A stretch of DNA of 64,000 nucleotides from an uncultured bacterium (GCA_965368975.1 CBDUPA010000012.1:1-64000), one strand, 5' to 3'. Shown: positions 1 through 64,000, numbered from the stretch's first letter. Made by a program: numbers and translations. Notes: generated by a model not told the origin, from the sequence alone.

Positions 1-64
1 AGCACAGGGGCGTCGAGTGGAGCGAGCACAGGGGCGTCGAGTGGAGCGAGCACAGAGGCGTCGA
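1..64 (+). repeat. 24-bp in-frame tandem repeat (HRGVEWSE x2.7) inside the NRPS
   Basis: agcacaggggcgtcgagtggagcg twice, then agcacagaggcgtcga. Confidence 0.9.
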
Positions 65-3000
65 CGACATCGCGGCGCACTGTGCGCGCTTGCGTCGGCG
101 GCCCTTCGACCTCGAGAACGGCCCCTTGCTGCGCGCCGACTTGGTGCACCCGACGGCGGGCGGTGAGGTGCTGGTGTTGACCTTGCCGGCCCTGTGCTGC
201 GACGCGCCGAGCTTGCGCCTGCTGGCGGCGCAACTGGCGCAGGAACTGGCGGCGGGGGCGAGCGCGGCGTCGGCGGACGAAGAGGAACTGCAGTACGCCG
301 ACCTCGCCGCCTGGTTCAACGAGCTGCTGCAAGCCGAGGAGACCGCCCCGGGCCGAGAGCACTGGCAGGCGCTGGAGCTCAGCGGCGTGCAGCCGGCGAC
401 GGTCGAGGCCGAGTTCACGCCGTGCTTCCTACGCTTGGCAGCGCCGCTGCAGCTGCCGCCCGAGATCGACGCCGCTGCCTTCCTGCTCGCCTGCTGGCAG
501 GGCGTGTTGCAGCGCCGCGGCATCGCCGGCCTGGGCAGCGAGCAGCCGGGGGTTCTCGGCTTTGCCGCCGATGGGCGCAAGTTCGCCGAACTTGAGGCCG
601 CCATCGGTCCGCTGACCCGCGTCGTGCCGCTGCCGCCTCTGCCGGCCACCGCGCGCACGCTGGCGCAGGCGCTGGCCGGTGCGGCGGACAGCGTCGCCCG
701 CGCCGTGCGCTTCCAGGACGCCTGTGCCTGGCAGGACCTGGACCTGCCGAGCTACCTGCCCGTGTGCCTCTTCCTGGAGACCCTGCAGCCCGCCCCCGAG
801 GGCGGGCTGCAGCCCGAGCCCGCGGCCGACTACGGCTTCGCCGAGCGCTTCGAGCTCTTGCTGCACGGTCGCCTGCAGACCACCGCCGCGGGGTGCCGGG
901 TCGAGCTCGAGTTGGGCTATGACGGCGCCCGCTTCGACGCGGCGGCGGCGGCGCGGCTGCGTGACGCCTTGGCGTGCTGGATGGATGCCGCGCTGGCGGC
1001 GGCCACGCGCACCCCTGCCGGCGGACCGGCCACGGCCGCGACCACGTTGTTGAGCGAGCTGCCGTGCCTCGGCGCCGCCGAATGGCAGCAGCTGTGCACG
1101 CTCGCCGGTGCCCCTGGGGCGCTAGCAGAAGCGGCGCTAGCACAAGCGGCGCTACCAGCGGTGCCCGCCGGAGTGGTCGAGCGCTTCGGCCAGGCGGTGC
1201 GCTTGCACCAGCAGCAGCCGGCGGTGCGCGACGGCAGCGACCAGCTGACCTATGGTGAACTGGCCCGCCGGGTACGACGCCTGGCGCGCCACCTGCGGGC
1301 GGCGGGGGTCGGAGCCGAGGTCGTGGTTGGCTTGGCCGCCGAGCGCCGGGTCGAGACGCTGCTCGTGCTGCTTGCCATCCTGGAAGCCGGCGGCGCGTAC
1401 CTGCCGCTGGATCCCGCTCTGCCGCAGGCTCGCCACCACGCCTTGCTGCACGCGGCAGGCGCGCGTTTCGTGGTCGGACGCGACCTGCCGGCGCTGCCGC
1501 CCGAGGTCGACGTCATCGACCTGCAAGCGCAGGCGGCAGCGATCGCGGCGCGGGATTCGAGCCCGCTCGACCTCGAGATCGATCCGCGTCAGCTGGCCTA
1601 CGTCCTCTTCACCTCCGGCTCCACCGGCCAGCCCAAGGGCGTGGCGGTCGAGCACCGGCAGCTGGCCGCCTACGTGGCCGCCGCCGAGCAGCGCCTCGAC
1701 TTCGGCCCGCCAGGGGAGCCTGGCGGCACGTTCGCCCTGGTGTCCAGCCTGGCGGCCGATCTCGGCAACACGATGATCTTTCCGGCCCTGTGCCGTGGTG
1801 GCTGCTTGCTGGTGGTGCCCGAGGCGACGATCTCGGACGCCAGCGCCCTGGCCGAGCTGTGCACCGCCGCGGCGGTCGACCACCTCAAGATCGTGCCCGG
1901 CCACCTGCAAGCCTTGCTCGAGGCACCGGGGGCCGAGCGCGTGCTACCGCGTCGGCGCCTGGTCTGTGGTGGCGAGGCGCTGCCGCCGCGTCTGCTCGAG
2001 CGCGTCGCCGAGCTGGCGCCCAGGACCCGCGTCTTCAACCACTACGGACCGACGGAGACGACAGTCGGCGTCGCGGCGGCGGAGATGGCGCCCGGCGATC
2101 CCGTGTCCCTGGGCCGGCCGCTGCCCGGGTGTCAGCTGTGGCTGGTCGATCGCCACCTGCGGCCGGTGGCGCTGGGCGCAAAGGGTGAGATCCTGGTCGG
2201 CGGCGCGCAGCTGGCGCGCGGCTATGCCGGTCGACCGGCCGCGACCGCCGCGCGCTTCGTGCCCGATGCGCTGGGCACCACTGCGCTGGGCACCACCGCC
2301 GGGGGGCGGCTCTACCGCACGGGTGACCTCGGTCGTCTGCGCGGCGACGGCGCTTTTGAGTTCCTGGGACGCACCGACAACCAGGTCAAGATCCGTGGCT
2401 ATCGCGTCGAGCTGGGCGAGGTGGAGAGCGCGTTGCGCCGGCTGCCCGGGGTGCGCGCCGCGGCCGCGCTGCTGCGCCGGGAGGGGCCGGCGGAACTGGT
2501 CGGGTATGTACACCTGGACAGCGAGGTTCACCTGGGGGACACCGCGCGCACGCCGGCCGAGCTGCGCGAACGGCTGGCGGCCGAGTTGCCGGACTACATG
2601 GTGCCGGCCGTCATCGTGCCGCTGGAGAGCTGGCCACGGACCGCCAACGGCAAGCTCGACCGCGCGGCTCTGCCGGCGCCGCCGCGCCCGAACCAGGCGG
2701 CGCACGAGCGGCCGCGCACGCCGGTGGAGGAGCAGGTGACGGAGCTGTGGCGGACGCTGTTCGAACGCGAGCAGATCGGTCTCGACGACGACTTCTTCGC
2801 CCTCGGCGGGCACTCGCTGCTGGCCATGCAGCTGACCGCGCGCCTGCGCCAGGCGTTGGGGGTCGAGCTGGCGGTCGACCAGGTGTTCCAGGCGCCGACA
2901 CCGCGTCTGCTGGCGCGTGCGGTGTCCACGGCGCTGAGCGCACAGGCTTCGTCGGCCGGCGGAGTCGAGGTGGCGCCGCCGATCGAGCGCCGGCCCGAGG

Positions 3001-4418
3001 GCGTCGCGATCCCTCTCTCGTTCGCCCAGGAGCGCCACTGGTTCTTGCAGCAGCTCGATCCGGCGAGCCCGCTCTACAACATCCGCGGTGCCTTGCGTGT
3101 GAAGGGGCCGCTCGACCTCGAAGTTCTGCGCACCTGTTTCGAACGGCTCGTCGAGCGCCACGAAGTCCTGCGCACGGCGTTTCCCAATACGGCCGCGGGG
3201 CCACGGCAGGAAGTCGTCGTCACGCCGCCGATGGCGCTGCCGCTGGTCGACTTCCAGCATTTCGAGGCGGCGGCGGAAGACCTGGCGATGGGGCTGGTGA
3301 CCCGCCTCGGCCTGGAACCCTTCGATCTCTGCCAGCCACCCTTGCTGCGCCTGCAGGCGCTGCGCCTGGCACCGCGTGAGCACCTGTTGGTGATCACCCT
3401 GCACCACATCGTCGCCGACCGCTGGGCTCTCGGCTTGCTGCAGCGCGAGCTGGCGGCGCTGTATCCGGCGCTGGTGGCCGGGCGGCCGTCGCCGCTGCCG
3501 CCGCTGCCGGTGCAGTACGCCGATTACGCCCACTGGCAGCGCGGCTGGCTGCGCGACGAGGTGCTCGAACACCAGCTGGATTGGTGGCGTCGAGAGCTGG
3601 CGGGTGCGCCACCGTTGCTGGAACTGCCGTTCGCACGTGCGCGACCGGCACGCCTGAGCGGTCGCAGCGGCCGCTGGCCGTTCCTGCTCGACGCCGAGAC
3701 CGCGGCCCGTCTCAAGCAGCTGGGCCGCGCGCAGGGCGCCACCTTCTTCCAGACGCTGCTGGCGCTCTTCCAGCTGCAGCTGCAAGGGCTGGTGGGGGCG
3801 GACGACGTGGTTGTCGGCTCGCCGGTCGCGGGCCGGGGGCAGGCCGAGACGGAGGATCTCGTGGGCTGCTTCATCAATGCCCTGGCCCTGCGCGCTCGCT
3901 TCGCCGAGGATCCCACGTTCCCGCAGCTGCTGGCGCAGGTGCGCGAGTCGCTGCTGGGGGCGTACCGCCACGCCCACCTGCCGTTCGAGCGCCTGGTGCA
4001 GGAGCTCAACCCTGAGCGCCAGGCCGGTGCCGCACCGGTTTTCCAGGTGGTGTTCAACTACGCTGACGCGCCGGTCGCCGCGCTCGACTTCGCGGGCTTG
4101 AGCTGGACGCCGCTGCGTCCCGAGAGCGTGTTCGACGCCAAGTACGACCTGGTCCTCGCCATGTTCGACAGCCCGGAAGGAGTGCGCTCTTTCCTGATCT
4201 ACAGCTTGGACCTGTTCGACGCCAGCGCCATGACGCGCATGGCCGAGCAGCTGTGTGCGCTCGCCGCGCGGCTCGTCGAGCATCCCGAGGCGCGGGTCTC
4301 GGAACTCACCGCAGCCCTGCGCCGCGACGAGCAGGCGTCGCGCCGGGACAGCGCCGAGCGCTTGCGCCAGCAACGAGGCAAGAAGCTCGCGGCGGCGCGC
4401 CGTCGCACGGTTCGCTAG
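1..4418 (+). CDS. NRPS, 5'-truncated by the window: interface (degenerate C) - A(Asp) - T - C
   Basis: The frame of ORF 90..4418 is open back to position 3 (HRGVEWSEHRGVEWSEHRGVDDIAAHCARL...), so the true start is outside the window. N-terminal C-like domain lacks HHxxxDG (LPALCCDA). A motifs YVLFTSGSTGQPKG, NHYGPTE, LYRTGDL. PCP FFALGGHSL. Terminal C domain HHIVADRW. Hand-read code DLTKVGHVGK is Asp-type. Confidence 0.93.
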   Translation, partial: HRGVEWSEHRGVEWSEHRGVDDIAAHCARLRRRPFDLENGPLLRADLVHPTAGGEVLVLTLPALCCDAPSLRLLAAQLAQELAAGASAASADEEELQYADLAAWFNELLQAEETAPGREHWQALELSGVQPATVEAEFTPCFLRLAAPLQLPPEIDAAAFLLACWQGVLQRRGIAGLGSEQPGVLGFAADGRKFAELEAAIGPLTRVVPLPPLPATARTLAQALAGAADSVARAVRFQDACAWQDLDLPSYLPVCLFLETLQPAPEGGLQPEPAADYGFAERFELLLHGRLQTTAAGCRVELELGYDGARFDAAAAARLRDALACWMDAALAAATRTPAGGPATAATTLLSELPCLGAAEWQQLCTLAGAPGALAEAALAQAALPAVPAGVVERFGQAVRLHQQQPAVRDGSDQLTYGELARRVRRLARHLRAAGVGAEVVVGLAAERRVETLLVLLAILEAGGAYLPLDPALPQARHHALLHAAGARFVVGRDLPALPPEVDVIDLQAQAAAIAARDSSPLDLEIDPRQLAYVLFTSGSTGQPKGVAVEHRQLAAYVAAAEQRLDFGPPGEPGGTFALVSSLAADLGNTMIFPALCRGGCLLVVPEATISDASALAELCTAAAVDHLKIVPGHLQALLEAPGAERVLPRRRLVCGGEALPPRLLERVAELAPRTRVFNHYGPTETTVGVAAAEMAPGDPVSLGRPLPGCQLWLVDRHLRPVALGAKGEILVGGAQLARGYAGRPAATAARFVPDALGTTALGTTAGGRLYRTGDLGRLRGDGAFEFLGRTDNQVKIRGYRVELGEVESALRRLPGVRAAAALLRREGPAELVGYVHLDSEVHLGDTARTPAELRERLAAELPDYMVPAVIVPLESWPRTANGKLDRAALPAPPRPNQAAHERPRTPVEEQVTELWRTLFEREQIGLDDDFFALGGHSLLAMQLTARLRQALGVELAVDQVFQAPTPRLLARAVSTALSAQASSAGGVEVAPPIERRPEGVAIPLSFAQERHWFLQQLDPASPLYNIRGALRVKGPLDLEVLRTCFERLVERHEVLRTAFPNTAAGPRQEVVVTPPMALPLVDFQHFEAAAEDLAMGLVTRLGLEPFDLCQPPLLRLQALRLAPREHLLVITLHHIVADRWALGLLQRELAALYPALVAGRPSPLPPLPVQYADYAHWQRGWLRDEVLEHQLDWWRRELAGAPPLLELPFARARPARLSGRSGRWPFLLDAETAARLKQLGRAQGATFFQTLLALFQLQLQGLVGADDVVVGSPVAGRGQAETEDLVGCFINALALRARFAEDPTFPQLLAQVRESLLGAYRHAHLPFERLVQELNPERQAGAAPVFQVVFNYADAPVAALDFAGLSWTPLRPESVFDAKYDLVLAMFDSPEGVRSFLIYSLDLFDASAMTRMAEQLCALAARLVEHPEARVSELTAALRRDEQASRRDSAERLRQQRGKKLAAARRRTVR

Positions 4419-4439
4419 CACCGTCGACGGACACGCCTT

Positions 4440-4487
4440 GCAGCACCAGAAGTCCGCAGCACCAGAAGTTCGCACAACAGAGTCCGC
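4440..4487. repeat. Intergenic 16-bp direct repeat (2 near-perfect copies, 1 degenerate)
   Basis: gcagcaccagaagtcc / gcagcaccagaagttc / gcacaacagagtccgc, between the NRPS stop and the hydroxylase start. Confidence 0.8.
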
Positions 4488-4508
4488 CAACCAGCCGAGG
4501 AGCGAGAG

Positions 4509-5561
4509 ATGAAAACGAAAGGCTCGATGAAGAAGAAGGGGCCCGGTGCCGTGCGCCGACGCGCGGTGACGGTGTCCACCGAGGACATGGTGCGCAAGAG
4601 CTACCTGGCCCCGGAGCAGACCCTGCCGCTGGTGGTCGAGGCGGCCACCGAAGGCCTCGACGTGATCGGCTGGGCGGCGGCCAACCGGGAGTGGGTCGAG
4701 CGCGAGTTGCTGGCCCATGGCGCCATCCTCTTCCGCAATGTCGGACTGGAGGACAGCGCAGCCTTCGAGCGCTTCTCGCGCACCGTCCTGCCGCACCGCG
4801 TCAACTATGTCGAGGGTTCGTCGCCGCGCATCTCCACCGGCGAGAAGGTCTACACCTCGACGGAGTACCCGGCCGAGGAGTTCGTCTCCATGCACAACGA
4901 GCTGTCCTACGCCCACAAGTGGCCGAGCAAGCTCATCTTCTACTGTGACGTCCAGCCCGCCGAAGGCGGTGAAACGCCGATCGCCGACAGCCGTGAGGTG
5001 CTACGCCGGCTCGCCCCGGACCTCGTCGAACGCTTCCGCCAGCGCGGCGTGCGCTACGTGCGCAACCTGCACGGCAGCCGCGGCGCCGGCCTGTCCTGGC
5101 AGACCGTGTTCGAGACCGAGGATCGTGACTTCGTCGAGCGCTACTGCACCGAGGGCGACATCCGCTTTCGCTGGACGGACAACGGAGGGCTGTGGACCGA
5201 GCAACTGCGGCCGGCCATCCGCCGCCACCCGGTCACCGGCGACGAAGTGTGGTTCAACCAGGTCGACCAATGGCATCCGTCCAACCTCACCGCCGAGGCA
5301 GCGCGCGTGCTGCTGGCCAGTCACGCGGTCGAAGACTTGCCGATCTGGTCGACCTTCGGCGACCAGGTCGCTTTCGACGACGCCGAGTTGGCGCAGATCC
5401 GCCAGGTGTTCGATGACGTGATGGTGCGCTTCCCCTGGCGCCAGGGAGACGCGTTGCTGGTCGACAACATGTTGGCTGCCCACGGCCGCATGCCCTTTGT
5501 CGGGCCGCGGCGTGTCCTGGTGGCCATGGGGGAATCCGGCCTCGAAGGTCAGGAGCTGTGA
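4509..5561 (+). CDS. TauD/TfdA-family Fe(II)/2-oxoglutarate dioxygenase, SyrP-like aminoacyl beta-hydroxylase
   Basis: HGAILFR, VYTSTEYP, H-x-E (MHNELSY), GGETPIAD, DNMLAAHGRMPF; RBS GAGGAG; lies between NRPS genes. Confidence 0.92.
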   Translation: MKTKGSMKKKGPGAVRRRAVTVSTEDMVRKSYLAPEQTLPLVVEAATEGLDVIGWAAANREWVERELLAHGAILFRNVGLEDSAAFERFSRTVLPHRVNYVEGSSPRISTGEKVYTSTEYPAEEFVSMHNELSYAHKWPSKLIFYCDVQPAEGGETPIADSREVLRRLAPDLVERFRQRGVRYVRNLHGSRGAGLSWQTVFETEDRDFVERYCTEGDIRFRWTDNGGLWTEQLRPAIRRHPVTGDEVWFNQVDQWHPSNLTAEAARVLLASHAVEDLPIWSTFGDQVAFDDAELAQIRQVFDDVMVRFPWRQGDALLVDNMLAAHGRMPFVGPRRVLVAMGESGLEGQEL

Positions 5562-5565
5562 ATCG

Positions 5566-8500
5566 ATGACGCAGACGCCAGCGCAGGGTAGTCTCGACGG
5601 GTTTCCACTATCGCCGCAACAGCGGCGCGCCTGGCGTGTCCTCGACGCCGGTGGTCCGGCGTGCGTGTGGACCGAGGTGAGCCTCGAGGGCGAGATCGAG
5701 GCGGCCGCCCTGGCGCGGGCGCTCGGTGACGTTGCCGAGCGCTGGGAGATCCTGCGCACGCGCTTCGCCCGCTTGCCGGGCATGGCGCTGCCGGTGCAGG
5801 TGATCGAGCCGCCGGCGCCGGTAGCGGTGCAGGAACAGGCCGTGGCCGGCGAGGCGCAGCTGCCGGAGCTGATCGGTATCTTGACCGCGACGGCACCCGC
5901 TGGCGACGCGGCGCCGCCGATCGCCTGTCACCTGGTGCGCACCGGTCCCGGCCGGGCGACCCTGCTGCTGCGCCTGTCACCGCTGATGGCCGACGGCACC
6001 GGACTCTCGTGCCTGGTCGACGAACTGGCCTCGAACCTCGGTCGCCAGCCGGCGGAGAGCGTGGAAGAAGAGGCGGAGATCCTGCAGTACGCTGACTTCG
6101 CCCAGTGGCAAAACGACGGGTTGACCGACGAAGACGGCGCCGAGGGACGGCAGCTGTGGCGCTCTTGCCCGTTGCCGGACGAGCTTCCGGAGCTGCCCTT
6201 CGAGCCGCCGTCGGTGGCGCCCGGTGCTGTCAGCACGCGTCGCCGCCAGCCGTTGCCGAAGGGCTGGGGCGCGCGTGCCGATGCGCTCGCCGAACAGCTC
6301 GACGTGCCCGTCGAGGCCGTCTTGCTGGCCGCCTGGCAGGTGCTCCTCGGGCGCGTCGCGGGTACCCGGCAGCCGCTCGTCTGGTGTGCGCTCGACGGCC
6401 GCGGCTACGACGAGCTGGAGCGCGCGCTCGGCCTCTACCACCGCTTCGTGCCGCTGATCGCCGATCTCGCGGCCACGGTGCGGACCCGCGACCTGATCGA
6501 GCGTCTGGGCGAGCGCCTGGAGGAGATGAGCCTGTGGCAGGAGTACCTGGCCTGGGACGTCGAGGATGCGGCCCCCGGCGAGGAGCCGCTGGAGCTACCC
6601 TGGGCGTTCGAGTCGACGGCGCTGCCGCTGCCGCGATCCGTGGCCGGCGTGCGCGTCGCGGTGCACCAGCAGGACGGCTGCGGTGAGCGCTGCGATCTGC
6701 GGCTGGCGGTCCACCGGGGCGAGCAGGGGCTGTCTGGCGAGCAGGAGCTGTCCGCCGACCTGTGGTTCGAGCACGCACGGCTCACCCCGGTCGCCGCCGA
6801 GCGCCTGGCCGAGAGCTTCGTCGCGCTGCTCGAACAGATCCTGGCCGAGCCCGAGCGGGCGCTGGCGGACCTCGACCTGCTGAGCCCGGCGCAGCGCCGG
6901 CAGGTGCTGCAGGAATGGGGGCACGGGCCGGCCGCCGAGGGGCCGCCGATCTCGGGCGTACCGGGCGTCGCCGAGCTGGTGCTGCGAGCCACGCAGGGCC
7001 GCGCTGACGCCATCGCCTACTGTCAGGGCGGCAGGGCGCTCAGCTACGGGGCCTTGGCGGCGCGCGTGGCGGCGCTGGCCGCCAACCTGCGGGACGCCGG
7101 CCTGCAACGCGAGGATCCGGTGGCGGTGTGCCTGCGTCGAGGTCCCGAGATGGCGGCGGCGTTCCTGGCGGTCCTGCGTGCCGGTGGCGTCGCCGTCGCG
7201 CTCTCTGCCGACCAGCCACCACGCCGGCTCGAGCGCGTGCTCGCGGACCTGCAGCCGCGCTGCATTCTGGCCGAAGAGGCGACCGTGCCGGCGCTGCCGC
7301 CCGGCGAGATCCCGCTGACGCTGGTCTCCTCCGTTCCCGTCGCGCCACTACCAGCAGCGCCAGAACCGGCGTTCCCGCCGCCGTTGCCGGAGCAGCTCGC
7401 CTACGTGGTCTACACCTCCGGCTCGCGCGGTGAGCCGAAGGGCATCGCCACGCCGCACAGTGGGGTGGTGAACTACCTGAGTCAGCTGGCGGGTGTCCTC
7501 GACCTGGGGCCGGGCGACTCCGTGCTGCAGCTGCCGGAACTCATCTATGACGCCTCGATGCGCGACCTGTGGACGCCCTTGCTGGGCGGCGCGCGCGTGG
7601 TGCTGGCCGAGGAAGCGCAGGTGCGCGATCCGGCGGCGCTGCTCGAGCTGATGCGGCTGCAGCGGGTCAGCGCCCTGCTGAGCGTCGTGCCGACGGTCCT
7701 GCGTGCACTGCTCGCTGCCGGCCGCGACAGCGTGCACGCGTGCCCGGCGGTGCACACCCTGCTGCTCAGCGGTGAGAAGCTGCGGCTCGAGGATGTCGAG
7801 GGGGCGCGCCGTCTGTTCGCGCCCGACGCCCGGGTGGTCAACCTCTACGGGCCGACCGAGGCCACCATGACCTCGACCGCCTACACGCTACCGCCCGCGG
7901 GTACCGCGCCCGCGGCGCACGCCGGCACGCTGGCGATCGGCCGTCCGATCACCGGGGTCGAGGTCTTCGTCACCGACGCCGCCGCGCGCCCGGTGCTGCC
8001 CGGCACGCCCGGTGAGGCGCTGATCGGTGGCGCCGGACTGGCCCGTGGCTACTGGCGGCAGCCGGCCCTCACGGCGGCCAGCTTCGGGCCCGATCCGTTC
8101 GCCACCGAGGCGGGGCGCCGGCTGCTGCACACCGGGGACCTGGTGCGCCACGACGACGGCGGCGAGCTGACGATCCTCGGCCGGCGCGATCAGCAGATCA
8201 AGCTGCGCGGCGTGCGCGTCGAACCGGGCGAGATCGAGGGCGAGCTGCGACGGCTCGACGGTGTGCGCGACGCGGTGGTGCTGGCACGCCAGGAGTCCGA
8301 GACCGCGCCGCCCTCGCTGACCGCCTGGGTGGTCACCGAGGATCCGCTGGCCGCCATCCCGCAGGACCAGCGCTACCAGCTGCCCAACGGCATGCCGATC
8401 CGCCACCTCAACCGCTACGAGACCGACTTTTTCTACCAGCAGATCTTCGAGGATCGGGTGGACGTCAAGAGCGGCTTGGATTTGCCACCCGGGGCCGTGG

Positions 8501-11118
8501 TGTTCGACGTCGGTGCCAACATCGGCCTGTTCAGCCTCTATGCCCACCTGGCGCAAGACGACGTACGCCTGTTCGCCTTCGAGCCGATCCCGGAGACCTG
8601 CGCGGTGCTGCGCAGCAACCTCGAACTCTACGGTGCGGCGGCCCACGTCGAGTCCTGCGGCCTGTCCAACCGCAGCGGCTCGGTGCGCTTCGCCTACTAC
8701 CCGCTGTCCTCCTGCCAGAGCGGCTACTATCCCGACGAGTCGCAAGAGCGCTACATGTTGGAAGCGATCATCGAGCGCCAGAGCAGCGATCCGGAAGCCT
8801 TCTCGCTGGCGCGCGACTACTTCTCCGACCTGGTCGACCGGCGCATGCAGCGGCAGATGATCGACTGCCCGCTCAAGACGGTGTCGCAGGTGGTGGCGGA
8901 GCACGGGCTGGAGCACATCGACCTGCTCAAGATCGACGTCGAGAAGAGTGAGCTCGACGTGCTCGAGGGCGTGCGCGACGAAGACTGGCCGAAGATCCGC
9001 CAGCTGTCAATCGAAGCCCACGACCTGGAGGGGCGCCTGGACGACATCACGCGCCTGCTCGAAGCCCGCGGCTACCGCGTCACGGTGCAGCAGGAAGACG
9101 CGCTGCTCGACGAGACCTGTCTGTTCAACGTCTATGCCGCGCGCCGGAGCGCCGACGCGTCCACCGACGCCGCGCCGCCAGCGCCGCGACTGCCGCAGCA
9201 CCTGCTCGCGGGCCGGCCGGATGCCGAGGCGCTGCGCCGGGCGCTGGCCGAGGTGCTGCCCGAGACGCTGGTGCCGGCGTCCTTCGTGCTGCTCGACACG
9301 CTGCCACGGACGCCGGGAGGCAAGGTCGACGCGCGGGCGCTGCCGGAGCCGGAAGCGGTGTCGATGCCCGGCGTGGTGCGCGACGAACCGACGCCGGCCG
9401 AAGAGATCGTCAGCGGTATCTTCGCCGACCTGCTGCAGCGTGAACGCCTGGGGCTGGACGACGATTTCTTCGTCCTGGGAGGCCATTCGCTACTCGCCAC
9501 CCAGGCCGTGCTGCGCATCCAGCAGGCCTTCGAGGTCGACCTGCCGCTGCAGAAGCTGTTCGAATTGCCGACCGTCCGCGCCCTGACGCGAGCGGTGACC
9601 GCCGCCACCGAGCAGCGCCGTGGCCAGGCGCTGCCGCCGCTGGTGGCGGTGAGCGAGCACGAGGATCTGCCGCTGTCCTACGAGCAGCAGCGCCTGTGGT
9701 TCCTGGACCAGCTGCGCCCGGGCGACCCGGCGTTCAACATCCCTGGCGCTCTGCGCGTCACGGGACCGCTGGCGGTGCCGGTGCTGCACCGAGCGCTCGC
9801 CGCCCTGGTGGCCCGCCACGCCTCGCTGCGCACGCACTTCACCAGCGGTCCGGACGGCCTGCCGCGGCAGGTGATCCGCCCGGCGATTCTGTCTCAGGAG
9901 AGGTCTCAGGAGAGGTCTCTACCGTTGCCGCTGGTCGATCTGCGCGCGCTGCCCGAGGCGCAGCGCCGGCCGCAGGGCGAACAGCTGCTGGCCCGTGCCG
10001 CCCAGCACCGCTTCGAGCTGGCCCGCGGTCCGCTGTTCCGCGGCCTGCTGCTGCGCGAGGCGCCGGACGTCCACGCTCTCCATCTCAACCTGCACCACAT
10101 CGTTGGCGACGCCTGGTCCAACGGCATCCTGGTGCGCGAGCTGGCGGCCCTGGTCGACGCTTTCGGCCGCGGCTTGCCGTCACCGCTACCCGAGCTGCCG
10201 ATCCAGTACGCCGACTACGCCCACTGGCAGCGGCAGTGGCTGCAGGGCGAGGTCCTCGACCAGCTGGTCGACTCGTGGCGCCGCACCCTGGAGGGAGCTC
10301 CGCCGCGCATCGAGCTGCCGCTGGATCGGCCGCGGGGTTCCGGCGTGCGCGGCGGCAGCCACCTGTTGGAGCTACCGACCTCGGTCGCCGACCGTCTCGA
10401 CGCGCTCGGCCGGAGCCACCAGTGCAGCCTGTTCATGACCCTGCTGGCGGCGCTCGACGTCACCTTGCACAGCTACAGCGGCGCTACCGACCTGGTGGTC
10501 GGAGCGGACGTCGCCCATCGCAGCCGGGTCGAGACCGAAGCCTTGATCGGCTTCTTCGTCAACCAGATCGTGCTGCGTGTCGATCTGGGCGGGGATCCCT
10601 CCTTCGCCGAGTTGCTGGCCCGGGTGCGCAAGGTGGCGCTGAGTGCCTACGAGCGGCAGGACCTGCCGTTCGACCGGCTGGTCGAGGTGATCAATCCGGA
10701 TCGCGACGCCCACCACGCGCCGATTTTCCAGGTCAAGCTGGTGGTGCAGAACACGCCTCCGGCGGCGCTGTCGCTGGGCGGCGGACTGGCGGTCGAGGTG
10801 GTGCCGGCGGCACCGCGCGCGGCGGCCGAAGACCTGTTGGTCAACGCCCTGCGCGGCGCCAACGGGCTGAGCTTGAACTTCAAGTACAACGCCGAGCTGT
10901 TCTTGGCCTCGACCATCGAGGGGCTGGCGCAGCGCCTGGCCCGGGTGCTCGAAGCGGCCGCCGCCGCACCGGCGATCCCGCTGAGCGAGCTGGTGAGCCA
11001 GGTACAGGCGGCCGAGCGCGAGCGCCAGTCGCGGCAGGCCGAGCAACGCGGCGCCGCGCTTGGGAGCAAGCTGCAGAAGGTGCGCCGCCGTGCGGCGCGG
11101 CCGGAGACGCTCAGTTGA
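5566..11118 (+). CDS. NRPS: interface - A (interrupted by FkbM-type methyltransferase) - T - C
   Basis: ATG 5566 after AGGAG is preferred over the track start 5497. N-terminus GFPLSPQQ with degenerate SPLMADG. A motifs YTSGSRGEPKG, NLYGPTE. Insert ~8350-9210 with FDVGANIG, AFEP, LLKIDVEKSE. PCP FFVLGGHSL. Terminal C domain HHIVGDAWS. Confidence 0.93.
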   Translation: MTQTPAQGSLDGFPLSPQQRRAWRVLDAGGPACVWTEVSLEGEIEAAALARALGDVAERWEILRTRFARLPGMALPVQVIEPPAPVAVQEQAVAGEAQLPELIGILTATAPAGDAAPPIACHLVRTGPGRATLLLRLSPLMADGTGLSCLVDELASNLGRQPAESVEEEAEILQYADFAQWQNDGLTDEDGAEGRQLWRSCPLPDELPELPFEPPSVAPGAVSTRRRQPLPKGWGARADALAEQLDVPVEAVLLAAWQVLLGRVAGTRQPLVWCALDGRGYDELERALGLYHRFVPLIADLAATVRTRDLIERLGERLEEMSLWQEYLAWDVEDAAPGEEPLELPWAFESTALPLPRSVAGVRVAVHQQDGCGERCDLRLAVHRGEQGLSGEQELSADLWFEHARLTPVAAERLAESFVALLEQILAEPERALADLDLLSPAQRRQVLQEWGHGPAAEGPPISGVPGVAELVLRATQGRADAIAYCQGGRALSYGALAARVAALAANLRDAGLQREDPVAVCLRRGPEMAAAFLAVLRAGGVAVALSADQPPRRLERVLADLQPRCILAEEATVPALPPGEIPLTLVSSVPVAPLPAAPEPAFPPPLPEQLAYVVYTSGSRGEPKGIATPHSGVVNYLSQLAGVLDLGPGDSVLQLPELIYDASMRDLWTPLLGGARVVLAEEAQVRDPAALLELMRLQRVSALLSVVPTVLRALLAAGRDSVHACPAVHTLLLSGEKLRLEDVEGARRLFAPDARVVNLYGPTEATMTSTAYTLPPAGTAPAAHAGTLAIGRPITGVEVFVTDAAARPVLPGTPGEALIGGAGLARGYWRQPALTAASFGPDPFATEAGRRLLHTGDLVRHDDGGELTILGRRDQQIKLRGVRVEPGEIEGELRRLDGVRDAVVLARQESETAPPSLTAWVVTEDPLAAIPQDQRYQLPNGMPIRHLNRYETDFFYQQIFEDRVDVKSGLDLPPGAVVFDVGANIGLFSLYAHLAQDDVRLFAFEPIPETCAVLRSNLELYGAAAHVESCGLSNRSGSVRFAYYPLSSCQSGYYPDESQERYMLEAIIERQSSDPEAFSLARDYFSDLVDRRMQRQMIDCPLKTVSQVVAEHGLEHIDLLKIDVEKSELDVLEGVRDEDWPKIRQLSIEAHDLEGRLDDITRLLEARGYRVTVQQEDALLDETCLFNVYAARRSADASTDAAPPAPRLPQHLLAGRPDAEALRRALAEVLPETLVPASFVLLDTLPRTPGGKVDARALPEPEAVSMPGVVRDEPTPAEEIVSGIFADLLQRERLGLDDDFFVLGGHSLLATQAVLRIQQAFEVDLPLQKLFELPTVRALTRAVTAATEQRRGQALPPLVAVSEHEDLPLSYEQQRLWFLDQLRPGDPAFNIPGALRVTGPLAVPVLHRALAALVARHASLRTHFTSGPDGLPRQVIRPAILSQERSQERSLPLPLVDLRALPEAQRRPQGEQLLARAAQHRFELARGPLFRGLLLREAPDVHALHLNLHHIVGDAWSNGILVRELAALVDAFGRGLPSPLPELPIQYADYAHWQRQWLQGEVLDQLVDSWRRTLEGAPPRIELPLDRPRGSGVRGGSHLLELPTSVADRLDALGRSHQCSLFMTLLAALDVTLHSYSGATDLVVGADVAHRSRVETEALIGFFVNQIVLRVDLGGDPSFAELLARVRKVALSAYERQDLPFDRLVEVINPDRDAHHAPIFQVKLVVQNTPPAALSLGGGLAVEVVPAAPRAAAEDLLVNALRGANGLSLNFKYNAELFLASTIEGLAQRLARVLEAAAAAPAIPLSELVSQVQAAERERQSRQAEQRGAALGSKLQKVRRRAARPETLS

Positions 11119-11171
11119 GAGGCCAGTTAGATGGGCAGTTGAGAGGCCAGTTGACATGGCCGTTGAACGGA
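11112..11171. repeat. 12-bp-period direct repeat x5, starting over the NRPS stop codon
   Basis: cagttgagaggc / cagttagatggg / cagttgagaggc / cagttgacatgg / ccgttgaacgga. Confidence 0.8.
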
Positions 11172-11239
11172 GTCATCGAAGAATGTCCGCCGCGGTGGCC
11201 TTGCCGCCAGCCGGACCCACAGGAGAAAGGATCGCTATC

Positions 11240-12295
11240 ATGAGCCTCACTGGTCCCCGCAAGAAGAGCCTCGCCGGTCCCGGCGGCGGTCGCCGCAAGG
11301 GCGTCAGCCTGGCGCAGGAGAGCACCATCAAGACCCGCGAACTGGCGCCCGGCGAGTCGCTGCCGCTGGTGGTCGAACCCGCGGTTCCCGGCGTCGAACT
11401 GCTGGCCTGGGCCGAGCACCACCGCGATTTCATCGAGCAGAAGATCCTGCTGCACGGCGGTGTCCTGTTCCGCGGCTTCGACGTTCGTTCGATCCCGGAC
11501 TTCGAGCGCTTCATCGCCATCGCCTCTGGCGGCGCGCTGGAGTACAAATACCGGTCGTCGCCGCGCACCTCGGTGGGGGAGAACATCTACACCTCGACCG
11601 ACTACCCGGCCGACCAGAGCATCTTCCCGCACAACGAGCACTCCTACTCGCCGAGCTTCCCGCTGCGCCTGTTCTTCTTCTGCGTCACGCCCGCGGCTAC
11701 CGGTGGTGAGACGCCGCTGGGCGACTGCCGCAAGATCCTGGCGCGCATCGATCCCGAGATCCGCGACGAGTTCAAGGCCAAGGGCATCATGTACGTGCGC
11801 AACTTCGGCGACGGTTTCGGCTTGCCCTGGCGCACCGTCTTCCAGACCGACGACCCGGCCGAGGTCGAGGCCTACTGCCAGGCGCAAGGGCTGAACGCCG
11901 AGTGGAAGGACGGCGATCGTCTGCGCACGCGGCGCGTCGGACCGGCGATCTTCCAGCACCCGCGCACGGGGGAGGAGCTGTGGTTCAACCACGCCGCCTT
12001 CTACCACTGGACGACCCTCGAACCGACCGCCCGCGAGCAGCTGTCGCGGGTCTTCGCCGAGGACGAGATGCCCAACAACACCTTCTATGGCGACGGCACG
12101 CCGATCTCGCCCGAGGTGGCCGAGCACCTGCGCCGCGCCTACCTCGACGAGCTGGTGGTCTTCCCCTGGCAGACCGGCGACCTGCTGGCGCTCGACAACA
12201 TGCTGGCGATCCATGCGCGTAACCCCTACGGCGGCGCGCGCAAGGTGGTGGTCGGCATGGCGGAACAGCTCAACGCCGAGGACCTGGTGTCTTGA
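11240..12295 (+). CDS. Second TauD/SyrP-like aminoacyl beta-hydroxylase
   Basis: ATG 11240 after AGGAGAAAGGA. HGGVLFRGF, IYTSTDYP, PHNEHSY, GGETPLGD, DNMLAIHARNPY; paralogous to 4509..5561. Confidence 0.92.
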   Translation: MSLTGPRKKSLAGPGGGRRKGVSLAQESTIKTRELAPGESLPLVVEPAVPGVELLAWAEHHRDFIEQKILLHGGVLFRGFDVRSIPDFERFIAIASGGALEYKYRSSPRTSVGENIYTSTDYPADQSIFPHNEHSYSPSFPLRLFFFCVTPAATGGETPLGDCRKILARIDPEIRDEFKAKGIMYVRNFGDGFGLPWRTVFQTDDPAEVEAYCQAQGLNAEWKDGDRLRTRRVGPAIFQHPRTGEELWFNHAAFYHWTTLEPTAREQLSRVFAEDEMPNNTFYGDGTPISPEVAEHLRRAYLDELVVFPWQTGDLLALDNMLAIHARNPYGGARKVVVGMAEQLNAEDLVS

Positions 12296-12344
12296 TCCAG
12301 GGCCCTGATCGCGATTTCGACGGCACATACTTGGAGGGCGATTG

Positions 12345-29717
<17,373 letters not shown>

Positions 29718-29750
29718 CCGCCGCCGGTCAAGACTGGAGAAGGAAGTAAC

Positions 29751-31451
29751 GTGAGACAAGTTGTCCGGTTCCTCTTGCGCTATTCGCGCGCCTCGACCCT
29801 GGCGGCCATCGGGCTGGGGTTGATCAGCGGTGCCTGTGCCTCGGCCGTCGTGGCCCTGGTCACCCAGGCGATCAGCGAAACCGACCCGGAGCAGAAGCAG
29901 ATACAGCTGCTCACCTTCATCGCGGTCGGTATCGCCCTGCCGATCACTGCCGTGCTCACCCAGTACCTGCTCGGCCGCACCAACCAGCGGGCGGTGCTCG
30001 CGCTGCGCCGGGAACTGGTGCGGCGCTTGCTCGACCTACCGCTGCGCCAGCTGGAAAACCTGGGCGCCAACCGCCTGATCACCTTCCTCACCCAGGACAT
30101 CAGCAGCATCTCCGGCTCCATCGTCATGATGTCGACGCTGCTGATCAACAGCACCTTCGTCATCGGCATGCTGGCCTACCTGATCTGGATCTCCTGGCAA
30201 GGCTTCCTGGTCATGCTCGGCGTCATCCTGCTGGTCATGATCACGCAGCGCATCCCGTCGCGCGCCGTGTCGCGACTGCTGCGCAAGGTTCGCGTGGTCT
30301 CGGACGAACTCTACGACCAGTTCCGAGCGCTGATCTTCGGCAACAAGGAACTCAAGGTGCACCAGGATCGCCGCCAGGCCTTCTACGCCGACTTCGACCA
30401 GACCGCCAAGGCCCTGTGCGATGGCAACGTGCGTGCGGTCACCCTGATGATGGTGGCCAGCAGCTGGTACCGCCTGCTGATCCTGAGTCTCGTCGGTGTG
30501 CTGGTCTTTGGTCCTTTCGACCTGCTGCAGTTCGATTCCGAGAAGATGACGCTGTTCATCCTCATCGTCTTCGTGGTCGGCAATCTCGTGCAGCAGTTCA
30601 ACAACAATGCGACTTCCATCACCACCGCCGGCGTGGCGCTGGACAAGCTCGGCGACCTGGGCTTCTCGCTCGAAGTCACGCAGCCGGCGGCGGCTCTCTC
30701 TGCACCGGCTCTCTCCTCGGCGGCTCTCTCCTCGGCGGCCCTCTCCTCGGAAGATGCGCCGCGCCGCGAAGTCCCGCCGTGGCGGCGCATCGAGCTGTGC
30801 GGCGTCACCCATGCCTACCGCCGCGAGGATCGGCCGGAAGTCGAGAACTTCAGCATCGGTCCGATCGATCTGACCTTCGAGCCGGGGCAGTTGGTGATCC
30901 TGGCCGGCGGCAACGGCAGTGGCAAGACCACGTTGGCCAAGCTGCTGGTCGGTCTCTACGCGCCGGAGTCGGGTGTCATCCGGGTCGATGGCCAGGAGAT
31001 CGGCGAGGCCGAGCGTGACGCCTACCGTCAGCACTTCTCGGTCGTCTTTTCCGACTTCTTCCTCTTCGACCGTCTGCTCGGCTTCGACGCGACCCAGGTC
31101 GACGAGCACGCCCAGCAGTACTTGCACAAGCTGCAGCTGGATCACAAGCTCGATATCCAGCAAGGCGTGTTCTCGACCACCGACCTGTCGCAGGGCCAGC
31201 GCAAGCGCCTGGCGCTGTTGACCAGCTACATCGAAGATCGCTCGTTCTACGTCTTCGACGAGTGGGCTGCCGATCAAGACCCGCTGTTCAAGCGCTTCTT
31301 CTACGAGGAGTTGTTGCCCGAGCTCAAGCAGCGCGGCAAGATGGTCCTGGCCATCAGTCACGACGACCACTACTACCACGTCGCGGATCGCATCATCCGG
31401 CTGGACTACGGCAAGGTCGAAGCCATCGAAGAAGCAGGGGAGACAGGATGA
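29751..31451 (+). CDS. Cyclic peptide export ABC transporter, SyrD/PvdE family
   Basis: N-terminal TM domain, Walker A GGNGSGKTT, LSQGQRKRLALL and the family motif FDEWAADQDP. Confidence 0.93.
   Translation: MRQVVRFLLRYSRASTLAAIGLGLISGACASAVVALVTQAISETDPEQKQIQLLTFIAVGIALPITAVLTQYLLGRTNQRAVLALRRELVRRLLDLPLRQLENLGANRLITFLTQDISSISGSIVMMSTLLINSTFVIGMLAYLIWISWQGFLVMLGVILLVMITQRIPSRAVSRLLRKVRVVSDELYDQFRALIFGNKELKVHQDRRQAFYADFDQTAKALCDGNVRAVTLMMVASSWYRLLILSLVGVLVFGPFDLLQFDSEKMTLFILIVFVVGNLVQQFNNNATSITTAGVALDKLGDLGFSLEVTQPAAALSAPALSSAALSSAALSSEDAPRREVPPWRRIELCGVTHAYRREDRPEVENFSIGPIDLTFEPGQLVILAGGNGSGKTTLAKLLVGLYAPESGVIRVDGQEIGEAERDAYRQHFSVVFSDFFLFDRLLGFDATQVDEHAQQYLHKLQLDHKLDIQQGVFSTTDLSQGQRKRLALLTSYIEDRSFYVFDEWAADQDPLFKRFFYEELLPELKQRGKMVLAISHDDHYYHVADRIIRLDYGKVEAIEEAGETG
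30688..30750 (+). repeat. 15-bp in-frame repeat x4 (AALSA/PALSS/AALSS/AALSS) in the exporter linker
   Basis: gcggctctctctgca ccggctctctcctcg gcggctctctcctcg gcggccctctcctcg. Confidence 0.85.
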
Positions 31452-33865
31452 ACGGTATCTGGACGGACTTGCGCTTCGCCTTGCGCATGTTGCTGCGCCA
31501 CCCGGGGACCGCCTTGGTGGCGATCCTCACCTTCGCACTGGGCATCGGCATCACCACCACCATGTACGGCATCGTCAGCGGTGTCTTGCAGGATCTGCCG
31601 TTCGAGGGTTCCGAGCGCCTGATGCACGTCGAGACGAGCCGGTTCTCCAAGGGCATCGAGAGCGCCCCGGTGTCGATCCACGACTTCCTCGACTGGCGCC
31701 AGCAGCAAGAGAGCTTCGAAGAGCTGGTCGCCTTCTACCTGGGCACCGCCAACCTGGCCGGCCCGGAGGCGCCGCCGCAGCGCTACCCGGCGGCCTACCT
31801 GACCGCCAACGCCTTCCTGCCGCTGGGCATGCAGCCGCAGCTGGGCCGCTTTTTCAGTGAGGAAGACGAGCGTCTCGGGGCACCGCCGGTGGTGCTGCTC
31901 GGCCACGACATCTGGCAGCAGCGCTTTGCCGGCGATGGCGAGATCCTGAGCCGCCAAGTCCGCGTCAACGGCGAGATGCACCGCGTCGTGGGAGTGCTGC
32001 CGCCCGACTTCGCCTTCCCTGAGCGCCAGAGCCTGTGGCTGCCGCTGCGCGTCGACGCCGTCGCCTTGGAGCGCGGAAGCGGGCCACAGCTGGAGGTCTA
32101 CGGCCGTCTGCACGAAGGCCAGTCGCTGGCCGCGGCGCGCACTGAGCTGGACACCATCTGCCAGCGTCTGGAGGCCGCCTATCCGGACACCAACTCCGGC
32201 CTGCGCACCCTGGTCAAGCCGTACATCCAGGAATTCATCGGCGCGCGCTCGCCAGCCATGCTCAAGGTCATGCTCGGGGCGGTCTTCGGCGTCTTGCTGA
32301 TCGCCTGCGCCAATGTCGCCAACCTGCTGCTGGCGCGCGCCGAGGTGCGCGGCAAGGAGATCGCCGTGCGCTCTGCCTTCGGCGCTCCGCGCGGACGCCT
32401 GATCTTCCAGCTGCTGGTCGAGGTCACGGTCTGGTCGACTCTCGGGGCCGCGCTGGGTCTCGGCCTGGCCTCAATGGGGATCTCGCTCTTCCGGCGCAAC
32501 ATCGAGGGCCTGGAGATCCCCTACTGGATCCACTTCCAGGTCGACCAGCGAGCCTTCTTCTTCGCCTTCGGCGCCGCCTTCCTGGCCAGCCTGCTGGCCG
32601 GCTTGCTGCCGGCGCTCAGCGTTTCGGCGAAGCGTCTCGGTGAGACCCTGAAGGGGCATGAGCGAGGCACGGGAAGCCGTCGCCTCAGTCGCTTCAGCCG
32701 CACCCTGGTCGCCTTCCAGATCGCCGTCTCCGTGGCGCTGCTGGCAGCGACCGGGCTGATGGTGCGGGGGACGCTGAAACTGCAGGAGGTCGACTTTGGC
32801 TTCCCGGCCGGAGAGATCCTGACCGCCAACTTCGAGCTCTTCGACAGCGACTACCCCGAGGCCGTCCAGCGCCAGGCTTTCTTCGACAGCCTGCTGCGCG
32901 GTGTGCGCTCGCTGCCCGAGACCGAAGTGGCCGCCCTGGCCAGCGCCTTGCCGACCCAGCACCCCGGCAACTGGTACTTCGCGCTCGAAGGTGAGAGCTA
33001 CAGCCGCAACGAAGACCATCCGATCACGCGCCAGGTCTTGGTCACCCCCGGCTTCTTCGAAGCCTTCGACGCCGCCCCCATCGACGGGCGAGCGCTGGCC
33101 GCCAGCGACGATGCCGAGCATCCGCCGGTGGCCGTGGTCAACCGATCCTTCGCCCGCCGCCACTTCGGCAGCGAAAGCGCCCTGGGCCGACGCATCCGCT
33201 TTGGCGTCGCCGATTCCGAACGCCCCTGGCGCACGATCGTCGGCGTGGTGCGCGATCTCGCCATCAGCGGCGCCGACGACCAGCAACCCGCCGGCGTCTA
33301 CGTGCCGCTGGCCCAGGAAGACGCGCAGACCCTGAAGCTGGTATTGCGCGTCGCCGGAGACCCAGCGTCGCTGGCGCCGCGCGTGCGCTCGGAAGTCGGG
33401 GCCATCGATGCCAACCTGCCGCTCTACGGGGTCGACACCATGCAGCAGGTGATCCACAAGGGCACCTGGTCGTACGGCGTCTTCACCGAACTCTTCGTGA
33501 TCTTCTCGCTGGTGGCTTGCCTGCTGTCCTCCGTCGGCCTCTACAGCCTGGTGGCCTTCTCGACCGGCCAGCGGCGGCGCGAAATGGGCGTCCGCCGTGC
33601 CCTGGGAGCCACGCGTCGCCAGGTCCTCTCGCAGCTGTTCCGCGAGTCGGCGGTCCAGGTGGCGGTCGGCCTGGCTATCGGCGTCGTCCTGGCGCTGGCT
33701 CTGGGGCAGGCCGTGCGACGCCTGCTGTTCCAAGTGGCGCCCACCGATCCACTGGTGCTGCTGGCCGTCGTCGTGGTGATCGCCGGCGTTTGTGCCCTCG
33801 CCGTGTGGCGCCCAGCGCGGCGGGCCGCCAATACCGATCCGGCAGTGGTCTTGCGCCACGAGTGA
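31448..33865 (+). CDS. Duplicated MacB/FtsX-type ABC permease (ADOP-like)
   Basis: Starts MNGIWTDLRFALRML at an ATGA overlap with the exporter stop. LGIGITT, LLIACANVANLLLAR, REMGVRRALGA, C-terminal DPAVVLRHE. Confidence 0.9.
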   Translation: MNGIWTDLRFALRMLLRHPGTALVAILTFALGIGITTTMYGIVSGVLQDLPFEGSERLMHVETSRFSKGIESAPVSIHDFLDWRQQQESFEELVAFYLGTANLAGPEAPPQRYPAAYLTANAFLPLGMQPQLGRFFSEEDERLGAPPVVLLGHDIWQQRFAGDGEILSRQVRVNGEMHRVVGVLPPDFAFPERQSLWLPLRVDAVALERGSGPQLEVYGRLHEGQSLAAARTELDTICQRLEAAYPDTNSGLRTLVKPYIQEFIGARSPAMLKVMLGAVFGVLLIACANVANLLLARAEVRGKEIAVRSAFGAPRGRLIFQLLVEVTVWSTLGAALGLGLASMGISLFRRNIEGLEIPYWIHFQVDQRAFFFAFGAAFLASLLAGLLPALSVSAKRLGETLKGHERGTGSRRLSRFSRTLVAFQIAVSVALLAATGLMVRGTLKLQEVDFGFPAGEILTANFELFDSDYPEAVQRQAFFDSLLRGVRSLPETEVAALASALPTQHPGNWYFALEGESYSRNEDHPITRQVLVTPGFFEAFDAAPIDGRALAASDDAEHPPVAVVNRSFARRHFGSESALGRRIRFGVADSERPWRTIVGVVRDLAISGADDQQPAGVYVPLAQEDAQTLKLVLRVAGDPASLAPRVRSEVGAIDANLPLYGVDTMQQVIHKGTWSYGVFTELFVIFSLVACLLSSVGLYSLVAFSTGQRRREMGVRRALGATRRQVLSQLFRESAVQVAVGLAIGVVLALALGQAVRRLLFQVAPTDPLVLLAVVVVIAGVCALAVWRPARRAANTDPAVVLRHE

Positions 33866-33891
33866 CGGGGGTGCTGTGCCCTGGTGACGGC

Positions 33892-33930
33892 ACGACCCTG
33901 CAGCACGCGGAGTGTCCTGCAGGGTCGTTT
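33892..33930. terminator. Stem-loop between convergent genes, likely (bidirectional) terminator
   Basis: acgaccctgcag (33892-33903) pairs with ctgcagggtcgt (33917-33928); only a short T run follows. Confidence 0.6.
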
Positions 33931-33965
33931 CATGACCGAGGTTTCGCCCTCGTCGGCTGCGGCTC

Positions 33966-36830
33966 CTAGAAACGGATGCCGGCGCTGATCCGATACTGGC
34001 GCGGGCTGACGAAGTTGCCGTTACTGGTAGCTTGACCGAAGAGCGGGCTCTCGACGTAGCCGGTGGGTAGGCCGAGGTCGTCCAGCGGGCTGGTCGGGTC
34101 GGCCGTGATGCTGGTGTTCCAGCTGATCTGCTTGTCTTCGTCGAGCACGTTGAGCACCTCGAAGCGCACCCAGGGTTCGACCGTGCGCCACACCGGCAGG
34201 GCGTGCTGGAGCGTCAGGTCGACGGTGGCGGAGTCCTCGAATTCGATGGTGCCGCGGCGGGCGAAGAAGATGTCCTGGTTGAACGGCAGGCCGAGGTAGC
34301 CGGGGTTGAGGGCGCGCTGTGCTGCCGTCAAACGGCTGCTGCTGACCAGGCTGGTGGTGCTGCCGGAGTCGTAGTTGAGCAGCAGGCTGAGGGTGAGCGT
34401 GCCGGCGCGCTGGAGGTCCAGGTTGTAGACCGACCACAAACGGGCTCGGTGTTGCTGGTAGCCGGGTAGCCGGCCGTCCGGGTAGTGACGTTCGGCGCTG
34501 AACAGTTCGGGGTAGTCGCCGTAGGGACTGCCGCCACCGGGCTGCGACGAAGCTTCGCCGACGAAGTTGCCGTGGTTGCGCAACTGGTAGGTCCAGTTGC
34601 CCTCGACGTACAGATCGTGGGCCAGGCGGTAGCGCCCCTGCAGCTGCAGCGATTGGTACTCGCGCTCGGGGACGTTGGTGTTGCGGTAGACCTCGCGGTC
34701 TTCGGGCAGCACGCCGATCGGGGTCTCGATGAACAGCGGATCCCCCGGCTGGTCGATGAAGTTCTCCAGGAAGTCCCGCAGCTCGCGCCGCACCCACGTC
34801 AGCTTGACGTAGCCCCCGCCGCGCAGCTGGGCCGCCACGGAGGCGCTCCATTCTTCCGACTTGGCCGACGACAGGCCGTCTTCGAAGTTGACGCTCTGCG
34901 ACTGGAAGTTGGCGTTGTAGGGCAGGTAGTTGGCCAGGTCGAGACCGGGGGCGAAGTCGAGCCCGAGGCCGGAGGGGCCGATGTAGAAGGCGAAGGCGGA
35001 GTCGGGGGTGCCGACCTTGCCCAGGGAGCCGAACTCGCCCTCGTTGTAGCTGCCGGCGTACTGGGCGTAGCTGATGTCGACCTTGTACTTGCCATTGCCG
35101 TGGATGTCGTACGACGCTGCCAGGCGCGGCAGGAGGGTGGTGCTGTCGGCCGGTTTGAGGCCGGCGGTGCTGGTGCCCTCGACGTCCTCGTAGCGCACGC
35201 CGAGGTTGAAGCTCCAGTGGTCGTCGAGGTTCCAGCGGTCATTGAGGTACAGCGTGTTGGCCTCGATCTCGATCTGCGAACCGCGTTCCGGGAACCACAG
35301 CTCGAGGGTGCTCAGGAAGTTGAAGAACGGTTGCAGCCGGCCTTGGGCGTCGGGCTGCGCGAAGTCGTTGGCGTCGAGGAAGACTTCGACGTCGAAGATG
35401 AAGTCGGTAGAGCTCTGGCTGTTGCCACCGACCCGGGTGAGCGAGAAGCGCTCGGCGCCGGCTTTGAGGTCGTGGCTGCCCCAGCGCTCGCTGTCGAGGT
35501 AGTGCGAGACGGACGCTGTCAGTTGCTCGTTGTTGCTCTGCAGCGGGTCGTTCTCGTCGAAGTAGGGCGCGTTGTAGTGCGCGAAGGGCGAGAAGCCCAG
35601 GAACGGCGAATCGATGATGTCGGTGCTGGTGCCGCCGCTGCGCTGCTCCACGTTGCGTTCGGAGTACTGCAGCTGGCCGAACCAATCCTCGTGCCAGACG
35701 CCGCTGTAGCGCGCCACGGCCAGGTCGGTGGGGGCATCGATGCGGTCGAAGGTGCGCGGGTCGATGGAGAAGAAGAAGCTGGGCTTGGTGCGCAGCGTGT
35801 CGTTCTCGCTGTAGGTCGCCTGCAGCGTCTGGCTGCTGCTCAGGTTGCCGGTCAGCTTGACCTCGAAGCGTTCGTTGTCAGTGGTCGAGGTGTAGGGCAC
35901 CTCGGTATAAGCGAAGATGTCGCTGGTCGAAGAGTCGGTAGCGCGACCGGCGGAGAAGAACCACAAGCGATCCTTGACCAGGTAGCCGCCCAGCGTCGCG
36001 CTCAGCGTCTCGTTGGTGTCGCCCTCGAGCTCGACTCCGGCCGCGTCTTCGAGCGGCGTCGTTTCACGCCACTCGGGGTTGCTCAGGTCGACGCGCAGGC
36101 TGCCCTCGAACTCGTTGCCGCCCACCTTGGTGATGGCGTTGATCACGCCGCCGGTGAAGCGTCCGTACTCGGCCGACACGCCGGAGGTGAGGATCTGCAC
36201 CTCTTCGAGGGCATCTTCGATGAAGAGGTCGTAGGCGTTGCCGGTGGAGCTGGCGATGTCGACGCCGTCGAGCAGGAAGGCGTTGTCGTAGCTGTAGGCC
36301 CCGTTGATGCTGACCAGTCCGGGCCCTTCGCCGACCGTCGTCACGCCGGGTGCCAGCATGGCGATGTTCTCCAGTTGACGCCGGATGGGCAGGGCTTGCA
36401 GCGTCTCGGCGTCGAAGTTGGTGCTGATCGAGGTGTTGGCCAGTGCCGGCGGCAGCTCGTCGAGGACCACCAGCGTTTCTTCCCCCTCGCGCGCTTCCAG
36501 CTGCACATCCGCCCGCGTCAGCAAACCGACCCGCACGGTCGCCGTTCGTTGCACGCTGGTCTTGCCGTCGAGTTCGAAGACCAGTTTGTAGTCACCGGCC
36601 GGCAGACCGCGCAGGCCGTAGCGTCCGTGGAAGCCGGTGACCGCCGAGCGCTGACTGAGCAGGCTCGTCGACCCGACCGTCACCACCACGCCGGCCAACG
36701 CTCGACCGTCGCCGTCCGTAACCTGGCCGCTCAGGTCGCCGGTTTGTTGCCCCTGTGCCCACAGGGGGCTGTTCCAGAAGAGAAGCAGTGCACATAGCAC
36801 GGCCATAGAAAGGTGTCGTAGAGAAGGCAT
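33966..36830 (-). CDS. TonB-dependent receptor, Oar-like, with N-terminal carboxypeptidase-regulatory-like domain
   Basis: Signal peptide, [16 protein letters not shown], plug [17 protein letters not shown], beta-barrel, terminal Phe (GIRF); RBS TAAGGAG. Confidence 0.9.
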
Positions 36831-36941
36831 GGGATCTCCTTACAGAACCAAGGTTGATGTGTCCGGACGCTCCGGACCCACCTCGTCTGGAGTCCCGCTC
36901 GCGGCGGGCAAAACAGATGAATTTCAGCTGCCTTGGCAAGG

Positions 36942-36958
36942 AGCAAGTCCTGTGCCAG
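36942..36958 (-). promoter_or_regulatory. sigma54 (-24/-12) promoter for the TonB receptor
   Basis: Minus strand CTGGCACAGGACTTGCT = TGGCAC-N5-TTGC(T), about 110 bp upstream of the ATG and correctly oriented. Confidence 0.75.
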
Positions 36959-36973
36959 GGCTGCGAAGTTCTG

Positions 36974-36986
36974 TAAGGTGCTGAAG
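36974..36986. promoter_or_regulatory. Possible IHF site upstream of the sigma54 promoter
   Basis: TAAGGTGCTGAAG resembles TAAnnnnTTGATW with mismatches, in an AT-richer patch at the expected position. Confidence 0.3.
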
Positions 36987-37140
36987 TTATTTGGTTTGTG
37001 AGTGCGAGCTTGGGTTGCCGATGTCCAGCTGCGGGAACGTGGGTGTCCTGGAGGGACTACGCTGAGCGGGATCGAGGTTATCGATCAGAGATCGTGAGGT
37101 AGCTTTGATGCGGTCACCGAGAAGGGTTTACGCTGGTTGA

Positions 37141-39183
37141 TCAGTTCGGCGGTGTCCACGGATAGGCGGCGCTCTGGCTTTGACGGTAGCGTTGCAGGTT
37201 GCCGTCGAGGCGCGCCGTCAACTCGGGATCCCTGGGCTGCAGCTGGGCGATCAGGCGTTCCTGGATCGCTTGCGCTTCTTGGAAGCGACCGGCGGCGGCG
37301 TAGGCCATGGCCAGGGTTTCGGCGGTGGCGGCGTCGGCGCGGGCTTGGAAGAGGGCTTCGGCGAGCTGCACGGCACGGTTGGGGTCGCGTGCCGGGGGGT
37401 GGGGGGCGGTGGCCATGACGCGGGTGAGCAGGAGGGCGGGGGCGGGGTCGCCGGGGAGCGCTTGAAGGGCGATCTCGAGTCGGTTGCGGGCGGTGGCGGG
37501 GTCGCCGGCAAGGAGCAGGGCGTTGGCTTCGCCGAGCCGCGCGGCGCGCTGGCTGGGGTCGAGTTCGATGACGCGACGGTAGGCGGTGGCGGCTTCGAGG
37601 AACTGGCCTTGGCCGCCGAGCAGGCCGGCGAGGTAGAAGTGCGCTTGCGGCAGTGCGGCGTCGAGCTCGAGGGCGCGGCGGTAGCCGGCTTCGGCGCTGG
37701 CGACGTCGCCGTTGGCACGCTGGCGGTTGGCCAGCTCGACGGCGGCGCGGGCGCGCGCCGGGGCTGGCAGGCTGGCGTCGTCGAGCAGACGTTCGAAGAG
37801 TTGACGCGCGGCGGCTTCGTCACCGGTGCGGGCTATGAGCATGCCCAACTCCAGGATGGCGTCGGCGTCGCTGGGGTAGTCGGCGACGATCGAGCGCAGG
37901 GCGGACACGGCGCGCGAGGTGTGCCCTTGTGCCAGCCAGGCGCGTGCGCGGGCACGGCGTGCGGCGGGGTTGTCGGGCAGGCGGCGCAGCAGGTCTTCAG
38001 CGGTCGCCAGGGCGGCGTCGGGATCGTCGGCGGCCAGCTGGGCTTCGATCAACTTGAAACGCGTCTCGTCGAACGAAGGGTTGAGTTCCAGCGCCTTCTG
38101 CAGGTTCTGCAGGGCTCCCTCGACTTCACCCAGCTGGAGCAGGACGGTGCCCAGGTTGTAGTGCACCACCGCGTTGTCCGGTTCCAGTGCGAGCGCCTTC
38201 TGGTACTGCTCGACCGCGGCCGGCAGGGCTCCCAGGCGGGTCAGGGCGGAGGCCAAGTTGTGCCGTGCACCGGCGTTCTCGGGGTCTTCGCGCACCGCGC
38301 GCTCGAGGTTCTGCCGCGCTCGCTGCAGGTCGCCGTCGACCAGGGCGCGGCCGCCGAGCTGCAGGTAGTAGCTGACGCCGCGTGCGTCGCGGGTGAGGTC
38401 CAGGAAGCGTGGGTCTTCGTAGCGCACGGGTTGGCGACCGGTGCGGTCCAGGTGGTAAGCGGCGCGTTCGCGGTCGCCCAGCTTGCGGTAGGCCTCGCCG
38501 AGCGAGAAGTGGACCAAGCCGGCACGCGGCTGGGCGTCGAGAGCGGCTTGCAGATGCTCCAGCGCTTCCTCGGTTTCGCCCTGGTCGAGCAGCGTGCGAC
38601 CGAGACCGTTGTGCACGGCGGCGTTGTCCGGATGGCGGTCGAGGAGCGCCGCGAAGATCGTCCGTGCCTCGGCTGCCTGCCCCAGCTCGAGCAAGACTTC
38701 GCCCAGCTGCAGCTGCGCCGGCATGTCGTCCGGCTCCAAGCTGAGCACGGCTCGGAAGCTGTCCACCGCCTGCTGCAAGTCTCCGTCCGTGCGCTGCAGC
38801 ATGCCGAGGTAGTAGGGCCAGTCGGCATTGCGGGGGTCGAGCAGGTGAGCGTTGCGGTAGCTGGCGACGGCGCTGTCGACCAGGTCGTAGAGGTGGTAGA
38901 GCCGGCCCATCTCGCCGTAGGCGTCGGCCAGCTGCTGGACGTCGGCGCTGCCGCTGCGCAGCTCTTCGAGCGTGCGCCGCTGAGCGCGCAGCTGCTCCTG
39001 CACCGGCTGGTCCATGTTGTCGAGCGGTGGGTGCGGGATCGGCTCCAACTGGTCGAAGTCGACCCCCGGGCCGCAGGCTGCCAGCAGTATGGCGACCAGC
39101 AGGAGCCCGACGGCCCAAGAAGGGCCGAGCGAAGCATGGCCAGAGTCGGGGCAGGCTGCCCGTGGAGTTGTGTCGAATCTCAT
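37141..39183 (-). CDS. TPR-repeat lipoprotein
   Basis: Lipobox LAAC; many TPR units (AVVHYNLGTVL, AHFYLAGLL); RBS CAGGAG. Confidence 0.85.
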   Translation of the reverse strand: MRFDTTPRAACPDSGHASLGPSWAVGLLLVAILLAACGPGVDFDQLEPIPHPPLDNMDQPVQEQLRAQRRTLEELRSGSADVQQLADAYGEMGRLYHLYDLVDSAVASYRNAHLLDPRNADWPYYLGMLQRTDGDLQQAVDSFRAVLSLEPDDMPAQLQLGEVLLELGQAAEARTIFAALLDRHPDNAAVHNGLGRTLLDQGETEEALEHLQAALDAQPRAGLVHFSLGEAYRKLGDRERAAYHLDRTGRQPVRYEDPRFLDLTRDARGVSYYLQLGGRALVDGDLQRARQNLERAVREDPENAGARHNLASALTRLGALPAAVEQYQKALALEPDNAVVHYNLGTVLLQLGEVEGALQNLQKALELNPSFDETRFKLIEAQLAADDPDAALATAEDLLRRLPDNPAARRARARAWLAQGHTSRAVSALRSIVADYPSDADAILELGMLIARTGDEAAARQLFERLLDDASLPAPARARAAVELANRQRANGDVASAEAGYRRALELDAALPQAHFYLAGLLGGQGQFLEAATAYRRVIELDPSQRAARLGEANALLLAGDPATARNRLEIALQALPGDPAPALLLTRVMATAPHPPARDPNRAVQLAEALFQARADAATAETLAMAYAAAGRFQEAQAIQERLIAQLQPRDPELTARLDGNLQRYRQSQSAAYPWTPPN

Positions 39184-39240
39184 CAAGTCGTCTCCTGCCC
39201 TGGCCGCCGTGGGCCTGCGTACCGTGTCTGTGGGCGCGCT

Positions 39241-41109
39241 CTACGAGTCCGGCACCGCCGTCTCGTCCCTCTCCGGCGTACCCGTGCCCTGGACGAGGGT
39301 CACATACTCGCCGGTCTGGATGCCGCGGAACAGCTCTACTGCCGGCGCACCATCGACGGCGTCTGGCCAGTGTACCTCGACGTCGACCGTCGTGGCGGGT
39401 GTCTCGGTGCCGTCGCCGATTCCGAGTCCAAAGAGGACGCGTGGTGAGTGGGCCGAGACGTAGCTGCCGGCGCTACGCACGCGCCGTACGAGCGGTGTCT
39501 TCCCGGAGCGAAGAACAGCGGCACGCGCTCCCAGGCGGGGGCTGCCCTGGGCATTGACCAGGTTCAGGCCGAGCCAGCCGGCGTCGCTGGCGGCCGTCTG
39601 GTTGCGCAGCAAACGCACCGGGCCGCTGTTGTTGATCACCAGCACGTCCGGGGCGCCGTCGTTGTCGACATCGCCGACCGCCGCGCCGCGGCTCACTTCC
39701 ATCAGCTCGAACACCTCGCCGGCCAGCGCCGTCACCTCTTCGAACTGGCCGCCGCCCAGGTTGCGGTAGAGCTGATTCGGCTGCTTCATCGGGTAGACGT
39801 CACCCGCCCGCACCTGCGCCTCGCGTTTGCGCACCGCACCGTTGACCACGACCAGATCGAGATGACCGTCGAGGTCGTAGTCGAAGAAGGCGGTGCCGAA
39901 GCCGGTGTAGTCCCAACTCGGTGCGCCGAGGCCGGTCTCCAGGCTGGCGTCGTGGAACATGCCGGTCCCATCGTTGCGGTAGAGCGTGTTGGTCTCGCGT
40001 GCCAGGTGCGCCATGAACAGGTCTTCGTCGCCGTCGTTGTCGAAGTCCGCAGCGTCGACGCCCATGGACGCTTCCGCCTGCCCGTGCCGGTTCACAGCCG
40101 CCCCGGCCATCAGGGCCTCGTCCTCGAAGCGGCCCTTGCCGAGACCGAACCACAGCTGGTTGGGCATCTGGTCGTTGGCCACGTAGAGATCCATCCAGCC
40201 GTCGTCGTTGAAGTCGCTGGGGATCGCCCCCAGGGTCGAACCCGCCAGTCCCATGCCGGCGCGGCGCGTGACGTTGGTGAAGGTGCCGTCGCCGTCGTTG
40301 CGCAGCAGCCGGTCGGCCACCGGCTGGAAGGCCAACGGACCGCAGTAGTCGGGTACACCGCTCTCGGTGACGCAGACCTTGTGGCTGCTCAGGCTGAAGT
40401 CGACATAGTTGCCCACGTACAGGTCCTGGTCGCCGTCCCGGTCGATGTCGAAGAAAGCCGCGGCCACGCTCCAGCGGTCATCGTCGACACCCGCTGCCGC
40501 GGTGACGTCGGTAAACGTGCCATCGCCGTCGTTGCGCCACAGCTGGTTGGGGCCCAGGTTGGTCAGGTAGATGTCCATGTCGCCATCGTTGTCGTAGTCG
40601 CCCGTCGCCATGCCCATGCCGTAGCCGGAAGCGTCCAGCTCGGCTTGTTCGGTCACGTCGACGAAGCGCAATTCACGCCGTCCGTCCGGGTGGACTACCA
40701 GGTCGTTGCGGTACAAGCGGTCGCGGAACGTCTCGCCCGGTGCCGGCGGGATCAACGCGTCGTCGACCGTCTTGCCGTGACCGAGCAGATGCCCCTGCAC
40801 CAGGTAGACGTCGAGATCCCCGTCACCGTCATAGTCCAAGAACCCGCCACCGCCGCCAGTCATTTCCGGAAAGTACAATTCTCCGGTCATACCGTTGAAA
40901 TGGTGGAAGTCGAGACCCGAGTCGGCAGCGACGTCGACGAACAACGCCTCTACCGCAGCCGATGCAGCCGCATCCGCAGCCCCGGCCGGTGAGGCAGGGG
41001 GCTGTGAAGACGGTGCGGGTGAGGAACCTGAAGTTTCATCAGAAGGTGCATCCGCGCAGGCGGCGAGCAGCAGCGCTGCCGCGGTGCACAACACCATAGA
41101 ATTGTTCAT
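39241..41109 (-). CDS. CRTAC1/ASPIC-UnbV family FG-GAP repeat lipoprotein
   Basis: Lipobox LAAC; repeated DYDxDGDxD Ca-binding motifs, SRGAAVGDVDNDG, C-terminal GSYVSAHSPRVLFGLG. Confidence 0.9.
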   Translation of the reverse strand: MNNSMVLCTAAALLLAACADAPSDETSGSSPAPSSQPPASPAGAADAAASAAVEALFVDVAADSGLDFHHFNGMTGELYFPEMTGGGGGFLDYDGDGDLDVYLVQGHLLGHGKTVDDALIPPAPGETFRDRLYRNDLVVHPDGRRELRFVDVTEQAELDASGYGMGMATGDYDNDGDMDIYLTNLGPNQLWRNDGDGTFTDVTAAAGVDDDRWSVAAAFFDIDRDGDQDLYVGNYVDFSLSSHKVCVTESGVPDYCGPLAFQPVADRLLRNDGDGTFTNVTRRAGMGLAGSTLGAIPSDFNDDGWMDLYVANDQMPNQLWFGLGKGRFEDEALMAGAAVNRHGQAEASMGVDAADFDNDGDEDLFMAHLARETNTLYRNDGTGMFHDASLETGLGAPSWDYTGFGTAFFDYDLDGHLDLVVVNGAVRKREAQVRAGDVYPMKQPNQLYRNLGGGQFEEVTALAGEVFELMEVSRGAAVGDVDNDGAPDVLVINNSGPVRLLRNQTAASDAGWLGLNLVNAQGSPRLGARAAVLRSGKTPLVRRVRSAGSYVSAHSPRVLFGLGIGDGTETPATTVDVEVHWPDAVDGAPAVELFRGIQTGEYVTLVQGTGTPERDETAVPDS

Positions 41110-41218
41110 AGCGTCGCGGAATGTACCATAGAGAGGACGAGCGACTACGATCGGGGGCGGTGGGTCAGGAGGGCGAAATGGGGAAGAGCCAAAGCTTTCA
41201 GAGCAAGGCTAGTTCGAC

Positions 41219-41584
41219 TCAGCCGATCGGCAAGCTACGAAGACGGAGAGCCTTTTCGTTGACGCTGACAATGACTCCCTGCTCCAGTGCCTGAGTGCAC
41301 CGGTCCAGAACCTTCAGCAGGTGATCCCGCACATTGTCCGGGCGCATGTCTCGTAGCCGAAAGATCACGACGCTAGGTAGCGAGAATCCACCAGCAGCCA
41401 TCAAGTCTGCGAAGTCGAGATCATGGGTGAGGATGATCCAGCCTTCGTCCTGAGCCTTCCGTAGTATCTGGGAATCTGTCAGCGTAGCTAGCCCGGCAGT
41501 ATTTAGGTGCAAGGATTCGTGGCCGTGCTCCGACAAGACTTGCGTCAAGCGGTGGGAGATGCCCATATCGAGCAGGAAGCGCAT
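41219..41584 (-). CDS. DUF5615 PIN-like toxin (VapC45-like)
   Basis: MRFLLDM..., DSQIL, ILTHDLDF; start overlaps the stop of the DUF433 gene. Confidence 0.85.
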   Translation of the reverse strand: MRFLLDMGISHRLTQVLSEHGHESLHLNTAGLATLTDSQILRKAQDEGWIILTHDLDFADLMAAGGFSLPSVVIFRLRDMRPDNVRDHLLKVLDRCTQALEQGVIVSVNEKALRLRSLPIG

Positions 41585-41817
41585 CAGGCCGTAGCGGCAG
41601 CCGGGATCACTTGCTCGTCTGCCAGCCAGGCCGCGTAGCGCAGCGCTTGGTGCACGTCCTCGACTTCCAGGTAGGGATACTCGGCGACGATCTCATCTGC
41701 ACTCATACTATTGGCCGAGAGGTTGAGCAGCAGGGCCACGGAAACGCGCAGCCCGCGGATGCAGGCTCGACCGCCAAGAATGGCGGGGTCGAAGGTAATG
41801 CGGTCGAAGGTGGGCAT
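41584..41817 (-). CDS. DUF433 antitoxin (VapB45-like)
   Basis: MPTFDRITFDPAILGGRACIRGLRVSV...EYPYLEVEDVHQALRYAA; ATG 41817 after CAGGAG. Confidence 0.88.
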   Translation of the reverse strand: MPTFDRITFDPAILGGRACIRGLRVSVALLLNLSANSMSADEIVAEYPYLEVEDVHQALRYAAWLADEQVIPAAATA

Positions 41818-41903
41818 GGCGGGGCTCCTGTCAAGTGGACCGTGTCGAGAATCCATCATACCTGAGGCCTGCCGCGCGAGGCGCTGAGGTAGCATCAGAC
41901 GCG

Positions 41904-44063
41904 ATGCGTATTCTTCTCGCCCTCGCCCTCGCCCTCGCCCTGACGCTCTCCGCCTGCGCCCCGGACGCACCCGCGCCGGAACCGCTTCCTGAAGAGCCTG
42001 CGGCAACTGGTCCGCGCTCGCCCGATCTCGACGGCCGCGACGTCGTCTTGATCACCATCGACACTCTGCGTGCCGACGCACTCGGCTTCCTTGGCAACGA
42101 AGAAGTACAAACCCCGACGCTCGACCGCCTCGCTGCTGGCGGCGTGGTGTTCACCAACGCCCACGCCCACAACGTCGTGACGCTGCCCAGTCACGCCAAC
42201 CTGCTCACCGGGCTCTATCCCTACCAGCACGGCGTGCGCGACAACACCGGCTTTCGACTGCCGCCCGACGTGCCGACCCTGGCGTCCTCTTTGAAGGACG
42301 CTGGCTACACGACGGCAGCGTGTGTCGCGGCGTATCCCCTCGACTCGCGCTTCGGACTCGATCGTGGTTTCGATCTCTACGACGACCGCACGGGTCGCGA
42401 CACGAATCCGGGGGACTTCCACCTCGCGGAACGCTCAGGAGACGAGGTCGTCGCCTGCGGCAAGGCGTGGTGGGACGCCAACGCCGATCGCCAGCGCTTC
42501 CTGTGGCTGCATCTCTTCGAACCGCACGCTCCCTACCAGCCGCCGCCGCCGTTCGATCGACAGTTCGCCGACGCGCCTTACCTCGGGGAGGTTGCTGCCG
42601 TCGACGCGTACTTGGCACCGCTGCTCGAGCCGTGGCTGGACGCTGAGCAGGCAGCACCGCTCGTCGTCCTGACCTCGGACCATGGCGAAGCGCTGGGCGA
42701 GCACGGCGAAGCGACGCATGGACTCTTCGCCTACGAGGCGACGCTGCGAGTACCGCTCGTCCTGTGGGCGGCGGGAGCCCCCGGAGCCGGCCTGCCAGCG
42801 GGTCTTGACGCGCACCCAGCCGGGCACGTCGACGTCCTGCCGACGGTCTTGACGCTCCTCGGCCTGACCGTACCGCCCGATCTCCCGGGCCGTTCACTGG
42901 TTGCCCCGAGCGATCCCGCGGTGCTCGAGTCGCGCGATCTCTACTTCGAAGCTCTGACGGCCAACCTCAACCACGGTTGGGCACCCCTACGCGGCAGTCT
43001 GCGCGACGGCAGCAAGCTGATCGAGTTGCCGCTGCCCGAACTCTACGACCTGGCGAGCGACCCCGGCGAGACCGTCAACCGGGTCGACGAGGAACGCCGC
43101 CGCTACCACGAACAGCGCGACCGCCTGCCCGCCGAATCCGTCTGGCCGCCGGCGCGCGAGACGGGCGCGGACGCGGAAGAGCGGGCCCGGCTGGCCAGCC
43201 TCGGCTACATGACTGCCGACGCCGCCACCAAGGACGTCTACACCGCCGCCGACGATCCCAAGACCCTGGTGCACCTCGAACAGAAGATGCAGCGCGTCGT
43301 CGCCCTCTACCGCACTGGCGAGGCCCGAGCGGCGGCCAAGCTGGCGCAGGACGTGATCGACGAGCGACCGTCGATGCCCATGGCCTGGTCCCTGCTCGCA
43401 CAGGCCCTGCTCGAAGCCGGCGATCCGCGCGCCGCCCTCGACGTCATGGCCGAAGCCCAACACCGCGGCGTCGCCACCGCCTCCCTGCGCCGCCAGGCTG
43501 CTCTCACCTTGGTCGACCTTGGTCGTGCGGAGGAAGCTGTCGACGTGCTGCGTCAGCTTCTCACCGTGACCGACTCGGGGGCCATCGATGTAGCCTCCTC
43601 CGATCCCGCCACCCTCACCGCCCTTGGTATCGCTCTCTCCGCCAGCGGCCAGCAAGACGCCGCCGCCAGCGTCCTAGAACAAAGCCTCGCCCTCGATCCC
43701 GGTTCGCCCAAGACCCTCGAGAGCCTCGGCATGGTCGACCTGCGCCGCCAGCGTCTCGACACCGCCCGTGGCTACCTAGAAGAGGCTCTCGACCTCAACG
43801 ACGCCCTACCCGAGAGCTGGAACATGCTCGCCGTCGCGCGCTTCCAGAGCGGTGACGGACCGGGTGCGCTACAAGCCTGGGAGCGCTGCCTGCAGCTGCG
43901 CCCGAACAACTGGGACGTCCTCTTCAACCTCGGCCTCGTCGCGCCGAACCTGGGGCGTCCCGACCTGGCGCGCCAAGCCCTGGAGCGTTTCGTCGAGGGC
44001 GCGCCGGAGCGCTATGCCGCAGACGTCGAGACGGCGCGGGGGATCCTGGCGCAGCTGCCCTAG
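41904..44063 (+). CDS. Sulfatase-like (alkaline phosphatase superfamily) lipoprotein with C-terminal TPRs
   Basis: Lipobox LSAC after an (LA)n stretch; ITIDTLRAD, TLPSHANLLTG, HLFEPHAPY, TSDHGE; TPRs in the last third. Confidence 0.88.
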   Translation: MRILLALALALALTLSACAPDAPAPEPLPEEPAATGPRSPDLDGRDVVLITIDTLRADALGFLGNEEVQTPTLDRLAAGGVVFTNAHAHNVVTLPSHANLLTGLYPYQHGVRDNTGFRLPPDVPTLASSLKDAGYTTAACVAAYPLDSRFGLDRGFDLYDDRTGRDTNPGDFHLAERSGDEVVACGKAWWDANADRQRFLWLHLFEPHAPYQPPPPFDRQFADAPYLGEVAAVDAYLAPLLEPWLDAEQAAPLVVLTSDHGEALGEHGEATHGLFAYEATLRVPLVLWAAGAPGAGLPAGLDAHPAGHVDVLPTVLTLLGLTVPPDLPGRSLVAPSDPAVLESRDLYFEALTANLNHGWAPLRGSLRDGSKLIELPLPELYDLASDPGETVNRVDEERRRYHEQRDRLPAESVWPPARETGADAEERARLASLGYMTADAATKDVYTAADDPKTLVHLEQKMQRVVALYRTGEARAAAKLAQDVIDERPSMPMAWSLLAQALLEAGDPRAALDVMAEAQHRGVATASLRRQAALTLVDLGRAEEAVDVLRQLLTVTDSGAIDVASSDPATLTALGIALSASGQQDAAASVLEQSLALDPGSPKTLESLGMVDLRRQRLDTARGYLEEALDLNDALPESWNMLAVARFQSGDGPGALQAWERCLQLRPNNWDVLFNLGLVAPNLGRPDLARQALERFVEGAPERYAADVETARGILAQLP

Positions 44064-44154
44064 GCTCAGTTTTCTATTGCTCTGAGACTTTTCTTTCGCG
44101 CTAGAAATTCCGATACTTCAGGATGCAGAGCAATTGGGACTACGTCCTTGTTGC

Positions 44155-46293
44155 CTACTTTGGGACGATTCCGGTCCGCCGCGCACCACTCTCAAAGATC
44201 GAGGACTGAGGGACTTCGGGCGGCCTTTCGCGGCACCGAGCCGCTTCGTCGAGGCTGCGCGACAGCTGATTCCACTGCAGGTAGACGAGAACCTGCCCCA
44301 GTCTTCCGAGCGCGTCGATCTTTTCCGAGTCCAGATGATCGTCGAGCGTTGATGTCGCTCGGAAGATGTCTAGATGCCTCATCAGCTCATGCCGTACCAG
44401 CGTCCGGAGCGCTACCGCCTCGCAGGTGCCAGCCAACAGATCCTTTTTGAGGTCGTTCGTGTCGGCGCACCGTTCCAGGCCTTGGCGTAGTGACCGCGAC
44501 CAGCGGTGATCGCGGATGCCATGACGCTCCCAGGTTTGCCGAAAGGATCGCGCTAGTGAGAGAGCATCCACTTCGGGCGCCTTGGGAGATGGCTCGGGTA
44601 GTAGGACGAGGATGCGTTCGAGTACGGCTGCCGGATAGCGCACCGGATCGAAGCTCACGCTCCACTCGCGACTCGGTCCCTCTTGTGGCTTGGTTTCAGG
44701 GCGGCGGTTGAATTGCATGTCGGGTGGCAGCAACATCTGGGACGGTGAGAATCGGGGTGGCCTCTGCCAGAGATACTGGCAGGCATCGCGCGAGATCTTG
44801 CCTGGGATCTGGATGTTCGCGACATCGAAGGCGCGCGGTAGCATCGACAAGAACCCCGGCTCTTCGAGCACGCCGATCACTGCCCCGCCATCGGACACCA
44901 GCACTGCATCGAGGTCCCAGGTCTTGGGCATGAACTCGCCGCTGGCTTCCCCGGCCGCCGGATCCTCTCTATTCGCTCCCGCCTGCGCTGAAGAGTTTGC
45001 CGCATTCAGCAGGTCCAGGCCGAGATTGTCGCGCACGCCTCCGTCCACCAGCAGAAGGTCGCGTGGACCGTGGTAAGTCGTCGTGGCCGGCGAGACACTC
45101 AGCCGGAATGGACGCGGCGGGAAGGCGAGCGGGAAGGCACCCGAGGTAGCGACGCGACGGGACAGGCTCCAGGTCTCGTCCGGGTCGTAGATGGGCCCTC
45201 GGTAGACTCTGGAACCTTGTGAGCCCAGAATAAGCAGGCCATCCGACAGCATGCCAACCTGGAAGCCATACTTCATGTCCGTGACCGCGATCATCAGGTG
45301 GGGTTGGCCGGGAGCCAGTTGAGCTGCCTGCTCGGGCGCCAGCAGCGCCTGCGTGTCGACATCGGCCAGCAGAACGTCGGCCAGCAGCGCCTCCTGCACA
45401 TCCAATCTGTCGAAGCGATACCAAGGGAAGAGTTCTACTTCCAACCCTGGTACTTTCATGGGTGTGGTCAGGCGGGTCGCGTTGTGGAACAACATCAACC
45501 TGTGCTTGAGGTCTAGGCGCCGGTCGCGCAGAGCCTGGACAAAGTCCTCCGGAGCCCCACCGCCAGCGTAGTAGCTGCCGATGATCGACCCGCCGGAGAC
45601 CGTACTCAGGTTCGAGACCCGGATGCCGAGATCTTCCAGCGCCTGCAGTACCCCCGCGTGGAGTGTGGCCGCTCGGTAGCCACCGCCGGACAACGCCAAG
45701 CCGATGCGCAGATCCTGCCAGCGCTCGGCCCGCTCTGGCATGATCGAGCGCTGCGGCCCGAGCGTCGCGAAGCGCGCAGGGTCTACCGGCATTGGTCGGC
45801 TCCACCAGCTGGACACCAACGAGACGAAGATCCAGGCCAGCAGTGCCCACACTGCTACGTCCAGATCTCGCCAAGCCCGCCCGAGTTCCGGCGCCTGTGG
45901 CCAGTGTCGCCGTCGCCAGCGCCCGAGCAGCTCGAACACTCCCCACGTCAGCCCGAGGGCGACCACCGCGCACAGCAGGTCGAGTCCCGTCCGCTGCCAG
46001 CTGTGGCGGGTCCCCGAGTAGACGATCCAGGCGAAGATCCCAGCCAACGCCATCGCAGCCAGGAAGTACACGGGGCCCGCTTTCCAGGCTTTGTACAGGA
46101 ATGCGAGGGTCAGCGCGGGCCGGACGACGTAGCACAGGTACCAAACGGTCAGTGCTCCGAGTCCACTCCAGCCGTGCTGCCAGATGGCCATGCCGGGCAA
46201 CCAGAACGCCAGCACTGCCACCAAGATGCCGAACAAACTGAGCCACCAGTCGCTGGCCTTGGAGGTCTTCGTTTTCTGCCGCACCTTGCTCAT
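44155..46293 (-). CDS. Membrane-anchored patatin-like phospholipase
   Basis: ATG 46293 after GAGGAG; about five N-terminal TM segments; LALSGGGYRA, TVSGGS nucleophile, LVDGGV. Confidence 0.85.
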   Translation of the reverse strand: MSKVRQKTKTSKASDWWLSLFGILVAVLAFWLPGMAIWQHGWSGLGALTVWYLCYVVRPALTLAFLYKAWKAGPVYFLAAMALAGIFAWIVYSGTRHSWQRTGLDLLCAVVALGLTWGVFELLGRWRRRHWPQAPELGRAWRDLDVAVWALLAWIFVSLVSSWWSRPMPVDPARFATLGPQRSIMPERAERWQDLRIGLALSGGGYRAATLHAGVLQALEDLGIRVSNLSTVSGGSIIGSYYAGGGAPEDFVQALRDRRLDLKHRLMLFHNATRLTTPMKVPGLEVELFPWYRFDRLDVQEALLADVLLADVDTQALLAPEQAAQLAPGQPHLMIAVTDMKYGFQVGMLSDGLLILGSQGSRVYRGPIYDPDETWSLSRRVATSGAFPLAFPPRPFRLSVSPATTTYHGPRDLLLVDGGVRDNLGLDLLNAANSSAQAGANREDPAAGEASGEFMPKTWDLDAVLVSDGGAVIGVLEEPGFLSMLPRAFDVANIQIPGKISRDACQYLWQRPPRFSPSQMLLPPDMQFNRRPETKPQEGPSREWSVSFDPVRYPAAVLERILVLLPEPSPKAPEVDALSLARSFRQTWERHGIRDHRWSRSLRQGLERCADTNDLKKDLLAGTCEAVALRTLVRHELMRHLDIFRATSTLDDHLDSEKIDALGRLGQVLVYLQWNQLSRSLDEAARCRERPPEVPQSSIFESGARRTGIVPK

Positions 46294-46549
46294 GATCCAT
46301 CTCCTCGCAGTGCATGGGTATTGCTGCACATAGAGGGACACCAAGCTCGGAACTGGCCCGAGCGCCATCAACGCACCACCCGCCACATTCGCCCACGGTC
46401 CAGCGATGGAGCAGCCGAACAGGCCGATGCCGGCGCTTGCGCGGCGTCCGGCGCGAGGCGCCTGAATCAGTTGTGATGTTTGCAGGATAGCGTAAGCGCT
46501 CGCCCGTCAACCAGTCTCATGGATTCTCGGGATGCGCTGTACGACCGCG

Positions 46550-47218
46550 TCAGCTCACTTCGACGAACCGCCCCTGCTGCCCGTCGTACTTGACGGTAAT
46601 CGACATCACGGAGTTGCTGAAGTCTAGCGTCGTTGCCTGACTGGTGATCACGCCACCGCTCGAGGCCGCGGCTGCTGTGGCGATGCTCGGAATCTCGATG
46701 ATCTGGCCAGCGGTGACATCGGTACTGAGGAAGATTGTGACCTGGTCTTCGGGCTCGAAAATGACGAGGTTCTGGTTGGGTACCGTCGACGCGTTGAGTA
46801 GAGCCCGGCTATAGGCGTTACCGTTGGCCTGGACCGGCTGTGTCATACCGAAGGTCGTCGTCGAGCCGAATTGGTTCAAGACCTTGTACTGGTTTTGCTG
46901 CAAGCTTGGATCCGCCGTCGGGCCCTGGAACGTTCCGTTCTCGAGGAACGTGTACTGCGATGCGGACTGAGCGTCGTCCTGGAAGGCCTCGGAGCGAATG
47001 ATAACGCCGCCGGAATCCTGTTGCTGAGAAGCGTAGAGCCCGTAAGGTTGTGCCGCCCATTCGATGGCATTGCTCTCAAACGGTGTGACGGCGACCCAGG
47101 CGACGTTGGCGGGACCTTGGGGTGCGAAGGACTTCACCAGCACGATCTTCTGGCCGATCTCGCTGATGGTGGTGAGGTCCGTGGTGTCGATGATGGCGGT
47201 CAGCTGGAAGTCAGGCAT
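46550..47218 (-). CDS. Hypothetical beta-rich protein (222 aa)
   Basis: Clean ORF with protein-like composition, unlike the Arg/Ala-rich shadow frames; no recognised motif. Confidence 0.7.
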   Translation of the reverse strand: MPDFQLTAIIDTTDLTTISEIGQKIVLVKSFAPQGPANVAWVAVTPFESNAIEWAAQPYGLYASQQQDSGGVIIRSEAFQDDAQSASQYTFLENGTFQGPTADPSLQQNQYKVLNQFGSTTTFGMTQPVQANGNAYSRALLNASTVPNQNLVIFEPEDQVTIFLSTDVTAGQIIEIPSIATAAAASSGGVITSQATTLDFSNSVMSITVKYDGQQGRFVEVS

Positions 47219-47467
47219 TGTGCGTCCCCCTGTGCGGATGGATAGGTAGTCGATTTGCCAGTGACGCTACCACGATGCACACCGCCGTCTGGTCATCCTC
47301 GGGAGGCTCCAGAGCAAGGCAGGACTATCAAACCGTCGGAAGTTCCATGGGGAAACGTTGTCTGATCCCGACCGCAGCTGCGCCTTCACGTGCAAGCGTG
47401 GATCTTTGAGATAAGGTCTGACCCATCGAACACGCTTCAAGCGCAGACTCGCCGAGCCGGAGATCCC

Positions 47468-49474
47468 ATGCCTGACCACAGCTATTTCGAGAACCTGATC
47501 TGGGACATTGCCGACCTGCTGCGCGGCCCCTACCGGCCGCCGCAGTACGAGCGCGTCATGCTGCCGCTGACGGTGCTGCGGCGCTTCGACTGCGTGCTGG
47601 CACCGACCAAAGACGCCGTGCTCGACGACTATGCCCGGCGCAACCCCAAGCTCAACGACGACGCCCTCGACCGCGTGCTCAACCGCGCCGCCGGTCAGCG
47701 CTTCCACAACCGCTCGGATCTCGACTTCAGCAAGCTCAAGGGCGATGCCGATCACGTCGAGCAGCACTTGGTGAGCTACATCCAGGGCTTCTCGGCCAAC
47801 GTGCGGCGGATCTTCGAGTTCTTCGAGTTCGAGGCCGAGATCGAGAAGATGCAGGACGCGAATGTTCTGTACCTGGTGATCTCGCGCTTCGCCGACGTCG
47901 ACCTACACCCGGACCGCGTGCCCAACGCCGAGATGGGACGCATCTTCGAGAACCTGATCCGGCGCTTCAACGAACTGGCCAATGAGACAGCCGGTGATCA
48001 CTTCACGCCGCGCGAAGTGATCCGCCTGATGGTGCACCTGCTGTTCCAGGACGACGACGACCTGCTCGCCACCCCCGGCACCGTGCGCAAACTGCTCGAC
48101 CCGGCCTGCGGCACCGGCGGCATGCTGGCCGAGGCGCAGAACTACCTGCGCGAGCACCACCGAGAGGCTCGCCTGTTCGTGTTCGGCCAGGACTACAACA
48201 AGCGCGCCTACGCCACCGCTGCCGCCGACATGTTGATGAAAGACGTGGACCAGAACGGCGGTAGCAACAACATCCGCTTCGGCGACATCTTCCTCGACGA
48301 TCAATTCACCGAGCCGCCCTACGACCGCTTCGACTACCTGCTGGCCAATCCGCCGTTCGGCGTCGACTGGAAGAAGCAGAAGAAAGACATCCAGCGCGAG
48401 CACGAGAAACTCGGCTTCGACGGCCGCTTCGGCGCCGGCACGCCGCGCGTCAACGATGGTTCGCTGCTCTTCGTGCAGCACATGATCAGCAAGTTCGAGC
48501 CGGTCGAGCCCGAGCAGCACAAACACGGCTCGCGCATGGCCGTCGTGCTCTCCGGCTCCCCTCTGTTCACCGGCGGCGCCGGCTCCGGCGAGAGCGAGAT
48601 CCGGCGCTGGATCCTGGAGAACGATTGGCTCGACGCGATCGTCGCCTTGCCCGAGCAGATGTTCTACAACACCGGCATCGGCACCTACGTGTGGCTGATC
48701 ACCAACCGCAAAGAGCCGCGCCGCCAGGGCAAAGTACAGCTGCTCGACGCCCGCGACAGCTGGGTGCCCATGCGTCGCAGCCTGGGCGACAAGCGGCGCA
48801 AGCTGGGCGAAGGCGAGGGCGGCGAGCCGGACCAGATCCGGGACATCGTGCGCCTCTACGGCGCTTTCGAGGAAGGGGAGCACAGCAAGATCTTCGACAA
48901 CGAAGACTTAGGCTTCACCCGCGTCACCGTCGAGCGACCGTTGCGCCTGCGCTTTCAGTTCGGGGGCGAAGCTGGGCTAGAAGATAAGGCCCGCTTCCTC
49001 GACGCCTGCCCGCGCTTGCTGGACGACATCCAAGCTCTCGAAGCCGAACTCGACCCCGGCCCACAGCTGGACTGGAACGCCACCTGGAAGCGCATCCGGA
49101 AGATCCTGCGCGCTCGCGGTTCGAGGTGGAAGAAGGGCGAGATCAAGCTGTTCCGGGACGTCTTCACCGTCGTAGACCCGGAAGCCGAGCCGGTGGCGGC
49201 GGAGAAGGGCAAGGGCTTCGAGCCGGATTCGAACTTGCGGGATACCGAGAACGTGCCGCTGAAGGTGGATGTGGACGAGTACTTCCGCACCGAAGTGCAG
49301 CCCTACGTGCCGGACGCCTGGATGGACCGCGACAAAGATCGCGTGGGCTACGAGATCAACTTCAATCGCTACTTCTACGTCTACACCCCGCCGCGTCCGC
49401 TGGCGGAGATCGATGCGGATCTGCAGCAAGCGGAGGAGAAGATCTTGCGGTTGTTGCGGGAGGTGACTTCGTGA
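47468..49474 (+). CDS. hsdM: Type I restriction-modification methyltransferase subunit M
   Basis: IWDIADLLRGPY, AGDHFTPREVI, DPACGTGGM, NPPF, MFYNTGIGTY; ATG 47468. Confidence 0.95.
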   Translation: MPDHSYFENLIWDIADLLRGPYRPPQYERVMLPLTVLRRFDCVLAPTKDAVLDDYARRNPKLNDDALDRVLNRAAGQRFHNRSDLDFSKLKGDADHVEQHLVSYIQGFSANVRRIFEFFEFEAEIEKMQDANVLYLVISRFADVDLHPDRVPNAEMGRIFENLIRRFNELANETAGDHFTPREVIRLMVHLLFQDDDDLLATPGTVRKLLDPACGTGGMLAEAQNYLREHHREARLFVFGQDYNKRAYATAAADMLMKDVDQNGGSNNIRFGDIFLDDQFTEPPYDRFDYLLANPPFGVDWKKQKKDIQREHEKLGFDGRFGAGTPRVNDGSLLFVQHMISKFEPVEPEQHKHGSRMAVVLSGSPLFTGGAGSGESEIRRWILENDWLDAIVALPEQMFYNTGIGTYVWLITNRKEPRRQGKVQLLDARDSWVPMRRSLGDKRRKLGEGEGGEPDQIRDIVRLYGAFEEGEHSKIFDNEDLGFTRVTVERPLRLRFQFGGEAGLEDKARFLDACPRLLDDIQALEAELDPGPQLDWNATWKRIRKILRARGSRWKKGEIKLFRDVFTVVDPEAEPVAAEKGKGFEPDSNLRDTENVPLKVDVDEYFRTEVQPYVPDAWMDRDKDRVGYEINFNRYFYVYTPPRPLAEIDADLQQAEEKILRLLREVTS

Positions 49475-50775
49475 CCTGGCAATCCTGGAGGGAGGATGTT
49501 CCCGCAGACTGGCAGGTAGTGCCCTTACGCGCAGTTGCTGCCTACCGTGTCAGCAACGTCGACAAGCTCAAGAAGGAGGATGAGTTACCTGTAAGGCTAT
49601 GTAACTACGTGGACGTCTACCACAATGAATTCATTGACCTCGGGCTCGATTTCATGGAGGCGACTGCGACTCCTGAAGAGATTCAGAGATTCAAAGTACG
49701 TCGAGGTGACGTGATCATCACCAAGGATTCCGAGTCTTGGGACGATATTGCCGTCCCTGCTTTGGTGCGTGAGTCGGCAAGAGACTTGGTTTGTGGCTAC
49801 CATTTGGCTCAGATTCGGCCACGAGCAGACCGGCTGGATGGTGCGTTTCTGTTCAGATGTTTGCAGGCCAAGCCGATCCGACTGTCTCTGGAACTGGCAG
49901 CGAATGGCGTGACGAGATTCGGTCTGCCAAAGAGTGCAATCGGAGACACAGCTCTACCAGTTCCACCCCTCGCCAGCCAGCGCGCCATCGCCGACTTCCT
50001 GGACACCGAAACCGCCCACATCGACGCCCTGATCGCCGCCAAGCAAGACCTGCTCGACCTGCTGGCCGAAAAGCGCCGCGCCCTGATCATCGAAGCCGTC
50101 ACGCGGGGGCTCGATCCGGATGTGCCGATGAAGGACTCGGGGGTGCCGTGGTTGGGGGAGATTCCGGCGCATTGGGTCGTGGAAAAGGCTAGGTGGCTCT
50201 TCAGACTTAAGGAAGTTCGGTCGAACTCTGGAGAGGAAGAGCTTCTAACTGTTTCTCATATTACAGGGGTTACCCCTAGATCCGAGAAAGAGGTAAATAT
50301 GTTTGAAGCTGCGTCTACGGTTGGTTATAAAGTCTGTAACCCAGGGGATTTGGTGATCAATACGATGTGGGCTTGGATGGGGGCCATGGGTGTTGCCCCA
50401 TGCTTGGGCATCGTTAGCCCGTCCTACCATGTGTATGAAGTCGGCCCCAACTTTATTCCGGGCTATATTGATGAACTCGTCCGAACTCAGAACTTTGCGG
50501 ATGAAGTAGCGCGCTATTCCAAGGGGGTTTGGTCCTCACGCCTTCGCCTCTATCCAGAAGGCTTTCTTGGCGTCCACTTTCCCGTACCCCCTGTAGATGA
50601 ACAGTTTTCAATCTTAGAGAGCTTACGGGATGAGTTGTCGCGTATCGATAGGCTAAGTGCGGCGGTATCAGGCAGTCTGACTTTTCTCCAAGAACGCCGC
50701 GAAGCCCTCATCGCCGCCGCCGTCAACGGCCAGCTCGACCTGGGAGACTTCGAAGCCGAGGCGAACCCGGCCTGA
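49471..50775 (+). CDS. hsdS: Type I RM specificity subunit S
   Basis: GTGA overlap with the hsdM stop; two TRDs separated by PPLASQRAIADFLD...AVTRGLDPDVPMKDSGVPWLGEIPAHW; terminal ALIAAAVNGQLD. Confidence 0.93.
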   Translation: MTWQSWREDVPADWQVVPLRAVAAYRVSNVDKLKKEDELPVRLCNYVDVYHNEFIDLGLDFMEATATPEEIQRFKVRRGDVIITKDSESWDDIAVPALVRESARDLVCGYHLAQIRPRADRLDGAFLFRCLQAKPIRLSLELAANGVTRFGLPKSAIGDTALPVPPLASQRAIADFLDTETAHIDALIAAKQDLLDLLAEKRRALIIEAVTRGLDPDVPMKDSGVPWLGEIPAHWVVEKARWLFRLKEVRSNSGEEELLTVSHITGVTPRSEKEVNMFEAASTVGYKVCNPGDLVINTMWAWMGAMGVAPCLGIVSPSYHVYEVGPNFIPGYIDELVRTQNFADEVARYSKGVWSSRLRLYPEGFLGVHFPVPPVDEQFSILESLRDELSRIDRLSAAVSGSLTFLQERREALIAAAVNGQLDLGDFEAEANPA

Positions 50776-50805
50776 CGCAGTCGCGACCGCGCCGAGCCGA
50801 CAGCC

Positions 50806-51285
50806 TCAGCGCCGCAGCACCCAGACGGCGGCGCCTGCCAGGGCGAGGGCGAAGAGCGTCCAGGTGAGGGGGGAGAAGGGAATGGCGGGAGCGTGGCCGA
50901 TGAGGAACTGTGCGCTGCCGACGGTGCGCGGAGCCGGGTTCGAATCGACGTGGATGGCTTCGAAGTCATAGAGGCCTGCGGGAATGCCTGGAACGGTCGT
51001 CCGATATTGCCGGGGCGCGGGGTCTGGAGCGATGAAAATACAGTGGCAGTTGATGTCGAGTCGTACTTCGGCAGCGGAGACCACGAGGTCCTCTGCTGTA
51101 GTACATCCCACACTGCTCACTTCGTAGTCCACCACCAGCTCGAATTCCATCTCGGCCTCTGGGAGGCTGGGAACAGTAGAGACGCTGAAGTCGCCGAAGA
51201 AGCAAGCAGCGGCCGGGTTGGCCCCAGCTAGCAACACCAGGGTCAGCAGGCCTGCTAGTTGTATCGTCTTCTCTCGCTTCCGCAT
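50806..51285 (-). CDS. Secreted hypothetical protein with an IPTL-CTERM-like C-terminal anchor
   Basis: Signal peptide (LLTLVLLAGANPAAA); C-terminus AIPFSPLTWTLFALALAGAAVWVLRR. Confidence 0.65.
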   Translation of the reverse strand: MRKREKTIQLAGLLTLVLLAGANPAAACFFGDFSVSTVPSLPEAEMEFELVVDYEVSSVGCTTAEDLVVSAAEVRLDINCHCIFIAPDPAPRQYRTTVPGIPAGLYDFEAIHVDSNPAPRTVGSAQFLIGHAPAIPFSPLTWTLFALALAGAAVWVLRR

Positions 51286-51469
51286 CACTCTTTCTCTTTC
51301 CTTCTGGCCGCACTCAATTCAATTCCTGGACTACTAGCCACTGTAACAGGTCACCCTGCTCGAGACGTCCAAAAACATCGGCTCTAGCAGACCCAGGCAA
51401 GGGCCATCGACCGGGAGAGATTCGGTGAGTCTGATGCCTCACCGGCCAGCTTGCAGTAAAGTCGAATGG

Positions 51470-52567
51470 ATGACTCGAGACGAATTAGAAACCCTACGCG
51501 AAGGATGGGACTTCGAGGCCGAGCGGGCAGGTGGCCGTAGTGGTGGAGGTGAGCTTCCGGCTTCGCTGTGGGAAACCTACAGCGCCATGGCTGTGAGTGA
51601 GCCGCGCAATCCGGCGCTGCAGCGGTTGTTCGAGCTTCTCCGCCTGGGTGAGCGTGAAGGTTCGGGTGGGCCGACCATGCGTCGTGTCTGGCGGGAGCAG
51701 CACTGGCGAGCGCCGAGAATTTGGGAAGATGTGGAGAACAATGAAACTCATCTCCAACCGCCGCTCGAGAGTCTCCTGCCGGAGGTGGCGGTCGAGGCTC
51801 TGGTGGAGCGTTGGGGAGATGACTTCAAAGGGCAAGACGAACTCGGGCGCATCATTCTCGTCACGGCCGAGGCCGAAGGGAGTACCAGTCATGGGCGCAT
51901 CCGGGAGCTGAGCGACGCACACCCTCATGACATCACACAGAAGCTGCGGGAGTTGGTCCGGTCAGGAATGCTGGAGTCACAGGGCCGGACCAGGAACATG
52001 ACCTACTGGCCCAAGTCCTCTTCGAGAAGAAAATTGACGACTGCGTCTCTTTTCCCTTCGAATCTGAGTCTGCCCCTGGAAGACGCCAGCTCTACCCAAA
52101 GCAGTTCGAGCTCTACCCAAAGCGGTTTGAACTCTACCCAAAGTGGCTCACGCCTACCCCAAAGCCTACCCCAAAGTGGCTCAAGCCCCTCCCAAAGTAG
52201 CTCGAGGTACCGGCAGAACTTGGTGGACGATTCACGGCCGCAGCTGAGCCAGGACTCGCACCAGGCCGAGCCGGATGCTGGCAGAGAGTACGAGGTGGCA
52301 CGTCCTGATCCTGTAGCGGAAGTTGCTACGAGTGGCTGGGCGCCGGCCAGTAAGGTTCGCTCTGCCATTCTGACGCTGTGTAAGCAGGGTTTTCAGTCTG
52401 CAAGCGAGCTTGCAAGCAATCTGAACCGAGAGGCCAAGACGCTGCGGCAGAACTATTTGTCGAAGATGTACGCTGAAGGGAAGCTCGAGGTTCTCTATCC
52501 GGAAACCCCGAGTCATCCAGAGCAGAAGTACCGGGCAGTCCAGTCGCCAGAGACCAACAAACCATGA
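51470..52567 (+). pseudogene. Schlafen/AlbA_2 - HATPase_c_4 - wHTH protein with a large in-frame internal deletion
   Basis: AlbA_2 start (LREGWDFEAERA..GELPASLWETYSAMA) is joined directly to the HATPase_c_4 motif (SEPRNPALQRLF..LGEREGSG). C-terminus YPETPSHPEQKY. ATGA overlap with hsdR. Confidence 0.65.
52088..52206 (+). repeat. ~21-bp degenerate in-frame repeat (SSTQS/LPQS) in the linker
   Basis: ctctacccaaag x3, then ctaccccaaag x2 and ctcccaaag. Confidence 0.8.
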
Positions 52568-55500
52568 CCCGCCACACTGAAGCCGCCTTCGAGGCCGTGA
52601 TCGAAAAGAACTTCCTCGACCACGGCTATGCCGAGATTCCGCCCGGCCCCGATAGCTACGACGCCGAAATCGCACTGTTCCCGCGCGTCGTCCTCGACTT
52701 CATCCAGGACACCCAGCCCACCACCTGGTCCAAGCTGCAAGCCCTGCACGGCGACAAGACCGGCAAGCAAGTCCTCGACGCGCTGGTCAAGTGGTTGCGC
52801 GACCATGGCGCTCTGTCGACACTGCGCCACGGCTTCAAGTGCTACGGCAAGAAGCTGCGCCTGGCGTATTTCAAGGCCGCCCACGGCATGAACCCGCAGC
52901 TCGAAGAGCTGTACGCCAAGAACCGGGTGGGCGTGACGCGGCAGTTGCGCTACTCGGCGCGATCGCGGGACTCGCTGGACATGGTGCTGAGCGTCAATGG
53001 CTTGCCGCTGGTCACCCTGGAACTGAAGAATCCGCTCACCGGCCAGGGCTTCGAAGACGCCAAGACGCAATACAAGCGTGATCGAGATCCGCGCGAGCTG
53101 ATCTTCGAGTTCCAGCGTCGCACCCTGGTGCACTTCGCAGTCGACACCGAGCAGGTGGCCATGGCCACCCGGCTGGCGCGCGAAGCGACGTATTTTCTGC
53201 CCTTCAACAAAGGGCACGACGGCGGCGCTGGGAACCCTCCGAACTCCCGGGACTATCGCACCGCCTACCTGTGGCGGGACGTGCTGCAGCGCGATTCTCT
53301 GCTCGACCTGCTGGCCCGCTTCATCCACCTGCAGGTCGACGAGAAGCGCGACGACGCCGGGTGCAAGGTGAAGAAGGAAACCATGATCTTCCCGCGCTAC
53401 CACCAGCTGCGAGCGGTGCGCAAGTTGGTGCGGCTGGCGCGCGAGGAGGGGGTGGGGCACAACTATCTGGTGGAGCACTCAGCGGGCAGCGGCAAGAGCA
53501 ACACCATCGCATGGCTCAGCCATCGCCTGGCGTCGCTCCACGACGTGCAGGACGAACGAGTGTTCGACAGCGTCATCGTGGTCACCGATCGACGCGTGCT
53601 CGATCGCCAGCTGCAGGACACCATCTACCAGTTCGAACACAAGCGCGGTGTGGTGCAGAAGATCGACCGCGACTCGAGGCAGCTGGCCGAGGCGCTGGAG
53701 TCGGCGGTGCCGATCATCATCACCACGCTGCAGAAGTTCCCTTTCGTGTCCAAGAAGCTGGTCGAGCTGGCCGAGAAGCGCGGCGAAGCGGCTAGCGGTG
53801 TGTTGCCGACGCGGCGCTGCGCGGTGGTGATCGATGAGGCGCACAGCTCGCAGGGCGGCGACGCGGCGACCGACCTGCGCGAGGTCCTGGGTGGCGAGCA
53901 GCTGCGAACCGAGGCGCGGCGGGCGGCGAGGGAGGAGGTCGAAGAGGGGGTCGAGTCAGAAGCAGGGCTGGATTCGCAGGCGATGGAAGAGCTGTTCCGC
54001 AGCATGGCCAAGCGCGGCCGTCAGGCCAATCTCTGCTTCTTCGCCTTCACCGCCACGCCCAAGCACAAGACGCTGAAGGTCTTCGGCCGCGACGGCGAGC
54101 CGGTGGACCGCTACACTATGCGCCAGGCGATCGAGGAGGAATTCATTCTCGACGTGCTTCAGCACTACACCACCTACAAGACCTACTACGGCCTGCTCAA
54201 GGCGTCCGAGGACGATCCCGAGGTCGAGCGCAAGAAGGCGGCGCGGGCGCTGGCGCGCTTCCTGAAACTGCATCCGCACAACATCGCGCAGAAGACGGCG
54301 ATCATGGTGGAGCACTTCGAGAAGTCCACCCGGCACAGGATCGGTGGCCGCGCCAAGGCCATGGTGGTCACCGGTTCGCGACTCGAGGCGGTGCGCTACA
54401 AACAGCACTTCGACAAGTACATCCGCGCCAAGAACTACGCCATCCAGAGCCTGGTGGCGTTCTCCGGCACGGTGGTGGACGATGTCGACGAGAGCGTCAC
54501 CTACACCGAGGAATCGATGAACTTCGGCGTGCGCGACAAGGAACTGCCCGAGGTCTTCGCGACGCCCGAGTTCCAGGTGCTGCTGGTGGCCGAGAAGTAC
54601 CAGACCGGCTTCGACCAGCCGCTGCTGCACACCATGTTCGTGGACAAGCGGCTGGCCGGCATCCAGGCGGTGCAGACCCTGTCGCGCCTGAACAGGACGC
54701 ACCCGTTGAAGGAAGACACCTTCGTGCTCGACTTCGTCAACGAGCGCGACGACATCCGCGCCGCCTTCAAGCAGTTTTACGAGGGTGCCCTGCTCGGCGA
54801 CGAGGTGGAGCCGGAGCGCATGTACCAGCTGAAGGCGGAGCTGGACGCCTCGGGCATCTACCTGCACGAGGAGTTGGACGCCTTCTGCGCCGTCTACTTC
54901 AAGTCCAAGCGGCGCCAGAGCGAGAAGGACCACAAAGCGATCAACGCGGCGCTTGGGCTGGCGGTGGGCCGCTTCGAGGGGTTCTACCGGGAGGAAGAAG
55001 AGGAGGCCGAGATCTGGCGCGGCAAGCTGGGGGCGTTCTGCAACCTCTACGCCTTCCTGAGCCAGGTGATCCCGTACCAGGACTCGGACCTGGAGAAGAC
55101 CTACGTCTTCCTGCGTCACCTGTCGTCCAAGTTGCCGCGCCGCGCTGCCGGGCCGGCTTACCAGTTCGACGACGAGGTGCGCCTGGAGTACTACCGGCTG
55201 CAGAAGATCGCCGAGGGTTCGATCTCGCTGAGCGAAGGCGAAGCGGCGCCCCTGGACGGGCCGTCCGAGGTGGGCAGCGGCCTGCCACGGCGCGAGGACG
55301 TGCCGCTGTCGCGCCTGATCGACGTGCTCAACGAGCGCTTCGGCACCGATTTCAACGAAGCCGACCAGCTGTTCTTCGAGCAGATCGAAGAGACCGCCGC
55401 CGGCGATGAGCACCTGCGGCAGGCCGCCGTGGTCAATCCGCAGGACAAATTCGAGCTGGTATTTCAGCAGCGCGTCGAGGGTCTGTTCGAGGAGCGCATG

Positions 55501-55644
55501 GAGCAGAACGAAGAGATCTACCTGCGCTACATGAACACTCCGGAATTCCAGCGCGAGATCAACAGGCTGCTGGCCGCCCAGGTCTACCGTCGCTTGCGAC
55601 GCGACGACGCGACGGCGGCTGGCGGCACACGGCGGTGCGCCTGA
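52564..55644 (+). CDS. hsdR: Type I RM restriction subunit R
   Basis: DMVLSVNGLPLVTLELKN, HSAGSGKSNT, IDEAHSSQ, FTATPK, KYQTGFDQP, AVQTLSRLNR. Confidence 0.95.
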   Translation: MTRHTEAAFEAVIEKNFLDHGYAEIPPGPDSYDAEIALFPRVVLDFIQDTQPTTWSKLQALHGDKTGKQVLDALVKWLRDHGALSTLRHGFKCYGKKLRLAYFKAAHGMNPQLEELYAKNRVGVTRQLRYSARSRDSLDMVLSVNGLPLVTLELKNPLTGQGFEDAKTQYKRDRDPRELIFEFQRRTLVHFAVDTEQVAMATRLAREATYFLPFNKGHDGGAGNPPNSRDYRTAYLWRDVLQRDSLLDLLARFIHLQVDEKRDDAGCKVKKETMIFPRYHQLRAVRKLVRLAREEGVGHNYLVEHSAGSGKSNTIAWLSHRLASLHDVQDERVFDSVIVVTDRRVLDRQLQDTIYQFEHKRGVVQKIDRDSRQLAEALESAVPIIITTLQKFPFVSKKLVELAEKRGEAASGVLPTRRCAVVIDEAHSSQGGDAATDLREVLGGEQLRTEARRAAREEVEEGVESEAGLDSQAMEELFRSMAKRGRQANLCFFAFTATPKHKTLKVFGRDGEPVDRYTMRQAIEEEFILDVLQHYTTYKTYYGLLKASEDDPEVERKKAARALARFLKLHPHNIAQKTAIMVEHFEKSTRHRIGGRAKAMVVTGSRLEAVRYKQHFDKYIRAKNYAIQSLVAFSGTVVDDVDESVTYTEESMNFGVRDKELPEVFATPEFQVLLVAEKYQTGFDQPLLHTMFVDKRLAGIQAVQTLSRLNRTHPLKEDTFVLDFVNERDDIRAAFKQFYEGALLGDEVEPERMYQLKAELDASGIYLHEELDAFCAVYFKSKRRQSEKDHKAINAALGLAVGRFEGFYREEEEEAEIWRGKLGAFCNLYAFLSQVIPYQDSDLEKTYVFLRHLSSKLPRRAAGPAYQFDDEVRLEYYRLQKIAEGSISLSEGEAAPLDGPSEVGSGLPRREDVPLSRLIDVLNERFGTDFNEADQLFFEQIEETAAGDEHLRQAAVVNPQDKFELVFQQRVEGLFEERMEQNEEIYLRYMNTPEFQREINRLLAAQVYRRLRRDDATAAGGTRRCA

Positions 55645-55745
55645 AGCCGGACTCGGACGACCCGTCGTTCCAGCCGATCGAGCTACGGCCCGAACAGGCC
55701 GAGGAACTGGCGATCGTCGCCGAGCTGGTCGAAGTGCTGGGCTGA
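55611..55745 (+). pseudogene. Start-less C-terminal gene remnant overlapping the hsdR end
   Basis: Frame from 55611 reads DGGWRHTAVRLKPDSDDPSFQPIELRPEQAEELAIVAELVEVLG*, resembling S24/LexA-like C-terminal tails of defence-island helicase/nuclease proteins (recalled, not searched). Confidence 0.6.
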
Positions 55746-55755
55746 GCAGCGCCGA

Positions 55756-57126
55756 CTAACCCGCCGCTCCTACCACGACGCACACCGCCGTCTGGTCATC
55801 CTCCGGAGGCTCGTCGTTGCCCTGGTGCTCCTGCACCAGCTGGAACAGACTCTCGACGTACTGCTCCGGATCGAGCGTGCCCTTCGAGGCGCGGACGGCG
55901 TCGCGGAAGTGGCTCTGGACGCGGCCCAGGCCCAACTCAGGGCCTCGGTTGGGGCCGAAGTAGTCTTCCTCGGCCTTGGCCGCTTCGACCAGTCCATCAG
56001 TGAGCAGCAGGAGCGCGTCACCGGGGGCGAGGTCGCGTTCGATTGTTCTGTAGTGGGCCTTGCCGGTGAGTCCCAGGCCCAGGGCGCCAGCCTTGACGCG
56101 CTCGACGGTGTTGCTGCGGGTGCTGTAGTGCAGCAGTGGTAGGTGCCCGGCGTCGACGACTTCGGCGTAGGTGCGATCCTCGCGGACGTGCAGACGCACG
56201 GCGCATAGGGTGGCGTACATTTGCTTGGTGGAGTGCGCGTGTAGGTTGCGGTCGAGGGCGGCGGTGAGAGTGTGCAGGTTGGCTCGGTGGTGGACTTCCG
56301 CCTGCAGGGCGCCCTTGAGCAGCGCCATCAGCAGGCCAGCGCCGGTGCCGTGACCGCTGACGTCGCTGACCGCGGCGATCAGGCGCACATCTTCGCCCTC
56401 GTCCGGTTCCAGCTCGACGACATCGAAACCGTCGCCGCCGACCTCCAGAGCCAGCCGGCTGCGGGCATAGACGCGCAACGGGCCGTGCTCGAGTGACACG
56501 GGCGGAATCAGGCGGTCTTGGATCTGGCCGGCGAGTTCCAGGTCGAGTTCGCGGCGGGCGGCGGTGGTGTGCAGGCGGCGGGTGATGCGGACGATCCAGC
56601 GCAGGCTGACCGTGATGGCGATGACCACTAGGGGGCCGCTTGCAACCGCCCAAGCACCTACCGTACGCAGGGTGTCTACGGCTACGTCGTTGCCCAGGAC
56701 TTCGATGCTGGGCACGGGCGCCGGGGGCTCCTCGACGGGGTCTGCTGACATCTCTCGCTGCTTGCGCTGGTAGGCAAGAACGCTGCTCAGGATGACTCCG
56801 GCCGAGAACAAGGTTCCGGCCACGATCCAAGAGATCCTGGCGGCGTGTCGCTGCGCCTTGGGGAAGAGGATGAACCAGACGTAGAAGCTACTGACGTAGG
56901 AGGACACGACGATCAGCACGATCGTGGCGAGTTGTGCCCGAGGAACCGGCGGTACGAAGTAGAGCGCCGTCGGAATCGCGGCTGCCGCCATGACCGTGAC
57001 GAACAGCAAGAAGGCGAAGGTAGCGCGTAGGCGGTCCGCCAGGCGCAAATGGTAGAAGGCCTCGTAGTCGTCCTCGGTGAAGCCTAGAAAGTCCACCCGC
57101 AGATAGTGGCCCCAGCTTTTCTTCAT
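55756..57126 (-). CDS. Membrane-bound PP2C/SpoIIE (RsbU-like) phosphatase
   Basis: About four TM segments; EVGGDGFD, SDVSGHG, AGHLP, LTDGLVEA, EDDQT. Confidence 0.9.
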   Translation of the reverse strand: MKKSWGHYLRVDFLGFTEDDYEAFYHLRLADRLRATFAFLLFVTVMAAAAIPTALYFVPPVPRAQLATIVLIVVSSYVSSFYVWFILFPKAQRHAARISWIVAGTLFSAGVILSSVLAYQRKQREMSADPVEEPPAPVPSIEVLGNDVAVDTLRTVGAWAVASGPLVVIAITVSLRWIVRITRRLHTTAARRELDLELAGQIQDRLIPPVSLEHGPLRVYARSRLALEVGGDGFDVVELEPDEGEDVRLIAAVSDVSGHGTGAGLLMALLKGALQAEVHHRANLHTLTAALDRNLHAHSTKQMYATLCAVRLHVREDRTYAEVVDAGHLPLLHYSTRSNTVERVKAGALGLGLTGKAHYRTIERDLAPGDALLLLTDGLVEAAKAEEDYFGPNRGPELGLGRVQSHFRDAVRASKGTLDPEQYVESLFQLVQEHQGNDEPPEDDQTAVCVVVGAAG

Positions 57127-57139
57127 CTCTTGAGATTCC

Positions 57140-60685
<3,546 letters not shown>

Positions 60686-60806
60686 GGGGTGTCGAGGCTC
60701 CGGTGGCGTGGGTGGAGGAGTGGTTGCCGAATCAGGGATTCGGGAGAGGTAAGGCTACCGGATTTGGGGGGATGGCGGCTAGGGAGGGGGGGGAGCTAGC
60801 AACCGG

Positions 60807-60833
60807 CGGCGGGCCCCGACGCGGAGCCCGCCG
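60807..60833 (-). terminator. GC-rich hairpin just after the small peptide gene
   Basis: Minus strand cggcgggctcc-gcgtc-ggggcccgccg (11-bp stem with one G-U pair), 9 nt after the stop; no U-tract. Confidence 0.55.
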
Positions 60834-60842
60834 AGCGTCACA

Positions 60843-60998
60843 TCAGTACACCGTGCTCATGCACGCTTCCGCGTCCGAGCAGGTACCGATCGGGGTCGTC
60901 GGCAGGGCGCCTTGGACTTCGATCAGCTCGTTTTCGGACAGCTTGCGCAAGGTTTCGCGGTGCAGTTCGAGCTTGGTGTGCTTCGATTTCGTCCTCAT
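60843..60998 (-). CDS. 51-aa RiPP (lanthipeptide-like) precursor peptide, absent from the ORF track
   Basis: Hand translation MRTKSKHTKLELHRETLRKLSENELIEVQGA-LPTTPIGTCSDAEACMSTVY*. RBS CAGGAGG 5 nt before the ATG, LxLxRx5L leader, ELxxVxGA site, Cys/Ser/Thr-rich core, downstream hairpin. Confidence 0.8.
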   Translation of the reverse strand: MRTKSKHTKLELHRETLRKLSENELIEVQGALPTTPIGTCSDAEACMSTVY

Positions 60999-61197
60999 GA
61001 CGTCCTCCTGTGGACAGATGGTTGGAACGGAGATGAGCCGAATGCTATCACCGCGGAAGCGACGGCTCTGACGGTCGAAGGTGGGGGGCGCAAGGAGTCT
61101 CGCTTGAATCCGGGGCTACCGTCGGGTTCTCGAGGCTCTGGAGCGGCCCGCGCCTCGAGGTGAAGAGAGAGGTCGCGGACTGATAGGCTGCGACGTC

Positions 61198-62121
61198 ATG
61201 TCCACCACCACCCCCGTCATCCAGGCGACCGACCTGCGCAAGACCTATGGCAAGCTCGTCGCCGTCGACGGTGTGTCGTTCGAGGTCTACGAGGGCGAGA
61301 TCTTCGGCCTGATCGGCCCCAACGGGGCTGGCAAGACGACGACGATGGAGTGCATCGAGGGTATCCGCAAGCCGGACAGCGGCTCGGTCTCGGTGCTCTC
61401 GCTCGACCCGTGGCAGGACGCGCGGGCGGTGCAGAATCGCATCGGTGTGCAGTTGCAGCAGGCGCAGTTGCAGAAGCGGATCAAGGTGTGGGAGGCGATC
61501 GATCTGTGGGCGTCGCTGTACTCGTCGGCGATCGACACCGAAGTGCTGCTGGAGCGATTGGGCCTGACCGCCAAGCGCGACGCCTGGTTCATGACGCTCT
61601 CGGGCGGGCAGAAGCAGCGGCTGTTCATTGCGCTGGCGCTGATCCACGACCCGGAGGTCGTCTTCCTCGACGAACTCACTACCGGCCTCGACCCGCAAGC
61701 GCGGCATGCGATCTGGGATCTGGTGCGCGGGATCAAGGCGCGCGGCCGGACGGTGTTCTTGACCACGCACCTGATGGAGGAGGCGGAGCGGCTGTGCGAT
61801 CGCGTGGCGTTGATCGAGCATGGACGCCTGATCGCCATGGACACGCCGGCCGGCCTGGTGCGGGCGCACTGCCCGCAGCGGACGGTGCGGCTGACCAGCG
61901 ACGTGGTGCGGGCAGAAGACGTCTTCGACGGTATCCCGGGGCTCGACGGGCGGGCGGTCGAAGGGGCAACCTTCACCCTGCGCGGCCGGGGTGACGACTT
62001 CGTCTCGGCGGTGATCCACCGCGTGTCCGAGCACTCGATCCGGGTGCGCGACTTCCACACCGAGCTGCCGTCGCTCGAGGATGTCTTCCTGAAACTGACC
62101 GGCCGGTCGATTCGGGACTAG
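61198..62121 (+). CDS. ABC-2-type exporter ATP-binding subunit
   Basis: GPNGAGKTT, LSGGQKQR, FLDELTTGLDP, LTTHLMEEAE. Confidence 0.93.
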   Translation: MSTTTPVIQATDLRKTYGKLVAVDGVSFEVYEGEIFGLIGPNGAGKTTTMECIEGIRKPDSGSVSVLSLDPWQDARAVQNRIGVQLQQAQLQKRIKVWEAIDLWASLYSSAIDTEVLLERLGLTAKRDAWFMTLSGGQKQRLFIALALIHDPEVVFLDELTTGLDPQARHAIWDLVRGIKARGRTVFLTTHLMEEAERLCDRVALIEHGRLIAMDTPAGLVRAHCPQRTVRLTSDVVRAEDVFDGIPGLDGRAVEGATFTLRGRGDDFVSAVIHRVSEHSIRVRDFHTELPSLEDVFLKLTGRSIRD

Positions 62122-62139
62122 GGAAGGGCCAGGGAATCC

Positions 62140-62886
62140 ATGCTACGAGGTTTGCTGCAACTCACCTGGGTCGAGATCAAGGTCTTCCTGCGCGAGCCGA
62201 TGGGCGCCATCGGCACCATTGCCATCCCGGTCGGCGTCTTCTTGATCCTCGGCAAGCTCTTCCAGAAGCGTGCCGACGTCAATCCCCAGGTCGCCGAATT
62301 CGTGGCCACCGGCCTGCCCGTGTTCGCCACTATCCTGATCGCGCTGAGCAACGTGCTGTCGCTGATCGCCATCATCTCGATCTACCGCGAAGGCGGCATC
62401 CTCAAGCGCTTGCGTGCCACGCCGCTGCAACCGCAGACCATCCTCACCGCGCACGTCATCGTCAAGCTGCTGCTCACCACCGCCACGCTGATCCTGCTGG
62501 TGATGGCGGGCAAGACCTTCTACCAGGGCGAGCTGCAGGTCCACCCGCTCAGCTTTGCGCTGGCGATGCTGGTCAGCATGGTGAGCATCTTGTCGATCGG
62601 CTTCGTCATCGCCAGCCTGGTGCCTACGGCCCGCTTCGCGCAGCCGGTCGGGGCGATGACGCTCTACCCGATGCTCGGCTTCTCGGGTCTGTTCGTTCCC
62701 CTCGACCGCTTCCCTGAGTCAATCCAGACCTTCGCCAACTTCCTGCCGCTGACCCATGCCACCCAGCTGCTGGAGGGGATCTGGACCGGCGGCGCCTGGG
62801 CGGACCACGGTTGGAACGTCGCGGCGCTGGCGATCAACTTTGTGGTCTGCGTCGCGGTGGCGGGGAAGGTGTTTCGCTGGGAGTAG
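62140..62886 (+). CDS. ABC-2-type exporter permease
   Basis: Six TM segments; YREGGILKRLRATPL, FLPLTHA, terminal FRWE. Confidence 0.92.
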   Translation: MLRGLLQLTWVEIKVFLREPMGAIGTIAIPVGVFLILGKLFQKRADVNPQVAEFVATGLPVFATILIALSNVLSLIAIISIYREGGILKRLRATPLQPQTILTAHVIVKLLLTTATLILLVMAGKTFYQGELQVHPLSFALAMLVSMVSILSIGFVIASLVPTARFAQPVGAMTLYPMLGFSGLFVPLDRFPESIQTFANFLPLTHATQLLEGIWTGGAWADHGWNVAALAINFVVCVAVAGKVFRWE

Positions 62887-62977
62887 GTCGGTATACTGAT
62901 CGAACCCACTTGCTCGAAGCGCCATTTGCTCGAAAAACCACTGCTACATCTGCTCGTTCGTAAGTCAGGAGTCCAGT

Positions 62978-63199
62978 ATGAAATCGATCCGCAACAAGAC
63001 CAACGGCCCCGTCCGTGTACCGCTGCCCAAGGGCAAGACGCTCTTCCTGAGCTTCAACGAGGTCGCAAACATTTCCGTCCACGACGCCGATCATCCGCCG
63101 CTCAAGAAGCTGATCGAGGAGGGCAAGGTCCAGTTGCTGGAAGACTCCGGCAACGAGGCCATCCCGGACGCGGGGCGCAAGCTGCCGTTCGGGGGGTAG
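62978..63199 (+). CDS. Small hypothetical protein (73 aa)
   Basis: RBS AGGAG, GC3-rich codons, protein-like sequence MKSIRNKTNGPVRVPLPKGK... Confidence 0.7.
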   Translation: MKSIRNKTNGPVRVPLPKGKTLFLSFNEVANISVHDADHPPLKKLIEEGKVQLLEDSGNEAIPDAGRKLPFGG

Positions 63200-63205
63200 G
63201 TACGA

Positions 63206-64000
63206 CTAATACCGTCGACGCAGCTTCAAGCTCCCTAGCTCCCGCGTGACGCTGAACATCTCCGCGAGCACTCGCGCGAACGGACTGCTCGCCGCCGGCT
63301 CTTCGTTGATCGTTTCGACATCGATGCTCTTTCTCGGTCCGACGTCGCGGCCGAGGAGCACCTTGAGGAACTCCAGGTACTCTGCCAGCTGTGGGTGATC
63401 CGGGCTGACCTTGATCTCCAGGTCTTTGCCGCCGCGCTGGGCGAGGACGACGGGCTCGGTGCCGTGGAAGGAGAGGTAGGTCGTGGCGCGGCGCGCTGGG
63501 TAGACTTTCTTCAGTGGCTCCAGATCCAGCCCGCAGGGCGACGCCGGGTCGGTGGCGACGAGCCAGTAGATGGCATCTTGCGCCAGACCCTCGGGCTCTC
63601 GGCATTCGCGCAGGCGACGGAAGGCGGTGTGGGAGATGAATTGCAGGCCGGGAATGTCGGCGAAGAAGTGGCCGGCCAGGATCTCACCGGAGAGTTCCAT
63701 CAGACGTAGGGCGCGGAAGAGCCTGGACCACTGCAGGGCGGGCAGTTCGCGCGTCAGCAGCTGACGGCACAGCAGGCCGTAGCGTTCGAGCAGCAGGCGC
63801 ACGCGATCTTTGTTCAGTTCTTCGCGGTCGAGGACGTCGAGATCGTCGAGGTCGGCGGCGGTGGGCAGACGGATCCAATGACCGGGGGTGGTGGCGGCGT
63901 TGGCGCTGCCTCCCACCAAGCTGGATTGCCAGCCGGCGAGCGGGCGTCGACGCAGGCCGCGACGGGCGCTACGCGGGGTGCTGGCGACGCTGCGCGCGGG
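63206..64000 (-). CDS. C-terminal part of an Lhr-family DEAD/DEAH helicase (5' end outside the window)
   Basis: LLERYGLLCR, LRLMELSGEILAGHFF..PGLQF, ATDPAS; frame open to 64000. Confidence 0.8.
   Translation of the reverse strand, partial: PARSVASTPRSARRGLRRRPLAGWQSSLVGGSANAATTPGHWIRLPTAADLDDLDVLDREELNKDRVRLLLERYGLLCRQLLTRELPALQWSRLFRALRLMELSGEILAGHFFADIPGLQFISHTAFRRLRECREPEGLAQDAIYWLVATDPASPCGLDLEPLKKVYPARRATTYLSFHGTEPVVLAQRGGKDLEIKVSPDHPQLAEYLEFLKVLLGRDVGPRKSIDVETINEEPAASSPFARVLAEMFSVTRELGSLKLRRRY

Follow-up and report, generated by a model that had tools for sequence, protein, structure and literature searches.

A nonribosomal peptide synthetase cluster with TauD/interface-domain units and an in-line methyltransferase in an uncultured soil acidobacterium

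Organization of the cluster on two contigs

The window analyzed here is a 64,000-nucleotide stretch of DNA from an uncultured bacterium (GCA_965368975.1 CBDUPA010000012.1:1-64000). Its nucleotides 3-29717 encode the distal part of one nonribosomal peptide synthetase (NRPS) line, the upstream part of which lies on the minus strand of a second contig, C14 (Table 1). In total, the cluster spans ~55 kb over the two contigs (C14, ~20300-1, and the window contig, C12, window 1-33865) and comprises ten modules. The Pfam domain matches across the window are strong profile matches, not chance ones, and the accounts below of genes and their order, domains, adenylation codes, relatedness and the lack of catalytic histidines are observations. 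The host is an uncultured soil acidobacterium and, judging from the sequence, its cluster should make a fatty-acid-tailed, ten-residue peptide with several hydroxylated residues of the metal-binding type.

The two contigs overlap: nucleotides 1-54 of the window match the minus strand of C14:1-54 with 100% identity and with the reading frame kept. The join splits the interface domain of O1, the C14 fragment covering profile positions 2-83 and the window piece positions 80-422. Because of this in-frame identity and the complementary coverage of the interface profile, we take C14 to carry the missing N-terminal half of the line; the overlap sits in a 24-bp repeat. On C14, a FAAL-ACP is followed by a starter module, a Cys module with heterocyclization and oxidase domains, an epimerase-containing Asp module and finally T0, the third TauD gene, which lies directly 3' of U3. 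The synthetase U2 has the layout starter C-A(DGFSHAVTT)-T-Cy-A(Cys)-Ox-T-C, while U3 reads interface-A(Asp)-T-E-C; the junction between the last C domain of U2 and the interface domain of U3 has no TauD gene between them. Since the presumed starter C domain of U2 carries HHIVFDG and is directly preceded by the FAAL-ACP, this is the layout of a lipoinitiated NRPS. The FAAL-ACP has an AMP-binding plus PP-binding architecture and scores 362-388 bits with the FAAL models, which is under the NCBIfam cut-offs.

These genes bear on two statements of an earlier note on the window, which had described the N-terminal part of the line as not visible and had reported no epimerase. The former no longer holds, as C14 supplies modules for D-Asp and for thiazole formation in addition to the lipid starter. 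The latter is right for the window, where a motif and Pfam scan detected neither an E domain nor a dual E/C motif, but an E domain is present upstream, on C14. Each catalytic C domain of the window has one HHxxxD motif, and the sizes of the modules leave no space for more; dual E/C domains are ruled out there by the absence of a second HH motif.

Downstream of O5, the window encodes two exporters and a TonB-dependent receptor. Exporters such as these are equally typical of non-siderophore lipopeptides. The receptor is of the CarboxypepD_reg/Oar-like type, as is its paralogue at the other end of the cluster. The genome contains only four close paralogues of this kind; two flank the cluster, and the other two are found on contig C17, away from any biosynthetic gene cluster (BGC). 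None of five other genomes (0/5) has a close relative of this receptor subfamily beside its TauD cluster, and a search of three intergenic stretches for inverted repeats returned no Fur-box-like palindrome. A single MbtH gene is present in the genome, on contig C24, outside the cluster.

Table 1. Features of the cluster. Profile scores are given as interface versus catalytic-C profile unless the order is stated otherwise; substrates and activities are predictions.
Feature	Position	Strand	Basis
O1 interface domain, start (first ~90 residues and gene start)	G000:C14:325-2	-	profile positions 2-83
O1	3-4418	+	Pfam Condensation 6.8e-99 in 2 stretches, AMP-binding 4.2e-76, PP-binding
O1 interface domain, C-terminal four-fifths	3..1004	+	PALCCDA replaces HHxxxDG; 169.8 vs 65.6
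O1 adenylation domain, predicted Asp	1110..2663	+	code DLTKVGHVG(K)
O1 carrier (T) domain	2727..2939	+	PP-binding 4.3e-17; GGHSL motif
O1 C-terminal catalytic C, predicted to link residues 4 and 5	2958..4304	+	HHIVADR; 430.7 catalytic vs 188.4 interface
O2, putative stand-alone Fe(II)/2-oxoglutarate hydroxylase, TauD family	4509..5561	+	TauD 7.2e-44
O3 ORF	5497-11118	+	Condensation 8.4e-112 in 2 stretches, AMP-binding 1.9e-71, Methyltransf_21/FkbM 8e-18, PP-binding
O3 interface domain	5566..6852	+	SPLMADG replaces HHxxxDG; 283.9 vs 129.0
O3 adenylation core, substrate X	6895..8238	+	code DAR[L/S]LSLMT(K)
FkbM-family methyltransferase within O3 A domain, between A8 and A10	8506..9081	+	Methyltransf_21 8e-18; TIGR01444 9.9e-28
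O3 A10 motif and carrier domain	9304..9612	+	PRTPGGK motif, PP-binding
O3 C-terminal catalytic C	9613..10989	+	HHIVGDA motif, profile
O4, putative stand-alone hydroxylase, TauD family	11240..12295 (ORF 11060-12295)	+	TauD 1.4e-41; likely start ATG 11240
O5 ORF	12342-29717	+	5 C, 5 A, 5 T, thioesterase 3.2e-35
O5 interface domain	12345..13685	+	AAAVADG replaces HHxxxDG; 250.5 vs 142.8
O5 module 1 A-T, predicted His	13725..15695	+	code DSALIAEVW(K)
O5 module 2 C-A-T, predicted Thr	15726..19100	+	code DFWNIGMVH(K)
O5 modules 3-5, C-A-T x3, Val/Ile-like	19107..28862	+	codes DGFFVGGTF, DAFFLGATF, DPFFLGGVF
O5 terminal thioesterase	28932..29684	+	Thioesterase 3.2e-35
ABC exporter, cyclic-peptide (PvdE/SyrD-like) type	29751..31451	+	TIGR01194 419.7 bits, cut-off 286.2
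ADOP-family duplicated MacB-like permease	31457..33865	+	TIGR03434 4.8e-237
TonB-dependent receptor, N-terminal CarboxypepD_reg	33966..36830	-	domain search
TonB-dependent receptor paralogue at other cluster end, 55% identical	C14:20839-23886		domain/identity

Adenylation codes, interface domains and their hydroxylases

A profile was built from all A domains, and by aligning each of them to it we read nine of the ten specificity positions; the A10 lysine was found by motif in five of the seven A domains of the window. All seven codes that the earlier note had read by hand were recovered, with one difference at position 278 of the X code, at which an insertion of one residue allows either L or S to be read with equal justification. 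DLTKVGHVGK is listed for Asp, and some Asn, domains in PMC12283262, and DFWNIGMVH is listed for Thr both there and in PMC7256872. A literature search found DSALIAEVWK, as well as DAKDLGVVD, and returned neither the X code nor the three aliphatic codes. The A domains of O5 modules 3-5 share 56-60% identity with one another.

Four C-like domains, located at the N termini of O1, O3, O5 and U3, lack the HHxxxDG motif; the corresponding residues in U3 are PALISDA, and the consensus of 44 His-less domains at the same site is LPALCAD. We compared them with two profiles, one made from 42 external His-less (interface) domains and the other from 60 external catalytic C domains. The four scored 170-284 bits with the interface profile versus 66-143 bits with the catalytic-C profile, whereas every other C-type domain of the line (10/10) scored the opposite way. 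The order C/TauD/interface occurs three times, and the C domains that precede the TauD genes are catalytic, with HHLLLEG at the end of U3, HHIVADR in O1 and HHIVGDA in O3. A complex prediction for the O5 interface domain and O4 (alignments A3 and A2) gave a score of 0.26 against a mark of 0.32, which speaks neither for nor against binding. A sequence search of the PDB returned no interface-domain/hydroxylase complex, the best matches being At3g21360 and the C domains of Txo1/Txo2.

T0 matches the Pfam TauD profile at 2.3e-47, in line with O2 and O4 (Table 1). In all three proteins, the alignment columns that do not vary among 45 relatives are all conserved, including two His, one Glu and two Arg, which we take to be the iron and 2-oxoglutarate ligands; NCBIfam contains no equivalog for any of them. 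In 80 related loci, many of them cyanobacterial, we counted 97 TauD domains. In more than half of the cases (54/97), a His-less C-like domain comes next and an A domain after it, and these TauDs are often fused to the preceding C domain. The code of the A domain is of the Asp type in 43 cases, DSALIAEVW in 5, of the Asn type in 2 and other in 4. The five loci with DSALIAEVW behind a TauD and a His-less domain belong to Pseudomonas (four) and to a cyanobacterium (one). Among 400 sampled genomes of the phylum, 14 others carry TauD relatives, and a search of these 14 found no further β-hydroxy-His unit.

O4 is 57% identical to the TauD that precedes the DSALIAEVW module of a Pseudomonas brassicacearum locus (50% for T0 and 43% for O2). 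It also groups with four Pseudomonas TauDs preceding DSALIAEVW modules (SH-aLRT 83) in a tree that is a quick version rather than a finished careful search. In this quick tree, T0 falls between recognized clades, and O2, for which no relative compared exceeded 43% identity, has a long branch of unsure placement. We assign O2 to the X module and O4 to the His module that follow them.

Gene order alone cannot give the pairing of TauDs with modules, and T0 lies directly after U3 in a line that has four interface domains and three TauDs. Each TauD could thus serve the module that precedes it, with T0 acting on the U3 Asp, O2 on the O1 Asp and O4 on X, which would leave His unhydroxylated. This arrangement would deprive the initial interface domain of O5 of a purpose, and it runs against both the position of the 54 related TauDs, immediately 5' of a His-less domain and an A domain, and the closeness of O4 to TauDs preceding His modules. 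We consider it highly improbable. With pairing to the following module, which we retain, four interface domains but three TauD genes mean that the U3 Asp may or may not be hydroxylated.

The order Asp-X-His-Thr followed by three aliphatic residues, as proposed in the earlier note, is supported by the codes. Its proposal that Asp, X and His are β-hydroxylated likewise gains support, since each of the three modules is headed by a His-less interface-type domain with a TauD gene before it, and these hydroxylations are predicted. The two TauD genes of the window (O2 and O4) could not serve three residues on their own; the hydroxylase gene ahead of the O1 Asp module sits on C14. Overall, the interpretation in the earlier note is partly supported.

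Residue X and the in-line methyltransferase

The A domain of O3 has no close relatives among the proteins compared. None of 276 A domains from related loci exceeded 40% identity by BLAST, and a database search gave 5603 proteins at E<=1e-30, of which the best 120 are all at most 43% identical. The codes extracted from these best 120 of 5603 include a loose family, D-x-R-x-L-[SA]-[QL]-x-[TS], which occurs in uncharacterized proteins behind ordinary C domains and points to no particular substrate. An Arg at position 239 of the X code hints at a side chain bearing a carboxylate or carboxamide, and DPRHVSLLAK is the code of an Asn domain in PMC12283262. X is probably a Glx-, Asx- or aminoadipate-like residue.

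O3 starts at ATG 5566, 5 nt past the O2 stop. Within O3, the A8 motif (GRRDQQIKLRG) is at residue 895, the FkbM match at 1004-1195 and the A10 motif (PRTPGGK) at 1270. The methyltransferase contains FDVGANIG, in agreement with the DVGx(N/H)xG signature of type II M domains in PMC8341866; for two of these, KtzH and ColG, O-methylation of carrier-bound Ser has been demonstrated biochemically. This SAM motif, of the KtzH type, and the location of the insert between a8 and a9 lead us to propose a β-O-methylation of X. Such a methylation would cost one potential metal ligand.

The genomic contexts of similar inserts point in two directions. In a genome of the same order (G256), two units consist of a TauD, a His-less C domain and an A domain with the Glu-type code DAKDLGVVD plus a methyltransferase, and a third module combines a His-less domain with an A domain of Gln-type code plus a methyltransferase. 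A variant in which the interrupted A domain occurs together with a TauD is found in another genome (G137), and Ser- and Thr-coded modules of the phylum bear the same kind of insert. In three further genomes (G322, G194 and G174), FkbM-interrupted, Asp-coded A domains follow an ordinary HHxxxD C domain, with no TauD nearby; these modules indicate that the methyltransferase could act elsewhere, e.g., on a side-chain carboxylate. X would then be a methyl ester of β-hydroxy-X or a similar product methylated on another atom, for which the carboxylate or carboxamide hinted at by R239 would provide a site. We judge this unlikely: the members of this M-domain type tested biochemically all methylate the β-hydroxyl of Ser on the carrier, as far as PMC8341866 reports, the insert occurs with a TauD and a His-less domain twice in G256 and with a TauD in G137, it is shared with modules coded for Ser and Thr, and G322, G194 and G174 could have a hydroxylase acting in trans from elsewhere in the genome.

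Keeping to β-O-methylation, we tentatively propose that the O2/O3 unit is an undescribed on-line cassette for β-methoxy acidic or amide residues that recurs in Acidobacteriota, here within the first acidobacterial thiazole/β-OH-Asp/β-OH-His lipopeptide metallophore; the odds of this combined claim are somewhat short of even. The methyl cap, if true, may tune the number of oxygens offered to the metal.

Predicted product, role and relation to known systems

The substrates, hydroxylations, methylation site, product and function that follow are inferred. At each unit, the non-catalytic interface domain heading a synthetase would recruit a stand-alone Fe(II)/2-oxoglutarate hydroxylase, which would β-hydroxylate the aminoacyl thioester on the carrier of that module; the peptide bond would then be formed by the catalytic C domain that closes the preceding synthetase. 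On O3, the new β-hydroxyl would be methylated by the KtzH-type methyltransferase inside the A domain. The line would run from FAAL-ACP through U2, U3, T0, O1, O2, O3 and O4 to O5, the last adding His, Thr and three Val/Ile-like residues before the TE. Its predicted product is acyl-X1-thiazole-D-Asp(possibly OH)-βOH-Asp-βOMe-X-βOH-His-Thr-(Val/Ile)3, which the TE would release, possibly as a small Thr lactone. Export could occur via the adjacent ABC and ADOP transporters and uptake via the flanking TonB-dependent receptors.

For this line as a whole, an amphiphilic metallophore of the corrugatin/cyanochelin kind is the role that we find most likely, and we regard the full proposal as reasonably probable. 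Metal binding by the predicted product is plausible, with paralogous TonB-dependent receptors on both sides of the cluster and siderophore loci as the setting of the nearest hydroxylase relatives. The rule for metallophores given in PMC12971057 is a pathway for a chelating substructure (β-OH-Asp, β-OH-His) within an NRPS cluster; such a pathway is predicted here, in the form of the TauD/interface units for Asp and His. In the same source, NRP-metallophore regions are reported in 9 of 836 Acidobacteriota genomes surveyed.

The same line might make a membrane-active or calcium-dependent lipopeptide antibiotic or surfactant, the acidic hydroxylated residues of which bind Ca2+ or a target, as in the syringomycin/A54145 type. 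A hydrophobic C-terminal block after Thr, followed by a TE, is the usual lipodepsipeptide layout. The cluster has such a block with Thr before it and a terminal TE, together with a lipid starter (FAAL-ACP and starter C), and a SyrD-type ABC transporter and a MacB-like permease are typical of these lipopeptides too. In addition, β-hydroxy-Asp hydroxylases also occur in non-metallophore lipopeptides, such as turnercyclamycin and the syringomycin family, according to PMC12971057, and the methoxy group would block one chelating oxygen. However, among the related loci examined, β-hydroxy-His units were found only in ornicorrugatin-type loci and one cyanobacterium, paralogous TonB-dependent receptors lie at both ends of the cluster, and the thiazole, two Asp-derived residues and His would form a plausible hexadentate set. 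An antibiotic or surfactant appears rather unlikely, and a metallophore remains our preferred role.

To our knowledge, no natural product has been isolated from this class of uncultured Acidobacteriota. The cluster offers a complete, testable prediction that names which enzyme acts where. With three different interface/hydroxylase pairs and one partnerless interface domain in one line, it is a system for investigating this pairing, and also for asking whether an in-line methyltransferase of the KtzH type accepts a hydroxyl just installed on the same carrier.

Interface-domain β-hydroxylation units of siderophore NRPSs (IBH_Asp and IBH_His) were reportedly defined by Reitz et al. in 2019. They are described in papers citing that work, PMC12971057 and PMC12230676. 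Like those units, the present ones combine, in this order, a catalytic C domain closing one synthetase, a TauD-family hydroxylase and a His-less, C-like domain in front of the A-T for the hydroxylated residue, with Asp and His as substrates. They differ in that all three hydroxylases are encoded by separate genes, that four interface modules in a row are accompanied by three hydroxylases, that one unit has the substrate X and an in-line methyltransferase, and that the host is an acidobacterium.

According to PMC12971057, the ornicorrugatin of P. brassicacearum is the product of a histicorrugatin-like BGC, and IBH_His counts among the metallophore markers. The ornicorrugatin/histicorrugatin loci among our relatives (L063, L075, L083 and L090), of which L083 is, by its species name, presumably the published ornicorrugatin BGC, share the lipopeptide design, a TauD, a His-less domain and an A domain with the identical nine-residue code DSALIAEVW. 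O4 is as close to the Pseudomonas hydroxylase as noted above, yet the interface domains are only ~27% identical, and in the stretch read the Pseudomonas loci have no thiazole module, methyltransferase or hydrophobic tail and a different peptide sequence. Cyanochelins, as presented in bioRxiv 10.64898/2026.07.24.740629, resemble the predicted product in having an acyl chain primed by FAAL, then a first residue and, at position 2, a heterocycle made by a Cy domain, as well as two β-hydroxy-Asp residues made via interface domains. In cyanochelin C, the heterocycle is a methyloxazoline from Thr, whereas here Cys and an oxidase would give a thiazole; as far as that text goes, cyanochelin C has no His unit, O-methylation or hydrophobic tripeptide and is released reductively.

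The O3 methyltransferase resembles the type II interrupted A domains of family 2a (KtzH and ColG, PMC8341866) in its insertion at a8/a9 and in its DVGx(N/H)xG motif; we place it in this type from that motif, the point of insertion and its FkbM matches in Pfam and NCBIfam. KtzH and ColG methylate the β-oxygen of a carrier-bound amino acid, and the same is predicted here; the known members in that text use the own hydroxyl of Ser or Thr, whereas in O3 a TauD, acting via the interface domain, would have to install the hydroxyl first. A chemical parallel is found in cystobactamid, for which PMC7966384 describes CysH-bound Asn being hydroxylated by CysJ and then O-methylated by CysQ: a carrier-bound residue is β-hydroxylated and then O-methylated to a β-methoxy residue, as is predicted here. 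In the cystobactamid pathway, CysJ and CysQ are trans-acting, their target is a stand-alone module that includes an AMDH domain, and the resulting unit is shuttled to the line; the present cluster has its methyltransferase in cis and a hydroxylase paired with an interface domain. The core design of the cluster is already known from siderophore synthetases; less ordinary are the joining of a TauD/interface unit to an in-line KtzH-type O-methyltransferase and the occurrence of a β-hydroxy-His unit in this phylum.

A predicted ten-module assembly line on two contigs

The window opens with five close-packed plus-strand genes, O1 to O5 (see table), and its first 30 kb have a G+C content of about 70 to 74%. 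The contig, and with it the window, begins within a 24-bp tandem repeat (2.7 copies, window 1-64) that is in frame and encodes a repeated HRGVEWSE peptide. Nucleotides 1 to 54 are 100% identical to C14:1-54 (minus strand) on a second contig of the genome, and a 108-aa open frame that continues past the C14 end has, as its last residues, the peptide repeat that opens O1. On the interface-domain profile described below, this frame covers positions 2 to 83 and the N terminus of O1 positions 80 to 422. We take the two contigs to be adjacent, with a putative join across the repeat.

The N-terminal part of the line, which the earlier note regarded as not visible, was found on C14 as a FAAL-ACP, the synthetases U2 and U3, and a third TauD gene, T0. 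With the FAAL-ACP, U2, and U3 added, the line would have a lipid starter and number ten modules instead of seven. In U2, the first and last C domains carry HHIVFDG and HHIVGDA, the Cy domain has the DxxxxDxxS motif, and the oxidase belongs to the nitroreductase family. Its second A domain has a Cys-type code (DLYNLSMIW); no match was found for DGFSHAVTT, the code of the first, which supplies the residue whose carbonyl enters the thiazole. An E domain (HHLVVDG, RTVGWF) is followed in U3 by a terminal C domain (HHLLLEG) whose N terminus resembles that of the D-donor type. Since O1 and the genes after it lack E and dual E/C domains, the residues from there on should be L; the earlier note's remark that no epimerase was seen holds for this part, whereas the line as a whole has one in U3.

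Coordinates and content of the cluster genes and bracketing receptors
Feature	Location	Strand	Content
Flavin oxidoreductase	C14	-	Pyr_redox_3, 514 aa; encoded upstream
FAAL-ACP	C14	-
U2	C14:7635-16406	-	2923 aa; C-A-T-Cy-A-oxidase-T-C
U3	C14	-	2117 aa; His-less C-like, A (DLTKVGHVG), T, E, C
T0	C14:322-1431	-	Third TauD, 2.3e-47; ends three bases before O1 start
O1	window 3-4418	+	Open at contig start; partial C-like, A, T, C
O2	window 4509-5561	+	TauD-family dioxygenase, 7.2e-44
O3	window 5566 (likely ATG)-11118	+	C-like, A with Methyltransf_21/FkbM insert, T, C
O4	window 11240 (likely ATG)-12295	+	Second TauD, 1.4e-41
O5	window 12342-29717	+	5791 aa; C-like, A-T, four C-A-T, thioesterase
Cyclic-peptide-type ABC exporter	directly 3' of O5		TIGR01194, 419.7 bits (cut-off 286.2)
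MacB-like permease	downstream of O5		ADOP family, 4.8e-237
TonB-dependent receptor	window 33966-36830	-	CarboxypepD_reg; convergent to cluster
TonB-dependent receptor	C14:20839-23886	+	CarboxypepD_reg-type

The synthetase genes (window 1-34000) contain many further short in-frame tandem repeats (periods 9, 12, 15, 18, and 24), corresponding to duplicated loop peptides such as SQER, PLSEE, and LGTTA (each twice). No link to the cluster was apparent for the remaining window genes (TPR, FG-GAP/ASPIC, sulfatase, patatin) or for the type I restriction system, class I tRNA synthetase, and ABC-2 transporter. The restriction-modification system (window 47390-55644, 18 kb past the cluster) has a Fic-like gene between HsdM and HsdR; on the other side of the cluster, C14:25877-31308 (locus L010, 5877-11308) holds an HsdR-like gene and a TIR-domain gene. 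The sole MbtH-like gene of the genome lies outside the cluster on a different contig (C24:19128-19277), which is relevant to expressing the cluster's A domains. The genome's fourth TauD domain (C17:82602-83615) belongs to another, separate synthetase with its own built-in hydroxylase: it forms the end of a 5351-aa open frame, and no A domain was detected in the following 5 kb of the same strand.

Interface domains and candidate partner hydroxylases

In the N-terminal C-like domains of U3, O1, O3, and O5, HHxxxDG is replaced by PALISDA, PALCCDA, SPLMADG, and AAAVADG, respectively. For comparison, we used the best 80 loci encoding TauD relatives in public genomes (of 595 relatives), with 97 TauD domains. 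An A domain follows 54 of these after 1200 to 1700 nt, HHxxxD being absent between; the remainder precede an ordinary C domain (11) or an A domain directly (15), run out of sequence (16), or show another arrangement (1). Profiles were built from 42 external His-less domains and 60 external catalytic C domains. The four N-terminal domains score 170 to 284 bits with the interface profile versus 66 to 143 with the catalytic one, whereas the cluster's ten remaining C-type domains all score higher with the catalytic profile (270 to 463 versus 57 to 227 with the interface profile). The external His-less consensus at the active-site position, LPALCAD, is nearly matched by O1 and U3. On sequence grounds, the four are interface domains, a name reportedly given to this unit by Reitz et al. 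in 2019. Interface domains are described as established and are included in antiSMASH, as are the hydroxylase classes IBH_Asp, TBH_Asp, and IBH_His (PMC12230676, PMC12971057).

A separate conserved pair, in which the TauD gene is followed within 8 to 227 nt by an A domain of the DMIGFGCL[FL] code type with no C-like domain before it, occurs in Pandoraea, Bradyrhizobium, Nitrobacter, Methylobacterium, Marinobacter, and a methanotroph (loci L036, L037, L043, L044, L064, L067, L071, L072, L077, L079, L082, and L084).

Where TauD, a His-less domain, and an A domain stand in sequence (54 external cases), the A domain has an Asp-type code 43 times, DSALIAEVW 5 times (four Pseudomonas and one cyanobacterium), an Asn-type code twice, and another code 4 times; as a rule, then, the hydroxylase lies ahead of its module. 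In a quick maximum-likelihood tree, computed for 100 TauD domains (only profile matches below 200 positions were dropped), O4 groups with the four Pseudomonas enzymes preceding DSALIAEVW modules (SH-aLRT 83), T0 adjoins a proteobacterial clade (SH-aLRT 92), and O2, with a branch length of 1.8, is unsurely placed. Identity to the Pseudomonas brassicacearum enzyme is 57% for O4, 50% for T0, and 43% for O2. We infer that the P. brassicacearum locus compared is the ornicorrugatin cluster; it comes from another isolate than DSM 13227, in which ornicorrugatin is made from a histicorrugatin-like cluster (PMC12971057). From gene order, tree placement, and identity, T0 is putatively assigned to O1 (Asp), O2 to O3 (residue X), and O4 to the first module of O5 (His). 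U3 has an interface domain, yet no hydroxylase gene precedes it; T0 follows U3, the A domain that T0 serves has U3's nine-residue code, and T0 may serve both Asp modules. All three enzymes keep every column invariant in 45 relatives, including two His, one Glu, and two Arg that we take to be the iron and 2-oxoglutarate ligands.

Adenylation codes and the in-line methyltransferase of O3

The A codes were read from alignment to a profile of the cluster's ten A domains, anchored on the FDxS, TPS, GGE, and NxYGPTE motifs, which map onto positions 235 to 331. They are DLTKVGHVG for O1, DAR[L/S]LSLMT for O3, and DSALIAEVW, DFWNIGMVH, DGFFVGGTF, DAFFLGATF, and DPFFLGGVF, in this order, for O5. All seven agree with the codes read by hand beforehand, position 278 of O3 being ambiguous (L or S) because of a one-residue insertion there. 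DLTKVGHVGK is quoted as an Asp code that some Asn domains also have and DFWNIGMVHK as a Thr code (PMC12283262); a table in PMC7256872 likewise assigns DFWNIGMVH to Thr, and DAKDLGVVD to Glu. The last three A domains of O5 are 56 to 60% identical to one another, and their codes resemble the Val/Ile codes (xxxWIGGTFK types) quoted in PMC12283262; since none is identical, Val/Ile-like is the limit of assignment.

The O3 A domain has no neighbor above 40 to 43% identity among the best 120 database proteins and the 276 A domains taken from related loci. Asp235, indicative of an alpha-amino acid substrate, is retained in its code, and position 239 is Arg. Among quoted codes, DPRHLALLAK is that of 2-aminoadipate and DPRHVSLLAK that of an Asn domain (PMC12283262), and the Glu code has Lys at position 239 (PMC7256872). 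Because of these Arg239-type codes, and of Glu- and Gln-coded units with TauD, interface, and methyltransferase (M) domains in another Acidobacteriota genome, G256, our best guess, held with about even confidence and short of an assignment, is that X is a carboxylate or carboxamide residue (Glx, Asx, or aminoadipate).

The FkbM-type domain of O3 (Methyltransf_21/FkbM, 8e-18; TIGR01444, 9.9e-28) is inserted after A8 (residue 895) and before A10 (residue 1270) and carries FDVGANIG. Type II M domains are described as a8-a9 insertions with the SAM motif DVGx(N/H)xG, and KtzH and ColG O-methylate carrier-bound Ser (PMC8341866); the O3 domain fits this type in both insertion site and motif. Full-length A8-M-A10 matches occur in 10 published genomes among 400 other genomes of the phylum (a count that leaves out one unpublished genome), the interrupted A domains having Asp-type (5), Glu-type (2), Gln-type (1), Thr (3), Ser (1), and SSRDLAMGI (1) codes. 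In G256, which belongs to the same taxonomic order as the window's genome, the two Glu-coded modules each show TauD, a His-less domain, and A+M in succession, and the Gln-coded A+M module has the His-less domain; in G137, TauD directly precedes A+M. Hydroxylation on the carrier followed by O-methylation is described for cystobactamid (CysH/CysJ/CysQ; PMC7966384). Three related synthetases carry Asp-coded A+M modules behind an ordinary C domain (L103, G322:C8; L104, G194:C163; L105, G174:C104), and the 12 kb examined at each contain no TauD. These modules may produce Asp methyl esters or depend on a hydroxylase gene located at another site, and the O3 methyl, too, may go elsewhere than to the beta-hydroxyl.

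Predicted product and relation to known systems

If the beta-methoxy reading for X is kept, the line should make an N-acyl decapeptide, acyl-X1-thiazole-D-Asp(possibly OH)-betaOH-Asp-betaOMe-X-betaOH-His-Thr-(Val/Ile-like)3. Thr lies four residues from the peptide end, and at such a position would allow lactone release. We lean toward a metallophore, since the predicted ligands are of the types described for corrugatin and cyanochelin (beta-hydroxy-Asp, beta-hydroxy-His, and thiazol(in)e) and paralogous receptors bracket the cluster. These two receptors, 55% identical, are among only four close paralogues in the genome, the other two lying in tandem where contig C17 begins, next to unrelated genes. 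We count as neutral or contrary the Oar-like type of the receptors, the failure to find this subfamily beside TauD clusters in five other genomes, and a search for an iron-box-like palindrome, which found none. The exporters suit lipopeptide toxins equally, and a bioactive lipopeptide other than a siderophore is a less likely possibility. On C14, the first cluster gene and the receptor diverge; in the stretch between them (C14:20292-21019; L113, 1793-2520), G+C falls to 44 to 60%, and repeated TAGTTTGT / ACAAACTA-type half-sites form a possible operator.

The genome is the sole member of its family in the comparison set. A threshold of E<=1e-40 finds TauD relatives in 15 of the 400 other genomes sampled from the phylum, one of the 15 unpublished; none of the 19 such loci in the 14 published genomes has the His code DSALIAEVW downstream, the codes there being Asp-type, Asn-type, or other. 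Among the genomes searched, neither an O3 or O4 orthologue above 54% identity nor the cluster itself was found elsewhere. A literature search covering few subscription journals returned no description of a TauD/interface unit with an in-line O-methyltransferase. Overall, what the earlier note observed is confirmed, and its interpretation is supported in part and extended: nonribosomal lipopeptides with interface-domain hydroxylation units are known already, and what varies here is that an in-line O-methyltransferase is fused to a TauD/interface unit and that an acidobacterium has a beta-hydroxy-His unit.
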